Translations under genes and position numbers: made by a program
Part shown: piece by piece, positions 1 to 45,963 of the stretch
Position numbering within the stretch: position 1 is the first letter of the stretch
Layout of the letters: every line of letters begins with the position of its first letter
NCBI GenBank assembly: GCA_964458205.1
Contig: CAYWFJ010000001.1
Span: forward strand, 1 to 45,963
Reading direction: 5' to 3'
Origin: Candidatus Micrarchaeota archaeon
Lineage (GTDB): Archaea > Micrarchaeota > Micrarchaeia > Anstonellales > Anstonellaceae
Length of the DNA: 45,963 nucleotides
The notes under the pieces: model-generated
What the model was told of the DNA's origin: nothing
What the model saw: only the letters and a program-made list of their open reading frames with translations
The model's database searches: none

Positions 1-379
1 CCAATTCTACCCAATAGCCTGTTTAAAGCATGCGGTTTGCCATCCGCTGCCCCAAACGGTTTAATAGCTTTCCAGGCATTACAGCCATAAACGGGGTGAA
101 AACATGAGACGAGGCAAGAAATCGGCAACGCGCCACCAGTCAAGGAAGAGGGCAAAATCAAACTGATTTTGTGCCGAGGCAAATCCAACGCGCGAAGAGC
201 AACTGATTTTTTTCTCTTCTTCTTTAGATTTTCTACTTTTTCTTAATTTTTTCTTTTTTTTTGACTATCTGCCCCAATTCATCAATCGCCTTCGCGCCGC
301 TGCGCGGAGTTTTGCCGAATGCTCCGCATTCGTCAATCGTCCCATGAATCTGTAGAAGTTTTATTAACCTCCTCTTCAT

Positions 380-409
380 TTCCCTATTGCGACCAAGAGT
401 GATAGGGAA
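380..409. promoter_or_regulatory. Perfect 8-bp inverted repeat TTCCCTAT-N14-ATAGGGAA between a TATA-like TTTTATTAA (359-367) and the start codon of the oxidoreductase operon
   Basis: Read directly: arms at 380-387 and 402-409, with the right arm overlapping the A of ATG 409. It lies between TATA and start, where archaeal repressors often bind. Function not shown. Confidence 0.3.
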
Positions 410-2160
410 TGGCGGACACAAACAGGCTAAACTTTCTCATAGGCGGCCCGGCAGGAGCCGGCGTTGCGACCATGGGCATCCTCTTTGCAAAATGCATGCA
501 GCGCGCCGGGCTCAACGTATTCGGCACCAACGACTACCCCTCGCTCATAAAGGGCGGGCACAACACTTATGCGATAAGCGCGAGCGACGAGCAGATAAAT
601 TCCCTTATGGGCAAGCCCGACATGCTGCTCGCGCTTGACCAATTGACAATAAGGCTCCACTCAAAATGCCTCTCGCCCGGCGGAGCGCTCATCTACGATT
701 CGAACAAGGTGAAGGAGGGGGACATCGCGGAGGGCAGGAAGGACATTTTCCACGTCGGCGCGCCATTCACCGAAATGGCTGCGAAAGCCGGCGGGGAGAT
801 AATGTTCAACACCGTTGCGCTTGGCGCCGCGGTCGGCGTCCTGGGGATGGACTTCTCGATTGCCGAGGGGCTCTTGCGCAGGATTTGGGAAAAGAAAGGC
901 GAGGAAGTCGTGCAGCAGAACATCGCCGCGGCAAGGGCCGGCTTCGACTACTCGCGCTCGGAGCTGAAAACCCCTTTCAAGGTGAAAATCGAGCCGGTGA
1001 AGCGCGACAAGACCATCTTCATAAACGGCAACGAGGCGGTGGTGGTCGGCGCCGTGAAGGCCGGCTGCAAGTTCGTGGCGGAATACCCCATGAGCCCCTC
1101 CTCGTCCATCCTGCACCTGATGGCAGGGCACGAGCGCGAATACGGGATAATCGTGAAGCAGACCGAGGACGAGCTTTCCGCTGCGCACATGATTGCAGGC
1201 GCGAGCTTCGCAGGCGCGCGCTCGATGACTGCAACCTCGGGCGGGGGCTTTTCCCTGATGACCGAGGCTTTGGGCATGATGGGCATGATGGAGCTGCCCT
1301 GCGTGATAATAAACTCGCAGCGCTGCGGGCCTTCGACCGGGCTTCCCACTTACACCGAGCAGGCCGACCTCCTATTCTCGCTTCACGCATCACAGGGCGA
1401 ATTCCCCCGCGTGGTGGTCGCGCCGGGCGATGTGGAAGAATGCTATGCGGAGACGATAAACGCGTTCAATCTCGCGGAGCTTGTGCAGGCTCCTGCGATA
1501 ATACTATTGGACAAATACCTCTCCGAAAGCTCCAAGACAACCGAGGATTTCAGGAAACTGCAGACCGGGGTGGAGCGCGGCAGGCTCATATCTGATTCCG
1601 AGATGGAAAAAGCGGAAGGTTTCAAGCGCTATGCATTCAATTCAGACGGCATCTCCCCGCGATGCCTTCCAGGGCAGAAGAACGGGCTGCACGTCTGCTC
1701 CTCTTACGAGCATGACGAGACCGGATTCTCATCCGAAGAAGCCGGGATGCGCGTTGCGATGATAAACAAGCGGGCGAAGAAGCTTGCGGCAATAAGCGAG
1801 GAGCTTATCGCGCCAACCTTCCACGGGGCGATGCAGTCCCAGGCCGAAATACTCCTTGTCTGCTGGGGCTCGACCAAAGGGGCGGCAATCGACTCCCTTA
1901 GGTTCCTTGCAAAGGAGGGCATAGCCGCAAGGGTGATGCACCTCCGCTACGCAGAGCCGTTCCCGTCAAAGCGCGTGCTATCTGCGCTCACATCCGCCAA
2001 AAGCACGCTCATAATAGAGGGGAACTCGAACGCGCAGATGCGCGAGCACATACTCAAAAAGACCGGCTATTACATCGAGAAGGCCTATCTTCGCTACGAT
2101 GGCAGGCCCTTCATCGCAAAGGACATAGCCGAGCACGTGAAAACAACCTTGAAAAAGTAG
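409..2160 (+). CDS. 2-oxoacid:ferredoxin oxidoreductase, fused gamma-alpha subunit
   Basis: 583-aa ORF. N-terminal gamma-type domain (FLIGGPAGAGVATMG), then alpha domain motifs (AEYPMSPSS, TSGGGFSLMTE). The TPP-binding beta subunit follows 9 bp downstream. Confidence 0.85.
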   Translation: MADTNRLNFLIGGPAGAGVATMGILFAKCMQRAGLNVFGTNDYPSLIKGGHNTYAISASDEQINSLMGKPDMLLALDQLTIRLHSKCLSPGGALIYDSNKVKEGDIAEGRKDIFHVGAPFTEMAAKAGGEIMFNTVALGAAVGVLGMDFSIAEGLLRRIWEKKGEEVVQQNIAAARAGFDYSRSELKTPFKVKIEPVKRDKTIFINGNEAVVVGAVKAGCKFVAEYPMSPSSSILHLMAGHEREYGIIVKQTEDELSAAHMIAGASFAGARSMTATSGGGFSLMTEALGMMGMMELPCVIINSQRCGPSTGLPTYTEQADLLFSLHASQGEFPRVVVAPGDVEECYAETINAFNLAELVQAPAIILLDKYLSESSKTTEDFRKLQTGVERGRLISDSEMEKAEGFKRYAFNSDGISPRCLPGQKNGLHVCSSYEHDETGFSSEEAGMRVAMINKRAKKLAAISEELIAPTFHGAMQSQAEILLVCWGSTKGAAIDSLRFLAKEGIAARVMHLRYAEPFPSKRVLSALTSAKSTLIIEGNSNAQMREHILKKTGYYIEKAYLRYDGRPFIAKDIAEHVKTTLKK

Positions 2161-2169
2161 CGTGATTTT

Positions 2170-3024
2170 ATGGCAACCGTTGCAGAGCTGAATTCCGGGC
2201 ACACGCCCACCTGGTGCCCGGGCTGCGGGGACTTTGCGATACTTGCGGCGCTGAAAGGCGCACTCTCAAAGCTCAACGTCCCGCAGGAGGACACGGTGAT
2301 CGTCTCAGGCATAGGCTGCGGAAGCAAAATCCCCCACTTCATCAGGACATACGGGTTTGAGAGCCTGCACGGGCGCTCGCTCCCCCCTGCAACCGGGATA
2401 CACCTTGCAAACGACCGCCTCAAGGTCATCGCAATAGGCGGGGACGGCGACGGCTGCGGGATAGGGATGGGGCACCTGGTGCACACCATGCGCAGGAACC
2501 TCAACATCTGCTACATAGTCCAGGACAACGAAATCTACGGGCTTACTACCGGGCAGACCTCGCCCACCACCCGGAAGGGGACGAAAACGCGCTCCACGCC
2601 GAACGGCTCAATCGAGCAGGAAGTGAACCCCCCTCTAATCGCGCTTGCCGCAGGGGCAACGTTCGTCGCGCGCGGCTTTGCAGGCGATGTCGCTCACCTC
2701 ACCAGCCTCATCGAGCAGGGGATATCCCACCGGGGCGTCTCGTTCATCGACATTTTCCAGCCATGCGTTACCTGGCGCAAGGACCTTCCCTACAGCCTCT
2801 ACCAGTCCAAAGTGTACAAACTTGAGGAGGCAGGGCACGACACAACGAATTTCGATGCGGCAATCGACCGCGCGCGCGAAACCGAGCGCTGGCCAATAGG
2901 GGTGTTCTACAAAACAGACAAGCCCATTTACACGGATGAAATACCCTTCATAAAGGACAAGCCGTTAGTCTCGCAGGACATATCCAACGTGGACATCTCA
3001 AAATTCATCGAGGAGTTCTTCTAG
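2170..3024 (+). CDS. 2-oxoacid:ferredoxin oxidoreductase, beta (TPP-binding) subunit
   Basis: 284-aa ORF with WCPGCGDF, GIGCGSK and the TPP motif GGDGDG...QDN. Operon partner of 409-2160. Confidence 0.88.
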   Translation: MATVAELNSGHTPTWCPGCGDFAILAALKGALSKLNVPQEDTVIVSGIGCGSKIPHFIRTYGFESLHGRSLPPATGIHLANDRLKVIAIGGDGDGCGIGMGHLVHTMRRNLNICYIVQDNEIYGLTTGQTSPTTRKGTKTRSTPNGSIEQEVNPPLIALAAGATFVARGFAGDVAHLTSLIEQGISHRGVSFIDIFQPCVTWRKDLPYSLYQSKVYKLEEAGHDTTNFDAAIDRARETERWPIGVFYKTDKPIYTDEIPFIKDKPLVSQDISNVDISKFIEEFF

Positions 3025-3563
3025 CTTTTGCTTTTCCCTGCAAGCGCCTTCGCATAGTCCAGCATTTCCGGAACGGTTGCATAAAATGCAATTCGCCGTT
3101 CATCCATCCTCTTCAAAATCCAGCTCGCGGCCATGCACAGGGCGGAAGCGCACCAGGCTGCCAGGCTCAGCAGCGGGTTGGAATAGTCAACCACTGCGAT
3201 GATGGATTTGGCAGGCAGGGTAACGATGCCGGCCGCAGCTGACAATATGCTTAGGACCACGGACATATCGGACATTGCCTCCAGCTTTGAATGCTTCTCC
3301 CTCTCAATCCCAGCCTCAAGGCATACCTGGACCTGGTTTTCGCCAATGGCGGCCAGCAGCGCATCCGATTTCCCCCTCATGCGCGATTCTAGCCGGGAAA
3401 TTCTCTGCCTTATGCGCGCTTTGGCAAAGGCCGGAGGCTCCGCTCCCCCAAGCAAGCCTTCAAATCCCCTGATTTTCAAGTAGCCTTTATGGAACCGCCT
3501 GAGCATCGCGAATTCTTTTTTGTGCCGGCTTCCTTGCAGGCACTGCGCAGGCGCACATTCCAT
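3021..3563 (-). CDS. hypothetical membrane protein
   Basis: 180-aa ORF with two C-terminal hydrophobic helices. TATA-like TTTTATAAAT (complement of about 3583-3594) lies about 20 nt upstream of ATG 3563, consistent with a leaderless mRNA. No recognisable family. Confidence 0.45.
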   Translation of the reverse strand: MECAPAQCLQGSRHKKEFAMLRRFHKGYLKIRGFEGLLGGAEPPAFAKARIRQRISRLESRMRGKSDALLAAIGENQVQVCLEAGIEREKHSKLEAMSDMSVVLSILSAAAGIVTLPAKSIIAVVDYSNPLLSLAAWCASALCMAASWILKRMDERRIAFYATVPEMLDYAKALAGKSKS

Positions 3564-3745
3564 GCTTTTTTGCCAGTGTTTCTATTTATAAAATTATGTA
3601 TATTCTTTATGCCCGTAAACCGTGATTCGGGCAGTGCAAGATGGCGGCGCCTCCAATTGCCCCCTTCTGCATGCCTGGGCAAGCCTCCGGCTCAGCCTCG
3701 ATTTCTGCCTCAGGCAAATCACAGGGTGCTGCGCGATGCCGAATC

Positions 3746-4834
3746 CTATTTCCGCTTTTCCATCGCCGCAAGCACGCGCTCTTTTGCAATCGCAAGCGCG
3801 GTTTTCCTTGTGTCCTTGCCGCCGGACCTTTCAAGCACGAGCAGAGTGTTCTTGGTTATCTTTTCGCGAACCAGGGAGAACATGTCCTTCTCGCTTCCGC
3901 CTGAAAATTCCACATAGGAGGATATCACGCCGCCAGCGTTTGCGACAAAGTCCGGAACGATTAGGATGCCTCTCTTCTCAAGCATAAGCTCGAATTCCGG
4001 CTTCGCAGGTATGTTTGCTGCCTCTGAGACTATCCTTGCATTTATCTTTCCCACATTGCCCTCATGTATCACGTTCGGGCGGGCGCCTGGCACCAGCACG
4101 TCGCATTTCACGGCAAAAAGGTCGGCTGCGGAAAGCACCTTTGCGCCAGGGTAGGCAGTCACAGTTCCCTTTTCTTTCTTGACTTCCATGAGCTTATTGT
4201 AATCAAGTCCGCTCTCAAGGTATGCGGTGCCCTTTGAGTCCGAGACCGCAACCACCTTCGCGCCTTTTTCAGTCAGGAATTTCGCCGTGAAGGTGCCCAC
4301 GTTCCCGAACCCCTCTATCGCAAGCGTAGCTCCGGAAAGGGGGATTTTTTTGTATTCAAGCGCCACTTCGGTCGCAAGCGCCACGCCAAAGCCCGTTGAG
4401 CCAAGCTCGTGCGGGAGGCCGCCCATGTCCGAAGGCTTCCCGGTTGCAGCCTTGGGCGTGCCTATCACGTTTGCGAATATGGCCATCTCCTTCTCGCTCA
4501 TATTCATGTCCGGGCCCGGTATGTAGCAGTAAGGCACAAGCTCGCGGATTTTTTCCGCGAAAGCGCGGACAATCTCGGCCTTGTTAGGCGCGTGCCCCAT
4601 CGCCCTTATGCCGGATTTCGCCCCTCCGAACGGTATCTCGGCAAGCGCGTTTTTCCAAGTCATTGCGCGCGCAAGCCCGAACACTTCCTCTGTGGTGACG
4701 TCGGGCACCAGCCGCACGCCGCCCTTTCCAGGCCCAAGCGCGGTGTTGTCCACCACGACTGTGCCCGACATTTTCGTCTTTGGGTCGTAAACGTGGAGTA
4801 TCCTCTCTGGGCCTATTTCATCTTCGAATGCCAT
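3746..4834 (-). CDS. Glu/Leu/Phe/Val-family amino-acid dehydrogenase (glutamate dehydrogenase-like, short form, about 362 aa)
   Basis: Motifs GPGKGGVRL, PFGGAKSGI and Rossmann GFGNVG. Start moved to ATG 4834 (MAFEDE...), which is preceded by GGAGGG. The track ORF extends to 4942 with no homologous-looking sequence. Confidence 0.85.
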   Translation of the reverse strand: MAFEDEIGPERILHVYDPKTKMSGTVVVDNTALGPGKGGVRLVPDVTTEEVFGLARAMTWKNALAEIPFGGAKSGIRAMGHAPNKAEIVRAFAEKIRELVPYCYIPGPDMNMSEKEMAIFANVIGTPKAATGKPSDMGGLPHELGSTGFGVALATEVALEYKKIPLSGATLAIEGFGNVGTFTAKFLTEKGAKVVAVSDSKGTAYLESGLDYNKLMEVKKEKGTVTAYPGAKVLSAADLFAVKCDVLVPGARPNVIHEGNVGKINARIVSEAANIPAKPEFELMLEKRGILIVPDFVANAGGVISSYVEFSGGSEKDMFSLVREKITKNTLLVLERSGGKDTRKTALAIAKERVLAAMEKRK

Positions 4835-4944
4835 ATTTTCCCTCCTATAGTTGACGCAAAGTTGCTTTGCGCATTTGCGAACAATGAATAAAAATGGATT
4901 GGTCGGCTGCCAGTTTTTTGTTTGGCAGCCAACCGGCGCCATCC

Positions 4945-5982
4945 CTACTTTTTCACGCAGCGCGGCGAACCGTACGAGACGTCACAGCGGAAGCCGGACG
5001 GGCAGTCGCTTTCCTGCCTGCAGGTTATCTTTATGCACTGGTACTGGCTTGCCGATAGCGGGTCTGTGTCGCAGCGCTCGTCATAGGCGCAATCGCTTGT
5101 CTTTGTGCACCTGCCAATGCGTGTCAGGCAGGTGTGGCTGTCTGAGTCGCATTTCTGCCATTCGCCGCACTCCGCGTCGCTTGAGCAGTAGCCTGTCCTG
5201 CTCTGGCAGCGCTTGATTGCCACATTGCACATCTGCCAGCTTCCGCAATCCCCATCGGACGCGCAAAGCCCGCGCTTTGCCTCGCACACGTGCGATTGGG
5301 CATTGCAAAGCTCCCATGTGGCGCAGTCGTTGTCATTCTCGCAGGAGCCGCTTCCTGCAACGCACCGTTTGGTTGCTGCATCGCAAACCTGCCATTCCTT
5401 GCAGTCCAAGTCGTTGTTGCAGAAGCCCGCCCTTGCCACGCATCTGTTGGTGGTGAGGTTGCATCTTTGCCACTGCTGGCACTCGACGTCTATGCTGCAC
5501 CTTCCTGTGAGCGAAACACATTTCCTCTTCACGGTATCGCAGGTCTGGTATGGCTCGCAGTCGAATTGGCTGTTGCAGTTCCCTGGCTTGGGGGCGCAGA
5601 CATGCCTATCCGGGTGGCATATCTCGCTTTCGGGATTGCACTGCGCGTCGCTGTCGCAAAAGCCAGCCTTCGGCCTGCAGCTGTTGCTTGCAGAATCGCA
5701 AAGCTGCCATCCTCCGCAGTCTGTGTCCAGCCTGCAGCGGTTTTTCTGGTAGGAGCAATAATGGGTGGCGTCGCACATCTTCATCGTGTCATTGCAGTCC
5801 GAGTCAAGGTTGCAGGCGCCGCTTTTCAGCGTGCATTTCTTGATTCCGGTTTCGCAATATTGCCATGCCTTGCATTGGCTGTCCTTCGTGCAGCTGGTGC
5901 TTCCGCTTCCGGCGCATCCTGACAGCGCCAGGAGCGCAACAATCCCGATCACAGCGAGCAGCAAACAAGTCTTCCGTGCCAA
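4945..5982 (-). CDS. secreted cysteine-rich repeat lipoprotein (12 x ~26-aa C-x5-C-x5-C-x6-C modules)
   Basis: 345-aa ORF with a TTG start. Signal peptide with lipobox-like LLALSGC, then 12 tandem modules (48 Cys) with recurring D-x-D-C and W-Q-x-C positions. Confidence 0.8.
   Translation of the reverse strand: MARKTCLLLAVIGIVALLALSGCAGSGSTSCTKDSQCKAWQYCETGIKKCTLKSGACNLDSDCNDTMKMCDATHYCSYQKNRCRLDTDCGGWQLCDSASNSCRPKAGFCDSDAQCNPESEICHPDRHVCAPKPGNCNSQFDCEPYQTCDTVKRKCVSLTGRCSIDVECQQWQRCNLTTNRCVARAGFCNNDLDCKEWQVCDAATKRCVAGSGSCENDNDCATWELCNAQSHVCEAKRGLCASDGDCGSWQMCNVAIKRCQSRTGYCSSDAECGEWQKCDSDSHTCLTRIGRCTKTSDCAYDERCDTDPLSASQYQCIKITCRQESDCPSGFRCDVSYGSPRCVKK
4948..5892 (-). repeat. in-frame tandem coding repeat, period about 78 bp, 12 units
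   Basis: Protein-level periodicity read from the ORF translation (CTKDSQCKAWQYCETGIKKC / CRLDTDCGGWQLCDSASNSC / CNNDLDCKEWQVCDAATKRC and so on). The units are diverged at DNA level. Confidence 0.8.
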
Positions 5983-6021
5983 AAAACCACCCTTACTCCC
6001 TTTCAGCGGTTTTTTTCAGTC

Positions 6022-6065
6022 GGCTAAAATTAAAAAGGGACCGTCCTGCGAAAGGGGTTCGCAGG
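6022..6065 (-). terminator. hairpin plus T-run downstream of the DUF4139-like gene
   Basis: 8-bp stem CCTGCGAA/TTCGCAGG (6045-6065). On the minus strand it is followed by CCCTTTTTTAATTTT. The same AT-rich run could serve as TATA for the cysteine-rich gene. Confidence 0.4.
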
Positions 6066-6081
6066 GCGGGGCGGTTGCCGC

Positions 6082-7617
6082 CTATTTCGGGGCATCAACC
6101 GGATAGGCTATTCCTGCCATCGCATTGCCGTAATAGACTGGCTGCTCGAAGTAGGTGGCCTTGTAGGAATAGGCCACCACGAGCTTCCCGCCTGCCGGAA
6201 CCACAACTTTCCATTCAAGGCGGTTGTCTGACAGCCTTGCTGCCGGGGCGCTTGATTCCAGAAGCTCGACCTTGTCGGCATAATTCATGCTGTCCCGAAG
6301 CGTCACAGGGGCAGGCTCCTTGAGGCTGTTCTCGATTGCCATCGAAACGGAATACGTGATTTCGCGCCGGTCTGCGGCCGGCTTCTCAGTCGTCTGGTTG
6401 GTTTCCTTCTTTATCTCGACTTGCTGGAGGGGCGCATAGTTCACATGCGCCTCCTTCCCCTCGCCGGTGTATTGCACATAGCCTTCCCCTGCAAACGCGC
6501 CCGATTCGAACACCTTCATTATGCCGGCGGCAATCGGCTTCCCCAGTGTGTTCTTGAGGTTGAGCATCCGCCTGACAGGGCCGTAGCCCTCCCACAGGTT
6601 CTCCTTCTCATATTGGATGCCCGACTCGAAAATCTTCAGGTTCGCCCGCTCGTTTTTCAGGATGGTCGCAGGCTCGGAGAGGGTGTAGACATATTGCATG
6701 CCGGCCTCCTCGCCAGAGAAAACAGGCGCAGCCGAGGGAGCCTGGCCCCCGGCAAGCGCAATCTCCTTCCTCGCGTCGCCCGAAAAATCATAATTGTAAT
6801 ACTGGGCAGCTCCGTTTCTTACGAAATTCGGCTGGCCGACCGCAAGCCTTAGCACGACGTTTCTCCAGTCCTCGCCTGCGTAATTCGAGACCTCGCCAAA
6901 TGCCGCCAGGCGGGCGCTTCCGGATGCCGCGCCTGCCATCTCAAGGTTGTAATTCGGCTGCCAGTTTGCGCCCGATGTCATGTAGCTGAAGAGAAGGTCA
7001 TGCGCCCCAGCGCGATTTGCCCCCATGTAGACTTCCAGCCCGCGCTCGCGCACGGTGCCGTTTTTCTCCTCGGTTTTTTTCGTCTCGGATGCGTTCATGA
7101 GCACGTTCTTAAGCCCGCCGTCCACCACGAGGAGGCCAGCCTGGGTCTCAATGCCGATTTTCCCGCCCGACACCCACAGGAGCTTCCCTGCGGTTTCGCC
7201 GCTTTCAAGCCGCACCACCACCTCCTTGCCGTATGACTGGTTGAGCAGCTCGTCAAACGTCAGGTAGCGCTCGCTTTTCTCGCTTGTGTTCCTTTCCTCA
7301 TCGTACCTCTTCACCCAGTGGACCGAGCCGTCCGCATCCTCCGCCCGAAGCGTGTCAAGTATCGCGCCCTCGGTGAAGTTCGCTATCCTAAGGTGCGTGT
7401 TTCCGGCGCTTGGCACCTCCGCTTTCCCGGAAGACGACACAAACGCCATCCCGTTCGAGTATATGAGGACCGAGTTGACGGCAGACGCCATGCCAACCGC
7501 GCTCTCCGCGCCGGCTCCCGCCTGGGGAATCGCAGTAAAGACCAGGATTGCGAAGATTGCCACAATCGCAAACGCCGCCAAGTACCGATAAATGCCATCC
7601 GATTTCTTATCCGCCAT
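6082..7617 (-). CDS. DUF4139-like secreted/anchored protein
   Basis: N-terminal TM helix (YLAAFAIVAIFAILVF). Central ANWQPNYNLE...GEDWRNVVLRLAVGQP resembles the DUF4139 signature. Start set to ATG 7617, preceded by GAGGTGGA; the track start 7626 is GTG. Confidence 0.65.
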   Translation of the reverse strand: MADKKSDGIYRYLAAFAIVAIFAILVFTAIPQAGAGAESAVGMASAVNSVLIYSNGMAFVSSSGKAEVPSAGNTHLRIANFTEGAILDTLRAEDADGSVHWVKRYDEERNTSEKSERYLTFDELLNQSYGKEVVVRLESGETAGKLLWVSGGKIGIETQAGLLVVDGGLKNVLMNASETKKTEEKNGTVRERGLEVYMGANRAGAHDLLFSYMTSGANWQPNYNLEMAGAASGSARLAAFGEVSNYAGEDWRNVVLRLAVGQPNFVRNGAAQYYNYDFSGDARKEIALAGGQAPSAAPVFSGEEAGMQYVYTLSEPATILKNERANLKIFESGIQYEKENLWEGYGPVRRMLNLKNTLGKPIAAGIMKVFESGAFAGEGYVQYTGEGKEAHVNYAPLQQVEIKKETNQTTEKPAADRREITYSVSMAIENSLKEPAPVTLRDSMNYADKVELLESSAPAARLSDNRLEWKVVVPAGGKLVVAYSYKATYFEQPVYYGNAMAGIAYPVDAPK

Positions 7618-7750
7618 CAAATCCACCTCTCAACCATCATTCCCCCAATCGAGTTATAAACGGTTGCGGTTTCGTTCGGGCGCGCTTCCCGCGGTTTCCA
7701 AAGCCCCCCTGGATGATAGCTTTTTAATATTTGGAACGGCAAGCCCGAAC

Positions 7751-8557
7751 ATGAGATTCCAACCAATCCTTTTCGCGCTGGCGCTCTGCCCCGCCCTTTT
7801 CGCGGCAAGCATACTCTCACCCGTTTCAATCAGGGTGGAGGACGGCATGCGGATTGCGCTTGGGGATGTTGGCCCCGGGCAGACATTCTTCGTAATTGCC
7901 GAGCCGAAGGAGGGGACGGGCGGCAAATACGGGATAGGCGGCGCATACGACCAGCTGGTCGCAACCTCGCTTCCGGAAGGCTGGTCCTCCACCCCCTCCA
8001 GGCTATATGGGAACCCCCTTCAGGCGGAGATAACCGTCCCGAAGGATGCGCAGGACGGGGAATACGATGTCGGGCTTACCCTCTGGGACGAGGCGGGAAG
8101 CGAAGGGCTGGGGCCGAATGTGACATTCACCGTCCGGGCGAAAGTCATCCGGGAAGTGATGGACATGCGGGTTGAGCCTTCGCACGTGTCTGCGGGCGCA
8201 GGCCAGCCGGCAAGGTATGTGATAACGATAATGAACAAGGGAATCGCGAATGACGTTTTCAACATAGGCTCCTCTGGGGTGCGCGATTGGGAGTTCCGGC
8301 GCAGCATCTACATCCCCTCCGGCACATCGAAAACCCTCACTTACGAGGTAGTCGGCAACGAGGAGGCGGATTACCGCGTGAAACTGCTCGCCCGCTCGTC
8401 TTCAAGCGACCGGATAAGCGCTGAGAGGGAAGTCACGCTCCGCGTGAACACCGACCTTTTCTCGGATTTCCGCGCAGTGAACAGGGGCGTGCTCCTCTTC
8501 CCGCTCACAGAGGCGCCGCTTTACTTCATAGTGGGCATCCTTTCGAATTTCATCTAG
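7751..8557 (+). CDS. secreted hypothetical protein with C-terminal hydrophobic anchor (possible Ig-like/CARDB-like repeats)
   Basis: Signal peptide MRFQPILFALALCPALFAAS. Start at ATG 7751, about 20-25 nt after CTTTTTAATATTT. C-terminal LYFIVGILSNFI. The fold assignment is a guess. Confidence 0.55.
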   Translation: MRFQPILFALALCPALFAASILSPVSIRVEDGMRIALGDVGPGQTFFVIAEPKEGTGGKYGIGGAYDQLVATSLPEGWSSTPSRLYGNPLQAEITVPKDAQDGEYDVGLTLWDEAGSEGLGPNVTFTVRAKVIREVMDMRVEPSHVSAGAGQPARYVITIMNKGIANDVFNIGSSGVRDWEFRRSIYIPSGTSKTLTYEVVGNEEADYRVKLLARSSSSDRISAEREVTLRVNTDLFSDFRAVNRGVLLFPLTEAPLYFIVGILSNFI

Positions 8558-8612
8558 CCGCGGTGTTTTCTTGCCAGTGAAAAAGGGGGTCAATAGCGCA
8601 CATGCCGCGGCC

Positions 8613-10235
8613 ATGGCGCGGCTTGATGGCAAACTGCCGTTCTTCTCGCCTAAAAAGCGTGCGCCCCAAAGCGCAGCAAGGCAGGGCGCCGCAAAGGAGG
8701 CGGCGTCCCTTTTCATTGCGAATCCCTCCGCGCAGCTTGAGCGCATAAAGAACGCAATGTGCCGCAAGCACGGCATAACCTATCTCAAGAACTCCGAAAT
8801 ACTCCAATTCGTCCCTCCAACAGATGGGCGCGCCCGCCGCATCCTCCTCAAATCCCCGACGCGCACCCTGTCAGGGGTATCCCCAATCGCGCTCATGCCG
8901 CCGCCCTACCCGTGCGTGGGGCGGTGCGCCTACTGCCCCAAGGGGGTGAACGCCCCGCAGTCCTACACCGGCTTCGAGCCGACCACCATGCGCGCGATAC
9001 AGTGCGGCTATTCCGCGGAAAAGCAGGTCGGGGCGCGCCTGGGCCAGTATTCCCAGCAGGGGCACGGGACCGACAAATGCCACCTCATATTCATGGGCGG
9101 CACCTTCCTTGCCGCGCCAGCCGCTTCCCGCCGCAAATTCGTGAAGGAGGCATTTGACGCGCTCAACGGCTCTGTTTCGCGCACCCTTGCGGAATCGATA
9201 AGCGCGAACGAGACTGCAAGGCACCGCGCAATCGGGGCGACTTTTGAAACCCGCCCGGACTTCGCAGGCGCGCGCGAAGCGGACGAAATGCTCTCACTCG
9301 GGGGGACGCAGGCCGAGCTTGGCGTGCAGTCCCTCTCGGACCAAGTCTACCGAAAAGTCAACCGCGGTCACACGCTTCTTCATGTTGAGCGCGCAACGCG
9401 CATCCTCAAGGACTCGGGCTTCAAGGTCTGCTACCACATGATGCCCGGGCTTTACTCGGGCCCGCGCCAGGATGCAGAGTACTTCCGGCGGCTTTTTTCC
9501 ACCTCGCGCTTCCAGCCGGACATGGTCAAGATTTACCCGGTCCTCGTCCTTCCTGGCACCAGGCTTTACGATGAATGGAAAGCCGGGCGGTTCTCCCCCT
9601 ATGGCACCGAGGAGGCGGCAAAGGCAATCGCCGCTGCTATCAGGCACGTCCCGCCCTATGTCCGAATCCCCCGGATACAGCGGGACATCCCATCCCCCCT
9701 TGTCCTGGCAGGGGTGAAAAGCTCCAACCTGCGCCAAATGGTGGAAGGGCGGCTGCGCGAAGAGGGCGCGGCATGCCGCTGCATACGCTGCCGCGAGGCG
9801 GGAAGCGCAGCCCGCCAGGGCCGAGAATCAAAACAGCTTTCGCTTTCCCTCCTGCGCCAGGACTATTTTGCCTCCGGAGGCAGGGAAACATTCCTTTCAT
9901 TCGAGGATGAGAAGCAGGATATCATTGCGGGCTTCTTGCGCCTGCGAATGCCGGGCAAAAGCCACCGCGCCGAAATCTCGGACGGAACCGGCATCCTCTC
10001 GTCTCTTGTGCGCGAGCTCCATGTTTACGGGCAGGAGGCGTCCATCGGCGAGAAAAGCGAGGGCAAATTCCAGCACAAGGGGCTGGGGCAACGGCTTCTT
10101 CGCGAGGCGGAGCGCATAACGAAAAAAGAATTCGGCATCGGGAAAATCTCCGTCCTCTCAGGCGCAGGCGCTCGCGGCTATTACCGCAAGCTTGGCTACT
10201 CGCTTTGCGGGCCTTACATGCAGAAGAGGGTCTGA
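8613..10235 (+). CDS. elp3: tRNA uridine(34) modification radical SAM/GNAT enzyme Elp3
   Basis: Radical SAM cluster motif CVGRCAYCPKG and C-terminal GNAT motif HKGLGQRLLREAE. Start uncertain: TTG 8571, GTG 8577 or ATG 8613. Confidence 0.85.
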   Translation: MARLDGKLPFFSPKKRAPQSAARQGAAKEAASLFIANPSAQLERIKNAMCRKHGITYLKNSEILQFVPPTDGRARRILLKSPTRTLSGVSPIALMPPPYPCVGRCAYCPKGVNAPQSYTGFEPTTMRAIQCGYSAEKQVGARLGQYSQQGHGTDKCHLIFMGGTFLAAPAASRRKFVKEAFDALNGSVSRTLAESISANETARHRAIGATFETRPDFAGAREADEMLSLGGTQAELGVQSLSDQVYRKVNRGHTLLHVERATRILKDSGFKVCYHMMPGLYSGPRQDAEYFRRLFSTSRFQPDMVKIYPVLVLPGTRLYDEWKAGRFSPYGTEEAAKAIAAAIRHVPPYVRIPRIQRDIPSPLVLAGVKSSNLRQMVEGRLREEGAACRCIRCREAGSAARQGRESKQLSLSLLRQDYFASGGRETFLSFEDEKQDIIAGFLRLRMPGKSHRAEISDGTGILSSLVRELHVYGQEASIGEKSEGKFQHKGLGQRLLREAERITKKEFGIGKISVLSGAGARGYYRKLGYSLCGPYMQKRV

Positions 10236-10256
10236 GCCTCCCGGTTGCAAGCCAAT

Positions 10257-11186
10257 CTATCCAATTATCCTTTCCACTCTCGCACTGCCAATCGCCCTTG
10301 GCATGGCTTCGGGCAAGAAGAGCGGCAATTCCTCGCCAATCCTGAGCGGCAACGGTGCAGACAGCTCAATGTCGCATAGCTCCCCGTTTTTCTTCCCCTT
10401 GCAGGCGACAAACTTCAAGCCCCACAACACGAAGAACTGGGCGCTTTCGAGGTTTCCCCTGTAGAATTTCGTGGAATCCGCCTTCGCGGATATTTTCGTG
10501 CATGAAGGGAATTTCTCCTCGCATGCCAAATCCCCCTTGCCCACGATGTCAGGCACGATTCCCTTGAGGCACAGCCCCACCCGCGAGCCGGCTTCCGCCT
10601 CATCCGTGTTTTCATCCTGCACCTGTATCGACTTTATCTCCGCGGAATCGCCTGACGGCAGGAAGGCAAGCTGCTGGTGCACCTTCACAGCGCCCTGCTG
10701 CACGATGCCGAGCGCCACCGTGCCAACCCCTTTCACCGGAAAGCACGAATCTATCACCACTTCAGTTTTCCCCTCGGCTTTCCTGGTGCTTGGGATGAGC
10801 AGGAGCCTTTCGCGAAGCGCATTTGCGTCCCCCTCGAAAAATTCATACGATTGGACGCCTGCCGCCTTGATGAGGGGCTCGATGTCGGATTGCCCGACCT
10901 TGTCCGCAATCACCAGCAGGCGCTTTTTGAACACCGCGCACGCGACAATCATTTCCCCCGCGAATTTGTCTATTGCCTGCGGGCGAAGGTAGGCGGCATC
11001 GCAAAGCGAGAGCGCGTAAAGGAGCGGCTGTATTTTCTCAGGGTATTTGCTCGGATGATAAATGCAAAGGACGCTTTCCCCCTCTTTGCAGTTGTATATG
11101 GCGAAATCGCTCTCGCTTCCCTTCTTGCCGATTTTCCTTGCGAATTCCGCGTCCGCCTCAAGCGCCGCGATATGTATGTGCTTCAT
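10257..11186 (-). CDS. EF-Tu domain-2-containing translation-GTPase-like protein with degenerate G domain
   Basis: Beta-barrel domain-2-like segment (FPVKGVGTVALGIVQQGAVKV...AEAGSRVGLCLKGI). No GxxxxGK(S/T) P-loop in the N-terminal domain. Start at ATG 11186 (MKHIHIAAL). Confidence 0.55.
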   Translation of the reverse strand: MKHIHIAALEADAEFARKIGKKGSESDFAIYNCKEGESVLCIYHPSKYPEKIQPLLYALSLCDAAYLRPQAIDKFAGEMIVACAVFKKRLLVIADKVGQSDIEPLIKAAGVQSYEFFEGDANALRERLLLIPSTRKAEGKTEVVIDSCFPVKGVGTVALGIVQQGAVKVHQQLAFLPSGDSAEIKSIQVQDENTDEAEAGSRVGLCLKGIVPDIVGKGDLACEEKFPSCTKISAKADSTKFYRGNLESAQFFVLWGLKFVACKGKKNGELCDIELSAPLPLRIGEELPLFLPEAMPRAIGSARVERIIG

Positions 11187-11244
11187 GGCAACCACCAGTC
11201 CTCTATGGGTAAAACAATTAAAACGGTGCAGTGCGCACTTCCAT

Positions 11245-11517
11245 ATGGTTCCCATGGATGATTTGACCCTCTGGATTGGCGCATTCGGGGTTTTCATCCT
11301 CCTTGCTGCGTTCTTCCTCAATACATTCGGGCGCCTTAGGGCAAACAGCATTACATATGCAACTGCGAACCTTATCGGGGCTGCACTGAACTGCTGGGCG
11401 TCCTATCAGATAGACTACGCCCCATTCGTCATTCTCGAGGCGGTTTGGGCGCTTGTCGCGCTTGTTGCCCTTGCGGGAATCTTTGCCTCAAAAGAGGAAT
11501 ACCGATTGCTTTATTAA
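11245..11517 (+). CDS. small (90-aa) three-helix membrane protein
   Basis: Start at ATG 11245. Hydrophobic segments LWIGAFGVFILLAAFFL, LIGAALNCWASY and FVILEAVWALVALVALAGIF. Confidence 0.5.
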   Translation: MVPMDDLTLWIGAFGVFILLAAFFLNTFGRLRANSITYATANLIGAALNCWASYQIDYAPFVILEAVWALVALVALAGIFASKEEYRLLY

Positions 11518-11538
11518 TGTGTCTATTAATAAAATATC

Positions 11539-12378
11539 ATGGCAAACTTTAAGGGAGCATTACAGTCATCCATACCTATGATTCCTCGTGCTGAGCGCTT
11601 GCGGATGAGCCAGGCGGTTCGCCGCTACAAGGAAGTCAGTAGCGCCATAATCAAATTTGACCAGGTTTTCGATTCATGGGATGCGCAAGTAAAGAGCAAT
11701 TATAGGCGGGCCATGGCTGCCGGCACCATGGATGCCCGGAACGAATTCTGCAATTTTTTTCTGGCTAGCGAAAAAGAGGTGAAGGACCATGCATTTAAGG
11801 TTGCGCATGACCTTCAACCCGGCTTGGAGGAAAAGGAGATGCTGCTTAAAGGGCTCCAGGTATCTGCGCCCGGCAAGGTATCGAGGACCATATTTTCAGG
11901 CATACTGGACGATCTCTCAAGCATACTTGGCAAGTTTAAAAAGAGGCTAGATTTTGTGGAGGCCGCAATCGGGGCTTCATCATTATTGGCTGTTTATGCT
12001 GCCGCATCCGGTCTTTGGCCATTGGCCACAGCAGGGGCAATTGTTGCGGGGTGTTTGGGCTATTGCTGCTTCAAGTTGGCGGATGCAAGAAATAGGATTG
12101 AAAAATACCTGGCAGAGCACACAGGCAATTCCAAATCGTTTGACAAAACAATAGGGCTGATTAAAAAAGCGATGACAACGAAACCTGGCGGGCTGTTCGC
12201 CTATGTTTCCACAATGAACCAGGAAGCGCTCAGGGACTACTTATTCGAAGGAACAGGCATTACAGTTCCGCTTGCAAGGGAATATGCATCTTCAAACGGT
12301 GGTCTGGACGAAATTCACGACACTACCCGTATTATAGAATTCAAGCCTTTGAAAAAAAGCGGAACAGAATCCGATTAG
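11539..12378 (+). CDS. hypothetical protein with central TM hairpin, compositionally AT-richer than neighbours
   Basis: 279-aa ORF preceded by the AT-rich TTATTAATGTGTCTATTAATAAAAT. Central AAIGASSLLAVYAAASGLWPLATAGAIVAGCLGYCCF. No recognisable family. Confidence 0.6.
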   Translation: MANFKGALQSSIPMIPRAERLRMSQAVRRYKEVSSAIIKFDQVFDSWDAQVKSNYRRAMAAGTMDARNEFCNFFLASEKEVKDHAFKVAHDLQPGLEEKEMLLKGLQVSAPGKVSRTIFSGILDDLSSILGKFKKRLDFVEAAIGASSLLAVYAAASGLWPLATAGAIVAGCLGYCCFKLADARNRIEKYLAEHTGNSKSFDKTIGLIKKAMTTKPGGLFAYVSTMNQEALRDYLFEGTGITVPLAREYASSNGGLDEIHDTTRIIEFKPLKKSGTESD

Positions 12379-12475
12379 AATGCAGCGCCACTATCGCATT
12401 ATCCGGCTCACACCAAACGCCCCCGCTTCAGCGGCACCTCGTGCCGGTTATGGGGGATTGGGGGCAAGAATAAAA

Positions 12476-12649
12476 TGCGACCGCCGGGATTTTCAGCCCC
12501 CATTTCTTTTGGGGTCGAAAGACCTTTTCTTCCGGGAAGAAAAGGGATTTCATTTGAACCCGGCTCGCGAGATTTAGGCGGCCAATTCCGCATAAATCGC
12601 CAATCAGCCTTGGCAATCTCGAATCCTAACCAGGCTAGACTACGGTCGC
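12476..12649 (-). tRNA. tRNA-Gly(GCC) with two introns (37 nt at 37/38, plus-strand 12574-12610; 63 nt in the T-loop, about 12489-12551)
   Basis: Hand-folded from the minus strand: GCGACCG TA GTCT AGCCTGGTTA GGAT T CGAGA TTGCCA[37 nt]A TCTCG CGAG CCGGG TTCAAAT[63 nt] CCCGG CGGTCGC A. All four stems pair, giving a 74-nt mature length. The T-loop junction is ambiguous by 1-4 nt because AAAT occurs on both sides. Confidence 0.8.
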
Positions 12650-13689
12650 AGCAAAGCCTCATTTGATGGGTTTTGTTTTAAAACGCTTGCGCTTGCCGCC
12701 ATGAAATAGGCGCAGGAGAAGGCGTCCCCAAGCCCCACGGTCCATTTGGGCGATTCGAGGAATCTTGCTTCATAGCCTTCAAGCTCAGGCAGCGTTGCGC
12801 ACCTGCCGTTTTCAGCCTTGAACGAGGCGCACTTTTCCGCGAACGCCATCGCCTCCTTGTCAAGTTTCCCCGCTGGCAGCACCTCCTGCCTTTCAGGCAT
12901 GTGGAACAGGACCGCATTCGCCTCCTGCGCCAGTTCCGATAAGTCGCAGCCGAACGAGGAAAGCTCGGTGTCATTCAGCCCGACCATGTCAACTGCAGGG
13001 AACAGCCTTTCCCGCACCGCATCCCGCACAGCCTCGGACTGGAATTCGCCAAGCTCCGCAAAAACGCAAAGGCCCGGGTTTATCTTTTTCCAGCGGAGGA
13101 TTTCATCAGTGAATTTGGCGAGCCTGTCCGGGGTTTTGAGGAGATGGAATCCGCCCACGAACGCCTTGCTGGCTGAGGGCAGGGCGGAATCGGCCGCCCT
13201 CTGGAAATCCTCCTCAAGATGCATGGGCAGCGGGTCATATGAGGCGATGAAGCGGGTGCGGCTTTCCTTGTGCTCGAACACGAAATGGTGCGCGCTTGGC
13301 GCCTGCGATGAAAACCCGCCAGCCGGAACAAAGCCGTCCTTTCCCGCAAGCAGTATTTTCTCCCTCTTCGAAAAGCGGGACAGGAGCTCGGAGTTGGCGA
13401 AATTGCTGTGGAGGAAGCATTCAACCCCAAGCGCGGACGCCTGCTCTGCCGCATTCCCTGCCTGCCCCCCGACAATCGAGCAATCGAACCTGATTTTGGA
13501 AAGGAGGGCGGCGCAGGTTTTCGCGTCGATGAGCGTTTCCTTCTGCCTGCCCTCGGCAAACGAGCCTGACATCTGCGAGGCGAGGGAAAACGATGCGGCG
13601 TCAATAAGCCCCATGTCCCCATCGCCTACGGCCTTGAGGTGGTCTATGTTCGCGTTGAAGGCGAAAACCGCGCGTTTCGGGAGTTCCAT
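12640..13689 (-). CDS. ADP-dependent sugar kinase family protein (glucokinase/phosphofructokinase-like), short 349-aa form
   Basis: AFNANIDHL, GGQAGNAAE, VGLNDTEL (NxxE) and C-terminal TVGLGDAFS motifs typical of the ADP-PFK/GK family. The last 10 nt overlap the tRNA-Gly(GCC) gene. Confidence 0.72.
   Translation of the reverse strand: MELPKRAVFAFNANIDHLKAVGDGDMGLIDAASFSLASQMSGSFAEGRQKETLIDAKTCAALLSKIRFDCSIVGGQAGNAAEQASALGVECFLHSNFANSELLSRFSKREKILLAGKDGFVPAGGFSSQAPSAHHFVFEHKESRTRFIASYDPLPMHLEEDFQRAADSALPSASKAFVGGFHLLKTPDRLAKFTDEILRWKKINPGLCVFAELGEFQSEAVRDAVRERLFPAVDMVGLNDTELSSFGCDLSELAQEANAVLFHMPERQEVLPAGKLDKEAMAFAEKCASFKAENGRCATLPELEGYEARFLESPKWTVGLGDAFSCAYFMAASASVLKQNPSNEALLRP
12676..12683 (-). 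promoter_or_regulatory. TATA-like TTTTAAAA about 27 nt upstream of the tRNA-Gly(GCC) 5' end, inside the 3' end of the kinase CDS
   Basis: Read directly. The spacing matches archaeal TATA-to-TSS distance. Confidence 0.4.
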
Positions 13690-13707
13690 GGGCTGCTAAC
13701 GAATCGC

Positions 13708-13718
13708 TTATTAAAAAT
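13708..13718. promoter_or_regulatory. shared, near-symmetric TATA element TTATTAAAAAT
   Basis: It lies 19 nt upstream of the kinase ATG (13689, minus strand) and 23 nt upstream of the minihelix/tRNA transcript start candidate (13741, plus strand). Confidence 0.45.
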
Positions 13719-13740
13719 GATGCATGGAAAATGGTATCAT

Positions 13741-13777
13741 GCGGCTGTTGAGTCGGGTGCGCCGACTGCCAGCCGCA
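13741..13777 (+). other. tRNA-acceptor-stem minihelix (tRNA-Gly(CCC)-derived) forming the predicted 5' leader of the tRNA
   Basis: GCGGCTG ttg AGTCGG gtgcg CCGACT gc CAGCCGC A. The 5' 8 nt and 3' 8 nt are identical to those of the tRNA that starts 5 nt downstream, and the 5' flank ATGCGGCTGT is also duplicated. Confidence 0.45.
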
Positions 13778-13782
13778 ATTAT

Positions 13783-13855
13783 GCGGCTGTAGTCCAGCCT
13801 GGTAGGATCTGAGCTTCCCAAGCTCGAGACCCGGGTTCAAATCCCGGCAGCCGCA
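13783..13855 (+). tRNA. tRNA-Gly(CCC), intron-less
   Basis: GCGGCTG TA GTCC AGCCTGGTA GGAT C TGAGC TTCCCAA GCTCG AGAC CCGGG TTCAAAT CCCGG CAGCCGC A. Canonical cloverleaf, 73 nt, no encoded CCA. Confidence 0.92.
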
Positions 13856-13951
13856 TCCCATTCATAATCTGGGCATATGTCCGCCGCTGGCATCATCATT
13901 TCCCCCGAAGTTTCGCAACAGTTTATAATGTTCAGTCCTCAATCGTTAAGC

Positions 13952-14569
13952 ATGGGCAGGCTTGGCTTCATATTCTCCCTGGACGCATTCATCGCATTCA
14001 CCCTTATCATGGTCACGATAGGCTTCCTGGTATTCACAATCGGCACGCCCAAGCCGTTCTATTCATCCCTTGAGCAGGCGCACCAGCTTGCATACGACAC
14101 CCTCAACGTCCTTTCCACTTCCTCTGATGCCCAGGGAAACCCGACTTATCTTGAGCAGATTCTCAGCGGCGGGGATGAAGGCACGATAATGAAGAAGGTG
14201 GCTGGCGGCGACTCAGTGAATTACCCGAACGCGATAATCCCGCAGGGCTATGGCTACCGGCTTGAGTCATACAACTTCAACACAGGCTCCTGGTCGCCTT
14301 TTTACGATGCGGGAACCCATGCATCAAACGACCGCTTTGGCAAGCGCTTTACCAAGGTCCAGGCTTCGGCAACAACATTCGCCTCGCTCTATTCCACAAG
14401 CCCGCGAAACCCGGGCCAATCCCCTTACTGCTATCTTTCCTGTTTCGGCTACCAGTCGCCTGGGAATTACCAGTCGCCCTGCAATGCAACCCCTTGCGAC
14501 ATGCCGATTTCAAATTTCCTCCCGGGCAACAGCTCGATAAGCCTCATAAGGTTGGTCGTTTATGCATGA
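13952..14569 (+). CDS. prepilin-like protein 1 (class III signal peptide)
   Basis: MGRLG/FIFSLDAFIAFTLIMVTIGFLVF. ATG 13952 lies about 24-30 nt after TTTATAA (13922-13928). The track ORF starts at 13877. Confidence 0.65.
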   Translation: MGRLGFIFSLDAFIAFTLIMVTIGFLVFTIGTPKPFYSSLEQAHQLAYDTLNVLSTSSDAQGNPTYLEQILSGGDEGTIMKKVAGGDSVNYPNAIIPQGYGYRLESYNFNTGSWSPFYDAGTHASNDRFGKRFTKVQASATTFASLYSTSPRNPGQSPYCYLSCFGYQSPGNYQSPCNATPCDMPISNFLPGNSSISLIRLVVYA

Positions 14570-16226
14570 TTCCAAAACGCCATCATCGGGACGCAGGCGC
14601 GGCTTCTTCTTCACAGTGATGGCGCTTGCCATCCTTTCATTCATGCTGCTTACCGTCCAGCTATGGGTGAGGGTATTCGAGCAGTCGGACATCCGGGCAG
14701 CCGAGCGCTTCAAGGGCGAGGCAATGCGGCAGGTGCTCGCCACCCTCTCGGACAAGGCGCTTTCGGATTTTGCGAACGCATCGTCGTTTTATGCCACATA
14801 CAAGCTGGCAAACTACACTTCTTCAAACGGAGGGCTTGCGAGAAGCACCGCATTGGATGCCCAAAATCCAGAAACCGGGCGGGTGGAGGAGAACATACGC
14901 CTCCTAATGCTCAACGGAACATCGCAATCGGATATGCTGCCTCCAATAGGCTATTCCGAATCCGAGAAGGCATCATACACGCTTGAATCCTGGCAGGGGA
15001 AAATACAGCAGGCGGCGAACCTGATGGGCTTCAACACCAGCTTCTCGCCGCCGCAGAACTTCAAGGTCAAGCAGATTGACCCTTGGGCAGTCGGGATTTA
15101 TTTCGAGACCGAAATGAACATTTCAGACCTGGAAGGAACAATGCGCCAGTCAAAGAGGCTCAAGGCAAACTCAAGCTTTTCAATAAACGGATTTGTCGAC
15201 CCGTCTATAATCCGGGGGTATCTGTCATACCATCCTCTTTCCACCCTTGCAGGGGTGCCGCAGAAGCAGATTTTCAGGCATGCGGCGTACGATGAAGCCT
15301 CTGACCTCGCCCCGATAAAATACGACGGCACAAGCCGCAGCGGGGGCAACGGCTGGTTTTTCGGCCCGATAACCGAAGATTACCCTGAGGACATGAATGA
15401 GAGCGAAATAGGCAGGCTTTCGCAGTTCGTGCTGGTGCACCCATACGATGTGAAAATGCCCACCTATGCCAATTATTACGGGGCGGTCATAGTGACCAGC
15501 ACCCCCCGCTCGGTGGGGGACGTTTATTCCGAAGGCTCCTGCACCTACAACCGGACGCAGCAGGCGGACTGCATCAATTGCCTTGTGGAATATTCATCGA
15601 CAATGCCGGGATGCAGCAAGCGCCACGAGTTCACAAATACCATAGACCGGCCGATGCTGCTCGGAGGCAACGGGATAAGCAGCATTCCAACCGTGAGCCG
15701 CGCGGACGAAGACGGCTACAAATACGTCCTTATCGACAACGAGCACGGCAGCCTGGAAGACGTTGAGCTGACCGATTACCACCGCGTCTGGGACGTCACG
15801 AAAATCCGGGACATGGCAATCTGCGGATTCTACGTGCACGAGCCTACGGCGCCGTCTTTCTTCCAAAGGATGCTTGCAGCCCCGTTCTCGACTCCAGGCA
15901 TCAACAGCTCGGCATACGGGATAGAATCCTTCGTGGTGGGCAAGTGGGCCGGCGGGGCGGACGATTACCTGGGTGCAAATGCGCCGCACGCGCTCTACTC
16001 CCGCCTCGACTCTGAATTTTTTACAGGGGTCTCTGGCAACACCTTCAGGGTAAAGGGCATGATGGGCTGCAAGAGCAAGGAGATGTGTGCATGGACGGCG
16101 GGCGGCAACAATGCGACAAAAGAGGGCGTCGGTGTGTTCCGCCTGGCCCAGGATGCGGTTAGCCGCTACGGGCTCTCTGAAATAGCATGCGGGTTTCCTG
16201 GCCAGCAATCCGCCCAGTGTGAATAA
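14562..16226 (+). CDS. large (554-aa) prepilin-like protein 2
   Basis: N-terminus ...SSGRRRG/FFFTVMALAILSFMLLTV. Its start overlaps the upstream stop (ATGCATGA). The globular part is not recognisable. Confidence 0.7.
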   Translation: MHDSKTPSSGRRRGFFFTVMALAILSFMLLTVQLWVRVFEQSDIRAAERFKGEAMRQVLATLSDKALSDFANASSFYATYKLANYTSSNGGLARSTALDAQNPETGRVEENIRLLMLNGTSQSDMLPPIGYSESEKASYTLESWQGKIQQAANLMGFNTSFSPPQNFKVKQIDPWAVGIYFETEMNISDLEGTMRQSKRLKANSSFSINGFVDPSIIRGYLSYHPLSTLAGVPQKQIFRHAAYDEASDLAPIKYDGTSRSGGNGWFFGPITEDYPEDMNESEIGRLSQFVLVHPYDVKMPTYANYYGAVIVTSTPRSVGDVYSEGSCTYNRTQQADCINCLVEYSSTMPGCSKRHEFTNTIDRPMLLGGNGISSIPTVSRADEDGYKYVLIDNEHGSLEDVELTDYHRVWDVTKIRDMAICGFYVHEPTAPSFFQRMLAAPFSTPGINSSAYGIESFVVGKWAGGADDYLGANAPHALYSRLDSEFFTGVSGNTFRVKGMMGCKSKEMCAWTAGGNNATKEGVGVFRLAQDAVSRYGLSEIACGFPGQQSAQCE

Positions 16227-16228
16227 GC

Positions 16229-16675
16229 GTGGTGCCTATGGACAGCAAAAACAACCGCAAACGTGCGCAGGCAGGCGCGGAAATGCTTATTCTCGTGGGC
16301 TTTGCCCTTGTGTTCATAATCCCCCTTGCGCTTCTCCTGCTTTCGCTTTCAGGCACCGAGCTTGGCAAGACCGCAGTTTCGCAGGCGAAAATCAGCGCGC
16401 GCTCTATTGCAAACGAGGCGGGCGAAGTTTACCTCCAAGGCCCGGGCGCAAGAAAATCCATAGTGGTCAACTACCCTGAAGGGATAAGGGACGCGAAGCT
16501 TGAGGGGGGCCTGGTGGTGCTGTCCATGGAATCGGACGGCAGGCTCCAGGACATCGTCAGCGCAACATTCGCAAACATTTCCGGGAACCTCTCGGGCAAA
16601 AGGGCGTCCGGCCTTCAGAGGATAAGCATGGAGTATGTCTACCCTGGCGATTATGTGAATGTCACATACGGGTGA
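16229..16675 (+). CDS. prepilin-like protein 3
   Basis: ...NRKRAQAG/AEMLILVGFALVFIIPLALLLL. GTG 16229 or ATG 16238, 2-11 nt after the upstream stop. Confidence 0.7.
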   Translation: MVPMDSKNNRKRAQAGAEMLILVGFALVFIIPLALLLLSLSGTELGKTAVSQAKISARSIANEAGEVYLQGPGARKSIVVNYPEGIRDAKLEGGLVVLSMESDGRLQDIVSATFANISGNLSGKRASGLQRISMEYVYPGDYVNVTYG

Positions 16676-17198
16676 AAATGTGCAAGGCAGGCTCAATTCG
16701 AAAACCAGCGCATTCCGCGCCCAGGCCGCAGTGGAGCTGATGTCCTATGCCGCATTCTTCCTTCTCATACTGGTTGCAACAATAGCAATCTTCTTCCAGA
16801 CTCAGTCCCAGGAGACAACGCGCGCGGAAAACGCATACGCGCAGGAAATCGCGTACGGGTTTGCCGACCACATAAGGACGGCATTCATTGCCGGAAGCGG
16901 GTTTTCCGAGAACTTCACCATCCAGCCAAGCATATTGGGCAAGCCATACAGGATACTTGTCAGCGGCTACGGGGCTTCCCCTGCATCGGTTGAGACGGGA
17001 ATTGTGTATGTTGAATGGCAGGGGCCGGGCGGAAACGCGTCTTTCTCCGCCCCGACAGTGACTGCGGCGTATGGCGTAACAACCTACGGCCAGTTCATAA
17101 CACATCCCCCCGGGAATTTCATAGTCATTGATTCGGAATACGGGCAGAGTTTGCTCATGAACAACACAAATGGCGTGATAAGAATAAGCAAGGGATGA
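16659..17198 (+). CDS. prepilin-like protein 4
   Basis: ...SAFRAQAA/VELMSYAAFFLLILVATIAIFF. ATG 16659 overlaps the upstream gene by 17 nt; the alternative is GTG 16678. Confidence 0.7.
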   Translation: MSHTGENVQGRLNSKTSAFRAQAAVELMSYAAFFLLILVATIAIFFQTQSQETTRAENAYAQEIAYGFADHIRTAFIAGSGFSENFTIQPSILGKPYRILVSGYGASPASVETGIVYVEWQGPGGNASFSAPTVTAAYGVTTYGQFITHPPGNFIVIDSEYGQSLLMNNTNGVIRISKG

Positions 17199-17202
17199 GC
17201 GC

Positions 17203-17766
17203 ATGGATTTTAGGAAGGGACAGTATTTCTCGTTTGACGCGGTGGTTGCCACCCTGATAATGGTGCTGGCGTTCACCTCGCTGGTGGGCTACTGGTTCGG
17301 CGCGCAGGCGGTAATCGATGAGCGGTCCAACTCCATGCATACGGACTCGCTTCGCGTGGCGGATTCGCTTCTTTCCCCCGGCGTGCCCCAGAACTGGGAC
17401 TCGCCACCAATCGGAACCTCCAATCCTCTTGACGGCGTGAAGCAGCTCGGGCTTACCAAGAACTTCACACATGAGCTTGATTCTGGCAAGCTTTCCGCGC
17501 TAAACGGCCTTGTCGGGACCGGCATGGCAGACCGCGCGGCATTCGAGGCAAACTATGAAAAGTTCCGAAAGCTCCTTCGCGCAGGCTCGGAATGCTATGT
17601 GGTGATAGAGCGGACTGACATGCTCATTGCCCCTGAGCCTTACCAATTCGGCCGCTCCTACTACGGGTCCAGCCCAAGCGCGGTGGCAGTCGCGCACCGC
17701 GGAGCCACGCTTGACGGGCATCCGATGAGCGTGAAAATCTTCCTCTGGAGAAACGAGTCAGGCTGA
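17203..17766 (+). CDS. prepilin-like protein 5
   Basis: MDFRKGQ/YFSFDAVVATLIMVLAFTSLVGYW. Starts 4 nt after the upstream stop. Confidence 0.72.
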   Translation: MDFRKGQYFSFDAVVATLIMVLAFTSLVGYWFGAQAVIDERSNSMHTDSLRVADSLLSPGVPQNWDSPPIGTSNPLDGVKQLGLTKNFTHELDSGKLSALNGLVGTGMADRAAFEANYEKFRKLLRAGSECYVVIERTDMLIAPEPYQFGRSYYGSSPSAVAVAHRGATLDGHPMSVKIFLWRNESG

Positions 17767-17789
17767 ACGCAAAGAGGCAGGCTCCGGCA

Positions 17790-19547
17790 TCACTCGACAG
17801 TAACCGACTTGGCAAGGTTCCTCGGCTTGTCGGGGTCGCGGCCGAGCTTCACAGCCATATGGTACGCAAGAAGCTGCAGAGGCACCGCGTATATGATGGG
17901 GATTGCGGCTTTTGGAACCTCTGGCATCAAAAAGCCGGTGCCGCCCGATTTCGCAATCGCATCCTTTCTGTCCGAGAACACCACCACGCTTGCGTTTCTT
18001 GCCTTGCACTCCTGTATGTTGGACAGGGTTTTGGGGAGCGGCTCGCCGGATGGCGCAAGCGCGAGAACCACGACATCCTTCTCAAGGAGCGACAGGGGCC
18101 CGTGCTTGAGCTCGCCTGCGGCATAAGCTTCCGCATGGAGATAGGTTATCTCCTTGAGCTTGAGCGCGCCCTCAAGCGCCGAGGGGAACGCAAGCGACCT
18201 CCCGATGAAAAAGAAATCCCTGTGCTTCACAAGCTCGGATGCCATCTTCTCTATTTCGGAAGAGCGCGCAAGCATGTTCTCAATGTCAAGCGACAGGCGC
18301 GAAAGCGAGGCAAGCTCCCCCTTTTTCCCTCCAAGCCCAAGGGCGATTTTCACAAGCACCGCTATCTGGCAGGTGAAGGATTTCGTGGCGACAACGGCAA
18401 GTTCCGGCCCCGCGGCAATCATCACGTTCGCATCCGCTTCGCGGTAAAGCGAGCTTCCCACCGCATTCCCCACGGCGATTATCTTCGCCCCTGACTTTTT
18501 CGCAAGCCTCACGGCGGAAAGCGTGTCGGCGGTTTCCCCAGACTGGCTGATCGCCATCACGAGCGTTTCCCTGCCGGTTCTCGCATATGCGAACTCGGAG
18601 CCGATAACGACGTCGCACGGGATTGCAAGGCGCGACTGCAAGAGCTCCTTTAGCACCAGCCCGGCGTAATAAGATGTGCCGCATGCAACTACGGTGAGCC
18701 GCCCGTGCTTTTTGATGAGCGACACGGCCGCACCCACATCAGCGGACAGGGCTTCGCGGATTTTTCCCTGCTGCTCGCTTATCTCCTTGAGCATGAAGTG
18801 CGCGTATCCCCCCTTCTCAGCCATCCCGGCAGTCCAATTTATCTTCCCCTCATTCCGCTTGGCAATACGCCCTGCCGCATCAACAACCGCAAAGCCTTCC
18901 CGGGTCATCCTCGCGCAGTCGCTGTCTTCAAGATATGCAACCTTCCTCGTGTACGGGAGAAGCGCCGGCACGTCGGATGCGCAGAACATCTCACCCTTAC
19001 CGATGCCGACCACGAGCGGCGGGCCGTTCCTTGAAATGTAAATCGCCTCTTCCCCTTCGTGCATCGCCACAAGCGACCAGGAGCCGGACAGCCTTGAGAC
19101 TGCCCTCCTGAAAGCCCCAAAGAAATCGCCTCCTTCCGCAGCCTCATCCTCCACAAGGTGCGCGATAACCTCGGTGTCGGTATCCGACTCGAACCTGTGC
19201 CCCTTCTTAAGAAGTGCCCCCCTGAGGGCGTCGTAATTCTCAATGACCCCGTTATGCACCAGGAATATCTTCCGCTTCGAGTCGGTGTGCGGATGCGCGT
19301 TTTTCTTCGTGACCCCTCCATGGGTCGCCCATCGGGTGTGCCCGATGCCCAGCCTTCCCTCCAGCCCCAGGAAGTCCCTTTTCTTGTGGATGTCTTCCAG
19401 CCTTCCAACATCCTTTATGGCCGAAATCCCGCCGTTCATGGTTGCGATGCCTGCCGAATCGTACCCTCTGTATTCAAGCGTGCGCAAGGCCCCAAGTATC
19501 ACTTCAGAAGCTTTCCGGTATCCGATGTAGCCGATTATCCCGCACAC
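17790..19547 (-). CDS. glmS: glutamine--fructose-6-phosphate aminotransferase (isomerizing)
   Basis: CGIIGYIGY N-terminus and SIS-domain motif SQSGETADT. Start placed at the second GTG (19547) so that the catalytic Cys follows the initiator Met; the track start 19556 is also GTG. Confidence 0.9.
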   Translation of the reverse strand: MCGIIGYIGYRKASEVILGALRTLEYRGYDSAGIATMNGGISAIKDVGRLEDIHKKRDFLGLEGRLGIGHTRWATHGGVTKKNAHPHTDSKRKIFLVHNGVIENYDALRGALLKKGHRFESDTDTEVIAHLVEDEAAEGGDFFGAFRRAVSRLSGSWSLVAMHEGEEAIYISRNGPPLVVGIGKGEMFCASDVPALLPYTRKVAYLEDSDCARMTREGFAVVDAAGRIAKRNEGKINWTAGMAEKGGYAHFMLKEISEQQGKIREALSADVGAAVSLIKKHGRLTVVACGTSYYAGLVLKELLQSRLAIPCDVVIGSEFAYARTGRETLVMAISQSGETADTLSAVRLAKKSGAKIIAVGNAVGSSLYREADANVMIAAGPELAVVATKSFTCQIAVLVKIALGLGGKKGELASLSRLSLDIENMLARSSEIEKMASELVKHRDFFFIGRSLAFPSALEGALKLKEITYLHAEAYAAGELKHGPLSLLEKDVVVLALAPSGEPLPKTLSNIQECKARNASVVVFSDRKDAIAKSGGTGFLMPEVPKAAIPIIYAVPLQLLAYHMAVKLGRDPDKPRNLAKSVTVE

Positions 19548-19562
19548 GAAAATCACGTTTCC

Positions 19563-19772
19563 CTATGCCTTCTCCCCGATTGCAAACGTCCTTTTGACCG
19601 CGGTCACCTTCACCTTCATCTTCTCGCCTACGTTTGCGTTTGCCACGAAAATCACAAACCCTTCCACATGGGCGATGCCGTCCCCTCTCGCGCTTTTCGC
19701 GTCTATGGTGACTTCGTAAACTTTTCCTTCCTCAACAGGCCTCCCTATGCCGTCCATGGAATCCCCCCACAC
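19563..19772 (-). CDS. TRAM domain protein
   Basis: 69-aa ORF. PVEEGKVYEVTIDAKSARGDGIAHVEGFVIFVANANVGEKMKVKVTAV matches the small archaeal TRAM pattern. Alternative start ATG 19757. Confidence 0.7.
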   Translation of the reverse strand: MWGDSMDGIGRPVEEGKVYEVTIDAKSARGDGIAHVEGFVIFVANANVGEKMKVKVTAVKRTFAIGEKA

Positions 19773-19823
19773 GATGGGGGTTGCATAGTTAATAAGTATT
19801 TTGGAGCCGTCTTGCGCTTTTCG

Positions 19824-20891
19824 CTACCGAAACGGCCGGCTGTTCCTGCGGAGGCGCATGAGCGACGGGCTTCTTCCTAATTTTGAAAACAGGCTGCCGT
19901 ACGCGCGCTCGAATTCGTCTCCGTCCAGCGCAGCGCGCAAGTCAGCCTCGATGAGCACTGCGGGATACGCATATGCCTTGTGCATGCGCGAGAGCGAGTG
20001 GGCAAGCGATGCGATTTCGGCAAATGTTTTCTGCCCCGAGAGGAATTCCACCCGAAGCGGCCGGTCATCCGCCACAGGCTTGAGGTAGAACGAGAGTATT
20101 TTTTCCGCCCACTGCCCGAGGTCCTTGAGGATTTGGTGCTTTGCCGGCGAGGAGGAATAGGAGAACGCGCACGTCCTCTCGCCTGCTTCCAGCATGAAAT
20201 ACAGGAAATTAGTGTCAGAAGTATGCGCAAAGCCGGGCTCGTTTTCCGCATGCTTTTGCACTATTTCAATGAACCTGCGGCTCCGGCTGTCTTTTATCAC
20301 TCCTGCAAGCGTGCAGCTCTTCTGCCAGCAAATTTCGTAAAGCCGCCTGTACGCAGACAGCACATCATCATAAAGCGGGCGCATCTCCGAGTCCTCGGGC
20401 GGCTTGTCGGAAAGAAGCGGGGCAATCGAGCCGTCCATCAGAAGGCAGGTAGGTGTGTGCTTTTCCACCAGGTCTGCGGCGCACGTGAGTTCCCCTTTGA
20501 GCCTGAAAAGCGACTTGTGCCACATCACATCGTGCGAGTCAAGCCCGCTTCTCATATCATATTCCATCTTCGGAAGCGAGGAGGGGAAGTACGCGTGCGA
20601 CATCACCTTCGAATCCTTGTAGTCGAACACCGCGCCGACAGAGCGCAAAAGCAGGAAATCAAACCCATGGAGCTCCTCGCCGGCTATCCCGCTGTCCACC
20701 GCGGCAATCCGCCCCTCCACCTTCATCGTTTCAACCGGGATGACAAGCTCGGCTTCCAGCGTTTCAGGATATTCCATCTTGCCGGAATTGAAGCGGAGCC
20801 GCTTGGCAAGCTCAGCGCGCGCCTCCTCGTTTTGCCTGATTATCCCGGCAATCTCGCTTAGGCTTTCAATCTTTCCCCCATGCATAGGCAT
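19824..20891 (-). CDS. nurA: NurA-family 5'-3' nuclease
   Basis: AAVDSGIAGEE, CLLMDGSIAP and GVIKDSRSRRF resemble NurA catalytic motifs. Start at ATG 20891 or 20885; the track ORF extends to 20993. Confidence 0.7.
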   Translation of the reverse strand: MPMHGGKIESLSEIAGIIRQNEEARAELAKRLRFNSGKMEYPETLEAELVIPVETMKVEGRIAAVDSGIAGEELHGFDFLLLRSVGAVFDYKDSKVMSHAYFPSSLPKMEYDMRSGLDSHDVMWHKSLFRLKGELTCAADLVEKHTPTCLLMDGSIAPLLSDKPPEDSEMRPLYDDVLSAYRRLYEICWQKSCTLAGVIKDSRSRRFIEIVQKHAENEPGFAHTSDTNFLYFMLEAGERTCAFSYSSSPAKHQILKDLGQWAEKILSFYLKPVADDRPLRVEFLSGQKTFAEIASLAHSLSRMHKAYAYPAVLIEADLRAALDGDEFERAYGSLFSKLGRSPSLMRLRRNSRPFR

Positions 20892-20918
20892 ATAATCCTG
20901 GTTTGGCTTTTTATGCAC

Positions 20919-21266
20919 ATGCTCAAGCAGGCAATAATCGTGAGAAGCGACCTTGGGATGGGCAAGGGCAAGATAGCCGCGCAAGTCTCGCACGCCTCCC
21001 TTTCCGCATACAGGAAAGCGGAGCGCGAAGACCCAAAAACAGCGCGCGAGTGGGAGGAGGAAGGGCAGAAAAAAATCGTGCTCAAGGTTTCATCCGAGGA
21101 GGAGCTTCTCTCTCTTTTTGAAAAGATGAAGCGCGAAATCCCCTGCGTGCTCATCCGCGATGCCGGGCACACGCAAGTCGAGCCAGGGTCGGTCACCTGT
21201 TTTGGCGCAGGGCCTGCCGACGAGGCTAAGATAAACAGGTACGCGAAGGATTTGAAGCTGCTTTGA
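20919..21266 (+). CDS. pth2: peptidyl-tRNA hydrolase, archaeal type (Pth2)
   Basis: MLKQAIIVRSDLGMGKGKIAAQVSHAS...DAGHTQVEPGSVTCFGAGP. ATG 20919 lies 23 nt after TATAAT (20891-20896). Confidence 0.85.
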   Translation: MLKQAIIVRSDLGMGKGKIAAQVSHASLSAYRKAEREDPKTAREWEEEGQKKIVLKVSSEEELLSLFEKMKREIPCVLIRDAGHTQVEPGSVTCFGAGPADEAKINRYAKDLKLL

Positions 21267-21365
21267 AAGAGGGGCTTGCGCCTTAAGGCTGAAGACCTGG
21301 TCTTGCCTTATTGCCAAGCAGGGCGCCTTAAGCCGGAAATCCGTTTCGGCCTTATTGCCCCGGTG

Positions 21366-23363
21366 TCAAGCCGGCCTTGCCCATACAGAATGCGGCGGGT
21401 TGGCTCTTCCGATTTGCTTTTGGGCGGATTCTGCCGATGCATTGGCCGCTCCCTTGACCTTGGTGTAAATCCTCAGCACTTCGGCAACGCTCCATGCCTG
21501 GGAAACTGCGCCTGCCGGTTTCATGCTTTTCGGCTCATATAGCTCAGGAAGCGTCCCGATGCAGCCCTGCCTCATCGCATCCGCAATCGGGCGCAGTGAA
21601 GAAAGAACCTGCCGTTCGGTTCCAGGGTAAGCCTCAAGCTGGGCGTCATAGAAAGCGCCCAAAAGCCAAGGCCATATCATTCCCTGATGATACGCGGAAT
21701 CCCTCTCTTGCGGGCTTCCGGAATAGGTACCGCAGAAGCGCGGGTCGGACGGGTCAAGCGTCCGAAGCCCAAGAGGGGTATAAAGGCGCGAGCGGACGAT
21801 GTTGAATATGTGCCTTTTCTGTATGCCGTTGAGCGGCGAATGCGGGAGGGAGATTGCAAACAGCTGGTTCGGCCGCAGGCTGGAGTCGTTCGGCTCAAGC
21901 GTGTCCATCAGCCGTCCGTCTTCCGAAAAGACAAACTTCTGAAAAGATGCGCCGGCAGCATCCGCTGTCCGGCTGCACACTTCCGCTGTCCGTTTGTCGT
22001 TGAATTTTTCCGCAAGCGAAGCCATGAACCTAAGGCCGGAATGCCAGAGCGCGTTCATTTCAACGCACTTCCCCTTCCTTGGGGTTGCCGCCCTTCCGTC
22101 CACCACGGCATCCATCCATGTCGCGGACGGCGATTTCACCGAAAGCAGGCAGTCCGAATCCATCTCTGCAAGCGGGTTCCCTCTCATGAAGGAGGAGATG
22201 GTTTCGCGCATGCCGCCCCAAAGTTTTTCGCGCACGAATTGCGTGTCCCCTGTATGTTCCACATATTGCCTTGCGGCGCTTATGAACCAGAGGCTGGCAT
22301 CAGCGGAATTGTAATGCGCTTCGCCATTCTCGCCTATGAAATTCGGCAATAGCCCGCCTTCCATTTTTCCGCATTGCCCAAGCAGAACCTCCCGGGCAAG
22401 CGCATGCCTCCCGGTGCACAACATGAGCCCGGGAAGCGAAATCATCGCGTCCCTGCCCCATTCGGAGAACCAGTGGAAGCCGGCAATTATCCCGCTATGC
22501 CGGCCAGAGTGCACCACAAAGGAGTCGGCTGCGCGAAGGAGCGCATCCCCGAAATCGGTCCGCTCGAATCCGTTCAGTCGGTAATTCGTGTCAGCAAGAT
22601 GGGCAAACCGCATTTCCTGCCTGTCAAGCACCTCAAGAGCTTCGGAAGGCGTTATCCCCTCGAGCGAGGCGCAGATGTGCAGCTCCTCCCCCTTCCTCAG
22701 TTCCGCGGAAAAAAAGCCTGGCGAAAAGAGGGTTTCGGCATGCGCATATCCCCTGTCCCGTTCTGCCGAATAAACCATGCTCCTATAGTTGTCCGGCGCG
22801 GGGGTGAATTTCCCTAAGGAAGCGCCCAATCTCATCGCCGGATTCTCAGTGCCAAATCCAAACCGGTCGGATGAGAAGCCTATTGCCTTATCCGATGCCG
22901 AGGGGTCTTTGTGGATTTGCCGGAAGGAAAGAAGCGGCCGCAACGAAAGCCTGGCTTCCTTCCCGCTTATGAGCCGGTAGGAAACCGCCACCGCATTCTT
23001 CCCGCGCACCATCCTTACGGATTTCTCAATCCGCGCGCCATTGCACGAATACTCGAAGCGCGGATGGCTTTCAAACGAGAAGCCTGTTTGCAGCGTGTGC
23101 CCTTGCGGGTAAACCGCGCCCGGGTATTCGTTTGCCGAAAGGGCGAATTCCTCCCCAGAAACCCTCGCGGTCTCCTCCATCTTCGAGAGCAGCACCGCCC
23201 TCCCCCCGAGTTCCTTTGCCTGCGCGACAAGGAGCCCGTGGTATTTGCGGGTGTTCATCCCTATCGCGGTGGATGACGCATAGCCGCCTATGCCGTTTGA
23301 GACCAGCCATTCCCTGCCCTTGGAATCCGGGAAGGCAAGCTCGGAAGGAGAAAGCGCGAACAT
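21366..23363 (-). CDS. glycogen debranching enzyme / amylo-alpha-1,6-glucosidase family protein
   Basis: N-terminal NGIGGYASSTAIGMNTRKYHGLLV and catalytic-domain HWFSEWGRDAMISLPGL. Start at ATG 23363. Confidence 0.8.
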   Translation of the reverse strand: MFALSPSELAFPDSKGREWLVSNGIGGYASSTAIGMNTRKYHGLLVAQAKELGGRAVLLSKMEETARVSGEEFALSANEYPGAVYPQGHTLQTGFSFESHPRFEYSCNGARIEKSVRMVRGKNAVAVSYRLISGKEARLSLRPLLSFRQIHKDPSASDKAIGFSSDRFGFGTENPAMRLGASLGKFTPAPDNYRSMVYSAERDRGYAHAETLFSPGFFSAELRKGEELHICASLEGITPSEALEVLDRQEMRFAHLADTNYRLNGFERTDFGDALLRAADSFVVHSGRHSGIIAGFHWFSEWGRDAMISLPGLMLCTGRHALAREVLLGQCGKMEGGLLPNFIGENGEAHYNSADASLWFISAARQYVEHTGDTQFVREKLWGGMRETISSFMRGNPLAEMDSDCLLSVKSPSATWMDAVVDGRAATPRKGKCVEMNALWHSGLRFMASLAEKFNDKRTAEVCSRTADAAGASFQKFVFSEDGRLMDTLEPNDSSLRPNQLFAISLPHSPLNGIQKRHIFNIVRSRLYTPLGLRTLDPSDPRFCGTYSGSPQERDSAYHQGMIWPWLLGAFYDAQLEAYPGTERQVLSSLRPIADAMRQGCIGTLPELYEPKSMKPAGAVSQAWSVAEVLRIYTKVKGAANASAESAQKQIGRANPPHSVWARPA

Positions 23364-23551
23364 GATGGGGCTTCGCTGCCACCAAATAAAAGTCTTCTGC
23401 TTTCCCCAAACGCAAAGCAGGGATTGGGGCGGGCCTGGCAATTCGCATAATGCGGGGCATCCCCCCTTTCAGGCGCCGAACGACTGCAATCGGCTTTAAA
23501 ATACTTGGTCTTGTAATGGGGGAACAATTGTTTTTACTTGGAGGTGAAACA

Positions 23552-24394
23552 ATGGCTGTTAAGGAAGGCGGTGCATCCGCACTGGAAAGAGGGGAATACG
23601 TGGTCGGCCTGGCAATACTGATTGCCGCATGCCTCATCTCTTTCTCGGTTTATTACGGCGCGCAAGGCGTCTCAAGCTCGGTTGACAAGCTCAAGCTTAC
23701 CGTCAATATCCCTTCGGGCGCGGCGCAGGCGCAAGTGCCCGCGCAGCCCGAAACGCCATCTGCCCCTGCGGCTGTGAAAATCGCAGCCCCTGACCTGACG
23801 GGCGCGGCGTTCCAGGGCAAAGCCAGCGGAAAAGTCGTGCTCTTGGAATACTCCGATTTCGAATGCCCATTTTGCGGAAGGGTCCAGCCCACTTTGGCCC
23901 AGCTAAAGTCGGCGTACCCGGACGCGAAGTACTATTTCAGGCACTTCCCGCTTTCGTTCCACCAGTATGCGCAAAAATCCGCGGAAGCGGCGGAATGCGC
24001 GAACAAGCAGGGCAAGTTCTGGGAGATGCACGACATGTTCTATAAGAACACTTCCGCACTTTCAGTTGAAGATGCCAAGGCCCACGCCGCAGCCCTTGGG
24101 CTGAATACGGCTGAGTTCAACGCCTGCCTTGACAGCGGGCAGACCGCCTCCGCGGTCGCTGCTCAGATGCAGGAAGGCGCATCTTTCGGAATCCAGGGGA
24201 CACCCGGCTTCCTGATCTACTCAAGCACCGCAAAGGCAGGGCTTGACGCGAAGCTGTCGCCCATCGTTGCCGAGCTTACTTCGCTCGGAGTGGATGCCAC
24301 CCTGGTGGATGTAAATGGCGCGGGCAAGGGGATAGTGTTCGCAGGGGCGCTGCCCTATGCAAACTTCCAGGCTGTGATGAACGCCTTCAACTAA
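23552..24394 (+). CDS. membrane-anchored DsbA-like thiol:disulfide oxidoreductase (CPFC)
   Basis: ATG 23552 is preceded by GGAGGTGA. TM helix VVGLAILIAACLISFSVYY. Thioredoxin-fold motif LEYSDFECPFCGR. Confidence 0.75.
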   Translation: MAVKEGGASALERGEYVVGLAILIAACLISFSVYYGAQGVSSSVDKLKLTVNIPSGAAQAQVPAQPETPSAPAAVKIAAPDLTGAAFQGKASGKVVLLEYSDFECPFCGRVQPTLAQLKSAYPDAKYYFRHFPLSFHQYAQKSAEAAECANKQGKFWEMHDMFYKNTSALSVEDAKAHAAALGLNTAEFNACLDSGQTASAVAAQMQEGASFGIQGTPGFLIYSSTAKAGLDAKLSPIVAELTSLGVDATLVDVNGAGKGIVFAGALPYANFQAVMNAFN

Positions 24395-24411
24395 TCTCGA
24401 AGGCAATTTTT

Positions 24412-24470
24412 GGCGGCTTTCTCTGAAAGCCGCCCCTCTCCTTTTATTCTTTCTTTTCTCTTCTTTCTTT
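24412..24470 (+). terminator. 9-bp hairpin followed by a 36-nt pyrimidine/T-rich tract
   Basis: GGCGGCTTT ctctg AAAGCCGCC (24412-24434), then CCTCTCCTTTTATTCTTTCTTTTCTCTTCTTTCTTT. Confidence 0.5.
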
Positions 24471-24480
24471 GGTGCGTTTA

Positions 24481-25149
24481 ATGGCGAAAACCAGGAAATC
24501 CGCAAAGGGAAGGGGAATAACCGGAAGGCGAATTAGCCGGAAAATCCCGTCTGCCGCCCAATCTTCCGGTTTGCAAGCTACCAATCCCTCTTCAAGTGAA
24601 AGCAGCCCCTCATTTGGCACGCTTATCATAGTGGCAGCATTAATCCTGGCAGCCGTGTTTTTCATCATATCCGGCATGCTTGGCGGAAGCGCCGGGCAAA
24701 CAAAGGCAACGGTAATCTCGGGCATGCCGCAAGAGCTTCTGGAAAAAGCCGAGCTCGCCAAGAATGTGGAAATCCGCGCAAACGGCTCAACGGCAACCGC
24801 CAAGCCTGCGGCCCAGCCCCTTCCAGGCAAGGAGGTGGTGGTGGATTTCCTCTATGCCGACTGGTGCGGCTACTGCTCGAAAATGAAGCCGATTGTCGCA
24901 AAGGTGGCATCGGAGATGCCGGCCGGCCGCTTCGAGATTCGCTACTGGAACGAGAACGCGCGCGGAACGAACAGCACCGTTGCAGGCATCTATTCCGACT
25001 ATTCAGCAAAAGGCTATTTCAAGGGGTACCCGACATTCGTTGCGAATTGGAATGACACGCTCGCAGGGGCGGTGCCGGAATCCGAATTCCGCGCGTGGGT
25101 ATGCGGGCAGTTTGCAGCACCGCTTCCTGATGCGTGCGGCGCGAACTAG
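24481..25149 (+). CDS. membrane-anchored thioredoxin-like protein (WCGYC)
   Basis: ATG 24481. TM helix FGTLIIVAALILAAVFFIISGML. Active-site context DFLYADWCGYCSKMKP. Confidence 0.7.
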   Translation: MAKTRKSAKGRGITGRRISRKIPSAAQSSGLQATNPSSSESSPSFGTLIIVAALILAAVFFIISGMLGGSAGQTKATVISGMPQELLEKAELAKNVEIRANGSTATAKPAAQPLPGKEVVVDFLYADWCGYCSKMKPIVAKVASEMPAGRFEIRYWNENARGTNSTVAGIYSDYSAKGYFKGYPTFVANWNDTLAGAVPESEFRAWVCGQFAAPLPDACGAN

Positions 25150-25219
25150 TCTGAAGTTGTGGGTGTTTCGCGAGCCAGCATCCGAATCCTCTTTTATTCC
25201 TTGCCTTCGTTTTCCAACC

Positions 25220-25996
25220 ATGTCTGAAATGCAATCTTTCATCCACTCCTGCTGCATCGGGGCTGCAAAGGCAATCGCGCGCTCGCGCGCATCAGGGCTC
25301 ACGATAAAGAGCAAGGCGCGCAACGACAAGGCGACAAGCGCGGACTTCGCATCCGAAAGCTTCATCGTGGGCAGGATAAGGCGCGAATACCCGGATTCGA
25401 TGGTCCTTTCGGAAGAGAACTATTCCCAAGCCGACACGCTTGCCGATTCCCTTTTCGTAATCGACCCGATAGACGGCACCCACAATTTCATACAGGATAT
25501 CCCGCTTTACGGAGTATCAATTGCGCATTTCTCAAAAGGCAAGCCCACAGCAGGCGGGGTGTATTTCCTCCCCCAAAGCCAATTCCTCTACGCGGAAAAA
25601 GGCAAGCATTCCGCCATGGATGGCCGGAAAATATCCGTTTCAAAGACAAAAAAGCTCGAGGATTTCTTCCTGCTGTGCGACAGCCGCCTCCACCTGATAA
25701 AGGAGCAGGGGCTTCTTCCAGGGGTCCTTCGGCTTGAGAAGATGAGCCAGCACACGCGCTTCATCGGCGCTGCTGTTTATGAGATGGGCTATGTCGCATG
25801 CGGCATGGCGGACGCGGAATTCGACTTCAGGCTCAAGCCGTTTGATTTTGCGGCTGCGGCGTTCATCGCAGAGCAGGCAGGCGCGACCGCCACAGATTTC
25901 GAAGGAAGGAAGTGGGACTTGTCCACAAAGCGCTTCCTGATTTCAAACGGAAGGCAGCACAAGAGGATACTTGGCATCCTCAATGGAAAAGGATAG
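25220..25996 (+). CDS. suhB: inositol monophosphatase / fructose-1,6-bisphosphatase family protein
   Basis: VLSEEN, VIDPIDGTHNF and FDFAAAAFIAEQAG motifs. ATG 25220; the longer track ORF from 24893 overlaps the upstream gene. Confidence 0.8.
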   Translation: MSEMQSFIHSCCIGAAKAIARSRASGLTIKSKARNDKATSADFASESFIVGRIRREYPDSMVLSEENYSQADTLADSLFVIDPIDGTHNFIQDIPLYGVSIAHFSKGKPTAGGVYFLPQSQFLYAEKGKHSAMDGRKISVSKTKKLEDFFLLCDSRLHLIKEQGLLPGVLRLEKMSQHTRFIGAAVYEMGYVACGMADAEFDFRLKPFDFAAAAFIAEQAGATATDFEGRKWDLSTKRFLISNGRQHKRILGILNGKG

Positions 25997-26080
25997 CCAT
26001 GCCTGTTTGAACAGGCAATCCGCGCTGCCTGTCTCTTCTTTCTGGATGCAAGAAGAACGTTCCGCTTTAGAGCCTTGCAA

Positions 26081-26764
26081 TCACTGCGTTTTCGGCTCCT
26101 CTTTTTTCTCGAACAGCTTCGGGTAATACGCAATCAGGATGGAAAGCGAAATCGCAACCACTGAAGAGAACAGGGCAACGCCGGCAAGTGTCCCTATCGC
26201 AATCCCAATGCCAATAATCCCAAATGCCCCGCTTAGCTCTGATTTCGCGGAAGCCAGCCTTTCCCTGGCGCTTCCGATATCCTCGTTTGCCTTGCGGATT
26301 GCAATCGTGGAGTTGCCCATCCCTTCCGCCGAGGAATTGAGCGCGAGGGAAGCGGCGGAGAAGGAGGCGCCCGCCCCGGCTATTTTTGCGGAGGCTGACG
26401 CGAATCCAGGGTCCAGCGAGAAGGGCGGGACTGAGGCGATTGCGCCAAGCGAATTTCCAAGCTCCGCGCTTGACTCCGAATAGGCGGCGAATGCCGCCGA
26501 GGCATGGCCCAATCCCTGGCCCGCATACGATGCCGTCTGCTCTGCGGACGAAAGCATCCCCTGCGCGTCCTCAATTGCGACTATTGCGGAATCAACCTGC
26601 GGCAAGAATGCCGCGCCCAATCCTTGCACGGAAAAATACATCGCAGCTCCGCAAAGCAGGGCCAAAAAAAGCCCGGCTGCGCCTATTGCCGCCGCAACCG
26701 CGGCAAGGAATGCCGAAGTGTTCTGCGCCAGGTCGGATGGTATCTGCATGCCAAGCATCCCCAT
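26081..26764 (-). CDS. hypothetical membrane protein (N- and C-terminal TM helices, Ala/Ser/Gly-rich extracytoplasmic region)
   Basis: 227-aa ORF starting 7 nt after the stop of the NHL protein gene. No recognisable family. Confidence 0.6.
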   Translation of the reverse strand: MGMLGMQIPSDLAQNTSAFLAAVAAAIGAAGLFLALLCGAAMYFSVQGLGAAFLPQVDSAIVAIEDAQGMLSSAEQTASYAGQGLGHASAAFAAYSESSAELGNSLGAIASVPPFSLDPGFASASAKIAGAGASFSAASLALNSSAEGMGNSTIAIRKANEDIGSARERLASAKSELSGAFGIIGIGIAIGTLAGVALFSSVVAISLSILIAYYPKLFEKKEEPKTQ

Positions 26765-26771
26765 TGGAGGC

Positions 26772-28700
26772 TCAAAGCCCCCCTTTTCTTTTCCTTCTCC
26801 TAAGGTGGAGGTAAAATACGGTTGAAATCACGAGTATGAGCCCGAACATTATCAGGAGCGCGGCAACCGCGACCGACAGGGTCTGGGCCTCAGCCACCTT
26901 TTTCGCAGCAGATTCGGACGCCTGATGCGCCATTATCAGGGCAAGGGAGGGGTTGGCGTATGCGGTTTCCTTGGCCTGAATAAGCTGCGCCCTCTCACTC
27001 CCTATGTCCGGGGGGATGAGGGTCGGCTTTGCCGCGGTCGCGTTGAAGGCGGTTTCGCAGGCTGAAATGTTGATGAGCGCGGCGCCGACCTCTTCCGAGT
27101 TGGCGCCTATCATGTGCTCGAATGCGCCTATCTCAAGGGCGGCAAGGGAAAGCGAGCGGTTCGCGGCGTCAAAATCCCCCTCCTGCGCATATTCCATGGA
27201 AGTGTTGATGAGGCTTTTCACATTTGCCGTGTCCATTGGCTGGCGGTAGGTCGCAGCCTTGGCTTCAAGCTGGGCGAGCCTCAAGCCAAGCGTGTTTGCC
27301 TGGATATAGAACAGGCTCACAGTCATGTTCTGCTCCCTCTCCGCCTCCTTTTCGCTTGAATTTTTTGCAGCCTCCGCAATTTCGCTTGCAAGGCCCGGCA
27401 TGGCGAGCGCAGTGTCCGCCGCGGCGGAATACATTTTTGCGGAGGTCTTGGCGTTCACGTCCACCGCCATGTTGTCCAGCTGCGAAATCTTCGACGCCAC
27501 CGCGCCTTTCGCGCCTGTGCGGTACTGCGCAACCGAATCCTGCGCATCCTTGGCAATCTTCCTTGCTTTCACCTCTATTTTCTGCGAAAGGCTTGCCTGC
27601 CTTGATGCCGCGCCGTCTATCGCCTTTTGCGCAAGGTTCGACGCGGTAGTGAACATGAACCGGTCATAATAGCTTTGCGCGGAGTCCACATCCTCGGCAA
27701 CCGTGCCTGGGTCATATGATATGTTGAGCCTGCCCGCGACTTCCTGGAGGGATAAGAGGCTGGATAGCGAACTTCTTGCCAGGGTTATCGCCCCGAGGAC
27801 CGTCCCGTTCCCGGCTGTCTGGTTTATCCCGAAGACCTTCACAAGCCTGTTGCCGGAATCCGCAACATACATTTTCCCGTCCGCAATTGCCACGTCCTCG
27901 GGGTAGGAGAAATTGCCCCCGGCAGTGCCTGCATCCAGGATTTCAACCGGGTAGCCGTCCATTGTGTAGGAGACAATCCTGTTTGAGCTGGCATCCGCAA
28001 CATATATCCTGTCCTGGTAGATTGCGAATCCCCTTGGCGAGGTCAATGCCACATCCCCGCTCCTCCCTATGGTGTATTGGAAGGTCAGGTTGCGGTCGTA
28101 TGCGAAGAGGAGCTTTTTTCCGGAATCCGATATGAATACCTGGCCGTTGTATATTTCAACGTCTGCTGGGGAGGACAGAAGCCCGTCCGAGCCCCCCTTG
28201 GCAAGCCCCGTGCTCGCATAGGCGCGGGTGGCGCGGGAATAGACAAAGAGGTTCCCCCTCTCCGCATCAGTTATGTATGCGTTTGCCTGGTCAAGCGCAA
28301 TGCCGCTCGGCCTTCCAAGGTTGGTGGTGCCAAGGGTCCAGTCATCTATCGGCGTCCCGTCGTCACGGTACATCTTTATCCTGCCGCTCACCCCGTCCGC
28401 GATATACACGATTCCGCCGTCATATGCCATCCTCAGGGGGTTTGCAAGCTCGCTTGATGTTCCGGTGCTTATCATTGCGCGCACCCGGGCAGTGCCGTTC
28501 ATCACATAAAGCGCGCTCTTGCCTGAATCGGCGACAAACAGCCTGCCGTTTGCGAACAGGACGCCGGTTGGCTGCGAAAACGCGAAGTAGTTGCCCCCGT
28601 CATCCGGGTTTGACCCGTTCATGGAATAAAGGTAGGTAAAACCTGCATTTGCGCTTGCAACCAGGACAAGCGAAAGAAGGACTGCAGCTATTGCTTTCAT
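26772..28700 (-). CDS. secreted six-bladed NHL-repeat propeller protein with helical stalk and C-terminal membrane anchor
   Basis: Signal peptide MKAIAAVLLSLVLVASANA. Six NHL-like blades (LFVADSGKSALYV, VYIADGVSGRIKMY, AYITDAERGNLFVY, VFISDSGKKLLFAY, IYVADASSNRIVSY, MYVADSGNRLVKVF). About 300 aa of Ala-rich helical region, then C-terminal LSVAVAALLIMFGLILVISTVFYLHLRRRKRK. Confidence 0.8.
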   Translation of the reverse strand: MKAIAAVLLSLVLVASANAGFTYLYSMNGSNPDDGGNYFAFSQPTGVLFANGRLFVADSGKSALYVMNGTARVRAMISTGTSSELANPLRMAYDGGIVYIADGVSGRIKMYRDDGTPIDDWTLGTTNLGRPSGIALDQANAYITDAERGNLFVYSRATRAYASTGLAKGGSDGLLSSPADVEIYNGQVFISDSGKKLLFAYDRNLTFQYTIGRSGDVALTSPRGFAIYQDRIYVADASSNRIVSYTMDGYPVEILDAGTAGGNFSYPEDVAIADGKMYVADSGNRLVKVFGINQTAGNGTVLGAITLARSSLSSLLSLQEVAGRLNISYDPGTVAEDVDSAQSYYDRFMFTTASNLAQKAIDGAASRQASLSQKIEVKARKIAKDAQDSVAQYRTGAKGAVASKISQLDNMAVDVNAKTSAKMYSAAADTALAMPGLASEIAEAAKNSSEKEAEREQNMTVSLFYIQANTLGLRLAQLEAKAATYRQPMDTANVKSLINTSMEYAQEGDFDAANRSLSLAALEIGAFEHMIGANSEEVGAALINISACETAFNATAAKPTLIPPDIGSERAQLIQAKETAYANPSLALIMAHQASESAAKKVAEAQTLSVAVAALLIMFGLILVISTVFYLHLRRRKRKGGL

Positions 28701-28944
28701 CGGCTCACCGGGAGTCTAACGCCTTTGCTAATTAAAAAGCGTTCCGATATGGCGCGGCTGGGCGCAGGCGGCAGCATTTTTTGGCAGCATTTTGGCGCTT
28801 TCTGCGTTTTTAGTGAATAATATACATGTATTTAACGATTTTAGTTAGATTAGCTAAAAAAAATAAACGATTTAGAAAGTAGACTGGCGAATTTGGCGAT
28901 TGGTTTATAAACCCTTGCGAACAGGAAAGAAGCAAGTGGTTTTC
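28701..28944. promoter_or_regulatory. 244-bp divergent promoter region with a strongly AT-rich core
   Basis: TATA-like CTTTTTAATTAG (complement, about 28727-28738) for the NHL gene and TTTATAAA (28904-28911) for the GNAT-like gene. Short direct repeats GGCAGCATTTT x2 and AACGATTT x2. Confidence 0.5.
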
Positions 28945-29913
28945 ATGGTGATAGAACAGGCAATCTCGCGCGGCAACGGGGGGGGCAGCGGCAGCGTAGG
29001 CGCAGTCGGCAGGCTCTCGTATGACGAGCGGAACAAGCGCGTGAAGGGCATGTTCAGCCAGCTCATAACCACAAAGGACGCGGTGGAGCGCCTTGTTTCA
29101 AGGGTTTCAGACCAGGAGTCACGGCACCCTTCAGCCACCCGGACGACATTCAGGGCATTTGTGCAAAAGGGCCTCTTGGAGGGAATCCAGAAGGATTCCC
29201 TTGCAGGGTATAATGTGGAGGCGGTTGTCCCTGCCGACCGCGCGGTTCCTGGATTTGACATAGTCTATTTCGGGCGGAACCACGAAAGCAGGATGCCTGA
29301 CGGGGCTACGCTTGCAGCGGAAGGGGCGAACCTGCGTTGGGTGCTTGAAAATGTTTCGGCCGTTGGGCGGGAGCACGCATTCGCCCGCGCGCAAAACGGG
29401 GGCTACAGCATTTCCCTCGGGGCAGGCGAAGGCGATGTGCGCACGCTTCTGAACCTGTACAGCCAGGCTTACCAGAAGTACACCTTCGAGATAGACGAAA
29501 ACGCCATCAGCTACATGCTTGGCAACGGGAACAAGACCTTCGTGGCAAGGAACTCCTCGGGCAGCATCGCATCGATACTGATTGCCGAGGAGTGCGTCGT
29601 CAACCTGGAAAACGGGTCGCAAGCCAGGCTTTTCGAGCTCTCAGACTTTGCAACGTTTGGCGAGGACAGGAAGAACGGGCTTATAACCGCCCTCCAGATA
29701 CGCGCAATCGATTTCCTCCGCAGCCTTGACCCGCGCGCAATAATCTACGCGGAGGACCGGGCCCCGTGGACTCCGGTGCTCAAGTCGTCCAGGGAGGCGG
29801 GCATGGCCTTTGCGGGCACCCTTCCGTTCCACTGCGGATTGGTGAGCGACCGCACGTTCGACTACCAGGTAAACCACGACTACGAGACATTGCAGGTATT
29901 TTACGCAAAGTAG
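28945..29913 (+). CDS. two-domain protein with C-terminal GNAT-like acyltransferase fold
   Basis: ATG 28945. C-terminal FGEDRKNGLITALQIRAIDFLR resembles GNAT motif A (R-x-x-G-x-[AG]), followed by SSREAGMAFAGTL. The N-terminal ~170 aa are not recognisable. Confidence 0.5.
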   Translation: MVIEQAISRGNGGGSGSVGAVGRLSYDERNKRVKGMFSQLITTKDAVERLVSRVSDQESRHPSATRTTFRAFVQKGLLEGIQKDSLAGYNVEAVVPADRAVPGFDIVYFGRNHESRMPDGATLAAEGANLRWVLENVSAVGREHAFARAQNGGYSISLGAGEGDVRTLLNLYSQAYQKYTFEIDENAISYMLGNGNKTFVARNSSGSIASILIAEECVVNLENGSQARLFELSDFATFGEDRKNGLITALQIRAIDFLRSLDPRAIIYAEDRAPWTPVLKSSREAGMAFAGTLPFHCGLVSDRTFDYQVNHDYETLQVFYAK

Positions 29914-29928
29914 CGGCCGCGTGATCAT

Positions 29929-31068
29929 ATGGAAAGCCTGGAGCTTCTCAAGAAAACCGTTTCCATAAATTCAATTTTCGGGAACGAAAGCCGGCTTGGC
30001 GAATTTTTGGAGCAGCAGCTTAAGGAGGCAGGCTTTGAAACGCGGCGCATACCCATCTCCGACGGCCGCTTCAATGTTGTCGGCGAGCGGGGCACGCGCG
30101 GAAAGCCGGTTCTCTTCTATGGCCACATGGATACCGTTCCTGTTTACGGGAATTGGAAAAGCGACCCGTTTGCCATCCGCGAGGAAGGGGGCAATCTCTT
30201 CGGCTTGGGGGTATTTGACATGAAAGCAGGGGTCGCTGCAGCGCTCAAGGCATGCGAAACCAAGACCGACAGGCGAATAAAGGTCGCATTCGGGGTTGAC
30301 GAGGAGAACATCTCGGAGGGCTCGCACGCGCTTCTCAAAAGCGGCTTTTTCAGCGATGTGGAGGCTGCGGTGACCGGCGAAATATCCACTGCGCGCGGGG
30401 AATGCCTCGGGCCGCGGCAGATAACCCTCGGCAGGCGCGGCAGGTGCGTCATCGAAATATCGGTTCCGGGCCGCTCGGCTCACGGCGCGCAGGCGGAAAA
30501 GGGGGTAAATGCGATAAGCGAGGCTGCGAGGCTGGTTGCGCTGATTCAGCAGATGGACGGCAAGATAGGCTCGCACGCGCTGCTTCCCGCGCCGACACAA
30601 TTCATACGGAAAATCAACGCGGAAAGCACCTCGCTCTCCGTCCCAGACACGGCAACAATCGAGGTCGACAGGCACCTTGTGGTCCCGCAGACTCCGCAAA
30701 GCGCGCTTTCCGATGTCAGCCGCTTCATCGAAAGCCTTTATGCCCAAGGGGTTTTCTCTGAAATGGACGGCAAGAGGATAACCGCGCGGCTCAAAAACCG
30801 GGCCACGCCCTATCTTGCGCCCTATGTCACTCCGCAGGAAAATCCATTCGTGCAGTCCATCTCAAGGATAGTGGCGGCGCGCGCGGGCAAGGTTTCATAC
30901 GCATACGGCACATCGGTGGCGGACGAGAACGTCATAGCCTCGCTCGGCATTCCGGTAATCTGCGTCGGGCCGATGGGAGGGAACGAGCACTCCGCAAACG
31001 AGTGGATAACAAAAGAAAGCTACCTGCAGCTGGTCGCCATATTCGAGGATTTTGTAAGGGCCTGCTAG
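29929..31068 (+). CDS. M20-family metallohydrolase (ArgE/DapE/LysK-like deacylase)
   Basis: FYGHMDTVP, GVFDMKAG, DEENISEG and a C-terminal NEHSANEW-type metal-ligand context. Confidence 0.8.
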   Translation: MESLELLKKTVSINSIFGNESRLGEFLEQQLKEAGFETRRIPISDGRFNVVGERGTRGKPVLFYGHMDTVPVYGNWKSDPFAIREEGGNLFGLGVFDMKAGVAAALKACETKTDRRIKVAFGVDEENISEGSHALLKSGFFSDVEAAVTGEISTARGECLGPRQITLGRRGRCVIEISVPGRSAHGAQAEKGVNAISEAARLVALIQQMDGKIGSHALLPAPTQFIRKINAESTSLSVPDTATIEVDRHLVVPQTPQSALSDVSRFIESLYAQGVFSEMDGKRITARLKNRATPYLAPYVTPQENPFVQSISRIVAARAGKVSYAYGTSVADENVIASLGIPVICVGPMGGNEHSANEWITKESYLQLVAIFEDFVRAC

Positions 31069-31107
31069 ATTCGCGCATTCGCGGCACACCCTGCAAGCCT
31101 TTGTGGC

Positions 31108-31533
31108 TTACTGCCACTTCTTCATCACAATGTTGGTCTGCGTCTTTTTTATGCCGCCTATGGCTCGCATCTCATCCACCCTTCTGTTGAAGGATTCCAT
31201 GTCCGGCGCTGAGAGCATGAGGGCAATGTCCATCTCGCCTGAAATTTCCCATACCAGGCTTACGCCCTCTTCCTTGCAGAGGGATTTGATGAGCTTTCCC
31301 GCCTCGACATCAGGCGAGGTGGCAAGGAACACGACCGCGGAGACGCCCCCGCTTTCCGCGATGTCCACGGTGAAGCGCCGTATTATCCCGCGCGAGGCAA
31401 GGTTGTTCACGCGCCGCCTGGTGGCAGGCTCGGACAGCCCGACTTTCTTCCCGATTTTCCCATTCGGGGTGCGCGCATCCTCGCGGAGTATTTCGAGTAT
31501 CTTACGGTCGATTTCGTCAATTTTCCACACCAT
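31108..31533 (-). CDS. Lrp/AsnC-family transcriptional regulator
   Basis: IDEIDRKILEILREDARTPNGKIGKKVGLSEPATRRRVNNLASRGII (HTH), then a RAM-like C-terminal domain. Start at ATG 31533. Confidence 0.8.
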   Translation of the reverse strand: MVWKIDEIDRKILEILREDARTPNGKIGKKVGLSEPATRRRVNNLASRGIIRRFTVDIAESGGVSAVVFLATSPDVEAGKLIKSLCKEEGVSLVWEISGEMDIALMLSAPDMESFNRRVDEMRAIGGIKKTQTNIVMKKWQ

Positions 31534-31633
31534 ATTGGCGATTCCGCGCGCAAGCAATATATGGGTTGCCATCCGCTGCCAAAAAAGGTTTTCAAAATGC
31601 CGCATCCGCAAGACGGGCGGCCCTGCTTTGCCA

Positions 31634-32332
31634 TCAGCCGCAATTCACAACAAGCTTGGCGGTCCCGTTCTGGATTTTGCCGACTGTGTAAGGCGAGTTG
31701 TACTTGAAGGCAATCCTGGCCTGGTACGACCTGCTTCCGCCGCACCAGTTGGGCACTCCCGCTTTCCCAAGCGAAACCGCCCTCTCTTCGCCAGGCGCGA
31801 AGCTTACGTTCCCTATCGTGCTCGCATTCCCGTCAACGCAGAAATTCCATGCCTGGGAATCCACATACACTTCGTCCAATTCCAGCCGCCATCTTTCGTT
31901 GTTTTTCATCACCATGCTCATGTTCATGCTGGTCGCGCCCCCGCACACCGCCCCTGCGCTTGCGGCGGCTTTTGACCCTGAGATAGCGAACGGCTTTGCC
32001 TGCCCTTGCCAATAAAGCTGCGACTCCTGCTGCATGATGTCTCCCGCTACTGATGGCGTGTAGCTGAGAAGCGACACCCCGACAAGCGCCACCACCAGGA
32101 CAGCGCCAAGAAGCATCAGGTATTCGGTGGCACCTTGCCCTCGCAAGGTGCCTGCAGTTGTGCCGCAGCGCAACTCAATCGCGCCCTGCGCACGCAGGGG
32201 GCGAGCAACCGACAAAGTCGATTCAATGGCGCCTTGCCCTCGCAATGCGTCAGGGGCTGCGCGGCAGCGCAGCTCATCTTCTGCCTGCCTTTTTGCCGCA
32301 AAACAGGATTGTTCCATGCACATATGGGCCAA
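31634..32332 (-). CDS. prepilin-like protein with an extended, internally repeated leader
   Basis: Genuine class III signal LRGQG/ATEYLMLLGAVLVVALVGVSLL, preceded in frame by two further R-[GA]-Q-G-A-I-E motifs. Possible starts: TTG 32332, ATG 32323, ATG 32317 or internal TTG 32173. Confidence 0.6.
   Translation of the reverse strand: MAHMCMEQSCFAAKRQAEDELRCRAAPDALRGQGAIESTLSVARPLRAQGAIELRCGTTAGTLRGQGATEYLMLLGAVLVVALVGVSLLSYTPSVAGDIMQQESQLYWQGQAKPFAISGSKAAASAGAVCGGATSMNMSMVMKNNERWRLELDEVYVDSQAWNFCVDGNASTIGNVSFAPGEERAVSLGKAGVPNWCGGSRSYQARIAFKYNSPYTVGKIQNGTAKLVVNCG
32120..32275 (-). repeat. tandem duplication (period 99 bp) of the segment encoding the prepilin leader/cleavage motif
   Basis: The 57-nt copies 32219-32275 and 32120-32176 align (GAGyTGCGCTGCsGC...TTGCGAGGGCAAGGyGCCAyyGAA). 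A third partial copy (CGTGCGCAGGGCGCGATTGAG) lies between them. Confidence 0.7.
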
Positions 32333-32339
32333 ACTCAGG

Positions 32340-32348
32340 TATATAAAA
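32340..32348. promoter_or_regulatory. shared TATA element TATATAAAA
   Basis: It lies 27 nt upstream of the tRNA-Gly(UCC) 5' end (plus strand) and about 17-23 nt upstream of the first ATG codons of the pilin gene (minus strand). Confidence 0.5.
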
Positions 32349-32374
32349 CAAATCCTTCAGAGAATTAGCCAATT

Positions 32375-32564
32375 GCGGATGTAGTATAACCTGGCTAGTA
32401 TTTTGGCCTTCCATAAAATCAAGCGGTCCTCCGCTTTATTTTGCAGGCAAGTCAAAGGTCCGGGTTCAAACCCTAGGGGGCATGCAGTCTTCAGATGATC
32501 CCCCTGATGGTTCACCCCCAATCAGCATTCATGGGTGAGCTTGGTGAAAATCCCGGCATCCGCA
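32375..32564 (+). tRNA. tRNA-Gly(UCC) with two introns (36 nt at 37/38, 32414-32449; 80 nt in the T-loop, about 32471-32550)
   Basis: Hand-folded: GCGGATG TA GTAT AACCTGGCTA GTAT T TTGGC CTTCCA[36 nt]A GTCAA AGGT CCGGG TTCAAA[80 nt]T CCCGG CATCCGC A. All stems pair, giving a 74-nt mature length. Confidence 0.8.
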
Positions 32565-32766
32565 TTTCATTCTCATTCATGCGTCTGCCGTTTCGGGCTT
32601 CGCTTGAAATCTGTCGCAAGCTGCGCTTGCCCCATCCCGGCTCCGCACGTTTCTTTTTCCCTCAAAATAACCTATATTCTTAAATGGTGTTGCCGCCATA
32701 CCCACCATGCGGAGGCCGGCTCGGCATATTCAGCATGCTAGCCGCAGGGCTCCGGCGGGTGGATTC

Positions 32767-34122
32767 ATGGTCGTGTCTCCTTTGGACGGGCGGTACAAAA
32801 CCCCGATGAACGCGCTTTTCGATGACGCCGCGAAGCTCCGGTCCTGGCTCGATGTCGAGGTGGCACTCGCCCGCGCCCATGCAAGGCTCGGAAGCATCCC
32901 GCCAGAGGCTGCTGACGAGATAGCCGCCGCGGCAGGCAAGGTGGAGATTTCCCGCGTTGAGGAAATAGAGGCGGAGATACACCACGACCTGATGGCGATG
33001 GTGCGCGCGCTTTCCGAGAAATGCCCAAAACACGGCGGGTACGTGCACTACGGCGCAACCTCCTATGACATAGAGGACACCGCGACCGGCATCACACTTT
33101 TTTCCGCGCTCACGCTTCTTGAGAAGCGCCTCATTGAGACAAAATCCATCCTCAAAAGGCTCGCGCTTGAGCACAAGGGCACGGTCTGCATCGCGCGCAC
33201 GCACGGCCAGCACGCGGTCCCGACCACTTACGGGATGAAATTCGCCCTCTGGCACTGCGAAGTGGAGCGCCACCTGGAGCGGATTTCGCAGGCGAAGAAG
33301 GCAATCGCGGTTGGCAAGATGGCTGGCGCGGCAGGCACCATGGCCACATTCGGCGGGAAGGGCACGGAAATCCAGTCGCTCGTGATGGAAAGCCTCGGGC
33401 TTTCGCCGGCGCCGGTCTCAAACCAGGTGGTCCAGCGCGACAGGCACGCGCAGGTGGTTTTCACAGTGGCGCTGATCGCGGCAACTCTTGAGAAAATCGC
33501 AAAGGAGATACGCAACCTCCAGCGCACCGAGATAATGGAGGTGGCTGAGCCGTTTTCCGCGAAGCAGGTCGGCTCATCGACGATGCCTCAGAAGCGGAAC
33601 CCGCACAAGTGCGAGCGCATCTGCTCGCTTGCGCGCCGCGTGCGGGGAAACGTCGCAGTGGCGCTTGAGAACATCCCGCTTGAGCACGAGCGCGACCTCA
33701 CCAATTCCGCGAACGAGCGCTTCATCTTCCCGGAAAGCTTCATACTTGCAGACTACATGCTCTCCGAAATGAACAAGGTCCTCTCAGGGTTGCATTTTTT
33801 CCCTGAAAACATCAGGCGGAACCTGGAGCTTTCAGGGGGGCTCATACTTGCCGAAAGGGTGATGATTGCGCTCACCGAAAAGGGGATGGGCAGGCAGGAG
33901 GCGCACGAGCTTCTTCGCAACTGCAGCATGGAGGCTTTCAATGGCAAAAAGCCGCTCCTTTCCGTCCTCCTGTCAAACAAAGCGGTAATAAGGCTTCTCC
34001 CCAAAACCGAGCTTGAGCGGCTTTTCGACTATTCCACATACATAGGCGAGGCGCAGGGGATAGTCGGGCGCGCAATCCAGGGCGGGGGCAAGCCTGCTTC
34101 CGCAAAGCCGCGCGGAAAATAG
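32767..34122 (+). CDS. purB: adenylosuccinate lyase
   Basis: SPLDGRY N-terminus and signature SSTMPQKRNP. ATG 32767; the alternative ATG 32707 sits about 27 nt after a TATA-like element and would give a leaderless mRNA. Confidence 0.88.
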   Translation: MVVSPLDGRYKTPMNALFDDAAKLRSWLDVEVALARAHARLGSIPPEAADEIAAAAGKVEISRVEEIEAEIHHDLMAMVRALSEKCPKHGGYVHYGATSYDIEDTATGITLFSALTLLEKRLIETKSILKRLALEHKGTVCIARTHGQHAVPTTYGMKFALWHCEVERHLERISQAKKAIAVGKMAGAAGTMATFGGKGTEIQSLVMESLGLSPAPVSNQVVQRDRHAQVVFTVALIAATLEKIAKEIRNLQRTEIMEVAEPFSAKQVGSSTMPQKRNPHKCERICSLARRVRGNVAVALENIPLEHERDLTNSANERFIFPESFILADYMLSEMNKVLSGLHFFPENIRRNLELSGGLILAERVMIALTEKGMGRQEAHELLRNCSMEAFNGKKPLLSVLLSNKAVIRLLPKTELERLFDYSTYIGEAQGIVGRAIQGGGKPASAKPRGK

Positions 34123-34149
34123 GGATAACTCCAGATAGAGGTGCAAGAT

Positions 34150-35400
34150 ATGCCAATGTCAAATATGGAAAGAACCGACCCGGAATCATACGGGATACTG
34201 AGAAGCGAGCTTGCCCGCCAGCGCGAGGGGCTGGAGCTCATCCCCTCGGAGAACTTCACCTCGCTTGCGGTCATGGAGGCGCAGGGGAGCATCTTCACCA
34301 ACAAGTATTCCGAAGGCTATCCCGGCAAGCGCTACTACGGGGGCAACCAGTTCGCGGACGCATCGGAGACGCTCGCAATCGAGCGCGCAAAGAAACTGTT
34401 CCATGCCGACCACGCAAACGTCCAGCCGCACGCGGGCTCGCAGGCCAACATGGCCGCATATTTCGCGCTTCTTTCGCCGGGCGACAAGATAATGGGGCTC
34501 AACCTCTCGCACGGCGGGCACCTCACGCACGGAAGCCCGGTGAACTTTTCCGGCAAGGGCTACAAGATAGTCCCCTATAATGTCCACCCTGTCACGCACC
34601 TTCTTGATTTCGATGCGATGGAAAAGCAGGCAAAGGAGGAGAAGCCCAACCTGATAGTGGCGGGCTTCACCGCATACCCCCGCCAGGTGGATTTCAAAAG
34701 GTTCGCTGAAATCGCCGAAGGCGTCGATGCCTACCTGATGGTGGACATGGCGCATATCGCAGGGCTAATAGCGGGCGGCGCTCACCCACAGCCCTTCCCG
34801 CACGCCGACGTGGTCACCAGCACCACGCACAAGACGCTTCGCGGCCCCAGGGGCGCAATCATCCTCTGCAGGCAGGAATACGCGCAGATGATCGACAAGG
34901 CGGTATTTCCCGGGCTCCAGGGCGGCCCGTTCGACAACGCGATTGCCGCCAGGGCGGTGTGCTTCAAGGAGGCGATGCAGCCGGAATTCTCGGTTTACGC
35001 GCACAAGGTGGTGGAGAATGCGCGCGCCCTTGCGGACTCGCTTCTTACCGAGGGCATGTCGCTCGTATCGGGCGGCACCGACACCCATCTCCTTCTCATA
35101 GACCTTTCCAACATGGGCCTGACCGGCAAGGAGGCGCAGCTTGCGCTTGAGGAGGCGAACATCACGGTGAACAAGAACACCGTCCCCTACGACAAGCAGT
35201 CCCCCTTCGTGACAAGCGGAATCCGCATGGGCACTCCTGCGCTCACCACCCGCGGGATGGGGAAGAGCGAGATGAAGGAGATAGGCGGGATGATAAAGCG
35301 CATATGCGCCTCCCCGTCCGATTCGGCGCTCAAGGCGAAGATAAGGCAGGAAATACTTGAGATGACAGGGCGCTTCCCGCTTTATCCGGAGCTTGGCTAG
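34150..35400 (+). CDS. glyA: serine hydroxymethyltransferase
   Basis: LIPSENFTS and the PLP-lysine motif TTHKTLRGPRG. ATG 34150 lies 7 nt after GAGGTG; the track start GTG is at 34141. Confidence 0.9.
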   Translation: MPMSNMERTDPESYGILRSELARQREGLELIPSENFTSLAVMEAQGSIFTNKYSEGYPGKRYYGGNQFADASETLAIERAKKLFHADHANVQPHAGSQANMAAYFALLSPGDKIMGLNLSHGGHLTHGSPVNFSGKGYKIVPYNVHPVTHLLDFDAMEKQAKEEKPNLIVAGFTAYPRQVDFKRFAEIAEGVDAYLMVDMAHIAGLIAGGAHPQPFPHADVVTSTTHKTLRGPRGAIILCRQEYAQMIDKAVFPGLQGGPFDNAIAARAVCFKEAMQPEFSVYAHKVVENARALADSLLTEGMSLVSGGTDTHLLLIDLSNMGLTGKEAQLALEEANITVNKNTVPYDKQSPFVTSGIRMGTPALTTRGMGKSEMKEIGGMIKRICASPSDSALKAKIRQEILEMTGRFPLYPELG

Positions 35401-35418
35401 GCAAGGCGGGTGGAAAAC

Positions 35419-36264
35419 ATGGGCGGCAAAATCATCGACGGGAAAAAGGCGGCGGACGCTGTTCTTGACGCGGCAGCATTGAAAGTCGGCAGGATGCGGG
35501 AAAAGCCCACCCTTTCCATAGTTCTTGTCGGCGACGACCCGGCATCGCACGTCTACACGAAAAAAAAGGGGGACGCGTGCAAAAAGGTCGGCATCGACTC
35601 AAGGATAATCAACATGCCTGCCTCATCAACGCAAGCCGAAGTGCTTGCGCAGGTGGAAAAGCTCAATTCCGACCCGGCAGTGGACGGCATACTGGTGCAG
35701 GTCCCGCTCCCGAATGGCATCGACGAGGACGCGGTGCTCTCAGCGGTTCACCCTGAAAAGGACGTGGACGGCTTCCAGCCCGAAAATTTCGGCAGGCTTT
35801 CGCTTTCCCTCCCGACAATTTCCCCCTGCACCCCCAAGGGGATAATCCATCTCCTAAAAGGCAGCGGCGTTTCCCTGCCTGGGAAGCACGCGGTGGTGAT
35901 AGGTAGGAGCCGCATAGTGGGCAAGCCGCTCGCGTTCCTCCTCCTAAACGAAGGCTGCACAGTTACAATCTGCCACAGCAAGACAAGGGACACAGGCTCA
36001 CTTTCCCGGCAGGCGGACATAGTCTGCGTTGCGGTCGGAAAGCCGCGATTCCTCAAAGGCGACATGGTGAAGGAGGGCGCAATCGTGGTTGACGCCGGCA
36101 CCAACCGCGAGGGGGACAAGCTCGTAGGCGACGTGGATTTCGAGCAGGTTGCAAAGAAAGCCTCGCTCATCACCCCGGTGCCTGGCGGAGTCGGGCCGAT
36201 GACGGTTGCCATGCTCATAGAGAACACAATCGATTGCCATATGAAAAGGGAGGGCAAGAGGTGA
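35419..36264 (+). CDS. folD: bifunctional 5,10-methylene-tetrahydrofolate dehydrogenase/cyclohydrolase
   Basis: IIDGKK, VLVGDDPASHVYTKKK, GRSRIVGKP and PVPGGVGPMT. Confidence 0.9.
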   Translation: MGGKIIDGKKAADAVLDAAALKVGRMREKPTLSIVLVGDDPASHVYTKKKGDACKKVGIDSRIINMPASSTQAEVLAQVEKLNSDPAVDGILVQVPLPNGIDEDAVLSAVHPEKDVDGFQPENFGRLSLSLPTISPCTPKGIIHLLKGSGVSLPGKHAVVIGRSRIVGKPLAFLLLNEGCTVTICHSKTRDTGSLSRQADIVCVAVGKPRFLKGDMVKEGAIVVDAGTNREGDKLVGDVDFEQVAKKASLITPVPGGVGPMTVAMLIENTIDCHMKREGKR

Positions 36265-36343
36265 TTCCCTGCCCCGTCCGATTCCTTACGGAAAAGCGCT
36301 TGCAAGAATCTACTCGCTCGACAAGTTCGGAAGCAGGCTTGGC

Positions 36344-37552
36344 TTGGAGCGGATATCCCTTATTCTTTCCATTCTTCACCATCCTGAAAAGGATTACAAA
36401 TGCATGCTAATAGCCGGAAGCAATGGCAAGGGCTCGACAGTTGAAATGCTCGGCTCCATCCTTGGCAGGGCTGGCTACAAGACAGGCACTTACTTCTCTC
36501 CCCAGGTGGAGGAATTTCCCGAGAGGATAAGAGTAGGCGGGAAGAACGCGACAAGGCGGGAAATAGCCGATGCGTATTCGCGCGTGTCAGAAGCATGCCG
36601 CGCCAACAGGATTGAAGCGACATTCTTCGAAGTGGTCACCGCAATGGCGCTCCTCATTTTCCGCGCCCGCAAGGTGGATTTTGCCGTCCTTGAGGTCGGC
36701 TTGGGCGGGCGCCTTGACGCAACAAACGCGGTCGAGCCTGCGCTCTCCATAATAACCTCGATTTCGCTCGAGCACACCGATGTACTCGGCAAAACCCTCT
36801 CGAAAATCGCAAAAGAAAAATGCGGGGTTGCAAGGAGAGGAAAGCCGCTTGTCCTGGGGCATCTGCCCCCGGAAGCCAAGCGCGCAATCTCAAAAGCCTG
36901 CAAAAAGGCTGGCGCAAAGCAGGTCTTCACGCAAGATGAAGCGAAAATAAGCAGCCTTCGGCAAGAAGGCGGCGCATATTCCTTCAAAGCCGCCTTCCGG
37001 GGCAAGGAGCATTCCATCTCCCTCCCTGCGCCTGGCAGCTTCCAGGTGAAAAACGCGCTTTGCGCGCTTTGCGCAGCCTCGCTTCTTGGGGCTGGCGGAA
37101 GCGCAATTGAAAAAGGGCTGGCGGAAGCAAAGCCCAAATTCCGCCTGGAAAAAATAGCCTCGCACCCAACCGTAATCGCGGACTGCGCGCACAATCCCGA
37201 AGCCGCAGCAGCGCTCTCAGCCGAGCTTCCGCGGCTCCTTTCCGGCAAAAAAAGCGCCCTTCTCTTCTCGGCAATGTCGGATAAGGAATACCCGCTTGCG
37301 CTTGGCACGCTTGCGCGGCATTTCAGCAAGGCTGTCCTCACCGAAGTTTCGCTTTCCCGCTCCGCGAGCCTCAAGGATTTGGGGGAGGCGGCGAAAAAAT
37401 CAGGCATATCCCCCATCTGCATACGGAGCCCGAAGAAGGCATTCGCAAAAGCGAAATCGCTTGCAGGCAAGGGGGGCATAGTGGTGGTGGCAGGCTCGAT
37501 GTACCTTCTCTCCGAGCTGTTCGGAAGGGATAAAATAAGGATTGCGCAATAG
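36344..37552 (+). CDS. folC: folylpolyglutamate synthase / dihydrofolate synthase
   Basis: Mur-ligase P-loop IAGSNGKGST. The first canonical start is TTG 36344, but FolC-like sequence continues in frame upstream to 36245 (see findings). Confidence 0.8.
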   Translation: MERISLILSILHHPEKDYKCMLIAGSNGKGSTVEMLGSILGRAGYKTGTYFSPQVEEFPERIRVGGKNATRREIADAYSRVSEACRANRIEATFFEVVTAMALLIFRARKVDFAVLEVGLGGRLDATNAVEPALSIITSISLEHTDVLGKTLSKIAKEKCGVARRGKPLVLGHLPPEAKRAISKACKKAGAKQVFTQDEAKISSLRQEGGAYSFKAAFRGKEHSISLPAPGSFQVKNALCALCAASLLGAGGSAIEKGLAEAKPKFRLEKIASHPTVIADCAHNPEAAAALSAELPRLLSGKKSALLFSAMSDKEYPLALGTLARHFSKAVLTEVSLSRSASLKDLGEAAKKSGISPICIRSPKKAFAKAKSLAGKGGIVVVAGSMYLLSELFGRDKIRIAQ

Positions 37553-37568
37553 GCATGTGGTGCGACAA

Positions 37569-38747
37569 ATGAAGGACGAACTTAGGAAAGCCATGCTCCA
37601 AAAGCGCCAGGCGCACCACCAGGAAAAGGGGCACATCAACTGCCTTGCGATATTGGACAGCTTCATCCGCCTTCCGGAGTTCAATTCATCCCGGTGCATC
37701 CTCCTTTACGCGGCAAAGGGAAGCGAAGTGCACACGGACGGAATAATAAAAAGCGCGCTTTCGCTTGGCAAAAAAGTCGCAATGCCATTGGCGATAAAAG
37801 GCGAGCGCAGGCTTGAGCTTTACGAGATAAAGTCTGAAGGCGAGCTTTCGCGCGGCGCATTCGGGATTCTTGAGCCCCCTGCCCTTCCTGAAAGGCGCGT
37901 TGACCCATCCCAAGTCGATTTGGCGGTGGTGCCCGGGGTCTCATTCGACCTTAGGGGGCACCGGCTGGGCTACGGGAAAGGCTATTACGACTCCCTTCTC
38001 CCAATGATAAAAGGGGTGAAAGTCGGGCTTGCCTACTGCGTGCAGCTTGCAGAGAGGATTCCGGATGAGCCCCACGACGTCCCGGTCGACATTTTGGTGA
38101 CCGAGGAAAAGGCAATCCGCTGCAGCCGCCCCTTTCGGATTGCGGTCCTCGCTTCAGGCAGGGGCAGCGACTTTCAGTCCATAATGGATGCCACAAAGCC
38201 CGGCGGAATCCTCTACAAGAAGGCGGAAATAGCCGCGCTTATCACCGACAACCCGCAGGCGCAGGCTATTGCGCGCGCAAAAGATGCCGGCATCCCGGTT
38301 CATGCCATCCCATGCTCTTCCCGCGAGGAGCTTGATTCGGGAATCCATAAAACGCTCGATTCGCTCTCTCCGGATTTGGCCGTCCTTGCAGGCTACATGC
38401 GGATAATCCGCGACAGCGCGCTTCTTTCAGCTTACCGCGGCCGGATGATAAACATCCATCCTTCCCTCCTTCCGAAATACCCTGGAGCGCACGCGCAGCG
38501 CGACGCATTTGAGGCAGGCGAGAAAATCTCCGGCTACACCATACATTTCGTGGACGCCTCGCTTGACGGCGGCCCTATCATCTATCAGGAAAAAGTCGAC
38601 ATATCCTCCTGCAAGAGCGCCGATGAAGCTGCCGCAAGAATACTTGAACGGGAGCACATCGGGCTCCCCCTTGCCATAAGCCTGTTTGCCGAAGGCAGGG
38701 TGGAGCTTCAAGAAGGCCGTGTTTCCATCAAGGGGGCTAATTTATAA
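37569..38747 (+). CDS. fusion protein: 5-formyltetrahydrofolate cyclo-ligase (N) + phosphoribosylglycinamide formyltransferase PurN (C)
   Basis: N-terminal half: LLYAAKGSEVHTDG...GHRLGYGKGYYD. C-terminal half from about 38133: RIAVLASGRGSDF...INIHPSLLPKYPG...GYTIHFVDASLDGGPII. Confidence 0.8.
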   Translation: MKDELRKAMLQKRQAHHQEKGHINCLAILDSFIRLPEFNSSRCILLYAAKGSEVHTDGIIKSALSLGKKVAMPLAIKGERRLELYEIKSEGELSRGAFGILEPPALPERRVDPSQVDLAVVPGVSFDLRGHRLGYGKGYYDSLLPMIKGVKVGLAYCVQLAERIPDEPHDVPVDILVTEEKAIRCSRPFRIAVLASGRGSDFQSIMDATKPGGILYKKAEIAALITDNPQAQAIARAKDAGIPVHAIPCSSREELDSGIHKTLDSLSPDLAVLAGYMRIIRDSALLSAYRGRMINIHPSLLPKYPGAHAQRDAFEAGEKISGYTIHFVDASLDGGPIIYQEKVDISSCKSADEAAARILEREHIGLPLAISLFAEGRVELQEGRVSIKGANL

Positions 38748-38776
38748 TTTTTCATAAGAATAAGTGGGGAAAATGC

Positions 38777-39406
38777 GTGGTTTTGATGCTTAACGGGCTG
38801 CTCACCTGGTTCAAAGGGTTCTTTGCCAAGAAAAAAGGCCTAAACTTGGGGCTGTATGGCAGCCCGAACGTCGGGAAAACCACTCTTGCAAACAGGATAT
38901 GCGTTGATTTATCCGGCGAGCCCATGGGCGCAGTCAGCCCCATCCCGCATGAAACGCGCGCGGTCCAGAAAAAGGACAACATGACGATAAAGCTCAATGG
39001 CGCCAGGCTCACCATGAACCTTCTTGACATGCCCGGAATTGCCGTGAAGGTGGACTACAGGGACTTTCTCGAATACGGGATAAGCAAGGAGGACGCGCAG
39101 AAGCGCGCGCGGGAGGCGACGCGCGGCGTGGTCGACGCGGTGAGGCATCTTGACAAGGTGGATGCGGCGCTTTTCATAATCGACTCGACCGAGGACCCCT
39201 ACACCCAGGTGAACATCACCATACTTGGGAACATAGAGGCGCGGAACATACCGATTCTCATAGTGGCGAACAAGATAGACCTGCCGAACGCGAACATACG
39301 CCGCGTGCGCGAGGCTTTCCCTGCTTACGACTGCGTCGAAGTATCCGCAATGACGGGCGAGAACCTCAAGGGGCTATACAAGGAAATCTCAAGCAAGCTT
39401 TCCTGA
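38777..39406 (+). CDS. small GTP-binding protein
   Basis: G1 GSPNVGKT, G3 DMPG, G4 NKID, G5 SAM. GTG 38777 or ATG 38786. Confidence 0.7.
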   Translation: MVLMLNGLLTWFKGFFAKKKGLNLGLYGSPNVGKTTLANRICVDLSGEPMGAVSPIPHETRAVQKKDNMTIKLNGARLTMNLLDMPGIAVKVDYRDFLEYGISKEDAQKRAREATRGVVDAVRHLDKVDAALFIIDSTEDPYTQVNITILGNIEARNIPILIVANKIDLPNANIRRVREAFPAYDCVEVSAMTGENLKGLYKEISSKLS

Positions 39407-39421
39407 TGCAGGGGTGGGAAC

Positions 39422-39856
39422 ATGCACAAATGCGCTCGCTGCGGCAGGGAAATAGAGAAGCTTGAGGAAGTGAATACCGGATGCCCGTGCGGCTCCAAAA
39501 TCTTCGTCTTTGACAGGGGGGTGGCCGAAGCCGCAAAGCCGGCTTGCGCGGTGCCTCCAGCCCAGGCGCGCCCGCTCGTGCAAGAGGGGGCGGCGGACGG
39601 GAAAAAGGAGGCCGGCCGAGCGCCAGACTCCTATTTTGCCCGCACCACATTCACCACGGAAGACGTTGAGAACATAAAAATCGTGTCTGAAGGCGTATTT
39701 TTGGTGGACGTGAACGCGCTTTCGAAAAGCCCGGTCGTCCTAAAGGACGATGACGGGGTCTATTTCGTGAAAATTCCATTTGAGCAGGGCAGCCACTTCT
39801 CTGCGCTTGACGAGCCGAACGGGAAATCAGCGGCGGAAAAGGAAAAGAAGGCGTAA
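39422..39856 (+). CDS. Zn-ribbon protein
   Basis: N-terminal CARCG-x14-CPCG ribbon. Starts 15 nt after the GTPase stop. The C-terminal domain is not recognisable. Confidence 0.6.
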   Translation: MHKCARCGREIEKLEEVNTGCPCGSKIFVFDRGVAEAAKPACAVPPAQARPLVQEGAADGKKEAGRAPDSYFARTTFTTEDVENIKIVSEGVFLVDVNALSKSPVVLKDDDGVYFVKIPFEQGSHFSALDEPNGKSAAEKEKKA

Positions 39857-39901
39857 ATGGCAAACGCGCCTTCAAACATCCAAAAGTATCCGGCAGCCTG
39901 C

Positions 39902-40300
39902 TCAAACATCCAGAAGTATCCTTATCGTCCAGCCCTTGCCTTCCTCTTCCTCCACCATCAATTCATGGTATGTGACCGCCTTCACCGAATCCCGCGGGCG
40001 CTTCCTCTCGCCGTATGCAATCACGCTCACAGACGGATGCCGCGCGTCGAATTCCTTCACAACCATCCTGGAGAACACCATTTCATGCGTGTCCATATGC
40101 GAGAGCAAATCAGACAGGAGGTGCACGGTCAGCTCCCCTATGTTGTGCGCGCTTGCGGAAAATTCGGCAGCCTCTTTCTCCTCGGCTTTCCCGATGACTT
40201 CGAACATAGCCTTGGCGGCATTCTGCAAAGCCTCCGGGTAGCTCTCGCCGTAGGCTTCGAACATTATGTCCGCAGTGTGCTCCAGAAAGCGATATTCCAT
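39902..40300 (-). CDS. archease (activator of the RtcB tRNA-splicing ligase)
   Basis: MEYRFLEHTADIMFEAYG...VKAVTYHEL, and the size (132 aa) is typical. Confidence 0.85.
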   Translation of the reverse strand: MEYRFLEHTADIMFEAYGESYPEALQNAAKAMFEVIGKAEEKEAAEFSASAHNIGELTVHLLSDLLSHMDTHEMVFSRMVVKEFDARHPSVSVIAYGERKRPRDSVKAVTYHELMVEEEEGKGWTIRILLDV

Positions 40301-40350
40301 GCCATCAACAAACGATACTGGAGAAGAAGGGAAGGTAAAAAAGAAAAGAC

Positions 40351-40608
40351 CTACGCTATCTCGACTTCGGTGCCTATCGCCTGGCCGGGAAGCCCCTTGT
40401 CAAAGCGCGCAAGAACCGCGCCCGAGTTGCCATGCGCCTTGCTGACCTTGCCGATTATTTCCTTGCCGGTGGTGGTCTTCCACACAATGCGCTTGCCCAC
40501 TATCCCTGCAGCGCTTGCCCGGTCGTTGACGCCGTCCACCTCCACCACATACTGGTTGGTGTATTCGGTGTGGACTCCGCGCCTGTAATTTGAGAGCCTT
40601 CCTTTCAT
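40351..40608 (-). CDS. rpl35ae: 50S ribosomal protein L35Ae (eL33)
   Basis: YRRG...GKRIVWKTTTGKEIIGKVSKAHGNSGAVLARFDKGLPGQAIG. Strong TAGGAGGT SD 6 nt upstream. Confidence 0.85.
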   Translation of the reverse strand: MKGRLSNYRRGVHTEYTNQYVVEVDGVNDRASAAGIVGKRIVWKTTTGKEIIGKVSKAHGNSGAVLARFDKGLPGQAIGTEVEIA

Positions 40609-40675
40609 CCTAAAACCTCCTAATGCGGAAAGCAGCGATTGCCGCCCGCGCCTTTTTCTATTGGGGCAAGCCTAT

Positions 40676-42106
40676 TTAAACGCTTCTGCCGCCCGCCTCT
40701 CTTGCGCAGGCGAAAGCCGCCGCAAGAAGCACGGCAAACGCGGGCAGGCACGGGATTTTTGGCATTTGCTGCTGCACTGCCTGGCCCGAAGACGCCCTGG
40801 CAAGCATTTCCTCCGCCATCCCGTTCTCAAGGGCGCCCACACTCGCATTAACGCGGGCAATGTCCGAAATTCCCACCGGCGCCGAAGTCAGGTTCGTGCG
40901 CATGCCGGTGAGGTTGGCAAGATATGCCTCCGATGTCGCATTGCCCAAAAGCCAGGCGCCGTTTTCCACTTTCCCGCCAAGCCCGTCTATCCTCAAAAGC
41001 GTGCTTTCGTATGCCGCAAGGTCGGATGCAATCCTTAGGGCGGTGGCGTTCCTTTTCGAGTAGAACTCCGCCTCCTGCCCAAGCGCCTTTTTGTAAAGCC
41101 CAAGGTCCCCATCCACCCTTATCCTTTCAGAAAGCGACTGCAGGGAGCCTATCATGCCGGCTATTTCAGTATCATTGACTTTTTTCAAAAGCGTAGCATA
41201 AGACAAGTTCAGCTTGCCAATCTCATCCGCCATGTCCAGCTTGAATTCCGCATACCTTTTCCCCCGGGTCGACAGGTACAAGTCGTTTTCCCTGCTCCTG
41301 TTGAGTATCCTCTCGGCTCGCTCCTGCTGGCTTCCCATCTCATCCATCGCAGCGCTTATCTTTGCAAGCGCCTGCCTTCCGAGGGCGATGTCGTCCGCGG
41401 AGTAGTCCACTTTCGGGCAGTATTCGTAGCACCTTTTTGTCCCATTCGCGCCGCAGCCGGCGTCCGTCCTGTTCAGGAATACGGTGTTCATGCTCATGTT
41501 GAGCGCAAGCGCGTGCATCTGGCCAAGCACTGCGTCCTTTTCCGCCACTGCCTTGGCATCGCCTGAAACCGCCTCCTGCCCGTCCGCATAGGACGCAACA
41601 AGCCCGTCGAACGCCTTGCGCCCGCTGTTCCAATCAAGCACGGCTTCCCAAAAGCCGTCCGAATAAAGCACGTTGAGGCAGTTCGGGTTCGACATGCAGG
41701 CAAGCACGCAGGTGTCCTTGTCCACGCAGTCGCGCAGCTCTATCCCGGTGAGCCTCATGCACTGCGCCTCCTCGCTTTTCGATGAATAGATATGCTCGTC
41801 CAATCCAAGCGCATAAGCCACGTTTGCGTCAAAAGCCGTGCGGTTCCTTGCGTCTTCCACCAGTATCCTTTGCATCTGCCCCTTGTCGAGGACTGCCTTG
41901 CCTGACGAAGAGTCTGCAACATACGTTTCGCTCCCTCCGGAAAGCACGAGCACAAAGCTCCCGTTTGCAAGAAGGGGCTTCACCGCCACGCTTGAGTCTG
42001 GCTCAAAAGTCGAGTTGAGGAATTTCTCAAACGGCGTCTGCGCCGCAAATGCCGCAGATGCGAGCGCAACCGAAAAGAGCGCAACTGCAAAAAGCCTGTC
42101 CATCAT
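40676..42106 (-). CDS. secreted hypothetical protein with Cys-containing head, sequon-rich helical stalk and C-terminal hydrophobic anchor
   Basis: Signal peptide MMDRLFAVALFSVALASAAFAAQ (start 42106 or 42103). C-terminal IPCLPAFAVLLAAAFACAR. Several N-x-S/T sequons (NLSY, NATA, NLTG, NLTS, NASV). Confidence 0.65.
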   Translation of the reverse strand: MMDRLFAVALFSVALASAAFAAQTPFEKFLNSTFEPDSSVAVKPLLANGSFVLVLSGGSETYVADSSSGKAVLDKGQMQRILVEDARNRTAFDANVAYALGLDEHIYSSKSEEAQCMRLTGIELRDCVDKDTCVLACMSNPNCLNVLYSDGFWEAVLDWNSGRKAFDGLVASYADGQEAVSGDAKAVAEKDAVLGQMHALALNMSMNTVFLNRTDAGCGANGTKRCYEYCPKVDYSADDIALGRQALAKISAAMDEMGSQQERAERILNRSRENDLYLSTRGKRYAEFKLDMADEIGKLNLSYATLLKKVNDTEIAGMIGSLQSLSERIRVDGDLGLYKKALGQEAEFYSKRNATALRIASDLAAYESTLLRIDGLGGKVENGAWLLGNATSEAYLANLTGMRTNLTSAPVGISDIARVNASVGALENGMAEEMLARASSGQAVQQQMPKIPCLPAFAVLLAAAFACAREAGGRSV

Positions 42107-42294
42107 CACACACCCCGCCAATAATAAAGAACCATCTTCCATTTAAAAGCCATCCCGCCTGCGAGCTGGCAGGCTGGTTGGGATGGAGGGCCTTGCCGTA
42201 AAAGGCGCACACTCTGCCCGCAACGTTTCTTGCAGGGGGGCAGCCAGCCTAACAAAATGGAGCGAATTATAAAACTAAAGGGGAATACCTTACC

Positions 42295-42669
42295 ATGGCA
42301 AAAATCATCCTGTTCGCGGCTTTCGCAGCGTTTCTCCTTTTTTTCGGCTGCGCATCCGATATGCGGCTGCCGCAGGGGCAGCTCAATTCCACCCAATGCG
42401 ACGCGCTTGGGGGCAGGCTGGTGAACACGTTGGGGGGGAGCTGCTCTTCCGGCGAGAGCAACGCGGGAGAGGTGGAAGGCCTCCAGTGCCCCTGCATCTG
42501 CTGCGTGCCTTCCGAGCCCCAGCGCCACAGGATGAATTCAACTGATTGCGATTCGCTTGGCGGCAGGGTAATCAACAGGCTGGGCGAGAGCTGCGCTTCC
42601 GGCGAGAGGGATGCCGGCGACATAGAAGGGGTGCTCTGCCCCTGCGTTTGCTGCGTCCCTAAGAATTGA
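42295..42669 (+). CDS. small secreted lipoprotein with an internally duplicated six-cysteine module ending in CPC[IV]CCVP
   Basis: Signal/lipobox MAKIILFAAFAAFLLFFGC. Two 43-aa modules (aa 30-72 and 80-122) align residue for residue. TATA-like ATTATAAAAC lies about 20-25 nt upstream. Confidence 0.65.
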   Translation: MAKIILFAAFAAFLLFFGCASDMRLPQGQLNSTQCDALGGRLVNTLGGSCSSGESNAGEVEGLQCPCICCVPSEPQRHRMNSTDCDSLGGRVINRLGESCASGERDAGDIEGVLCPCVCCVPKN

Positions 42670-42693
42670 AAGAAAAAGGCAAAAGGGCGGAAA

Positions 42694-42852
42694 TCAGCTT
42701 TCCGCAAGCTCCTTTTTCAGCTTCGCAAGCCCCTCATGGACTTCAGGGTGCTTCCTAAGAGGGTCCATCCGTGCCTTTGCCTCAAGCTCGGCTATTTTCA
42801 CCTTGAGGTTCGCGTGCTTTCTTGTCAGGTCCTTTTTGCTCATTCCCATCAT
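42694..42852 (-). CDS. small (52-aa) charged helical protein, translationally coupled to mscL
   Basis: Not in the ORF track (under 60 aa). MMGMSKKDLTRKHANLKVKIAELEAKARMDPLRKHPEVHEGLAKLKKELAES. Its ATG overlaps the mscL stop (ATGA). Confidence 0.4.
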   Translation of the reverse strand: MMGMSKKDLTRKHANLKVKIAELEAKARMDPLRKHPEVHEGLAKLKKELAES

Positions 42853-43148
42853 TTCGCCTCGTCTTTTATCGCGAATTTCACGATAACGAATATCACGACA
42901 GCAATTATCACAAAGTCAATGAGTGCGCCGGCAAAGTCCCCTATGAGGAATTTCACGGGCCCGATGTCCAGGGTCGCCATCCGCCAGTCCCCTCCGGGTA
43001 TTAGCGCCGCGATTACGGGCATGATGATGTCGTTCACCATCGCGCTCACAAGCTTTGCCGCTGCCGCGCCCATTATGAATGCGACCGCAAGCCCAATCAC
43101 CTTGTGCTTGTTCAAAAACGCCATAAACTCGTCAACAAAACCCATCAA
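42849..43148 (-). CDS. mscL: large-conductance mechanosensitive channel
   Basis: VIGLAVAFIMGAAAAKLVSAMVNDIIMP and a second TM helix, FAGALIDFVIIAVVIFVIV. Confidence 0.85.
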   Translation of the reverse strand: MMGFVDEFMAFLNKHKVIGLAVAFIMGAAAAKLVSAMVNDIIMPVIAALIPGGDWRMATLDIGPVKFLIGDFAGALIDFVIIAVVIFVIVKFAIKDEAK

Positions 43149-43256
43149 ACCACACTCAAGTGAAAAATCGCCGGCAACTTATATAAATGGTTTCTTGGAA
43201 TATCTCGACAAGTCGTGGGGGGATAGCGCTGCCCACGGAATTTGCGGGGGATTTTG

Positions 43257-44447
43257 ATGGAAGTTTCAAAAAGGACGCTTCAGCTTGGGACCGAAACTGC
43301 GTTTGAGGTGCTTGCAGAGGTGAACCGCCTCTCTCGTGAAGGCAAGAACATCGTGAGCTTCTGCATCGGGCAGCCGGATTTCGACACGCCCAAGCACATA
43401 AAAGACGCTGGAATAAAGGCAATCAACGAGGGCAAGACGAATTACACCGACTCGGCGGGCATAATGCCTGCGCGCACTGCGGTCGCCGCCTATCTTTCCC
43501 GCACCCGCAAAATAGAGGTAAAGCCTGAGCACGTGGTAATCGCGAACGGAGCAAAGCACTTCATAGCATTCGCAGTCGCATGCGCCACCGACCCTGGGGT
43601 CGGCGACGAGGTAATCTACCCAAATCCAGGCTATCCGATTTACGAGTCGCAGATAATCGCGAACGGAGCCGTGCCCATCCCGCTGCCGCTTACCGAAAAA
43701 AAGAAATTCAGCTTCGAGATTTCCGAGCTTGAGTCGCGCATAACCAAAAGGACCAAGCTTCTCATACTCAACACGCCGCACAACCCGACCGGCGGGATAC
43801 TCGAGGAGGACGACCTTGCCGCAATCGCTGCGCTTTGCAAAAAGCACGATTTGTGGGTGTATGCGGACGAAATATACTGCCAGCTCTCATATGACAAGGA
43901 ATTCAGGAGCATCGCGTCAATCCCGGGCATGTACGAGCGCACGATAATATCGGACGGCGCATCCAAGGCGTATGCGATGACCGGCTGGAGGATGGGCTTT
44001 GCCGCAAACCCATCCCTTGCGCCCCACATGGCGCGCTGGGTGACCAACACCGAGGCATGCGGAAACCATATGGCGCAATACGCGCTTATCGAGGCGCTTG
44101 ATGGCCCGCAGGAAGAAACGAAGAAAATGGTGCAAAGCTTCCGCGAGCGGCGCGACCTCATCGTTGGGCTCCTAAATGGAATCGAAGGAGTGCGCTGCCA
44201 CTCACCAGGCGGCGCTTTCTACGTTTACCCGAACGTCACAAAGGCGCTTTCAAACCTGGGGCTTTCCGAATCCGACGACTTGCGCAAGCTCCTTCTTGAA
44301 AACGGGGTTGCGGTCCTTGCGGACAAGCACTTCGGCCGCAGGAACCACGGCGACCCGGAGCAGTACATACGGCTCAGCTACGCGACAAGCAAGGAAAACA
44401 TCATCGAGGGCGTTTCGCGCATGAAAAAGATAATCGAGAAAAAATAG
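43257..44447 (+). CDS. pyridoxal-phosphate-dependent aminotransferase, class I (aspartate aminotransferase-like)
   Basis: NPGYPIY, NTPHNPTG, PLP-lysine context SDGASKAYAMTGWRMGF, and a C-terminal IRLSYA. Confidence 0.85.
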   Translation: MEVSKRTLQLGTETAFEVLAEVNRLSREGKNIVSFCIGQPDFDTPKHIKDAGIKAINEGKTNYTDSAGIMPARTAVAAYLSRTRKIEVKPEHVVIANGAKHFIAFAVACATDPGVGDEVIYPNPGYPIYESQIIANGAVPIPLPLTEKKKFSFEISELESRITKRTKLLILNTPHNPTGGILEEDDLAAIAALCKKHDLWVYADEIYCQLSYDKEFRSIASIPGMYERTIISDGASKAYAMTGWRMGFAANPSLAPHMARWVTNTEACGNHMAQYALIEALDGPQEETKKMVQSFRERRDLIVGLLNGIEGVRCHSPGGAFYVYPNVTKALSNLGLSESDDLRKLLLENGVAVLADKHFGRRNHGDPEQYIRLSYATSKENIIEGVSRMKKIIEKK

Positions 44448-44515
44448 GCGCGCTGCAAGCGGATTGGCTTCTGGCTTGATGGGGCAACGGACAAAAGCGG
44501 TTGGAAGGGATTGCA

Positions 44516-45963
44516 ATGGGCATAATGGACGCAAACGGCACTGAGAAAACGTATTCTGCTGACGAAATAAGAAAGTCGGCGGACGAGATGCGCGGCTACG
44601 CGCTCATCGCCCTCCACTGCGCAGGCTCCGGGCACACGGGCGGCACCCTTTCGGCATTGGATTTTGTCGCAGCGCTTTATTTGCGCGAGATGCGCCACCA
44701 GCCCTCAAACCCGCTTTGGGACGGGCGCGACAGGCTGTTCTTTTCTGCAGGCCACAAGGCGCCCGCATGGTACATCCCGCTTGGCTACTGCGGCTATTTC
44801 GATATAAGGACAACCTCCACTCTCCGCAAGATGGACAGCCCTTTCTGCGGGCATCCTGACCGGAAGAAGCTTTCCGGAATAGAGATGTCCTGCGGCTCGC
44901 TCGGGCAGGGGCTATCAGTAGCGGTCGGCGACGCCTTGGCAGCCAAGCTTGACCGGAAAAGCCACAGGGTATACTGCATAATGGGCGACGGCGAGCAGCA
45001 GGAAGGGCAGATTTGGGAAGCGGCAATGGAGGCCGCGCACTACAAGCTTGACAACCTGGTCGGAATAGTGGACAAGAATTCCCTTCAGATAGACGGCGCG
45101 GTGAAAGACGTGATGGGCATCGACCCGATTGACGAGAAATACCGCGCTTTCGGCTGGCATGTCGTAGTGTGCGACGGGCATAACATCGAGGATCTCTTGA
45201 AGGCGTTCGAGGAGGCCCGCAACACGAAGGGGAAGCCCACGGTTATAATCGCGAAGACGGTGAAAGGCAAGGGCGTCTCCTTCATGGAGAACCAGGCCGG
45301 CTGGCACGGCAGGGCGCCAAACAGGGAAGAGCTGGACAGGGCGCTTATTGAGTTGAAGCTAACGCACCTTCCAAAAGACGAGATGATTGCCCTTGCGCAG
45401 GAGCACCAGAGGAAAGTCACGCAGGAAATAGAGGCGGCAATGCCCAAGTTCAGCAGGAACTACTGGTGGAACGCGCAGGACATAATGAAAGCCGAGATGA
45501 AGTCCACCAAGGTAGGCTTCGGCGACGAGCTTTCGGAAAACGGCAATCCGAATGTCGTCGCGCTTGGCGCAGACATTTCCGGCTCGATTTCGATAAGCAT
45601 GTTCTATGACAAGAAGCCCGAGCGGAAGGAGCGCTTCTTTTCAATGGGCATAGCCGAGCAGTCCGGCACCTGCGTTGCCGCCGGGTTTGCGAAGGAAGGC
45701 AAGATTCCGTTTTTCGGCACTTACGGCGTATTTGCGGCGGGCCGCGCGCTTGACCAGGTGCGCACAACCGTATGCTACGGAAACCTCAACGTGAAGATAG
45801 TCGGGGCGCACGGCGGGATTTCAGTCGGGCCTGACGGCGCGACCCACCAGGCCTTGGAGGAGATATTCCAGATAGCCGGGCTTCCGAACATGAACCTTCT
45901 TGTCCCATGCGACTCATGGGAGACAAAGAAGGCAACCGGGGCGATGATAGGCGAGATAAACGG
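44516..45963 (+). CDS. tkt: transketolase, fused N- and C-terminal modules (3' end runs off the window)
   Basis: My own translation from ATG 44516 is open to the window edge. GSGHTGGTLS, GDGEQQEGQIWEA, then the pyrimidine-binding part FSMGIAEQS...GPDGATHQ. Confidence 0.85.
   Translation, partial: MGIMDANGTEKTYSADEIRKSADEMRGYALIALHCAGSGHTGGTLSALDFVAALYLREMRHQPSNPLWDGRDRLFFSAGHKAPAWYIPLGYCGYFDIRTTSTLRKMDSPFCGHPDRKKLSGIEMSCGSLGQGLSVAVGDALAAKLDRKSHRVYCIMGDGEQQEGQIWEAAMEAAHYKLDNLVGIVDKNSLQIDGAVKDVMGIDPIDEKYRAFGWHVVVCDGHNIEDLLKAFEEARNTKGKPTVIIAKTVKGKGVSFMENQAGWHGRAPNREELDRALIELKLTHLPKDEMIALAQEHQRKVTQEIEAAMPKFSRNYWWNAQDIMKAEMKSTKVGFGDELSENGNPNVVALGADISGSISISMFYDKKPERKERFFSMGIAEQSGTCVAAGFAKEGKIPFFGTYGVFAAGRALDQVRTTVCYGNLNVKIVGAHGGISVGPDGATHQALEEIFQIAGLPNMNLLVPCDSWETKKATGAMIGEIN

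Follow-up and report, generated by a model that had tools for sequence, protein, structure and literature searches.

A gene in the window (the whole 45,963-nt stretch of DNA that was analysed) encodes a cysteine-rich protein of a tiny, symbiotic Micrarchaeota (DPANN) archaeon whose mature part consists entirely of twelve small four-cysteine modules. We somewhat favour reading this protein as a lipid-anchored, disulfide-stapled surface rod that acts as a spacer or an adhesin. Lipidation, disulfide pairing and the shape and length of the rod are inferred here, as is the biological role of the protein, which is read from its architecture. DPANN archaea such as the Micrarchaeota rely on touching the cells of their hosts and, to our knowledge, very little has been learnt about which surface molecules mediate this contact or about the attachment of the S-layer to the membrane. 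A rod that is anchored in lipid and built only from disulfide-stapled mini-modules would be a concrete candidate for either task.

The gene lies on the minus strand, with a TTG start codon at 5982 and a TAG stop codon at 4945-4947 (Table 1). The first-pass annotation had placed the open reading frame at exactly these coordinates, and the strand is added here; a plus-strand reading of 4945-5982 was rejected, as its translation is full of stops. Upstream of the start codon, the TATA-like element TTTTTAATTTTA is a putative promoter and is accompanied by a Shine-Dalgarno-like sequence. Downstream, a terminator-like hairpin and the run of five T residues that follows it (4890-4894) lie between this gene and the gene for glutamate dehydrogenase (GDH), which suggests that the lipoprotein gene is monocistronic. 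It could be argued that the open reading frame is spurious, a compositional artefact and no real protein-coding gene, since its start codon is the rare TTG and several long open reading frames overlap the same region on the opposite strand. This reading carries almost no probability and is ruled out by conservation: five colinear orthologues retain all cysteines at only 48-60% identity, 281 relatives were recovered when 1.84 billion proteins were searched exhaustively, and the signal peptide is conserved. The Shine-Dalgarno-like and TATA-like elements and a confident AlphaFold2 (AF2) model also argue against it. The orthologue at locus L001 likewise begins with TTG, followed by codons for A-K-T.

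Table 1. Features of the lipoprotein gene and its surroundings, in window coordinates.
Feature	Coordinates	Strand	Description
Complete coding sequence, cysteine-rich lipoprotein	4945..5982	-	345 aa, TTG start, TAG stop; from the list of open reading frames and colinear orthologues
Signal peptide, aa 1-23 (predicted)	5914..5982	-	n-region MARK, hydrophobic core, lipobox L20-S-G-C23; read from sequence
Modules 1-10, aa 31-291	5110..5892	-	Ten four-cysteine modules of 26 or 27 aa, eight with 5,5,6,6 spacing and D-x-D-C / W-Q-x-C / G motifs
Modules 1-3, aa 31-108	5659..5892	-	Fragment modelled at high confidence; contains the N64-D-T sequon
Modules 11-12, aa 292-345	4948..5109	-	Divergent terminal modules, placed as the putative membrane-distal tip
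Shine-Dalgarno-like AGGGTGG (putative)	5987..5993	-	5-11 nt upstream of TTG; read from sequence
TATA-box-like element TTTTTAATTTTA (putative)	6025..6036	-	43-54 nt upstream of the start codon; read from sequence
Terminator-like 12-bp hairpin (putative)	4890..4934	-	Arms 4923-4934 / 4901-4912; read from sequence
Membrane-anchored DsbA-like thiol:disulfide oxidoreductase	23450..24394	+	CPFC active site; not adjacent to the lipoprotein gene

The N-terminus reads MARK, TCLLLAVIGIVALLA and then L-S-G-C23, and it fits the lipobox consensus [LVI][ASTVI][GAS]C. The motif is kept in all five orthologues, as LSGC in P0001, L001, L002 and L004 and as LYGC in L003, which is consistent with the earlier suggestion of a lipoprotein with a lipobox-like LSGC. 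It is likely from this motif that the protein is exported through the Sec pathway and then tethered to membrane lipid through the lipobox cysteine, with C23 as the predicted site of lipidation. Lipobox proteins have been reported to be prevalent in the archaeal DPANN group, and the lipidation enzyme AliA (arCOG02177) of the archaeal AliA/AliB pathway has been reported in DPANN archaea "with some gaps" (PMC12462473).

Cysteine accounts for 50 of the 345 residues (14.5%). One of these (C6) is in the signal peptide and one (C23) in the lipobox; the 48 cysteines of the mature part make up twelve four-cysteine modules, and this map agrees with the cysteine count and the wholly modular mature protein described in the first-pass annotation. 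Modules 1, 3 and 5-10 follow the spacing C-x5-C-x5-C-x6-C-x6 exactly (26 aa). The spacing proposed earlier, C-x5-C-x5-C-x6-C-x5/6, is thus exact in eight of the twelve modules, but with a last gap of x6 and not x5/6. The remaining modules have spacings of 5,6,5,6 (module 2, 26 aa), 5,6,6,6 (module 4, 27 aa), 5,5,11,4 (module 11, 29 aa) and 5,5,8 (module 12, 25 aa). The consensus of the eight canonical modules, C-x2-D-x-[DE]-C-x2-W-Q-x-C-[DN]-x5-C-x4-G-x, has the D, the [DE], the W and the Q each in 7/8 modules and the G in 8/8, and so contains the D-x-D-C and W-Q-x-C motifs and the glycine before the next cysteine that had been pointed out before. This pattern is far beyond chance: the eight strict modules observed compare with a maximum of one and a mean of 0.001 when the mature sequence was shuffled 20,000 times, and the autocorrelation of cysteine positions peaks at lags 26 and 52. 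The repeats are diverged at the DNA level, as had been claimed, with no tandem repeat found by TRF even at a score of 30 and with between-module identities of 53% for nucleotides, 37% for protein and 26% for protein when cysteines are left out. The array is also not a recent expansion, in line with the first reading, because all twelve modules hold the same positions in orthologues that are only 48-60% identical.

These orthologues comprise four Candidatus Micrarchaeota MAG loci and the metagenome contig P0001; a scan with two near-exact peptide patterns recovered orthologues in only four GTDB species, and cluster look-ups returned only Micrarchaeota as taxon labels for this close group. An exact look-up of the protein itself in the assembly collection gave no entry. 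All 49 cysteines from C23 onward are invariant in the five orthologues, and each module retains its own specific residues. In modules 11-12, all cysteines together with R303, S310, Y314, D326, P328, G330, D334 and R341 are invariant, and the N64-D-T sequon is conserved in 5/5. Identity to L001 is 59% for the lipoprotein, as opposed to 80% for GDH, 71% for POR and 68% for a neighbouring secreted protein of 321 aa. This faster evolution fits a surface or interaction protein, and it fits weak constraint equally well. Synonymous sites are saturated at the 48-60% protein identity of the orthologues.

The module is found well beyond this group. Word-indexed homologue searches, with or without a profile, retrieved no more than 3-7 proteins. 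Many of the 281 relatives from the exhaustive search resemble lipoproteins in which the same array leads into a large C-terminal domain. Among the 49 relatives that have at least three modules and an array starting no more than 70 aa from the N-terminus, 31 carry a lipobox-like motif and 22 extend 150 aa or more beyond the array; in three large relatives the C-terminal domain is recognisable, as an RCC1 propeller (P0004), a VWA domain (P0035) and TSP3 (P0013). Identity of 37-41% over 200 or more residues was seen for P0004, P0007, P0012 and the Micrarchaeota paralogue type P0022, the N-terminus of which is common to P0008. The relatives with W-[QE] arrays have the same C-x5-C-x2-W-[QE]-x-C module, and most have an N-terminal lipobox. 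They differ from the protein described here in having extra domains, either RCC1, VWA or TSP3 or unknown domains of 300 aa at the C-terminus or in the centre, and often in a 5,6 spacing of the last two gaps in place of 6,6. All of these W-[QE]-array proteins are metagenomic hypothetical proteins. The lipoprotein-like relatives are probably bacterial, and a more distant relative from the profile homologue search, P0155, is labelled Myxococcota. In the lipoprotein-like relatives the array would act as a stalk that links the lipid anchor to a globular domain at the far end. In the Micrarchaeota protein the distal element would be reduced to the two divergent terminal modules, and because a distal globular domain is lacking, the word stalk leaves the cargo at its tip unspecified.

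Structure prediction with AF2 used shallow alignments (8 and 6 rows). The full-length model (pLDDT 78.7, pTM 0.33) repeats a turn-plus-hairpin pattern in every module, and the fragment of modules 1-3 was modelled with a pLDDT of 91.8 and a pTM of 0.62. Each module is predicted as a separate unit, a short 3-10 turn followed by a β-hairpin; where the first-pass annotation had offered a solenoid or a beads-on-a-string rod, the models favour beads on a string over a continuous solenoid. The PDB contains no global structural match to the models. Locally, the module aligns with the squash knottin EETI-II (1h9h_I and 1w7z_A) with an rmsd of 0.7-0.8 Å over 24 columns, a TM-score normalised to the target (TMt) of 0.70 and a Foldseek probability of 0.8, and it has the backbone of a cystine-stabilised β-hairpin core, though with a Foldseek E-value of 1.4. 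A knottin has six cysteines and three disulfides, of which III-VI threads the ring formed by I-IV and II-V; the module has four cysteines.

This likeness raises the question of whether the array could be a multi-headed protease inhibitor or a toxin-like protein, each module acting like a squash trypsin inhibitor or an ion-channel toxin. The best local structural matches of the module are indeed squash trypsin inhibitors and spider knottin toxins, at an rmsd of 0.7-2 Å, a TMt of 0.6-0.7 and a probability of up to 0.8, and they also include the Ascaris carboxypeptidase inhibitor. The E-values of all these matches are above 0.7, however, and neither Pfam nor PDB sequence searches gave a match to inhibitor families. 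The reactive loop of the squash inhibitors lies between Cys I and Cys II (PRILMR in EETI-II); the first cysteine of the module corresponds to Cys II, and the reactive-site loop and the knotting I-IV disulfide are both absent. As the array also serves as a linker to other domains in its relatives, an inhibitory or toxic function is very improbable.

EETI-II has established II-V and III-VI disulfides. Mapped onto the module, these bonds imply that C1 pairs with C3 and C2 with C4, with no knotting bond, and by this analogy to the knottin core each module would be stapled twice, for a putative 24 disulfides in all. Correlated loss of cysteines gave no signal for pairing across 1,153 module instances; this measure is uninformative because 614/615 complete modules, from 170 relatives, keep all four cysteines. 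An enzyme that could oxidise the exported cysteines is encoded in the window, namely a DsbA-like protein with a transmembrane segment and CPFC in its translation (Pfam Thioredoxin_4, 76 bits; DSBA, 58 bits), whose gene adjoins that of a thioredoxin-like protein. In L001 and L003, a DsbA-like homologue directly follows the GDH gene, as the second gene downstream from the orthologue. Disulfide formation is less obvious in the oxygen-poor habitats of many Micrarchaeota.

The settings in which Micrarchaeota were discovered, acid mine drainage rich in metals and anoxic groundwater, are one of the points that speak for a different chemistry, in which the cysteine thiolates and the D-x-D residues bind metal and form no disulfides. 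The protein would then be an extracellular metal-binding or metal-sequestering protein, metallothionein-like or stabilised by Ca2+ or Zn2+; a cysteine content of 14.5% and the acidic D-x-[DE] conserved beside C2 in most modules would suit such a role. The distribution of the cysteines argues otherwise. The smallest gap between two cysteines is 4 residues, so that the CC, CxC or CxxC motifs of metallothioneins and zinc ribbons are absent, and the protein has 7 Trp, 8 Tyr and 4 Phe, unlike a metallothionein. The even number of mature cysteines (48), the strict conservation of four per module, the conserved W and G of each module, the confident knottin-core-like hairpin model and the DsbA-like oxidoreductases encoded in the window and near orthologues all point towards disulfides. 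The acidic motif has a counterpart in EETI-II, where D-S-D-C forms a 3-10 turn and not a metal site. We consider metal binding quite unlikely.

In the favoured reading, the mature chain would consist of twelve units, each with a D-x-D-C 3-10 turn followed by a β-hairpin that carries W-Q-x-C and the last cysteine. The result would be a stiff beads-on-a-string rod, resistant to proteases and to stress, that projects from the membrane over an estimated length of tens of nanometres. Its role is most likely that of a structural spacer or an adhesive surface rod, in envelope architecture or in host-cell contact. The genomic neighbourhood adds little: the nearby genes GDH, POR and ELP3 are housekeeping genes and the terminator-like hairpin separates the lipoprotein gene from GDH, so there is no operon clue to function and an operon-based inference was rejected. 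The GDH gene follows the orthologue in all four contigs that extend downstream. On its other side the lipoprotein gene is flanked by genes for secreted or membrane proteins, a DUF4139 protein (6082-7626) and the 321-aa protein (7592-8557).

A more specific proposal is that the rod is a membrane-to-S-layer anchor or a host-contact filament, spanning the pseudo-periplasm to hold the S-layer or bridging to a Thermoplasmatales host. Micrarchaeota possess an S-layer, the anchoring of which is unresolved and for which a second stalk protein has been suggested (bioRxiv 10.1101/2021.04.28.441871). A protein that is predicted to be lipid-anchored and rod-like, is conserved in the phylum, has secreted and membrane proteins as neighbours and evolves faster than the nearby housekeeping genes would suit this task. 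However, it has no recognisable interaction domain, and the two peptide patterns recovered its orthologues in only four species; as it stands, the proposal is rather unlikely. Unlikely, too, is its extension, that the protein is the missing Micrarchaeota envelope anchor, stalk or host filament and that it derives from an ancient two-disulfide "proto-knottin" module common to archaea, probably bacterial lipoprotein-like proteins and giant viruses. The module itself, a putative knottin core without the knot, has no name as a repeat. Hundreds of uncharacterised, lipoprotein-like and probably bacterial proteins contain it, as do predicted membrane proteins of giant viruses. The module is relevant to how cystine-stabilised mini-folds evolved and may offer a hyper-stable modular scaffold. 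Should the protein prove to be only a generic spacer, the result would amount to little beyond a useful annotation for a DUF-level family.

Among sequence families, the only library model above its curated cut-off is Pfam DUF5885 (PF19232), a family of unknown function, with 48.2 bits against a gathering threshold of 33.2 (E 1.2e-12). The best matching stretch covers profile positions 26-108, about 85 of 265, and the match as a whole consists of 3-4 repeated stretches within about positions 15-109, as it does in every relative tested; L002, L003, P0001, P0155 and P0157 match the model with the same partial coverage. The match is therefore one of a shared cysteine-repeat segment, at the level of the repeat and without full-length membership. 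Full-text literature searches found no mention of DUF5885, PF19232 or DUF7107; the one paper that connects the term "cysteine-rich" with Micrarchaeota, a preprint (bioRxiv 10.64898/2026.06.07.730663), deals with another repeat, a fungal one, and has no bearing on this protein. Dickkopf_N (PF04706; 17.3 bits, threshold 25), DUF7107 (PF23416; 12.1 bits, threshold 24.6) and the Myxococcales cysteine-rich repeat TIGR04201 (15 bits, cut-off 25, E 0.02) remained below their thresholds. LDL-A, EGF and TSP3 gave no Pfam match to the protein at E <= 10, as expected from the earlier statement that the spacing is none of these. PDB sequence searches with the single query or with a 15-sequence orthologue profile gave no meaningful relatives, the one hit being a chance match to WD40 (E 5.5). 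The module thus stays essentially outside the named families, as first proposed, and no characterised family with a known function was matched with confidence in these searches.

Several known systems resemble the protein in part. The repeat region of the outer-membrane-exchange receptor TraA, the cysteine-rich tandem repeats of a surface protein, is a weak sequence relative (E 7.6e-4, score 18 against a cut-off of 750), and the myxobacterial TraA repeats have been proposed to form a disulfide-bonded rigid stalk (PMC3325183). The Micrarchaeota protein lacks the PA14 head and the MYXO-CTERM tag of TraA, and the TIGR04201 profile spans 22 positions, in comparison to the 26-aa module with its W-Q motif. 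Foldseek also aligned the models with MIT1/Dkk proteins of the Dickkopf/colipase fold (local probability 0.9-0.98), with the cysteine-rich region of the Entamoeba Gal/GalNAc lectin heavy chain (E 4e-4) and with predicted cysteine-rich membrane proteins of Pithovirus, Cedratvirus and Pandoravirus (E 1e-13 to 1e-7, probability 1.0), the last being uncharacterised predictions themselves. All of these, like the Micrarchaeota protein, appear as arrays of disulfide-stapled β-hairpin "fingers", but the TM-scores are 0.1-0.4 and the number and spacing of cysteines differ. Since related arrays occur in lipoprotein-like (probably bacterial) and giant-virus proteins, the module extends beyond this one protein. 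In EETI-II, C9-x5-C15-x5-C21-x5-C27 with D-S-D-C parallels the C-x5-C-x5-C-x5/6-C with D-x-D-C of the module at 29% identity; the two-disulfide intermediate of MCoTI-II (2po8) is also among the structural matches of the module. The module differs in having four cysteines and not six, in lacking the I-IV knotting disulfide and the inhibitory loop, and in having a conserved Q at the position of Cys IV (C19). The Foldseek E-values for this likeness are above 0.7 and hence not significant. It could reflect either homology or convergence. Squash knottins are free peptides of 30 aa, whereas here the module is concatenated twelve times in a predicted lipoprotein.

A complete open reading frame encoding 345 aa was found on the minus strand where the first-pass annotation, which had given no strand, placed a cysteine-rich lipoprotein; a plus-strand reading of 4945-5982 is riddled with stops and was ruled out. 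The reported 50 cysteines (14.5% of residues) were borne out: one (C6) belongs to the signal peptide and another (C23) to an L-S-G-C lipobox, while the mature part has the remaining 48, which resolve, as had been proposed, into 12 back-to-back four-cysteine modules (cysteines C1 to C4). Eight modules (1, 3 and 5-10) are exactly C-x5-C-x5-C-x6-C-x6 (26 aa), so that the spacing originally described, C-x5-C-x5-C-x6-C-x5/6, stands for the cysteines themselves, while the last gap is x6. The others have gaps of 5,6,5,6 (module 2), 5,6,6,6 (module 4, 27 aa), 5,5,11,4 (module 11, 29 aa) and 5,5,8 (module 12, 25 aa). The module consensus, C-x2-D-x-[DE]-C-x2-W-Q-x-C-[DN]-x5-C-x4-G-x, contains the D-x-D-C, W-Q-x-C and glycine motifs already noted, with D4, W10 and Q11 each in 7/8 canonical modules and G25 in 8/8. 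In 20,000 shuffles of the mature sequence no more than one strict module arose, whereas the real sequence has eight. Cysteine autocorrelation peaked at lags 26 and 52. TRF detected no tandem repeat in the DNA and the modules share 53% nucleotide identity, in agreement with the earlier view that the DNA repeats are diverged.

Scanning GTDB species genomes with a degenerate pattern identified four orthologous loci (L001-L004; 48-58% identity), all in Candidatus Micrarchaeota or Micrarchaeia MAGs, and a fifth orthologue (P0001; 60% identity) came from a JGI metagenome. All are colinear with the lipoprotein, aligning module for module. From C23 on, 49/49 cysteines are invariant across five full-length sequences, and every module keeps residues private to it, such as CNDT.K (module 2), PK.GF (module 3) and AKR.L (module 8). 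The lipobox-like LSGC that had been recognized is likewise kept, as LYGC in one orthologue. Colinearity, invariant cysteines and private residues together indicate that the array is older than the divergence of these lineages and is under purifying selection. The occurrence of the same colinear modules in orthologues 48-60% identical also agrees with the claim that the expansion is not recent. Conservation excludes a spurious ORF. The lipoprotein changes faster than its housekeeping neighbors, for which identity between the window and L001 is 80% (glutamate dehydrogenase, GDH), 71% (pyruvate:ferredoxin oxidoreductase, POR) and 61% (the radical-SAM/GNAT protein gene ELP3). Since these neighbors are related to L001 in the same way as the lipoprotein, the window is part of a Micrarchaeota genome. 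An N-x-T sequon, N64-D-T, kept in 5/5 orthologues, is a possible N-glycosylation site; fast evolution and the conserved sequon are both consistent with a surface protein that is exposed and may be glycosylated.

The GDH gene lies downstream of the lipoprotein gene in the window, in L001, L002 and L003, and on the P0001 contig. Promoter-like and terminator-like sequences around the lipoprotein gene speak against an operon with GDH; the TATA-like and SD-like elements and the hairpin suggest a monocistronic gene, so that the adjacency would reflect synteny. The longest GDH ORF is 36 codons too long and touches the lipoprotein stop codon; alignment of MAFEDEIGPERIL with MTFEDAIGPERIL of L001 places the true start at 4834, preceded by GGAGGG. 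The DUF4139 and 321-aa proteins flanking the lipoprotein gene are probably envelope proteins; the L001 orthologue of the latter (272 aa, 68% identity) has an N-terminus resembling a signal peptide. An inverted repeat directly past the DUF4139 stop codon may be the terminator of that gene. The other genes of the window appear to serve routine archaeal housekeeping functions.

Coordinates of the lipoprotein gene and surrounding features (window positions unless a locus is named)
Feature	Position	Strand	Remarks
POR alpha + beta	409-3024	+
GDH, longest ORF	3746-4942	-
12-bp hairpin + T5	4890-4934	-	ahead of GDH promoter region; sequence reading
Cys-rich lipoprotein	4945-5982	-	TTG start 5982, TAG stop 4945-4947
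N64-D-T sequon	5791-5793 region		module 2, inside invariant CNDT.K
SD-like AGGGTGG	5987-5993	-	right before TTG; sequence reading
TATA-like TTTTTAATTTTA	6025-6036	-	sequence reading
CCTGCG-N9-CGCAGG	6041-6081	-	inverted repeat
DUF4139 protein, 514 aa	6082-7626	-	upstream of lipoprotein gene; likewise in L004, absent in L001
321-aa secreted protein	7592-8557	+	weak DUF4625 match; comes after DUF4139
ELP3-like radical-SAM/GNAT protein	8571-10235	+	follows 321-aa protein
ADP-dependent kinase family protein	12640-13689	-
tRNA-Gly(CCC)	13782-13858	+
Glycogen debranching enzyme	21366-23441	-
DsbA-like oxidoreductase	23450-24394	+	membrane-anchored, one TM segment, CPFC active site
Second thioredoxin-like protein	24469-25149	+	directly after DsbA-like gene
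DsbA-like gene, L001	12360-13238		immediately 3' of GDH
DsbA-like gene, L003	10721-11611		immediately 3' of GDH

Only Pfam DUF5885 (PF19232), a family of unknown function, matched above threshold (48.2 vs 33.2 bits). In the lipoprotein and every relative tested the match covers repeated stretches of about positions 15-109 of 265, so that this is a repeat-level match; no paper naming DUF5885 or PF19232 was found in the literature. Dickkopf_N, DUF7107, TIGR04201 and the TraA repeat region all fell under cut-offs, LDL-A, EGF and TSP3 did not match, as had been anticipated, and PDB sequence searches, profile included, returned no relative. No match to a characterized family emerged, and on these comparisons the lipoprotein is a member of none; the first-pass annotation could likewise not place the module in a named family. 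When 1.84 billion representatives were searched exhaustively with HMMER, 281 proteins reached E ≤ 1e-3, of which 98 reached E ≤ 1e-10 and 22 E ≤ 1e-30; many of them share a C-x5-C-x2-W-[QE]-x-C module and lipobox-like N-termini. A module HMM found 1,153 instances in 170 proteins, with all four cysteines kept in 614/615 complete instances. Relatives are mostly metagenomic singletons; the close relatives P0006, P0022 and P0068 are labelled Micrarchaeota or Micrarchaeia, and one more distant relative Myxococcota. Relatives typically begin with a signal or lipobox, continue with the array and end in a large domain: RCC1 (P0004), VWA (P0035), TSP3 (P0013) or others, unknown, of about 300 aa. Repeat-only relatives are mainly short sequences, including named Micrarchaeota fragments. 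P0022 (381 aa, Micrarchaeota) has the same N-terminus as P0008 (622 aa), in which the same cysteine modules lie on both sides of a cysteine-free domain (about 230 aa) at the center. Micrarchaeota appear to have here a second architecture, paralogous to the first, which suggests that the phylum reuses the module as a stalk element.

AF2 modeling of the full-length mature chain (8-row alignment) gave a mean pLDDT of 78.7 and pTM of 0.33, and that of a three-module fragment (aa 31-108) 91.8 and 0.62. The pattern predicted in the full-length model repeats strictly: a 3-residue helical turn at D-x-D-C followed by a two-stranded hairpin bearing C3 and C4. Foldseek found no significant global PDB match to the full-length model (best, Entamoeba Gal/GalNAc lectin heavy chain, E 4e-4, TM 0.13) and none at E ≤ 1e-3 to the fragment; for the full-length model, local probability to the Dickkopf/MIT1 colipase fold was 0.9-0.98. 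BFVD gave strong local matches to the predicted model (m7ec4f07e25d9; E 1e-13 to 1e-7, probability 1.0, 17-26% identity) from predicted cysteine-rich transmembrane or 'EGF-like' proteins of Pithovirus, Cedratvirus and Pandoravirus, indicating that arrays of such hairpin modules are widespread, giant viruses included, but uncharacterized. A single module superposes on squash knottins (EETI-II, MCoTI-II and the two-disulfide MCoTI-II intermediate) to within 0.7-0.9 Å across 22-24 residues (target-normalized TM 0.6-0.7). EETI-II shares the framework C9-x5-C15-x5-C21-x5-C27 and a D-S-D-C turn, and its C2-x6-C9 parallels the inter-module C4-x6-C1' link. EETI-II disulfides are I-IV, II-V and III-VI; its Cys IV is missing from the module, where a conserved Q occupies the position. 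By this analogy we infer module disulfides C1-C3 and C2-C4, a knottin core minus the knotting bond. An array of protease inhibitors is disfavored, as the module has neither the squash-inhibitor reactive loop nor a third disulfide.

The DsbA-like protein and the thioredoxin-like protein encoded right after it appear to be a putative pair for making disulfides outside the cytoplasm of a DPANN archaeon. With DsbA-like genes in the window, L001 and L003, this Micrarchaeota lineage can plausibly oxidize exported cysteines. The presence of these genes also disfavors metal-thiolate binding by the cysteines, as do their wide and regular spacing, the aromatic content of the protein and the confidently predicted hairpin fold. 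The best-supported reading is an exported, lipid-anchored, disulfide-stapled surface rod. The protein would be exported via Sec and lipid-anchored at C23, lipobox proteins and AliA having been reported for DPANN (PMC12462473); oxidation would then form 24 intramodule disulfides, giving a stiff beads-on-a-string rod on the cell surface. In lipoprotein-like relatives the same array is a stalk joining anchor to distal domain, and the analogous TraA repeats have been proposed to be a rigid stalk (PMC3325183). The lipoprotein has no distal globular domain; its functional surface would be the rod itself, or else the two divergent terminal modules. The candidate roles are envelope spacer, S-layer tether and host adhesin. 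How Micrarchaeota anchor their S-layer has yet to be settled (bioRxiv 10.1101/2021.04.28.441871), which makes the unproven tether worth testing.

In summary, the finding of the first-pass annotation is real and its overall reading is supported, while function rests on inference. The lipoprotein is well suited to structural studies and to work on DPANN cell surfaces, if not very surprising in itself. It belongs to an already known general class, the disulfide-rich tandem-repeat surface rods, and differs from known rods in its unnamed module (26 aa, W-Q, knottin-core-like), its repeat-only architecture and its DPANN archaeal host.

Follow-up and report, generated by a model that had tools for sequence, protein, structure and literature searches.

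A tRNA-Gly(GCC) gene with a canonical and a T-loop intron in a Micrarchaeota archaeon

Results

Two introns interrupt a tRNA-Gly(GCC) gene

In the 45,963-nt stretch of DNA that we analysed (the window), the minus strand from 12649 to 12476 holds a 174-nt tRNA-Gly(GCC) gene with two introns, one of which falls inside the T-loop. Excision of 37 nt (12574-12610) and 63 nt (12490-12552) leaves a 74-nt tRNA-Gly(GCC), GCGACCGTAGTCTAGCCTGGTTAGGATTCGAGATTGCCAATCTCGCGAGCCGGGTTCAAATCCCGGCGGTCGCA, which ARAGORN calls as tRNA-Gly(gcc) with a full cloverleaf. We put at about 90% the probability that the locus is, as its sequence and conservation suggest, a functional gene of a Micrarchaeota archaeon with two bulge-helix-bulge (BHB) introns and its own promoter; among the relatives compared, exons and splice motif are under purifying selection. 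The first-pass annotation had delimited the locus exactly, and its proposal that a 74-nt cloverleaf emerges once 37 nt past position 37 and 63 nt of the T-loop are removed, with T-stem halves CCGGG/CCCGG and acceptor halves GCGACCG/CGGTCGC intact in the exons, is borne out. The parts of the locus and its flanking signals are as follows.

12676-12683, minus strand: archaeal TATA box TTTTAAAA, centred ~30 nt upstream of tRNA position 1
12611-12649, minus strand: exon 1, 39 nt, tRNA positions 1-37
12574-12610, minus strand: intron 1, 37 nt, canonical site 37/38
12553-12573, minus strand: exon 2, 21 nt, tRNA positions 38-59
12490-12552, minus strand: intron 2, 63 nt, T-loop site 59/60
12476-12489, minus strand: exon 3, 14 nt, comprising U60, T-stem 3′ half CCCGG, acceptor 3′ half CGGUCGC and discriminator A73
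12466-12475, minus strand: T-rich tract TTTTATTCTT, directly after A73

Exon 1, which is the same or almost the same across 51 distinct relatives, supplies the 5′ half of the acceptor stem, the D-arm, the 5′ half of the anticodon stem and the anticodon loop as far as A37, including the anticodon GCC. Exon 2 runs from A38 through the 3′ half of the anticodon stem, the variable region CGAG and the T-stem 5′ half CCGGG to the T-loop residues UUCAAA. The encoded 3′ end of the gene lacks CCA. Within 174 nt the exons form one contiguous, collinear series, which rules out a split or permuted tRNA gene, and group I and group II introns are likewise ruled out, the inserts being 37 and 63 nt long and matched in Rfam at E ≤ 10 by chance similarities only. 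Open reading frames across the locus had been dismissed as artefacts in the first-pass annotation, and we agree: intron lengths in the orthologues differ by non-multiples of three, so that the 84-codon frame cannot be conserved.

The T-loop intron lies at 59/60 in a nearly strict BHB motif

Five placements of the second intron, from 56/57 to 60/61, yield an identical product when the window sequence is considered by itself, and we assign the site to 59/60 from the BHB register together with the orthologous sequences. In archaeal pre-tRNAs the outer helix of the BHB is the stem of the interrupted arm, the central helix (H) is formed by the first four loop nucleotides and the four intron nucleotides that precede the last two, and each cut is made within a 3-nt bulge, past its second nucleotide. 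With this geometry, 59/60 in the T-arm is the counterpart of 37/38 in the anticodon arm, and it is the only site at which the cut follows the second bulge nucleotide. The T-stem CCGGG/CCCGG is then the outer helix, U54-U55-C56-A57 (12555-12558) pairs with intronic UGAA (12492-12495) in a perfect 4-bp H, and the two bulges, A58 A59|U (12552-12554) and A A|U60 (12489-12491), are 3 nt each. The relatives point to the same site. The first intron base varies among them (A, C, G or U), which excludes 60/61; where the intron of a relative ends in AC or AU, cutting at 58/59 would alter position 59; and 59/60 alone gives every relative the mature T-loop UUCAAAU.

When the T-arm and intron 2 were folded with ViennaRNA, both the minimum free energy (MFE) structure and the centroid were the hBHB fold (z = -2.43), with pair probabilities of 0.67-0.79 for H and unpaired probabilities of 0.72-1.0 for the bulge nucleotides. 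A BHB at the T-loop junction, which the first-pass annotation had asked for, can thus be drawn and is also the predicted MFE fold. On the intron side, the strict register offers h′ one G-C pair only. An alternative 4-bp inner helix, GAAA:UUUC, would produce a three-way junction and not a textbook BHB; it closes hairpin 1 (12523-12545, CCUUUUCUU-CCCGG-AAGAAAAGG, 9-bp stem), the strong internal hairpin noticed at the outset, and hairpin 2 (12498-12514) is located between this helix and H. No Rfam family matched intron 2. By this modelling the T-loop junction in the window is close to a strict hBHB.

The canonical intron carries the more relaxed motif

Intron 1 has a long inner helix, with 8 bp formed between GGCUGAUU (12602-12609) and AAUUGGCC (12580-12587), and its bulges are CA|A and AA|A. 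Its H, which would join U32-C35 (12613-12616) to GCCU (12576-12579), consists of two G-C pairs and two mismatches (U32.U and U33.C), compared with 3-4 pairs in most relatives. H was absent from the thermodynamic prediction for intron 1, only 2 of the 4 pairs being possible in the window; the fold as a whole has z = -2.56. Among 35 distinct junction sequences from 41 genes with a canonical intron, h′ covaries, with 6 of 10 pairs changing on both sides. The intron itself is 100% identical in loci L014 and L054. In the modelled structures the more relaxed motif of this gene is therefore that of canonical intron 1 and not that of the T-loop intron. The first-pass annotation had expected relaxed BHB recognition at the T-loop; a relaxed motif is indeed present, but in the canonical intron, and the T-loop junction, with its 4-bp H and two 3-nt bulges, is nearly strict.

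Standard tools overlook the unspliced gene

On the raw window the unspliced gene was missed by ARAGORN, with and without its intron options, and by Rfam at gathering and at permissive thresholds; the check with ARAGORN that had been recommended therefore fails on the locus as it stands and succeeds on the spliced 74-mer. With raw DNA both tools detect only an intron-less tRNA-Gly(CCC) of archaeal type at 13782-13858. A low-score ARAGORN call of tRNA-Gly(gcc) at 682-782 was discarded for its broken acceptor stem, as were the remaining low-threshold candidates, whose stems are also broken, and a weak Rfam match to CRISPR-DR54 (E = 2.6) was attributed to chance. An intact intron-less Gly(GCC) gene, the presence of which would have favoured a pseudogene, was found nowhere in the window.

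As a chance control we searched for split T-arms, took out the insert and submitted the result to ARAGORN with one further intron allowed. The real window gave 2 matches, as against 0 in 30 dinucleotide-preserving shuffles. Elsewhere the scan produced false positives at the intact tRNA-Pro and tRNA-Val genes of L008, along with doubtful 'Ser(aga)' calls. Several one-intron constructs were mislabelled Cys, Ala or Ser by ARAGORN, the intron boundary being ambiguous, and anticodons were read by hand.

A second two-intron glycine tRNA gene is present on the plus strand of the window.

32375-32564, plus strand: tRNA-Gly(UCC) gene; introns of 36 nt at 37/38 (32414-32449) and of 80 nt at 59/60 (32471-32550)

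ARAGORN identifies the 74-mer left after splicing as tRNA-Gly(tcc), and the gene, which is preceded by the TATA-like sequence GGTATATAAAA, went undetected by ARAGORN and Rfam on raw DNA. The window thus holds genes for all three glycine isoacceptors, with an identical T-arm, and 2 of the 3 carry two introns.

Related genes occur in all four intron states

The comparative set consisted of loci in metagenome-assembled genomes (MAGs) beside a PFK-like gene, which the tRNA-Gly(GCC) gene adjoins in several cases, and of 53 metagenome loci recovered by a scan for the exon 1 pattern. Parsing these loci yielded 51 distinct tRNA-Gly(GCC) genes, distributed over the possible intron states as follows.

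Both introns: 32 of 51 distinct genes
37/38 intron only: 9 of 51
T-loop intron only: 5 of 51
No intron: 5 of 51

The 37 distinct T-loop introns (that of the window gene and those of 36 other distinct relatives) are all at one site. They range from 18 to 131 nt and end in UGAA (in a few, UGAC, UGGA, UGAU or UGGC) followed by AA (in a few, AU or AC), after which comes U60. We aligned 31 distinct junction sequences, anchoring them on the splice sites only. The T-stem is invariant in this alignment and pairing in H reaches 95%; of the 31 sequences, 29 retain the first h′ pair (GC, CG, GU or AU) and 23 the second, and no shuffle attained the covariation score of the junction. Strict in-register h′ counts for the T-loop introns are low, and the MFE fold contains H in 13 of 37 orthologues, so that thermodynamic prediction alone would not settle the site. 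Since H is missing from the MFE fold of the other 24, the motif rests more on sequence conservation than on predicted stability.

The mature sequences fall into 23 distinct types, in which the cloverleaf is 99.6% paired and compensatory changes occur at 4:69, 5:68, 6:67 and 49:65. A C6.A67 mismatch in the acceptor stem (GCGACCG/CAGUCGC) recurs in one Gly(GCC) clade (L009, L026, L037, L042, L048, L059); with six distinct sequences carrying it, a sequencing error is unlikely. The mature tRNA of the window is identical to those of L001, L004, L014, L021, L029, L049 and L054, and the T-loop introns of the loci that share it measure 19-95 nt and are largely unrelated in sequence.

Glycine isoacceptor genes share T-loop intron families

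The T-loop intron of the window's Gly(UCC) gene (32471-32550) resembles introns in Gly(GCC) genes elsewhere, with identities of 97% over 30 nt and 85% over 48 nt; the loci in this cross-isoacceptor comparison were L041, L042, L001, L028, L050, L014, L066, L006 and L027. On the single contig of L027, the Gly(UCC) and Gly(GCC) T-loop introns are 90% identical over 52 nt. Gly(CCC), intron-less in the window, has 59/60 introns in L014, L066 and L006 that are related to Gly(GCC) families. Between the window and L014, exons and intron 1 are identical and the T-loop introns are unrelated. These sequence patterns suggest exchange or transfer of introns, or gene conversion, between isoacceptor genes.

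Nested in long T-loop introns is a double-hairpin module of ~50 nt, made up of a GC-rich stem with a UUCG loop and a CAAAAGC...GCUUUUG stem. It was located at the following positions, and also in L024, L045, L059 and L063.

L023, 4392-4446: double-hairpin module
L028, 5445-5499: double-hairpin module
L048, ~3553-3587: double-hairpin module

The copies in L023 and L028 are 90% identical, yet they lie at different positions in different intron families. We regard the module as a possible nested intron or small mobile insert. As a tentative proposal, we consider that modular T-loop introns may move, in Anstonellales-like Micrarchaeota, from one to another of the three tRNA-Gly isoacceptor genes, with their identical T-arm CCGGGUUCAAAUCCCGG as the landing or gene-conversion site, and that they may acquire ~50-nt double-hairpin modules along the way.

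The host is a Micrarchaeota archaeon

An ORF of the ADP-PFK/glucokinase family at 12640-13689, also on the minus strand, ends at the 5′ end of the tRNA. All 13 of the relatives of its product in a species-level genome collection come from Micrarchaeota MAGs; the best of them (58% identity) belongs to a Candidatus Anstonellaceae MAG, a family placed in the class Micrarchaeia, order Anstonellales. An exact look-up of the ORF returned no record. Several kb of the window align to Micrarchaeota MAG contigs at 65-77% DNA identity, and the metagenome contig L054, Ga0265297_10003416, matches the window at 94.7%. From these sequence relationships we assign the host to the Micrarchaeota, within the DPANN archaea.

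The ADP-PFK-like ORF has ~17 additional C-terminal codons relative to homologues that end near ...AYFMA, and these codons extend across the tRNA promoter and over the initial 10 nt of the tRNA itself. In L001, L002, L004 and L010 the orientation of the tRNA relative to the ADP-PFK-like gene is reversed. At 4945-5982 on the minus strand of the window, a 345-codon ORF would, from its translation as read, encode a highly repetitive cysteine-rich protein with repeats resembling C-x-x-D-x-D/E-C-x-x-W-Q-x-C.

Promoter-like and terminator-like signals and sequences 3′ of the gene

The TATA box is located within the 3′ end of the ADP-PFK-like ORF and is preceded by a BRE-like GCAAGCG (12684-12690). 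The sequence (A/C)CGTTTTAAAA is found at equal distance in many orthologous loci (L002, L004, L010, L014, L022, L028, L042, L048, L054 and others), and from the established geometry of archaeal promoters the TATA box would act as the promoter of the tRNA gene. T-runs follow the gene in most orthologous loci, and the T-rich tract of the window is likely to be an archaeal transcription terminator.

Fragments resembling tRNA 3′ ends were seen near several of the genes. Immediately 3′ of the tRNA, L054 has an extra 55 nt (window 12466-12476 compared with L054 ~2785-2840; also in L028), consisting of a U/A-rich hairpin and then a GC-rich hairpin and ending in a second copy of GUCGCA. Acceptor-like hairpins (GCGAC...GUCGCA) stand 3′ of the tRNA in L008 and L009, and partial copies of the tRNA 3′ end (GCGACCGCCGG, opposite strand) in L005, L007 and L010. 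Such copies and hairpins could be remnants of att sites or small tRNA-linked elements. Beside the PFK-like gene, L005 and L007 have just a 12-nt copy of the tRNA 3′ end (CCGGCGGTCGCA); the sequence that precedes it has no Rfam match. We considered a split tRNA half here and rejected it, as the BHB register does not fit.

Proposed splicing route and likely endonuclease

A plausible route to the mature tRNA begins with a precursor of ~180 nt, with its two BHB introns, which the gene's own TATA-box promoter would drive. At the T-arm, the T-stem would provide the outer helix and pairing of U54-A57 with the 3′-terminal UGAA the 4-bp central helix, placing the splice sites after the second nucleotide of the bulges A58 A59|U and A A|U60. 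By analogy with archaeal tRNA splicing in general, EndA would cut at four sites, an RtcB-type ligase would join the exons of 39, 21 and 14 nt into the 74-nt tRNA, and CCA addition would come after ligation.

The enzyme is most likely an EndA of the epsilon2 type known from Micrarchaeota, as the literature on the phylum leads us to expect. Of the tRNA genes of ARMAN-2 (Candidatus Micrarchaeum acidiphilum), 56% are disrupted (PMC3239211). In vitro, the three-unit epsilon2 EndA of this organism cuts strict as well as relaxed motifs (Fujishima et al. 2011, PMC3239211), among them a 59/60 intron (PMC3239211). The RNA-bound structure of the epsilon2 enzyme and its ARMAN-specific loop have been described (PMC12397907); as of 2018 the type was known only in ARMAN-1/2 and Mancarchaeum (PMC5829648). 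With the M. jannaschii sequence as query (in agreement with 1a79), neither the window nor 522 kb of related loci yielded an EndA. The ARMAN-2 epsilon2 enzyme (PDB 4FZ2/9W2K) has Y160 and K161 as ARMAN-specific loop residues. A protein search with its sequence, mostly rebuilt from a PDB alignment, returned at least 120 full-length homologues of ~385-390 aa that cover all three units, and many of those listed belong to MAGs designated Micrarchaeota, Micrarchaeia or Micrarchaeaceae. No homologue was tied to the lineage of the window: four contig look-ups and one cluster look-up led only to other MAG series (JBMF...) or to proteins labelled Marsarchaeota. Several Micrarchaeia MAGs (L067-L071) show a conserved gene order of RadA, TP_methylase (diphthine-synthase-like) and epsilon2-type EndA.

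Discussion

Alternative readings of the locus

That the locus is merely intergenic sequence with tRNA-like pieces brought together by chance has a single point in its favour, the failure of automatic finders on raw DNA, and the comparative data refute it: 50 other distinct sequences preserve the gene, its cloverleaf covaries, and the shuffled windows returned no match where the real one gave two. We regard this reading as having a negligible probability. A tRNA pseudogene, in which a Gly(GCC) gene was inactivated by the 63-nt T-loop insertion while a working copy persists elsewhere in the genome, is very improbable as well. It would account for the silence of the standard tRNA finders, some related populations do possess an intron-less Gly(GCC) (L012, L019, L020, L030, L055, L056), and our search for such a copy covered the window and the fetched flanks of the relatives. 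Yet the related contigs that carry the interrupted gene have no second, intron-less Gly(GCC) in those flanks, and the intact exons match exactly those of relatives that share only ~65-77% identity in the flanking DNA. The 37 distinct genes with an insertion at the same site have kept the UGAA-AA|U motif and a perfect cloverleaf with compensatory changes, and promoter and terminator signals are preserved. Intact exons, a conserved insertion, a TATA box and a T-run together argue for a functional gene.

A different question is whether the T-loop insert has a life of its own, either as a mobile family spreading between tRNA-Gly genes or, once excised, as a stable and perhaps circular RNA that serves some role of its own. 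The T-loop intron families common to Gly(GCC), Gly(UCC) and Gly(CCC) across genomes, the 90% identity over 52 nt in L027, the unrelated T-loop introns that accompany the same exons and intron 1 in the window and L014, the appearance of the double-hairpin module at differing places in long introns, and the predicted folding of intron 2 into two stable hairpins would all suit such an element. The sharing could nonetheless have arisen by simple gene conversion, the genes having an identical T-arm, and the wide variation in intron length (18-131 nt) and sequence opposes a conserved RNA product. Intron 2 belongs to no family matched in Rfam, and no C/D-box motifs were seen on reading its sequence. 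We think it somewhat unlikely that the insert is a mobile or functional RNA module, and we retain the reading of the locus as a functional tRNA gene with two BHB introns.

Relation to known tRNA introns

Archaeal tRNA genes with several introns, one of them a non-canonical BHB intron at 59/60, are a class already published and biochemically tested in this phylum, and the present gene belongs to it. In ARMAN-2, 59/60 introns occur in tRNA-Cys(GCA), as a 13-nt hBH, and in tRNA-Pro(GGG), which is interrupted at 53/54 and 59/60 (Fujishima et al. 2011, PMC3239211). The present gene shares with these a host in the class Micrarchaeia, the 59/60 site, the T-stem as outer helix and more than one intron per gene, and a broad-specificity epsilon2 EndA would be expected here by analogy. 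It differs in the order of its host, whose nearest named relative belongs to the Anstonellaceae (Anstonellales), in being a tRNA-Gly, in combining 37/38 with 59/60, and in having a structured intron that is far longer (63 nt here, and up to 131 nt in relatives). Whereas the ARMAN-2 tRNA-Cys intron forms a bulge-helix-loop, both bulges are formed in the fold predicted here.

The first-pass annotation had looked to Thermoproteales and a few other lineages for precedents of non-canonical introns. The likeness to the multi-intron tRNA genes of Thermoproteales and other TACK archaea, which also have non-canonical BHB introns, including T-loop introns, is real, and a multi-intron gene is what we find, but the host is a DPANN micrarchaeon and not a Thermoproteales-type crenarchaeon. 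In the TACK group there are up to three introns per tRNA gene, and the occurrence of related introns in different tRNA genes suggests spread, giving rise to an intron transposition model (Sugahara et al.; Fujishima et al. 2010, as cited in PMC3239211 and PMC4090602). Those hosts have an (alpha-beta)2 EndA with a Crenarchaea-specific loop, and intron sharing here is, at the loci examined, confined to three tRNA-Gly isoacceptor genes with an identical T-arm. Intron 1 is like the canonical 37/38 hBHBh′ intron in its position, its long covarying h′ and its two 3-nt bulges, and is unlike it in that H is cut to two G-C pairs in the window, most relatives retaining 3-4.

No new mechanism is revealed by the locus. 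What is new is modest: the Anstonellales-like order, the combination of tRNA and introns, the longer and structured T-loop introns, and a comparative series that spans four intron states. We found no paper on tRNA introns in Anstonellales; descriptions in print concern ARMAN-1/2 and Mancarchaeum, and the present gene adds a well-supported 59/60 tRNA intron outside the order of the first DPANN description.

Implications

Routine annotation overlooks 2 of the 3 glycine tRNA genes of the window. Genes missed in this way bear on the tRNA counts by which the completeness of MAGs is judged, and published tables of Micrarchaeota MAGs give tRNAscan counts (PMC8561730, PMC12892359). The 51 tRNA-Gly(GCC) genes, with all four intron states represented, constitute a natural series on the gain, loss and swapping of BHB introns, and the same series bears on the minimal recognition motif of the Micrarchaeota endonuclease. 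If modular T-loop introns do move among the glycine isoacceptor genes, these archaea would possess an active system of intron gain, loss and swap within DPANN, comparable to the intron transposition of Thermoproteales.

Follow-up and report, generated by a model that had tools for sequence, protein, structure and literature searches.

Among the closest described counterparts of the locus analysed here are the Epd pili of Methanococcus maripaludis, which comprise the minor pilins EpdA-D, the major pilin EpdE/MMP1685, the peptidase EppA and the EpdL/J/K machinery. Epd pilins are processed at RA↓Q and KG↓Q (arrow, cleavage site) with Q at +1 and E at +5 (PMC4371748 Table 1 and text; PMC3875500), and published archaeal criteria for such signals are G, A or S at -1 and a charged residue at -2 (PMC4371748, PMC3875500). 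Two type IV pilus (T4P) systems occur in the micrarchaeon Mia14 ('Ca. Mancarchaeum acidiphilum'), alongside a single FlaK-like peptidase; at its locus MIA14_0252-0258, five class III pilins are encoded with an ATPase and TadC (PMC5498576). Pilin sets evolve separately from ATPase/TadC modules and are often encoded at other loci, and archaeal examples in which such a module serves a pilin set in trans have been described (PMC4858521).

In the window, the 46-kb stretch of DNA analysed here, the ORF list has five tightly packed frames (g1-g5) on the + strand at 13952-17766, and a sixth pilin-like gene lies on the opposite strand:

13923..13929, + strand: TTTATAA, TATA-box-like element read from the sequence, ~26 nt upstream of the g1 ATG
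13952..14569, + strand: g1, pilin-like, 205 aa; MGRLG↓FIFSLDAF..., D+6, single N-terminal TM segment
14562..16226, + strand: g2, large pilin-like, 554 aa; ...RRRG↓FFFTVMALA..., no acidic residue in the helix
16238..16675, + strand: g3, pilin-like, 145 aa; ...KRA↓QAGAEMLILVGF..., Q+1, E+5
16659..17198, + strand: g4, pilin-like, 179 aa; ...FRA↓QAAVELMSYAAFF..., Q+1, E+5
17203..17766, + strand: g5, pilin-like, 187 aa; MDFRKG↓QYFSFDAV..., Q+1, D+6
31634..32146, - strand: sixth pilin-like gene, 170 aa, TTG start; MRG↓QGATEYLMLLGAVLVV..., Q+1, E+5

The run of five consecutive, coupled genes described in an earlier note on this DNA is present, all on the + strand. The 8-nt ATGCATGA overlap of g1 and g2 lies at 14562-14569 as described, and the remaining junctions, given there as gaps of 2-4 nt or short overlaps, read as a 2-nt gap between g2 and g3 (11 nt with the ATG at 16238; an alternative GTG at 16229 gives a g3 of 148 aa), a 17-nt overlap of g3 and g4, and a 4-nt gap between g4 and g5. 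The g1 frame could start at 13877 or 13952; the latter is favoured by the orthologs, which begin 3-8 residues ahead of the motif, and also by the TTTATAA box, a candidate archaeal promoter that would yield a leaderless operon transcript. The five families stand in identical order in 27/27 Micrarchaeota loci examined and their N-terminal motifs are near-invariant, so chance is excluded for the five-gene set. The module is single-copy and phylum-wide, and lies amid housekeeping genes (ribosomal proteins, tRNA synthetases).

Each of the five proteins has a short basic leader, then G or A, then a hydrophobic helix of ~20 residues, and exactly one TM segment per protein is predicted, at the N-terminus. 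The H-domain directly follows the cleavage motif (best 19-aa hydropathy 1.85-3.1), and the combination [KR][GA]↓(Q/F) plus H-domain is kept across 26-27 orthologs per family. Position -1 is G or A in 133/133 orthologs (five families pooled, 26-27 per family). For g2-g5, position -2 is K or R in 21-27 of the 26-27 orthologs per family, and a rule-based check recognizes a class III signal on each of these four proteins. The paralogs g3 and g4 (hhalign 97%) both have Q+1 and E+5 in 27/27 orthologs, and g5 has K/R at -2, Q+1 and D+6, each in 27/27. These motifs agree with the published archaeal criteria and with the exact Epd sites. Ortholog alignment places the sites at KRA↓QAGAE (g3), FRA↓QAAVE (g4) and RKG↓QYFSFD (g5); RA↓Q and KG↓Q are the Epd processing sites, and the cleavage points proposed earlier for these three proteins (after QAG, QAA and KGQ) are therefore 1-3 residues off, while those for g1 and g2 are kept. 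The g1 orthologs have G/A at -1 and D+6 in 26/26 and F+1 in 23/26, but position -2 is L in the window and K/R in only 15/26 orthologs, so g1 may stay uncleaved; g2-g5 would be cleaved.

The globular parts resemble no known family, as had been reported from the sequence. None of g1-g5 reaches a curated Pfam threshold, that of PF04021 included, and the globular parts found nothing in the PDB by sequence or by fold. Several g1, g4 and g5 orthologs weakly match the uncharacterised archaeal families DUF7262 [7/26 g1 members, best 0.0027], DUF7266 [4/27 g4 members, best 1.8e-4] and DUF7287 [11/27 g5 members, best 1.8e-5], all below gathering thresholds; for the proteins of the window itself there is no match, or one of only E=0.079. 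The g5 family is large (1679 clusters at E<=1e-3). Structure prediction followed by Foldseek, the check suggested in the earlier note, gives a g5 model (AlphaFold, pLDDT 87.7) with a helix at residues 7-56 (~50 residues) and a 4-stranded sheet, a predicted pilin-like lollipop shape. No PDB analog was seen for g2, and with both models Foldseek found no similar solved pilin or minor pilin (TM-scores ~0.25).

The large subunit g2 is the only one of the five that lacks an acidic residue in its helix, and D or E occurs at +1 to +20 in 0/26 of its orthologs. It has at least 8 conserved Cys and 10 N-glycosylation sequons, and its 105 homologs are nearly all from Micrarchaeota. The AlphaFold model (pLDDT 87.9, pTM 0.81) has a 48-residue N-terminal helix (residues 14-61) and a confidently modelled globular part, predicted to be mixed alpha/beta; g2 matches nothing in Pfam, nothing in the PDB by sequence and, by Foldseek, nothing in the PDB at E<=1e-3. 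The module as a whole has an extracellular signature: it has 1.46 sequons per 100 aa vs 0.29 in 17 cytoplasmic enzymes, Cys are conserved in g1 (four, in the globular part) as well as in g2, and DsbA-like genes are present in the window.

That the 46-kb window holds no ATPase, platform or peptidase gene, as first noted from the sequence, is borne out by Pfam scans of all its large ORFs and by a tblastn search for T2SSE and T2SSF of the Micrarchaeota type, in which every match had E>0.1. Neither the window nor ~650 kb of sequence from related loci showed a prepilin peptidase gene. The lineage nevertheless has machinery linked to relatives of this module. In the related loci L037 and L038, homologs of g3, g4, g5 and g1 and a gene in the g2 position are followed directly by T2SSE, T2SSF and T2SSF. 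The L037 homologs are recognizable for g3 (hhalign 96%; hmmsearch 1.5e-13), g4 (80%; 6e-7) and g1 (94%; 3e-7), and full-length g5 homologs adjoin T2SSE in L037, L039 and L040 (7e-27, 5e-12 and 9e-14), with DUF7287 matches that cover the full profile length; these ATPase-linked sets contain no significant g2 homolog. L039 and L040, ATPase loci from Micrarchaeia, share synteny: in each, four pilin-like genes precede T2SSE and two T2SSF. The closest relatives of the L037 ATPase come overwhelmingly from Micrarchaeota, Micrarchaeia or Anstonellaceae. On one micrarchaeotal contig (JBGGHI010000013.1) the stand-alone module and the machinery are found ~24 kb apart. The isolation of the module had been singled out as notable; the absence stands, and it is less remarkable than it seemed because trans-served sets are documented (PMC4858521) and this relative carries machinery 24 kb away. 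A prepilin peptidase would be expected in the lineage by analogy with Mia14, another micrarchaeon, for which one is described in the literature. Motif conservation, the match to Epd sites, the T2SSE-linked homologs and the predicted g5 fold together uphold the original proposal that five co-transcribed proteins of a small-genome archaeon, a member of Candidatus Micrarchaeia, carry class III (prepilin-type) signal peptides.

The locus resembles the Epd system in its short leaders, in its processing sites (RA↓Q or KG↓Q with Q+1 and E+5 for g3, g4 and the sixth gene, KG↓Q for g5), in the pairing of several co-encoded minor pilins with a separately encoded small major pilin (here a candidate), and in the two TadC-type genes that accompany the ATPase in L037, L039 and L040. 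It differs in having no significant similarity to a curated family (PF04021 is below threshold), in the F+1 of g1 and g2 and the D+6 of g1 and g5 within FS(L/F)DA, and in being set apart from peptidase and ATPase; Mia14 is reported with a single FlaK-like peptidase. By locus description, MIA14_0252-0258 is alike in phylum, in its five consecutive class III pilin-like genes and in belonging to a T4P-like system, but there the five pilins adjoin ATPase and TadC whereas the present module stands alone among metabolic genes. Euryarchaeal pilins that depend on machinery acting in trans (Makarova, Koonin and Albers 2016; for example Haloferax PilB3C3 with PilA pilins) share the separate loci and a larger 'minor pilin' of variable length that accompanies smaller ones; however, an all-beta, Ig-like architecture is described for the arCOG02911 minor pilin, unlike the mixed alpha/beta prediction for g2.

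The bacterial GspH-I-J-K and FimU-PilV-W-X(-E) complexes are likewise encoded by operons of 4-5 pilin-like proteins with one large member that lacks the conserved acidic residue (GspK/PilX there, g2 here), and they are proposed to initiate assembly and to cap the fibre. The present proteins showed no similarity to them in sequence or fold, and two have the acidic residue at +6; the parallel is an analogy of mechanism, not of membership.

We conclude that g1-g5 are probably minor pilins that prime or tip a type IV pilus, with the machinery acting in trans. Each protein would carry a class III signal peptide when synthesised and would enter the membrane by its N-terminal helix. A FlaK/PibD/EppA-type prepilin peptidase would trim each after [KR][G/A], and a FlaI/PilB-type ATPase with two TadC-type platform proteins would lift the subunits into a filament; peptidase, ATPase and platform proteins would all be encoded elsewhere in the genome. 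By analogy with bacterial GspH-I-J-K or FimU-PilVWX, and with Methanococcus EpdA-D, the five would not form the shaft; as a complex of minor pilins they would prime assembly and finish at the fibre tip or base, with the large, Cys-rich g2 as the likely capping or adhesive subunit. The shaft would be built from a separately encoded small pilin, for which the 31634-32146 gene is the candidate in the window. Its product matches PF04021 (Class_IIIsignal) with E=0.0016 and 18.7 bits, below the cut-off of 23.7, and in locus L021 a homolog and the module are 1.7 kb apart. This gene was absent from the earlier note.

The least unlikely alternative is that g1-g5 form a short pseudopilus or membrane-proximal platform that displays or secretes surface proteins, not the tip of a long adhesive fibre, comparable to the pseudopilus of the T2SS or to BasABC, the bindosome assembly pilins of Sulfolobus. 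Such a structure would call for the same N-terminal features and the same dependence on T4P-type machinery, the single-copy, phylum-wide, housekeeping placement fits a constitutive envelope function, and the bindosome is a precedent (PMC4371748); however, the surroundings showed no substrate-binding proteins that carry class III signals, and the small Q+1/E+5 pilin, separate in the window and beside the module in L021, suggests a shaft. These points do not discriminate strongly between this arrangement and a minor-pilin set.

FlaF/FlaG-type archaellin-like proteins keep their helix and bind the S-layer. Some or all of g1-g5 could behave in the same way, as uncleaved, N-terminally anchored surface proteins of a non-filament envelope complex with no need of an ATPase, which we regard as quite improbable. 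Among g1 orthologs, 10/26 lack a charged residue at -2, as does the window protein. The FS(L/F)DA motif shared by g1 and g5 differs from the Q..E type, the arCOGs listed for DPANN genomes include a 'Pilin/Flagellin, FlaG/FlaF family', no ATPase adjoins the module in any of the 27 loci, and the 597 kb scanned contain no T2SSE Walker A motif. Uncleaved anchors would, however, leave the invariant G/A at -1, the Q+1/E+5 of g3 and g4 and the Q+1/D+6 of g5 hard to explain; moreover, T2SSE/T2SSF operons contain homologs of g1, g3, g4 and g5, and FlaF and FlaG are themselves part of a T4P-type machine.

A DNA-transfer or conjugation-type apparatus in place of an adhesive pilus is very unlikely: for Mia14, Golyshina et al. 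have speculated that T4P might serve DNA exchange (PMC5498576), and in L036 a homologous g3-g4-g5-g1-g2-like set lies head-to-head with VirB4/TraG-like (DUF87, P-loop_TraG), TraC-like and DUF8186 genes, but L036 is a single locus, neither the window nor the 27 orthologous loci have such neighbours, and the orthologous module sits in a core-genome context, not on a mobile element.

As a minor-pilin set assembled in trans, g1-g5 might also serve in contact with a host. The stand-alone layout of pilin genes is already known in archaea; the set of proteins described here was previously uncharacterised.

The reading best supported by our analysis is that the five pilin-like genes at 13952-17766 (g1 to g5, the module) encode a set of minor pilins for a Micrarchaeia type IV pilus (T4P), with its machinery at other loci. 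The module and its immediate neighbours are arranged as follows.

12640-13689, reverse strand: ADP-dependent sugar kinase, flanking the module
13782-13858, forward strand: tRNA-Gly(CCC), directly upstream of the five-gene operon
13877/13952-14569, forward strand: g1 ORF
14562-16226, forward strand: g2 ORF, 554 aa
16229/16238-16675, forward strand: g3 ORF
16659-17198, forward strand: g4 ORF
17203-17766, forward strand: g5 ORF
17790-19556, reverse strand: GlmS, flanking the module

The overlap of g1 and g2 claimed at 14562-14569 is seen in the sequence (ATGCATGA); g2 and g3 are separated by 2 nt, g3 and g4 overlap by 17 nt and g4 and g5 are 4 nt apart. A TTTATAA box (13923-13929) lies ~26 nt upstream of the g1 ATG at 13952, and because this box and the ortholog starts agree, 13952 is the likely g1 start. 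The longer g1 ORF from 13877 was rejected; it begins 19 nt past the tRNA-Gly, and the orthologs start at the MxxxG/F motif (here and below the slash marks the putative cleavage site). A tRNA-Gly also occurs close to the module in the related loci L002, L007, L015, L016, L021 and L023, where its position and orientation vary.

Archaeal prepilins are recognized by G, A or S at -1, a charged residue at -2 and an H-domain that lies after, not before, the processing site (PMC4371748; PMC3875500); the charge at -2 is critical for archaeal peptidases (PMC4371748). Cleavage of the Methanococcus Epd pilins is at RA/Q (EpdA) or KG/Q (EpdB-E), with Q+1 and E+5 (PMC4371748; PMC3875500). Based on these published criteria and on the Epd processing sites, we place the predicted window sites at KRA/QAGAE (g3), FRA/QAAVE (g4), RKG/QYFSFD (g5), RRG/FFFTVM (g2) and RLG/FIFSLD (g1). 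The cleavage points proposed in the earlier note for g3, g4 and g5 thus lay 1-3 residues too far downstream. The leaders are 5-21 residues long, and each window protein has a single, N-terminal TM segment (hydropathy 2.1-3.1). G or A at -1 directly precedes the hydrophobic domain in all five window proteins and in 133/133 orthologs. The residue at -2 is R in g2, g3 and g4 and K in g5; in g1 it is L, with R at -3, and because the window protein has no charged -2 residue, g1 appears from its sequence to be the weakest prepilin case of the five.

Motif counts in the ortholog families (26-27 orthologs each)
g1: G/A at -1, 26/26; K/R at -2, 15/26; F at +1, 23/26; D at +6, 26/26
g2: G/A at -1, 26/26; K/R at -2, 21/26; F at +1, 24/26; acidic residue at +1 to +20, 0/26
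g3: G/A at -1, 27/27; K/R at -2, 23/27; Q at +1, 27/27; E at +5, 27/27
g4: G/A at -1, 27/27; K/R at -2, 23/27; Q at +1, 27/27; E at +5, 27/27
g5: G/A at -1, 27/27; K/R at -2, 27/27; Q at +1, 27/27; D at +6, 27/27

An acidic residue is therefore invariant in g1, g3, g4 and g5 and missing in 26/26 g2 orthologs. The EppA-type pair of Q+1 and E+5 occurs in g3, g4 and a sixth pilin-like gene of the window; g5 has Q+1 but D+6, and g1 and g2 have F+1.

31634-32146 (ORF listed as 31634-32332), reverse strand: sixth pilin-like gene, TTG start, 170 aa, 6 Cys

Its product begins MRG/QGATEYL (in fuller form MRG/QGATEYLMLLGAVLVVALVG) and matches Class_IIIsignal (PF04021, DUF361) at E = 0.0016 and 18.7 bits, below the 23.7-bit gathering threshold of a model that spans just 27 positions. 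The same family gave no match for g3 and g4 at E<=1, nor for their orthologs at E<=0.1. In locus L021 a homolog of the sixth gene is 1.7 kb away from the module, and the window gene is a candidate for the major pilin or shaft subunit. Its 5' end, with ~30 nt of upstream sequence, is tandemly duplicated (32122-32177 and 32221-32276; 56 nt, 77% identity, spacing 99 nt), with a third, degenerate copy between (~32180-32204). Translated in frame, the repeat gives repeated 'LRGQGAIE' pseudo-cleavage motifs; comparable in-frame duplicated 'RGQAxIE' segments are seen in other Micrarchaeota, where they precede g3 and g4 in L021, g3 in L018 and L002, and g4 in L014 and L022. Such segments could be a recombination scar, have a regulatory role or form a long leader. 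The forward-strand ORF 31103-31975, which overlaps the sixth gene and has no Pfam match, was judged spurious. Other ORFs that combine a loose [KR][GA] motif with a TM segment were not accepted as pilins: a DsbA-like anchor (23588), two lipoprotein-like N-termini (42277 and 6003) and an antisense ORF (33084).

The same five families are kept in the order g1-g2-g3-g4-g5 in 27/27 module-bearing loci examined, while the wider neighbourhoods vary by lineage and consist mainly of core genes (ribosomal proteins, tRNA synthetases, LSM). From this fixed order and these core-gene surroundings we infer that the module is a conserved, core-genome set and not a chance row of membrane anchors. For g2 there are 105 homologs, one of them 100% identical, and those that are named come nearly all from Candidatus Micrarchaeota, Micrarchaeia or Anstonellaceae; looking up the window g2 product by exact sequence returned no record. 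In a full HMMER scan, the g5 profile retrieves 1679 clusters (at 50% identity) at E<=1e-3; ten clusters of this family were looked up by exact sequence, three being Micrarchaeota or 'Ca. ainarchaeum', one only "hypothetical protein" and six without a name. The five-gene order is repeated in locus L035 (187, 431, 135, 149 and 163 aa). There, a KaiC/RecA-like ATPase (PF06745, 223 aa; 7320-7991, forward strand) is found 2.6 kb downstream of the module, past two glycosyltransferases; a role as T4P regulators has been proposed for KaiC-family ATPases. In many relatives g5 is directly followed by a gene for an AAA+ protein of ~470 aa with a LonB-like N-terminus:

L002, 13466-14884: LonB-like AAA+ protein, directly after g5
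L007, 13114-14541: LonB-like AAA+ protein, directly after g5
L009-L011, L013, L017, L019-L021 and L023: LonB-like AAA+ protein, directly after g5

By tblastn this gene is missing from the window, where GlmS follows g5.

Within the module, g3 and g4 are paralogs over their full length and g1 and g5 have only the N-terminal domain in common. The best Pfam E-values among the orthologs are 0.0027 for g1 (DUF7262), 1.8e-4 for g4 (DUF7266) and 1.8e-5 for g5 (DUF7287), all sub-threshold. Window g1, at 13.9 bits, falls below the 27-bit gathering threshold of DUF7262, DUF7266 and DUF7287; this threshold was checked directly for window g1 and four DUF7262/DUF7287/DUF7289 matches (13.9-18.7 bits), the scans of the ortholog sets having given E-values only. 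A literature search on these DUF numbers found no paper, and tblastn of g5 against the PLSDB plasmids, aimed at haloarchaeal DUF7287 loci, returned nothing relevant.

The AlphaFold model of g2 (pLDDT 87.9, pTM 0.81) has an N-terminal helix of 48 residues (14-61) and a large mixed alpha/beta body; that of g5 (pLDDT 87.7) has a helix of ~50 residues (7-56) followed by four antiparallel strands. The g5 model has the general 'lollipop' shape of a pilin, and the long helix of pilins is predicted for both proteins. Foldseek searches of the PDB with the g2 and g5 models yielded no convincing analog and retrieved no solved pilins; low-TM matches (RNA polymerase beta, ribosomal uS3, NTF2-like) were set aside as noise. 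PDB sequence profiles gave no match at E<=1 for g2 and g5, and only unrelated ones (E>=0.3) for g1, g3 and g4. Relatives of the GspK, GspI, GspJ or PilX type were found neither by Foldseek with the g2 and g5 models nor by PDB sequence profiles for the five families. The module resembles the bacterial GspHIJK and FimU-PilVWX sets in having 4-5 pilin-like genes in an operon with a large member (here g2) that lacks the acidic residue, but no sequence or fold homology to them was found and the likeness is one of functional analogy only.

N-glycosylation sequons are five-fold enriched in the module relative to the cytoplasmic enzymes of the window, and g1 and g2 have conserved cysteines; judged by sequence, both features are compatible with extracellular, disulfide-bonded glycoproteins. 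The window also encodes two membrane-anchored thioredoxin/DsbA-like proteins:

23450-24394, forward strand: membrane-anchored thioredoxin/DsbA-like protein
24469-25149, forward strand: membrane-anchored thioredoxin/DsbA-like protein

This pair would fit extracytoplasmic disulfide formation in the Cys-rich g1, g2 and sixth pilin. Four further window proteins are likely to belong to the surface or envelope:

4945-5982, reverse strand: lipoprotein-like, Cys-rich DUF5885 protein
6082-7626, reverse strand: DUF4139 protein with an N-terminal TM segment
26772-28700, reverse strand: NHL-repeat beta-propeller
40676-42142, reverse strand: 488-aa protein of no family, TM segments at the N- and C-terminus

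The earlier note held that the 46-kb window contains no pilus machinery, and this was borne out: a Pfam scan of every large ORF found no T2SSE (ATPase), T2SSF (TadC-type platform protein) or Peptidase_A24, and tblastn of the window with Micrarchaeota-type ATPase and platform proteins gave only matches at E>0.1. The remaining genes are archaeal housekeeping and metabolic ones (POR, GDH, ELP3, NurA, PTH2, OapC, folate and purine enzymes, the DsbA-like thioredoxins and the NHL-repeat protein). In related loci the module never adjoins an ATPase, and a scan of 597 kb for T2SSE-type Walker A motifs matched only an ABC transporter. No prepilin peptidase was seen, including in a scan for multi-TM GxGD proteins across all related loci examined.

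Homologs of g1, g3, g4 and g5 do adjoin T2SSE and two T2SSF genes in three loci that carry T4P machinery (L037, L039 and L040). In L037 and L038 the order is a g3-like gene, a LamG protein, g4-like, g5-like and g1-like genes and a gene in the g2 position, followed by T2SSE, T2SSF and a second T2SSF; the L037 pilin order, g3-g4-g5-g1-g2, is the Micrarchaeia order circularly permuted. The L037 g5-like gene is matched at 3.9e-18 in a library-wide and 7e-27 in a local search. Against the window families, hhalign scores the g3-like gene at 96% (1.5e-13 in the local search), the g1-like gene at 94% (3e-7) and the g4-like gene at 80% (6e-7), and g2 has no significant homolog in the L037 set. The L037 ATPase has its closest relatives (52-64% identity) overwhelmingly in Micrarchaeota, Micrarchaeia or Anstonellaceae. 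L039 and L040 are syntenic Micrarchaeia ATPase loci, in each of which four pilin-like genes precede T2SSE and two T2SSF genes. The L039 ATPase locus lies ~24 kb from the stand-alone module of L005 on one shared 185-kb contig; therefore at least one genome has both an ATPase-linked and a stand-alone set. The LamG protein sits inside the ATPase-linked set of L037:

5959-8796 of L037, forward strand: 945-aa LamG (Laminin_G_3) protein with a Sec-type signal peptide

This L037 protein recalls both the LamG/DUF2341 adhesins described from clade 1 T4P of archaea and the LamG proteins noted in the Micrarchaeon Mia14. Mia14 is reported to have two T4P systems and a single FlaK-like peptidase (PMC5498576), as well as an ATPase-TadC locus with five class III pilins after it (PMC5498576 and supplement). 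More generally, it is common for ATPase/TadC modules of archaea to act on pilin sets that are encoded in trans (Makarova et al., PMC4858521).

As a minor-pilin set, the module proteins would depend for processing and assembly on machinery from other loci, and the analogy with GspHIJK/FimU-PilVWX of bacteria and with the minor pilins of the Epd system suggests that they may act as a priming or tip complex. On the same analogy g2 may be the capping or adhesive subunit, because it is the sole member without the acidic residue. Three other readings are less well supported. The module could form a pseudopilus or a bindosome-like platform, or its proteins could be uncleaved, FlaF/FlaG-like anchors. 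The last, a role in DNA transfer, is suggested by a single locus, L036, in which a g3-g4-g5-g1-g2-like set lies beside VirB4/TraG-like genes:

2750-8498 of L036, reverse strand: g3-g4-g5-g1-g2-like set
9111-11764 of L036, forward strand, head-to-head with it: VirB4/TraG-like (DUF87, P-loop_TraG), TraC-like and DUF8186

This arrangement suggests that a conjugation-like element carries, or is served by, some paralogous pilin sets.

The minor-pilin reading can be carried further, to a proposal that we consider rather unlikely: that the module is a dedicated host-contact tip complex for episymbiotic life, with g2 as a host-binding adhesin and one ATPase/TadC machine shared by two alternative minor-pilin sets that give different fibre tips. 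The predicted globular part of g2 has no PDB match, and the stand-alone module is separate from the ATPase-linked paralogous set. Pilin sets apart from the ATPase, multi-gene minor-pilin sets and Q+1/E+5 signal peptides have already been described in archaea, as have T4P in Micrarchaeota. New here are the definition of this module of five families, its conservation throughout the phylum in a fixed order, the paralogy between it and the ATPase-linked set, and a large g2 family that, as far as its predicted structure goes, is without structural analog.

Micrarchaeota are tiny, host-dependent archaea; to our knowledge the molecular basis of their attachment to partners is not known, and even for model species the understanding of archaeal minor-pilin complexes is poor. 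As a set of surface proteins the module is conserved and apparently part of the core genome, with g2 as a large subunit of confidently predicted structure and no solved analog. The analysis provides practical annotation rules for five families now labelled 'hypothetical', with ~1700 clusters at 50% identity in the g5 family alone. Should the module proteins prime or cap a type IV pilus, they would be concrete candidates for the host-contact structure and a natural system in which to study archaeal minor-pilin complexes.

Follow-up and report, generated by a model that had tools for sequence, protein, structure and literature searches.

The window analysed here is a stretch of 45,963 nucleotides from a Candidatus Micrarchaeota archaeon whose genome assembly comprises 989 kb in 79 contigs (54.8% G+C, 81% complete). 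A pilin-like open reading frame (ORF) extends on the minus strand from 32332 to 31634, with its stop codon at 31636–31634. Its 5′ part carries three good copies and one degenerate copy of the motif [KR]-[GA]-Q-G-A-x-E and reads ...MCMEQSCFAAKRQAEDELRCRAAPDALRGQGAIESTLSVARPLRAQGAIELRCGTTAGTLRGQGATEYLMLLGAVLVVALVG..., and among these copies only the last adjoins a hydrophobic helix. An earlier note on this DNA had described an ORF with tandem prepilin-cleavage motifs, of which only the third precedes the helix; the sequence is as quoted there, the degenerate fourth motif is an addition, and the restriction to the last motif agrees with the Pfam match given below. A gene for an Lrp/AsnC-family (LysM-like) regulator, assigned by Pfam and NCBIfam, lies 22 nt downstream of the pilin gene (31108..31611, minus strand).

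Upstream of the ORF, a TATA-like element that is not assigned to a strand is located at 32348–32340 (TTTTATATA in the minus-strand sequence) and is identical in the ortholog L126 described below. Judging from its position, this element seems to be shared by the pilin gene on the minus strand and a divergent tRNA-Gly(UCC) gene on the plus strand, the tRNA-Gly(UCC)-like 5′ end (~32373) lying ~25 nt downstream of the element. On the minus strand, two ATG codons at 32323–32321 and 32317–32315 lie 16 and 22 nt, respectively, downstream of the TATA box, and the second is the predicted start codon of a leaderless mRNA. The TATA-like element, both ATG codons and a TTG codon at 32173 are all present as the earlier note had listed them. 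The public gene call at this locus (P0001, 160 amino acids) starts at ATG 32116 inside the helix and misses the signal entirely.

Archaeal class III signal peptides of the DUF361/EppA type have Gln at +1 and Glu at +5 (PF04021; PMC4471445, PMC4858521), and the known leaders are short, ranging from a few to ~30 residues (PMC4471445, PMC4858521). The core features of this signal are present at the final motif of the window gene, R-G/Q-G-A-T-E-Y-LMLLGAVLVVALVGVSLL (the slash marks the cleavage site). The Pfam model Class_IIIsignal (PF04021) matches the last motif and the helix only (amino acids 64–84, E 0.003) with 18 bits, which is below the gathering cut-off of 23.7 bits. The resemblance to class III signal peptides consists of a final [KR]-G/Q-G-A-T-E-Y followed by a hydrophobic helix, a pilin fold and an A24 peptidase in the lineage, whereas the leader differs in having ~60 residues with three to four restated motifs. 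Counted from ATG 32317, it comprises 60 residues with three further motif copies, and it would be short and positively charged only with a start at TTG 32173 or TTG 32146.

An AlphaFold2 model based on a 40-sequence alignment (mean pLDDT 80.5) has a helix at residues 63–85 and 88–106 (overall 63–106), a beta-sandwich head of ten strands with pLDDT >90, and an unstructured leader with pLDDT ~50. The hydrophobic N-terminal helix YLMLLGAVLVVALVGVSLL, supported by Pfam Class_IIIsignal and AlphaFold, is encoded at 32066..32122 (minus strand) and belongs to a mature pilin-like protein encoded at 31637..32137 (minus strand), which consists of the long N-terminal helix and the beta-sandwich according to AlphaFold2 and structure search. 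In a Foldseek search of the PDB, the AAP type IV pilus subunit of Sulfolobus acidocaldarius ranks first (E 8.7e-6), and further archaeal pilins and an archaellin are among the matches. By its modelled fold, the product of the window gene is an archaeal type IV pilin-like protein.

The cut is predicted, from the motif, between Gly (32140–32138) and Gln (32137–32135). This final site next to the helix looks functional because the residue at −1 is Gly or Ala in all 44 final motifs of multi-motif genes (44/44). Lys or Arg at −2 is found in 32/44 of these final motifs, compared with 47/51 single-motif genes. The A24 prepilin peptidase (PF01478) was not found in this 81%-complete genome; it scores above the cut-off in 22 of the 23 genomes of the genus.

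Leader units and the anatomy of the module

Read codon by codon from ATG 32317, the leader starts with M-E-Q-S-C-F-A-A-K-R-Q-A-E-D-E and continues with three units of 51, 48 and 51 nt; all of these features are on the minus strand. Motif 0, the degenerate K-R-Q-A-E-D-E (32273..32293), follows the short leader M-E-Q-S-C-F-A-A, and motif 1 comes 51 nt further downstream. Unit 1 (32222..32272, 51 nt) contains motif 1, R-G-Q-G-A-I-E (32242–32222), and is predicted by RNA folding to form a spacer hairpin CTGCGC-TGCC-GCGCAG (32272–32257) and a second hairpin, termed hairpin B, GACGCATTGC-GAGG-GCAAGGCGCC with two mismatches (32251–32228). Unit 2 (32174..32221, 48 nt) contains motif 2, R-A-Q-G-A-I-E (32194–32174), and matches a covariance model of the unit, R1, with 66.7 bits; its spacer hairpin AATCGAC-TTT-GTCGGTT (32223–32207; 7 bp with a 3-nt loop) and its hairpin B (32204–32179) are found both in the sequence and in the RNA fold. 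Unit 3 (32123..32173, 51 nt; R1 52.5 bits) contains the final motif, R-G-Q-G-A-T-E (32143–32123). The spacer hairpin of unit 3, AGTTGCGC-TGCG-GCACAACT (32175–32156), recurs almost unchanged in L126 and in L018 (genome G020), a paralog of another species, and its hairpin B, GGCACCTTGC-GAGG-GCAAGGTGCC (32152–32129), is perfect and its sequence is conserved in L126. The predicted fold of the window leader RNA is the expected row of hairpins (−96.9 kcal/mol; z = −2.45 relative to shuffles).

Two repeat copies 99 bp apart with a partial third copy between them had been noticed earlier. A repeat search returns two 56-nt copies (32122–32177 and 32221–32276) that are 77% identical and 99 nt apart, in agreement with that observation. 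The third copy exists as well, but it is a complete unit of another subtype (48 nt, with a 7-bp/3-nt spacer hairpin) rather than a partial one.

The general anatomy of the module was derived from seventeen 48-nt units aligned without gaps. In gene orientation, the Q-x-A codons are followed by ATT-GAG, the spacer hairpin, an invariant T-G-C (CTGC), an inverted arm, a loop and the next Q-x-A codons, and module lengths in the family range from 45 to 54 nt. The spacer hairpin has 7 bp and a 3-nt loop in 48-nt units and 8 bp and a TGCG loop in 51-nt units; the sequence of its stem is free, whereas the loops (TTC, TGCG) and linkers (TTGAG, CTGC) are conserved. In sequence, the inverted arm is reverse-complementary to the Q-x-A codons that follow it, and it encodes S-N-L where these read QVA, G-T-L where they read QGA and G-R-L where they read QSA. 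Because the inverted arm and the next Q-x-A codons form a hairpin around [KR]-[GA], each module restates the cleavage motif; the 4-nt loop of this second hairpin (B) is made from parts of the [KR] and [GA] codons. The hexamer ATTGAG occurs in 18/35 upstream copies, compared with 1/28 final copies and 0/39 single-motif genes, and the looser TTGAR occurs in 26/35 upstream copies.

Both hairpins covary strongly. Pairing reaches 98% in the spacer hairpin, where six of the seven pairs have changed on both sides, and 88% in hairpin B, where six of the ten pairs show double changes; shuffles never reach these levels, and slid controls give ~35–45%. The spacer peptides differ non-conservatively while the palindromes stay intact, which argues that nucleic acid, and not peptide, is what is kept in the spacer. 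Over 35 units, 549 Watson–Crick pairs are accompanied by 6 G·U and 21 A·C combinations, and this lack of a wobble preference fits an RNA helix under ordinary selection less well than it fits DNA-type palindromes, or a process by which perfect palindromes are made or repaired. The strong covariation, together with the conserved linkers and loops, could also mean selection for function. Two other structures were rejected: a long-range helix between the previous motif and the inverted arm (68% paired versus 88% for the local hairpin), and a K-turn in the conserved internal loop, where the non-bulged strand reads T-G-C-N and not G-A in the alignment checked by hand. Rfam contains no family that matches the region at gathering score or at E ≤ 1.

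Recurrence, gain and loss among relatives

Two other pilin-like genes in this genome have three motifs (C2) and four motifs (C16). The former is built as MASCSKACS-KGQSAIE, followed by QTSSAAGRLHAQSAIE, KPAASAGRLRGQSATE and the helix. Tandem pairs of the degenerate DNA motif occur in the 989-kb genome only in the window gene and in these two genes, with spacings that are all multiples of 3. In the order, a frame-blind two-motif pattern that allowed 10 distances gave 31 matches in 22 of 176 genomes and in 8 of 48 genera, and none in the reversed control. Apart from one match to an unrelated repeat, all of them (30) show start-to-start distances of 45, 48, 51 or 54 nt. The matches fall into four pilin families, in which the mature N-termini read EYLVLLAVVL, EYLVTYGWALL, EFMLYTAVFMF and E[LM]LAYAAFFF. 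Two or more motifs are present in 37 of the 40 called homologs of the window pilin (two in 31, three in six), and three homologs have a single motif. When the strict motif pattern was applied to all species-representative genomes, it returned 13 loci, eleven of them in Candidatus Micrarchaeota metagenome-assembled genomes (MAGs), including Bilamarchaeaceae; the two matches in GC-rich bacterial MAGs are taken for chance.

In this genome, the covariance model R1 (57 positions, 17 pairs) matches every pilin-leader unit and, in addition, a single site in the window, the 5′ leader of tRNA-Gly(CCC). In the family, matches occur in 18 of 42 genomes, with up to 12 sites per genome, and pilin leaders hold nearly all of them. 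Sites elsewhere include one in L110, where the copy lies in frame close to the C-terminal end of a membrane (non-pilin) protein, and one within an intergenic hairpin array (L112).

This recurrence bears on the proposal, made in the earlier note, that the repeats are an unusual recent duplication of a pilin 5′ end and perhaps a recombination substrate for exchanging pilin heads. Units 1 and 3, 77% identical at a distance of 99 nt, could be products of a one-off tandem duplication or of an assembly artefact. However, the units have diverged and form two subtypes, their signature (ATT-GAG, spacer hairpin, CTGC and inverted arm) is missing from the final motif, and they recur in independent assemblies across the order as well as in a tRNA leader. 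No further DNA copies of the unit lie beside other pilin genes in this genome; the genome search suggested earlier finds none by DNA sequence, and additional units are detected only by motif or structure. A single recent duplication or an artefact is therefore extremely unlikely, and nothing supports a role in exchanging pilin heads. Misassembly in particular is unlikely because the copies have diverged and the architecture recurs in independent assemblies; collapse or expansion during assembly would not yield diverged copies. Two further repeat classes were also rejected: a CRISPR-like array or tandem repeat (no array in TRF, diverged units and too short a period) and a phase-variable slipped-strand repeat (the units are at most 77% identical, belong to two subtypes, are multiples of 3 in length and form no TRF array).

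Comparison of orthologous loci shows that leader content differs between close relatives. In the genus, a pilin gene precedes the Lrp ortholog in only two genomes, G013 and G006, with one motif each (MAFNALRG/Q and MELRG/Q); the pilin–Lrp pairing is kept in these two genomes and in L126. L126, which comes from an independent assembly, is the positional ortholog of the window gene, with 78% protein identity, the same Lrp/AsnC neighbour and a nearly identical promoter. The last 45 nt of its leader are the same as in the window and the interior is different, consisting of one motif, the unit-3 spacer hairpin and then 108 nt of three or four unrelated perfect hairpins without a motif.

The copy in the 5′ leader of tRNA-Gly(CCC) is located at 13738..13788 on the plus strand (R1 29.9 bits, E 8e-5), and the tRNA itself at 13782–13858. 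It reads GCGGCTGT-TGAG-TCGG.GTGCG.CCGA-CTGCC-AGCCGCA-ATTAT-GCGGCTGTAG..., that is, a copy of the first 8 nt of the tRNA, the same linkers, a spacer hairpin, an inverted copy and then the tRNA. In ~15 relatives from the genus this site is empty and the tRNA begins 21–23 nt after the TATA box; in the window, the first copy sits exactly where the tRNA of the relatives starts. A homologous insert in the genome G008 has identical flanks and a different spacer hairpin. The leader of such a tRNA can be removed, since all 23 genomes of the genus carry RNase P RNA.

The modules are multicopy, in frame in genes and present or absent between relatives, as are palindromic repeat elements of the RPE-like or MITE-like kind. 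A conserved element sequence with terminal inverted repeats and a transposase acting in trans, which also characterize such elements, were not found; the outer arms of the module match the local target, and conservation is limited to linkers and loops. Structure-specific hairpin elements are usually driven by a Y1/HUH transposase. This enzyme, the one for which co-occurrence was scored, was rejected as a driver here, being present in 6/18 module-positive and 6/24 module-negative genomes and absent in this genome.

Start of translation and fate of the leader

The earlier note had left two readings of the repeats, either a long translated leader with decoy cleavage sites or a repeat-containing 5′ untranslated region (UTR) that precedes an internal start at TTG 32173. 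The leader is taken as translated because the unit spacings are all multiples of 3, no unit contains a stop codon in the gene frame, internal start codons are few, the distance from the TATA box to the ATG is preserved and the frame is also open in L126. An equal distance separates the TATA box from the start in single-motif pilin genes, and also in the leaderless tRNA-Gly genes of relatives. In L126, an ATG lies 21 nt after the same TATA box and the frame stays open for 72 codons through the unrelated hairpins (P = 0.02 by composition). Among 28 related multi-motif genes, nine lack any ATG, GTG or TTG in the interval from the first motif to the last, and in 11 more the sole candidate start is the TTG that encodes the leucine at −3; in many multi-motif genes, the −3 codon is CTG, CTT or another non-start codon. 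The first motif usually stands behind a normal start and a short basic leader (e.g., MKA/Q, MKKG/Q and MNKNLKG/Q). These features point to translation of the long leader from ATG 32317 of a leaderless mRNA.

For the window gene alone, a start at TTG 32173 or TTG 32146 is possible. The upstream units would then be untranslated debris, forming a structured 5′ UTR. TTG 32173 would give MRCGTTAGTLRG/Q, a leader of normal length, and TTG 32146 would give MRG/Q; L126 has an internal ATG 8 codons before the Gln; and the public gene call P0001 ignores the upstream part. The open frame of the window leader has a P of about 0.15 by composition, and the other frames contain stops. Against this reading, no Shine–Dalgarno-like sequence is present upstream of TTG 32173 in the window, an ATG is present at the predicted transcription start in both the window gene and L126, all 30 order-wide spacings are multiples of 3 (30/30), and the related genes in part lack an internal start codon (9/28) and often have a non-start codon such as CTG or CTT at −3. 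Untranslated debris is therefore rather unlikely, and of the two earlier readings, the translated leader with additional, probably unused motifs is the better supported.

The units might also be removed from the message as archaeal introns of the bulge–helix–bulge (BHB) type, or bypassed by the ribosome, either of which would connect the mature part directly to the first short leader. Programmed translational bypass elements are known from T4 gene 60 and from mitochondria (byps), and the units resemble them in their size of ~50 nt and in having a hairpin after a repeated codon; as with BHB introns, the flanking repeats would allow seamless removal. Deletion of units in register always leaves a canonical prepilin, and many non-canonical tRNA introns occur in this lineage. 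A perfect minimal signal is common at the first motif in the wider family, where the last motif reads TLVG/Q or TLLG/Q; this combination of a perfect first motif and a relaxed −2 position at the final motif is not explained by the favoured reading set out below, and is the one pattern that would fit removal of units from the message. However, an in-register hBHBh′ motif is found in 0/28 genes under strict criteria, and relaxed criteria give 25 in-register motifs versus 13–27 at out-of-register control offsets, which is no enrichment. The units are also in frame and stop-free with lengths that are all multiples of 3, although sequence that is removed or skipped need not be so, they leave no unreadable coding gap such as a bypass element does, and Gly or Ala at −1 is kept in all final motifs. 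Splicing or bypass is accordingly very unlikely.

Origin of the module and possible roles of the hairpins

The reading that is favoured here, and considered fairly probable, is that of a class III leader lengthened by three in-frame insertions of a two-hairpin module and cut at the last G/Q, in which the modules are tolerated passengers. The insertions would extend the signal peptide from ~10 to ~60 residues. Transcription would start ~22 nt after the TATA box, at ATG 32317 of a leaderless mRNA, and the entire leader would be translated, with the hydrophobic helix anchoring the pre-protein. The A24 prepilin peptidase would cut only at the last G/Q next to the helix, and the inserted peptide would be discarded; the upstream cleavage motifs are probably unused. 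The modules themselves would belong to a Micrarchaeota-wide family of small palindromic insertions that come and go between close relatives, and would persist where the 5′ part of the product is removed, in prepilin leaders by the A24 peptidase and in the tRNA leader by RNase P. As such they may be selfish DNA, or DNA generated by mutation (template switching), that is retained only where the frame stays open and the last cleavage site remains intact.

A serious rival is that the hairpins act on the stability or translation of the mRNA. The units would then be a functional nucleic-acid element, the hairpins being selected for protection of the 5′ end from 5′–3′ decay, for tuning the translation of an abundant surface protein or for factor binding, and their translation would be the price of a 5′-terminal start codon. 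Strong covariation with free stems but conserved loops (TTC, TGCG) and linkers (TTGAG, CTGC) is consistent with such an element, as are the same orientation relative to transcription in pilin genes and in the tRNA leader, the doubled leader as the majority state in this pilin family, the better fold of the window leader compared with its shuffles and the hairpin arrays directly 5′ of several tRNAs. Conversely, G·U is not preferred over A·C (6 versus 21), as would usually be the case in a sense-RNA helix under selection, close orthologs carry no hairpins or quite different ones, ~15 relatives do without the copy in the tRNA-Gly leader, and no partner protein or RNA family is known (Rfam searched). 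On balance, a functional element is judged somewhat unlikely.

Among described systems, the nearest analogue of the module is provided by the Rickettsia palindromic elements (RPEs) and intragenic MITEs, which likewise lie in frame, are tolerated where the protein can bear them and are present or absent between relatives (PMC10969869). RPEs are ~150 bp in length and form families with conserved sequence and a conserved peptide (PMC10969869), whereas the modules are 45–54 nt and only their linkers and loops are conserved, the stems being free. In addition, one arm of the module is complementary to the local target, so that the insert restates the cleavage motif or the tRNA 5′ end of its host; the main site of the module is a signal peptide that is cut off; and the search for a transposase partner (Y1/HUH) gave none.

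Two mutational processes also bear comparison with the module, namely quasipalindrome template-switch mutagenesis and snap-back templated insertion. They could explain near-perfect Watson–Crick stems without a G·U preference, 'compensatory' changes made in one step and the direct and inverted copies of the flank, but alone they would not give linkers and loops that are conserved across genes and genera. A wider proposal is put forward more tentatively, as a possibility: the module may be a new small element, either mobile or a product of repair or template switching, that enters immediately 3′ of transcription start sites, duplicates its target in both direct and inverted orientation around a hypervariable spacer hairpin and survives in removable 5′ parts, or else a structural element, so far undescribed, that controls highly expressed genes of Micrarchaeota from their 5′ end. 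Two surveys of archaeal type IV pili (PMC4471445, PMC4858521) and full-text literature searches yielded no description of repeated class III motifs or of leader hairpins, and no report of the same module in many relatives and once before a tRNA was found in the literature searched.

Several consequences follow for annotation and for mechanism. A role in host attachment is ascribed to the surface filaments of DPANN archaea. Gene callers annotate these pilins wrongly, as with the public call that starts inside the membrane helix, and censuses of DPANN surface filaments inherit the error. A 60-residue class III leader with restated sites would be a natural test of site choice by the prepilin peptidase. 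The empty and filled tRNA-Gly sites, together with strain-to-strain turnover of leader hairpins, show that very small genomes have an active supply of small palindromic insertions, and the arms of the module are templated by the target, a feature without an obvious explanation in known mechanisms of transposition. Should the hairpins indeed act on leaderless mRNAs, they would represent a new type of archaeal 5′ control element.

Hairpins are also frequent elsewhere in this genome. Perfect hairpins number 407, compared with 214 in shuffled sequence (about twice as many), and 32 arrays of 2–7 different hairpins are present, several of them directly 5′ of tRNAs. The loops of array hairpins read TGCG, TGC and TTC in gene orientation, and of the 144 long-stem hairpins, 24 are no more than 150 nt away from one of the 20 called tRNAs.

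Leader motifs and annotation of pilin genes

In many pilin genes with several copies of the cleavage motif (A3; loci L099, L102, L105, L119, L124), Val, Leu, Ser or Ala replaces Lys/Arg at position −2 of the final motif, as in TLVG|Q and PLLG|Q, whereas the first motif of the same genes has the canonical form of a minimal signal, MKA|Q. Where the final motif is without Lys/Arg at −2, the hairpin loop is often TCGG. The public call for the window pilin gene (31634–32116, minus strand; 160 aa) is without the entire class III signal because its start ATG falls within the transmembrane helix, and in pilin censuses relying on such calls, these genes will be truncated or missed.

Neighbors of the pilin gene

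The pilin gene is followed on its own strand, after 22 nt, by a gene for an Lrp/AsnC (LysM-like) regulator (31108–31611, minus strand). The two genes remain paired only in two relatives' genomes (G013 and G006) and at L126, the positional ortholog; in the rest of the genus, no pilin gene neighbors the regulator. On the other side, a tRNA-like 5′ half (GCGGATGTAGTATAACCTGG...; 32375–32564, plus strand) is 100% conserved in L126 and was not called by ARAGORN or Rfam. The TATA element at 32340–32348 is common to this plus-strand half and the pilin gene, which suggests that it may be a bidirectional promoter for two leaderless transcripts.

Modules and doublings at other sites

A two-hairpin module of the pilin-leader type (13738–13788, plus strand) is located 5′ of tRNA-Gly(CCC) (13782–13858) in the window. 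There it forms an insert of 42 nt that separates the tRNA from the TATA-defined start and repeats the first 8 nt of the tRNA in both direct and inverted orientation. The site is empty in about 15 relatives, and G008 (L134) carries a homologous insert with a different spacer hairpin. In several relatives (G013, G008, G010; loci L134, L135, L136, L145, L146, L147), tRNA-Gly(CCC) matches in two pieces, 1–39 and 39–75, with about 50–57 nt between them, which suggests a putative intron at the canonical position; the window tRNA has no such intron.

A membrane protein that is not a pilin also carries an in-frame module copy close to its C-terminus (L110:1501–1556 = G005 C6:72807–72862, minus strand), in the context ...MAIE|NSSANSARRSQGRTAIE|NAK.... 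In the window's own genome, G000, a single ORF (L005:1501 = C58:3395, plus strand) has two complete signal-plus-helix modules in tandem, reading MYRFLQQGSAEYLFLFAILLALAF...FRAQGATEYVVVLAVVIGVGLIAV; this doubling of signal and helix differs in kind from the hairpin units.

Hairpin arrays near tRNAs

G000 contains 32 hairpin arrays. Three of them, outside the window (C8:1584–1759, C73:267–417, C76:189–339), each comprise 6–7 different perfect hairpins, with 7–10 bp stems and TGCG, TGC or TTC loops in gene orientation, and start about 5 nt before the 5′ end of a tRNA. Of the 144 long-stem hairpins in this genome, 24 are no more than 150 nt away from one of the 20 called tRNAs.

Follow-up and report, generated by a model that had tools for sequence, protein, structure and literature searches.

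How archaeal tRNA genes gain introns is a question dating from the related introns that are scattered among Thermoproteales tRNAs. The locus at positions 32375–32564 (plus strand) poses this question for a single gene: is this 190-nt stretch a tRNA-Gly(UCC) gene that is interrupted twice, and where did the 80-nt insert in its T-loop come from? We studied the locus within the window, i.e. the whole stretch of 45,963 nt from a Candidatus Micrarchaeota archaeon that was analysed, and compared it to orthologous genes and to other copies of the sequence contained in the insert. With a probability of roughly 0.9 we read positions 32375–32564 as a Micrarchaeota (DPANN) tRNA-Gly(UCC) gene with two protein-spliced introns, the 80-nt one of which is built on a dispersed element.

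Gene layout and tRNA identity

The unspliced gene of 190 nt is divided into three exons, all on the plus strand. Exon 1 (32375–32413, 39 nt) contains the 5′ strand of the acceptor stem (GCGGATG), the D-arm, the anticodon stem TTGGC and the loop up to A37, including the anticodon TCC at 32410–32412. Intron 1 (32414–32449, 36 nt) comes next and occupies the canonical site 37/38. Exon 2 (32450–32470, 21 nt) starts with A38, continues with the 3′ strand of the anticodon stem (GTCAA), the variable loop AGGT and the 5′ strand of the T-stem (CCGGG), and ends in the T-loop (TTCAAA) at position 59. Intron 2 (32471–32550, 80 nt) occupies the non-canonical T-loop site 59/60. Exon 3 (32551–32564, 14 nt) comprises T60, the 3′ strand of the T-stem (CCCGG), the acceptor strand CATCCGC and the discriminator A73. 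The CCA is absent from the gene sequence after A73, and a pyrimidine-rich trailer TTTCATTCTCATTC lies directly 3′ of exon 3.

The original prediction had described a 36-nt insert after position 37 and an 80-nt insert in the T-loop, with all stems restored once both are removed and with introns making up 61% of the locus. Both inserts were present at these places and account for 116 of the 190 nt (61%). ARAGORN identified the spliced sequence of 74 nt as tRNA-Gly(tcc) with four intact stems. The predicted identity, a tRNA-Gly(UCC) with one canonical and one T-loop intron, thus agrees with the spliced sequence as well as with the intron-less orthologs and the BHB geometry presented below. The pairs G1:C72, C2:G71 and G3:C70 together with A73 fit the identity elements of archaeal tRNA-Gly. 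The predicted likeness to the tRNA-Gly(GCC) gene was also borne out: this sister gene is located at 12476–12649 on the minus strand, where a 37-nt intron interrupts site 37/38 and a 63-nt intron interrupts site 59/60.

For the unspliced locus nothing was called by ARAGORN, with or without its intron option, and no Rfam family matched at the gathering threshold. A search of Rfam at E ≤ 10 returned RAGATH-17, mir-357, snR49 and mir-188, which we rejected as chance-level matches, with E values of 0.4 or more and scores far under the gathering threshold. The gene and its GCC sister are both missed by standard tRNA finders, and hence a genome of this kind would seem to be without two of its three glycine tRNAs. 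On the three orthologs L013, L015 and L018, whose exons are identical to those in the window, the Rfam tRNA model scored 52 bits (gathering threshold: 29) and placed the arms where the original prediction had drawn them.

Removing intron 2 only, we obtained a different ARAGORN call, namely a tRNA-Ala(UGC) with the anticodon TGC and a 36-nt intron after position 33/34. The gene would be a tRNA-Ala(UGC) if this register of the anticodon loop applied. However, both the BHB register and the orthologs without an intron refute this reading, and we give it practically no weight. The orthologs free of intron 1 (L003, L014 and L068) read CTTCCAA and thus have the anticodon UCC, the GAAGAA that ends most of the orthologous introns is incompatible with the alanine register, the outer BHB helix is whole at 37/38 only, and the Rfam model sets UCC in the anticodon loop. 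Furthermore, G3:U70 is the alanine identity pair, whereas the acceptor stem of this gene has G3:C70.

Splice-site motifs and predicted folding

The junctions of intron 2 form a strict hBHBh′ motif in which all 4+5 pairs are Watson-Crick. The outer helix is the T-stem (32460–32464 with 32552–32556, 5/5 pairs) and the central helix TTCA/TGAA pairs 32465–32468 with 32545–32548 (4/4 Watson-Crick). The bulges are AA-C and AA-T (hyphen at the junction) and the inner helix consists of CC/GG plus AG/CT. The last 8 nt of the intron, GGTGAAAA, form an adaptor that pairs with the T-loop TTCA for the splice motif. We observed the same 4/4 central and 5/5 outer pairs at 59/60 in most of the intron-bearing orthologs. 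Intron 1 has a relaxed BHB: its central helix contains C32-G, U33·G and U34-A but a C35×C mismatch (3/4), and the 3′ bulge CA-A and the outer anticodon stem are as expected for a BHB. In most of the orthologs (nine) the 37/38 central helix CTTC/GAAG is perfect (4/4). Enzymes of the epsilon2 and (alpha-beta)2 types cut relaxed BHB motifs (PMC3239211). Several registers yield an identical mature sequence, and the sites 37/38 and 59/60 were chosen by BHB geometry.

All three helices that had been predicted within the introns were present. The hairpin AAAAT-C-AAGCGG/CCGCTT-T-ATTTT of intron 1 was found at 32415–32442, and the two helices of intron 2, which are also seen in the predicted fold, at 32475–32480 with 32500–32505 (AGGGGG/CCCCCT) and at 32512–32517 with 32533–32538 (TCACCC/GGGTGA). 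With the cloverleaf enforced, the BHB central helix costs 1.5 kcal/mol for intron 2 and 2.5 kcal/mol for intron 1 compared to the best fold. In the unconstrained minimum-energy fold neither central helix is formed; with the cloverleaf and the central helices both left free, this fold is 9 kcal/mol more stable.

Conservation among related genomes

We identified 15 orthologous genes in related Micrarchaeota, most of which, like the gene in the window, lie upstream of purB. The best 80 PurB relatives were nearly all labelled as Micrarchaeota or Micrarchaeia MAGs, with identities of 60–76%. The exons of the orthologs differ by 0–2 substitutions (mean column identity 97%), and those of the window gene are identical in five other genomes and show no decay. 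The inserts, on the other hand, differ in length and sequence exactly at the two junctions, with lengths ranging from 0 to 126 nt at 37/38 and from 0 to 225 nt at 59/60. In L003, L014 and L068 intron 1 is absent and CTTCCAAGTCAA runs uninterrupted; in L004, L009, L013, L015 and L018 intron 2 is absent and GGGTTCAAATCCCGG runs uninterrupted. Both junctions are therefore fixed by orthologs that have no intron at one or the other site.

Across eight distinct ortholog sequences 100% of the cloverleaf cells were paired, compared to 33–43% when the partners were slid. Pair 6:67 occurs as UA, UG or CG among the orthologs. As covariation in the exons is too sparse for statistical significance, the exon argument rests on conservation and not on covariation.

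The insertion into the T-loop might have disrupted a tRNA-Gly(UCC) gene that at first had one intron or none and ended its processing, leaving the function to another copy in the genome. In favour of a dead gene, the 80-nt insert copies an element whose insertions are seen at non-intron sites as well (see below), and the locus escapes the standard finders. We nevertheless consider it very improbable, since the undecayed exons are shared with five other genomes and the junction has a perfect 3-4-3 BHB with the adaptor GGTGAAAA that is common to the T-loop copies (L133 excepted). Moreover, at least one intron is present in 16 of the 16 syntenic genes, including that of the window, which is consistent with routine splicing; the enzyme of the lineage cleaves 59/60 introns in vitro (PMC3239211); and a second tRNA-Gly(UCC) was not found within the 46-kb window.

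The processing that we propose is as follows. Transcription, probably driven by a TATA-like box roughly 30 nt upstream, would yield a precursor of about 190 nt. From its sequence we assigned a putative TATA-type promoter to the A/T-rich box TATATAAAA at 32340–32348 (plus strand), 27–35 nt 5′ of the mature tRNA end, and an A/T-rich box is found at a comparable distance in most of the orthologs. The precursor is predicted to fold as a tRNA cloverleaf with two extra domains. A splicing endonuclease, expected to be of the epsilon2 type with broad specificity as in Micrarchaeum, would then cut in four bulges, and an RtcB-type ligase would join the three exons to the 74-nt tRNA and circularise the introns. 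The CCA would be added after the exons are joined. Of the 41 long ORFs in the window, 39 were compared to Pfam, and none of these contained a tRNA-intron endonuclease domain.

A dispersed element within intron 2

We compared both introns by BLAST to the window and 80 related loci. There was no second copy of intron 1, and intron 2 showed weak matches only, namely to L014 and L017. Using the covariance model R1, the first part of intron 2 (32471–32519, plus strand) was recognised as the 49-nt core of a dispersed element with a score of 64.5 bits (E = 9e-15). The core is sharply bounded and has the form CCCTAGGGGGCA-variable loop-ATCCCCCTGAKGGYTCACCCCC. The copy in the window reads CCCTAGGGGGCA-17-nt variable loop-ATCCCCCTGATGGTTCACCCCC; hairpin 1 of the core spans 32474–32506 and the 3′ part of the core is the 5′ strand of hairpin 2 (32509–32541). 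Inside the core lies the inverted repeat CCCTAGGGGG/CCCCCTGAGGG, and TCACCCCC comes after it.

The collected sequences contained 44 distinct cores. A total of 47 full copies scored at least 49.6 bits, compared to at most 25 bits for chance matches. The 5′ boundary of the core was identical in every context. In 41 distinct copies the flanks of the core were invariant and the centre was variable. The conservation of the 3′ flank partly reflects the search itself, since 19 nt of it were prescribed in the pattern applied to the metagenomes. The core stem is also invariant, so no covariation is possible and the RNA structure is inseparable from the conservation of the DNA sequence. The 80-nt intron did not arise within the tRNA-Gly(UCC) gene. 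The original prediction did not recognise this intron as one of the copies of a dispersed element, with a sequence that is not unique to this gene.

Invariant flanks around a free centre suggest selection. They would be explained if the 80-nt intron also encoded an RNA with a function, either a small RNA (for instance a C/D-box guide) or a circular RNA that is stable and has a role of its own. The tRNA-Trp intron of Haloferax is a C/D-box guide RNA, archaeal tRNA introns are generally released as circles, and the strings CUGA and UGAUGG occur within the core. However, we did not find the conserved RUGAUGA C box in the element, and the G variant CUGAGGG destroys the C′-like box, with UGAUGG lost. 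Apart from the chance-level matches mentioned above, Rfam gave no family at the locus even at E ≤ 10. The variable centre matched nearby sequence no better than its shuffles did and showed no more structure than they did, and the element also sits as an intron in antisense. We therefore regard such an additional role as improbable.

Location of the element copies

The intron status of the copies was determined with a BHB-rule scan. Brute-force splicing combined with ARAGORN was also tried over the element copies and rejected, being too permissive and returning wrong anticodons whenever a second intron was present. Nine tRNA species carry the element as a BHB intron, five of them at 59/60 and four at 37/38. 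Copies with a perfect BHB at 59/60 were found in tRNA-Gly(UCC), Gly(GCC), Lys(UUU), Glu(UUC) and Ala(CGC). At 37/38 the BHB is perfect for the copy in Cys(GCA) and near-perfect for the copies in tRNA-Arg(UCU). The core also lies within the intron of Arg(CCU), and in tRNA-Gln(CUG) the 37/38 intron contains a copy in antisense. All T-loop copies are located between a conserved GGTTCAAA and TCCC and have the adaptor GGTGAAAA in common, with the exception of L133, which ends in GGTGGAAA. When the introns of L134 (Gly) and L138 (Lys) are compared, 68 of 71 positions are the same.

Nine non-intron copies are accompanied by direct repeats of 12–26 nt that end 0–2 nt before the core, whereas the intron copies have no flanking direct repeats. 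The non-intron sites are often tRNA gene ends (leaders and trailers), and other copies were located upstream of a protein-coding gene or on the opposite strand to a tRNA. Whatever the register, we detected no convincing BHB in the repeats that flank these non-intron copies. Among the collected loci we saw neither paired copies enclosing a larger unit nor an autonomous partner, and two patterns searched against viral contigs gave zero matches to the element.

We infer that the element is mobile, and its distribution suggests that a small mobile DNA element seeds archaeal tRNA introns. Specifically, we give roughly even odds to the reading that the T-loop intron is a domesticated mobile DNA element of about 50 nt that is active in Micrarchaeota. 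Such an element would insert within tRNA genes and near them, in one orientation or the other, and duplicate 12–26 nt of the target; copies that gain an adaptor would become BHB introns and could spread among tRNA genes. The adaptors would be complementary to the upstream exon, with GGTGAAAA for the T-loop and GAAGxx for the anticodon loop. The element would most likely spread as DNA, and copies would persist where they are removed by RNA processing, i.e. as BHB introns and in tRNA leaders and trailers. If true, this would provide a concrete mechanism for intron gain in archaeal tRNA genes along with filled and empty sites that can be compared, and if upheld in complete genomes it would link small mobile DNA to the birth of introns.

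Alternatively, related introns could spread as RNA or through gene conversion that involves the conserved T-arms and anticodon arms, in which case the repeat-flanked copies would be by-products of recombination. One possible route is that excised circular introns are reverse-spliced and then reverse-transcribed, another is recombination at short homologies. The adaptor GGTGAAAA (again except for L133) and the uniform setting between GGTTCAAA and TCCC are as in a homology- or BHB-guided transfer, and the near identity of the Gly and Lys introns points in the same direction. The length of the direct repeats varies, unlike the fixed stagger of a transposase, and our search for a transposase partner in the collected loci and viral contigs found none. 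On the other hand, an RNA route would keep the orientation, yet one copy serves as the 37/38 intron of tRNA-Gln in antisense. The BHB-less copies at leaders and trailers, in the upstream region of a protein gene and opposite a tRNA also argue against this alternative, as does the sharp 5′ boundary of the core, which is constant across contexts. We consider spread by RNA or conversion rather unlikely, though clearly less so than the dead gene or the small RNA.

Comparison to known systems

A two-intron tRNA-Gly gene is ordinary for Micrarchaeota, and the architecture is already documented in the lineage for ARMAN-2. For ARMAN-2 (Candidatus Micrarchaeum acidiphilum) multi-intron tRNA genes and an epsilon2 splicing endonuclease were reported by Fujishima et al. 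2011 (PMC3239211); the epsilon2 enzyme was also studied by Hirata et al. 2012 (PMC3488258) and in a 2025 structure (PMC12397907). The original prediction did not mention this earlier description of the architecture in Micrarchaeota. The ARMAN-2 enzyme cut a 37/38 and a 59/60 intron in vitro (PMC3239211). Our locus shares with ARMAN-2 the phylum-level lineage, the sites 37/38 and 59/60, more than one intron per gene and the joint occurrence of strict and relaxed BHB motifs. In contrast, the 59/60 intron that was tested for ARMAN-2 has 13 nt and a relaxed hBH motif, whereas the one described here has 80 nt, a strict hBHBh′ motif and a dispersed element as its basis. The host also differs, as it belongs to another Micrarchaeota clade, comes from a neutral environment and has a GC content of about 57%.

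In the Thermoproteales very similar introns were found in different isoacceptor tRNA genes at canonical and non-canonical sites (a 2010 MBE study as summarised in the reviews PMC4090602 and PMC4033280). According to these reviews the pattern implies recent intron gain by intron movement together with broad-specificity endonucleases (PMC4090602, PMC4033280), and the two reviews, one of them from 2014, call the transposition mechanism of tRNA introns unknown. As with these transposing introns, a single 49-nt core occurs in our data across the introns of nine anticodons, at canonical as well as non-canonical positions. The differences are that our host belongs to the DPANN and not to the Crenarchaeota, that the type of endonuclease is expected to differ and that we observed non-intron copies with direct repeats and one antisense copy, neither of which is mentioned in PMC4090602 and PMC4033280.

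A system described in 2012 (PMC3293823) consists of a 1.9 kb insert with a recombinase-like ORF that resembles pNOB8-type integration. It has in common with our copies that direct repeats of tRNA gene ends surround the inserted DNA and that mobile DNA is tied to a new tRNA intron. The inserts in our data are, however, only 50–110 nt long, non-coding and built on a common 49-nt core.

Like the MITEs of archaea and bacteria, the element is small, non-coding and dispersed, has sharp ends and an imperfect inverted-repeat hairpin, shows direct repeats of the target at many copies and occurs in both orientations. Its direct repeats are long and variable (12–26 nt) rather than short and fixed as for MITEs, i.e. 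we did not find a duplication of fixed length, and its inverted repeat is internal (hairpin 1) and not terminal. A further difference to MITEs is that many of the element copies are exapted as BHB introns that are predicted to be spliceable.

Structure and conservation of the tRNA-Gly(UCC) gene

The tRNA-Gly(UCC) gene (32375-32564, + strand) can be read as GCGGATGTAGTATAACCTGGCTAGTATTTTGGCCTTCCA, an intron of 36 nt (32414-32449), AGTCAAAGGTCCGGGTTCAAA, an intron of 80 nt (32471-32550) and TCCCGGCATCCGCA. On the unspliced locus neither ARAGORN nor Rfam made a call. After both introns were taken out, ARAGORN called the 74-nt product tRNA-Gly(tcc), with stems of 7 bp (acceptor), 4 bp (D), 5 bp (anticodon) and 5 bp (T). 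This call confirms the original prediction of two introns, 36 nt after position 37 and 80 nt in the T-loop, whose removal restores the stems. The introns account for 116 of the 190 nt of the locus as had been claimed, the helices named within both of them are present and were recovered in the predicted folds, and every numerical detail was correct. CCA is not encoded. The mature 5' end is preceded by a TATATAAAA box 27-35 nt upstream; in most orthologs an A/T-rich box stands at a comparable distance. Judging from the sequence, we put the probability that this is a functional two-intron gene processed via bulge-helix-bulge (BHB) splicing at roughly 90%.

We compared the gene with related loci (L-numbers), 80 of them anchored on purB and the others from a metagenome scan. 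Orthologs, with an exon 1 differing by 0-2 substitutions, were present in 15 of the 80 purB-anchored loci. Their three exon blocks are nearly invariant (97% mean column identity, 8 distinct sequences) and the segments separating the exons are wholly different. At the canonical anticodon-loop site (37/38) the insert measures 0 nt in L003, L014 and L068, 20-23 nt in L013, L015 and L018, 36 nt in the window and 71-126 nt in the remaining orthologs. For the T-loop site (59/60) we observed 0 nt in L004, L009, L013, L015 and L018, 80 nt in the window, 225 nt in L014 and 29, 44, 51 or 71-76 nt in the others. Because orthologs without an intron exist, both junctions and the anticodon (CTTCCAA) are fixed. 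An alternative ARAGORN register, tRNA-Ala(UGC), is ruled out by the intron-less orthologs reading CTTCCAA.

All pair cells of the cloverleaf (168/168) hold standard pairs, compared to 33-43% with slid partners. Pair 6:67 varies across orthologs (U-A, U-G, C-G), and variation among the 8 distinct sequences is too sparse for the exon covariation statistics to reach significance. In L013, L015 and L018 the exons are identical to those of the window and the sole intron is short and located at 37/38. These three loci score 52 bits against the Rfam tRNA covariance model (gathering 29), which places all arms where they had been drawn originally, with no alternative arm placement.

Seven loci (L003, L009, L013, L015, L020, L134, L141) carry, some 8-12 nt before tRNA-Gly(UCC), a minihelix-like element of ~37-40 nt that the window lacks. 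It begins with the tRNA's own 5' strand GCGGATG, ends with CCGCA and contains a hairpin whose stem sequence varies by locus with pairing kept. A leftover duplication and a structured leader are both possible explanations.

Splice motifs and processing

The BHB motif is the basis of archaeal intron recognition. The same mature sequence results from three registers at intron 1 and from four at intron 2, and the outer helix (anticodon stem or T-stem) is intact only at the 37/38 and 59/60 registers. The 59/60 motif of the window is strict: TTCA (32465-68) pairs with TGAA (32545-48) at 4/4 positions, with the T-stem outside, bulges AA|C and AA|T, and the inner helix next. Six orthologs have a perfect version of this central helix and four a slightly relaxed one. 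The 37/38 central helix reads CTTC/GAAG with 4/4 pairs in nine orthologs. The 37/38 motif of the window is relaxed, with C-G, U.G and U-A pairs, a C/C mismatch and a correct 3' bulge. Imposing the central helices on an enforced cloverleaf costs 1.5 and 2.5 kcal/mol.

Motif and lineage suggest that a broad-specificity endonuclease would most likely cut in the four bulges, that an RtcB-type ligase would then most likely join the exons and that CCA would most likely be added after ligation. A Pfam scan of long ORFs (39/41) detected no splicing endonuclease encoded in the window. Site 59/60 is among the tRNA intron sites in Fujishima et al., who include one T-loop with two introns, and the three-unit epsilon2 endonuclease of ARMAN-2 cuts 37/38 strict-BHB and 59/60 relaxed-BHB introns in vitro (PMC3239211). 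Reviews list ARMAN-1 and ARMAN-2 among the lineages with multi-intron tRNAs (PMC4033280). As 59/60 introns, multi-intron tRNAs and epsilon2 cleavage are already documented, the gene belongs to a known kind and is an ordinary tRNA gene for Micrarchaeota.

The three glycine isoacceptor genes (CCC, GCC, UCC) all lie within 20 kb. The tRNA-Gly(GCC) gene (12476-12649, - strand) is interrupted by two introns, one of 37 nt (site 37/38) and one of 63 nt (site 59/60), and ARAGORN called its spliced 74-mer tRNA-Gly(gcc). Its central helix is weak at 37/38 (only 2/4) and complete at 59/60 (TTCA/TGAA, 4/4). The proposed match between the GCC and UCC architectures thus holds for the intron positions and fails for the intron sequences, which are unrelated. 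The intron-less tRNA-Gly(CCC) gene (13782-13858, + strand) is the only intron-free one of the three and the sole tRNA reported by ARAGORN or Rfam in the window.

A dispersed element in the T-loop intron

The main interest of the 80-nt intron is that, on sequence grounds, it is a copy of a small dispersed element, which may show how such introns arise. In BLAST searches it weakly matched two other T-loop introns, one in L014 and one in L017, an ortholog at a contig edge. A 19-mer common to those introns, CCCCCTGAKGGYTCACCCC, matched 64 metagenome contigs, and in 47 of the 64 a nearly invariant CCCTAGGGGGCA lies ~17 nt upstream; this motif is outside the search pattern, which fixed the 3' flank (the 19-mer). 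Viral contigs gave 0 matches to the element search patterns. A covariance model built on 41 distinct cores scored full elements at ≥49.6 bits, compared to ≤25 bits for chance matches in coding DNA. Its only hits in unselected Micrarchaeota DNA, 690 kb made up of the window and 80 purB loci, were in the T-loop introns of tRNA-Gly(UCC) in the window, L014 and L017. The core in the window (32471-32519) scored 64.5 bits. In L014 (3636-3934) ~70 nt of the core is duplicated in tandem within the 225-nt intron, and in L017 (1-236), cut at the contig edge, the T-loop intron exceeds 220 nt and has the same core.

In the folded core a 7-bp stem, UAGGGGG/CCCCCUG, closes a loop of ~20 nt. Next comes GGUUCACCCC, which supplies the 5' side of another hairpin; the 3' side of that hairpin varies in sequence and keeps its complementarity. 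As the core stem is invariant there is no covariation either way. The loop lacks a majority base, it matched no nearby sequence and its self-complementarity was no higher than in shuffles.

We assigned the contexts of the copies by a tRNA-independent BHB-rule scan and hand parsing of the flanks. Element introns at 59/60 have perfect motifs with 4+5 Watson-Crick pairs and occur in tRNA-Gly(UCC) (window, L014, L130, L134, L141), Gly(GCC) (L111), Lys(UUU) (L138), Glu(UUC) (L143) and Ala(CGC) (L133). All of them share the terminal sequence GGTGAAAA apart from L133, where it is GGTGGAAA. The 59/60 site of tRNA-Gly(GCC) in the relative L111 holds the CCCTAGGGGG element, to which the window's 63-nt intron there is unrelated. 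The L134 (Gly) and L138 (Lys) introns are identical at 68/71 positions. At 37/38 we found element introns with a perfect motif in tRNA-Cys(GCA) (L131, L132, L136) and a near-perfect one in Arg(UCU) (L087, L107, L119); the Arg(CCU) copies (L083, L123), with an intervening sequence of 102-105 nt, show no motif under the strict BHB rule. In L081 the element is antisense within an 80-nt 37/38 intron of an opposite-strand tRNA-Gln(CUG) with a good BHB (CTCT/GGAG, outer helix CGAGG/CCTCG). ARAGORN called this tRNA once the 37/38 intron had been removed along with a third insertion, located in the D-arm. The gene lies in the first ~420 nt of the locus and has at least two insertions, the one in the D-arm region being ~26-30 nt long.

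Nine non-intron copies are flanked by direct repeats with scores of 12-24, compared to a shuffle maximum of ~10, and no register gives a BHB in any of them. On the upstream side the repeat stops 0-2 nt short of the core, and on the downstream side it starts 1-45 nt past the core. The repeat is the 5' end of the following tRNA in L086, L095, L097 and L137 and the 3' end of an opposite-strand tRNA in L101. The element lies immediately past a tRNA 3' end in L089, L091 and L110. In four further loci (L084, L102, L127, L128) it separates a TATA-like box from the start codon of a small ORF that is Cys-rich and zinc-ribbon-like; the imperfect 25-nt repeat flanking the L084 copy takes in the ATG.

The repeat-flanked non-intron copies and the use of both orientations point to DNA insertion, and we give about even odds to a mobile DNA element that would insert as DNA and survive where processing removes the insert. 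Against it count the differing lengths of the flanking repeats (12-26 nt) and the lack of an autonomous partner in the collected loci, and it is limited by the 3' flank of the copies being set by the search pattern. Gene conversion or RNA-level transfer among conserved T-arms could explain part of the spread. The element family looks like the same phenomenon as the intron movement in published reviews, in a different phylum; those reviews mention neither copies outside introns that are flanked by target repeats nor use in both orientations. A separate model ties the gain of introns to an integrating 1.9-kb element with a recombinase (PMC3293823).

Genomic surroundings

The window has a G+C content of 56.7%. 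Directly downstream of tRNA-Gly(UCC) lies a gene (32707-34122) that by eye resembles adenylosuccinate lyase (PurB); nearly all of its 80 best relatives in species-representative genomes are labelled Candidatus Micrarchaeota/Micrarchaeia MAGs (60-76% identity). Visual inspection suggests serine hydroxymethyltransferase and FolD for the genes following purB. Neighbours with Pfam support encode ordinary housekeeping functions, among others an M20 peptidase, an Lrp/AsnC regulator and a Mur-ligase-like protein, together with pyruvate:ferredoxin oxidoreductase, glutamate dehydrogenase and an Elp3-like radical-SAM protein. Synteny relates several of the contigs that carry the element to the window: L141 (PurB 72%, Lrp 63% identity), L130 (PurB 76%) and L111 (kinase adjoining tRNA-Gly(GCC), 57%).

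The Elp3-like protein (8571-10235, + strand) has a GNAT domain and is a candidate tRNA wobble-uridine modification enzyme. No Pfam family matched the ORF at 31634-32332 (- strand). Three copies of the motif R(G/A)QGA(I/T)E lie in its N-terminal region, and a hydrophobic stretch (GQGATEYLMLLGAVLVVALVGVSLL) comes after the third; by eye this resembles an archaeal class III (pilin-type) signal peptide. We also found a homolog of the origin-associated protein OapC (39422-39856, + strand), which may indicate a replication origin nearby.
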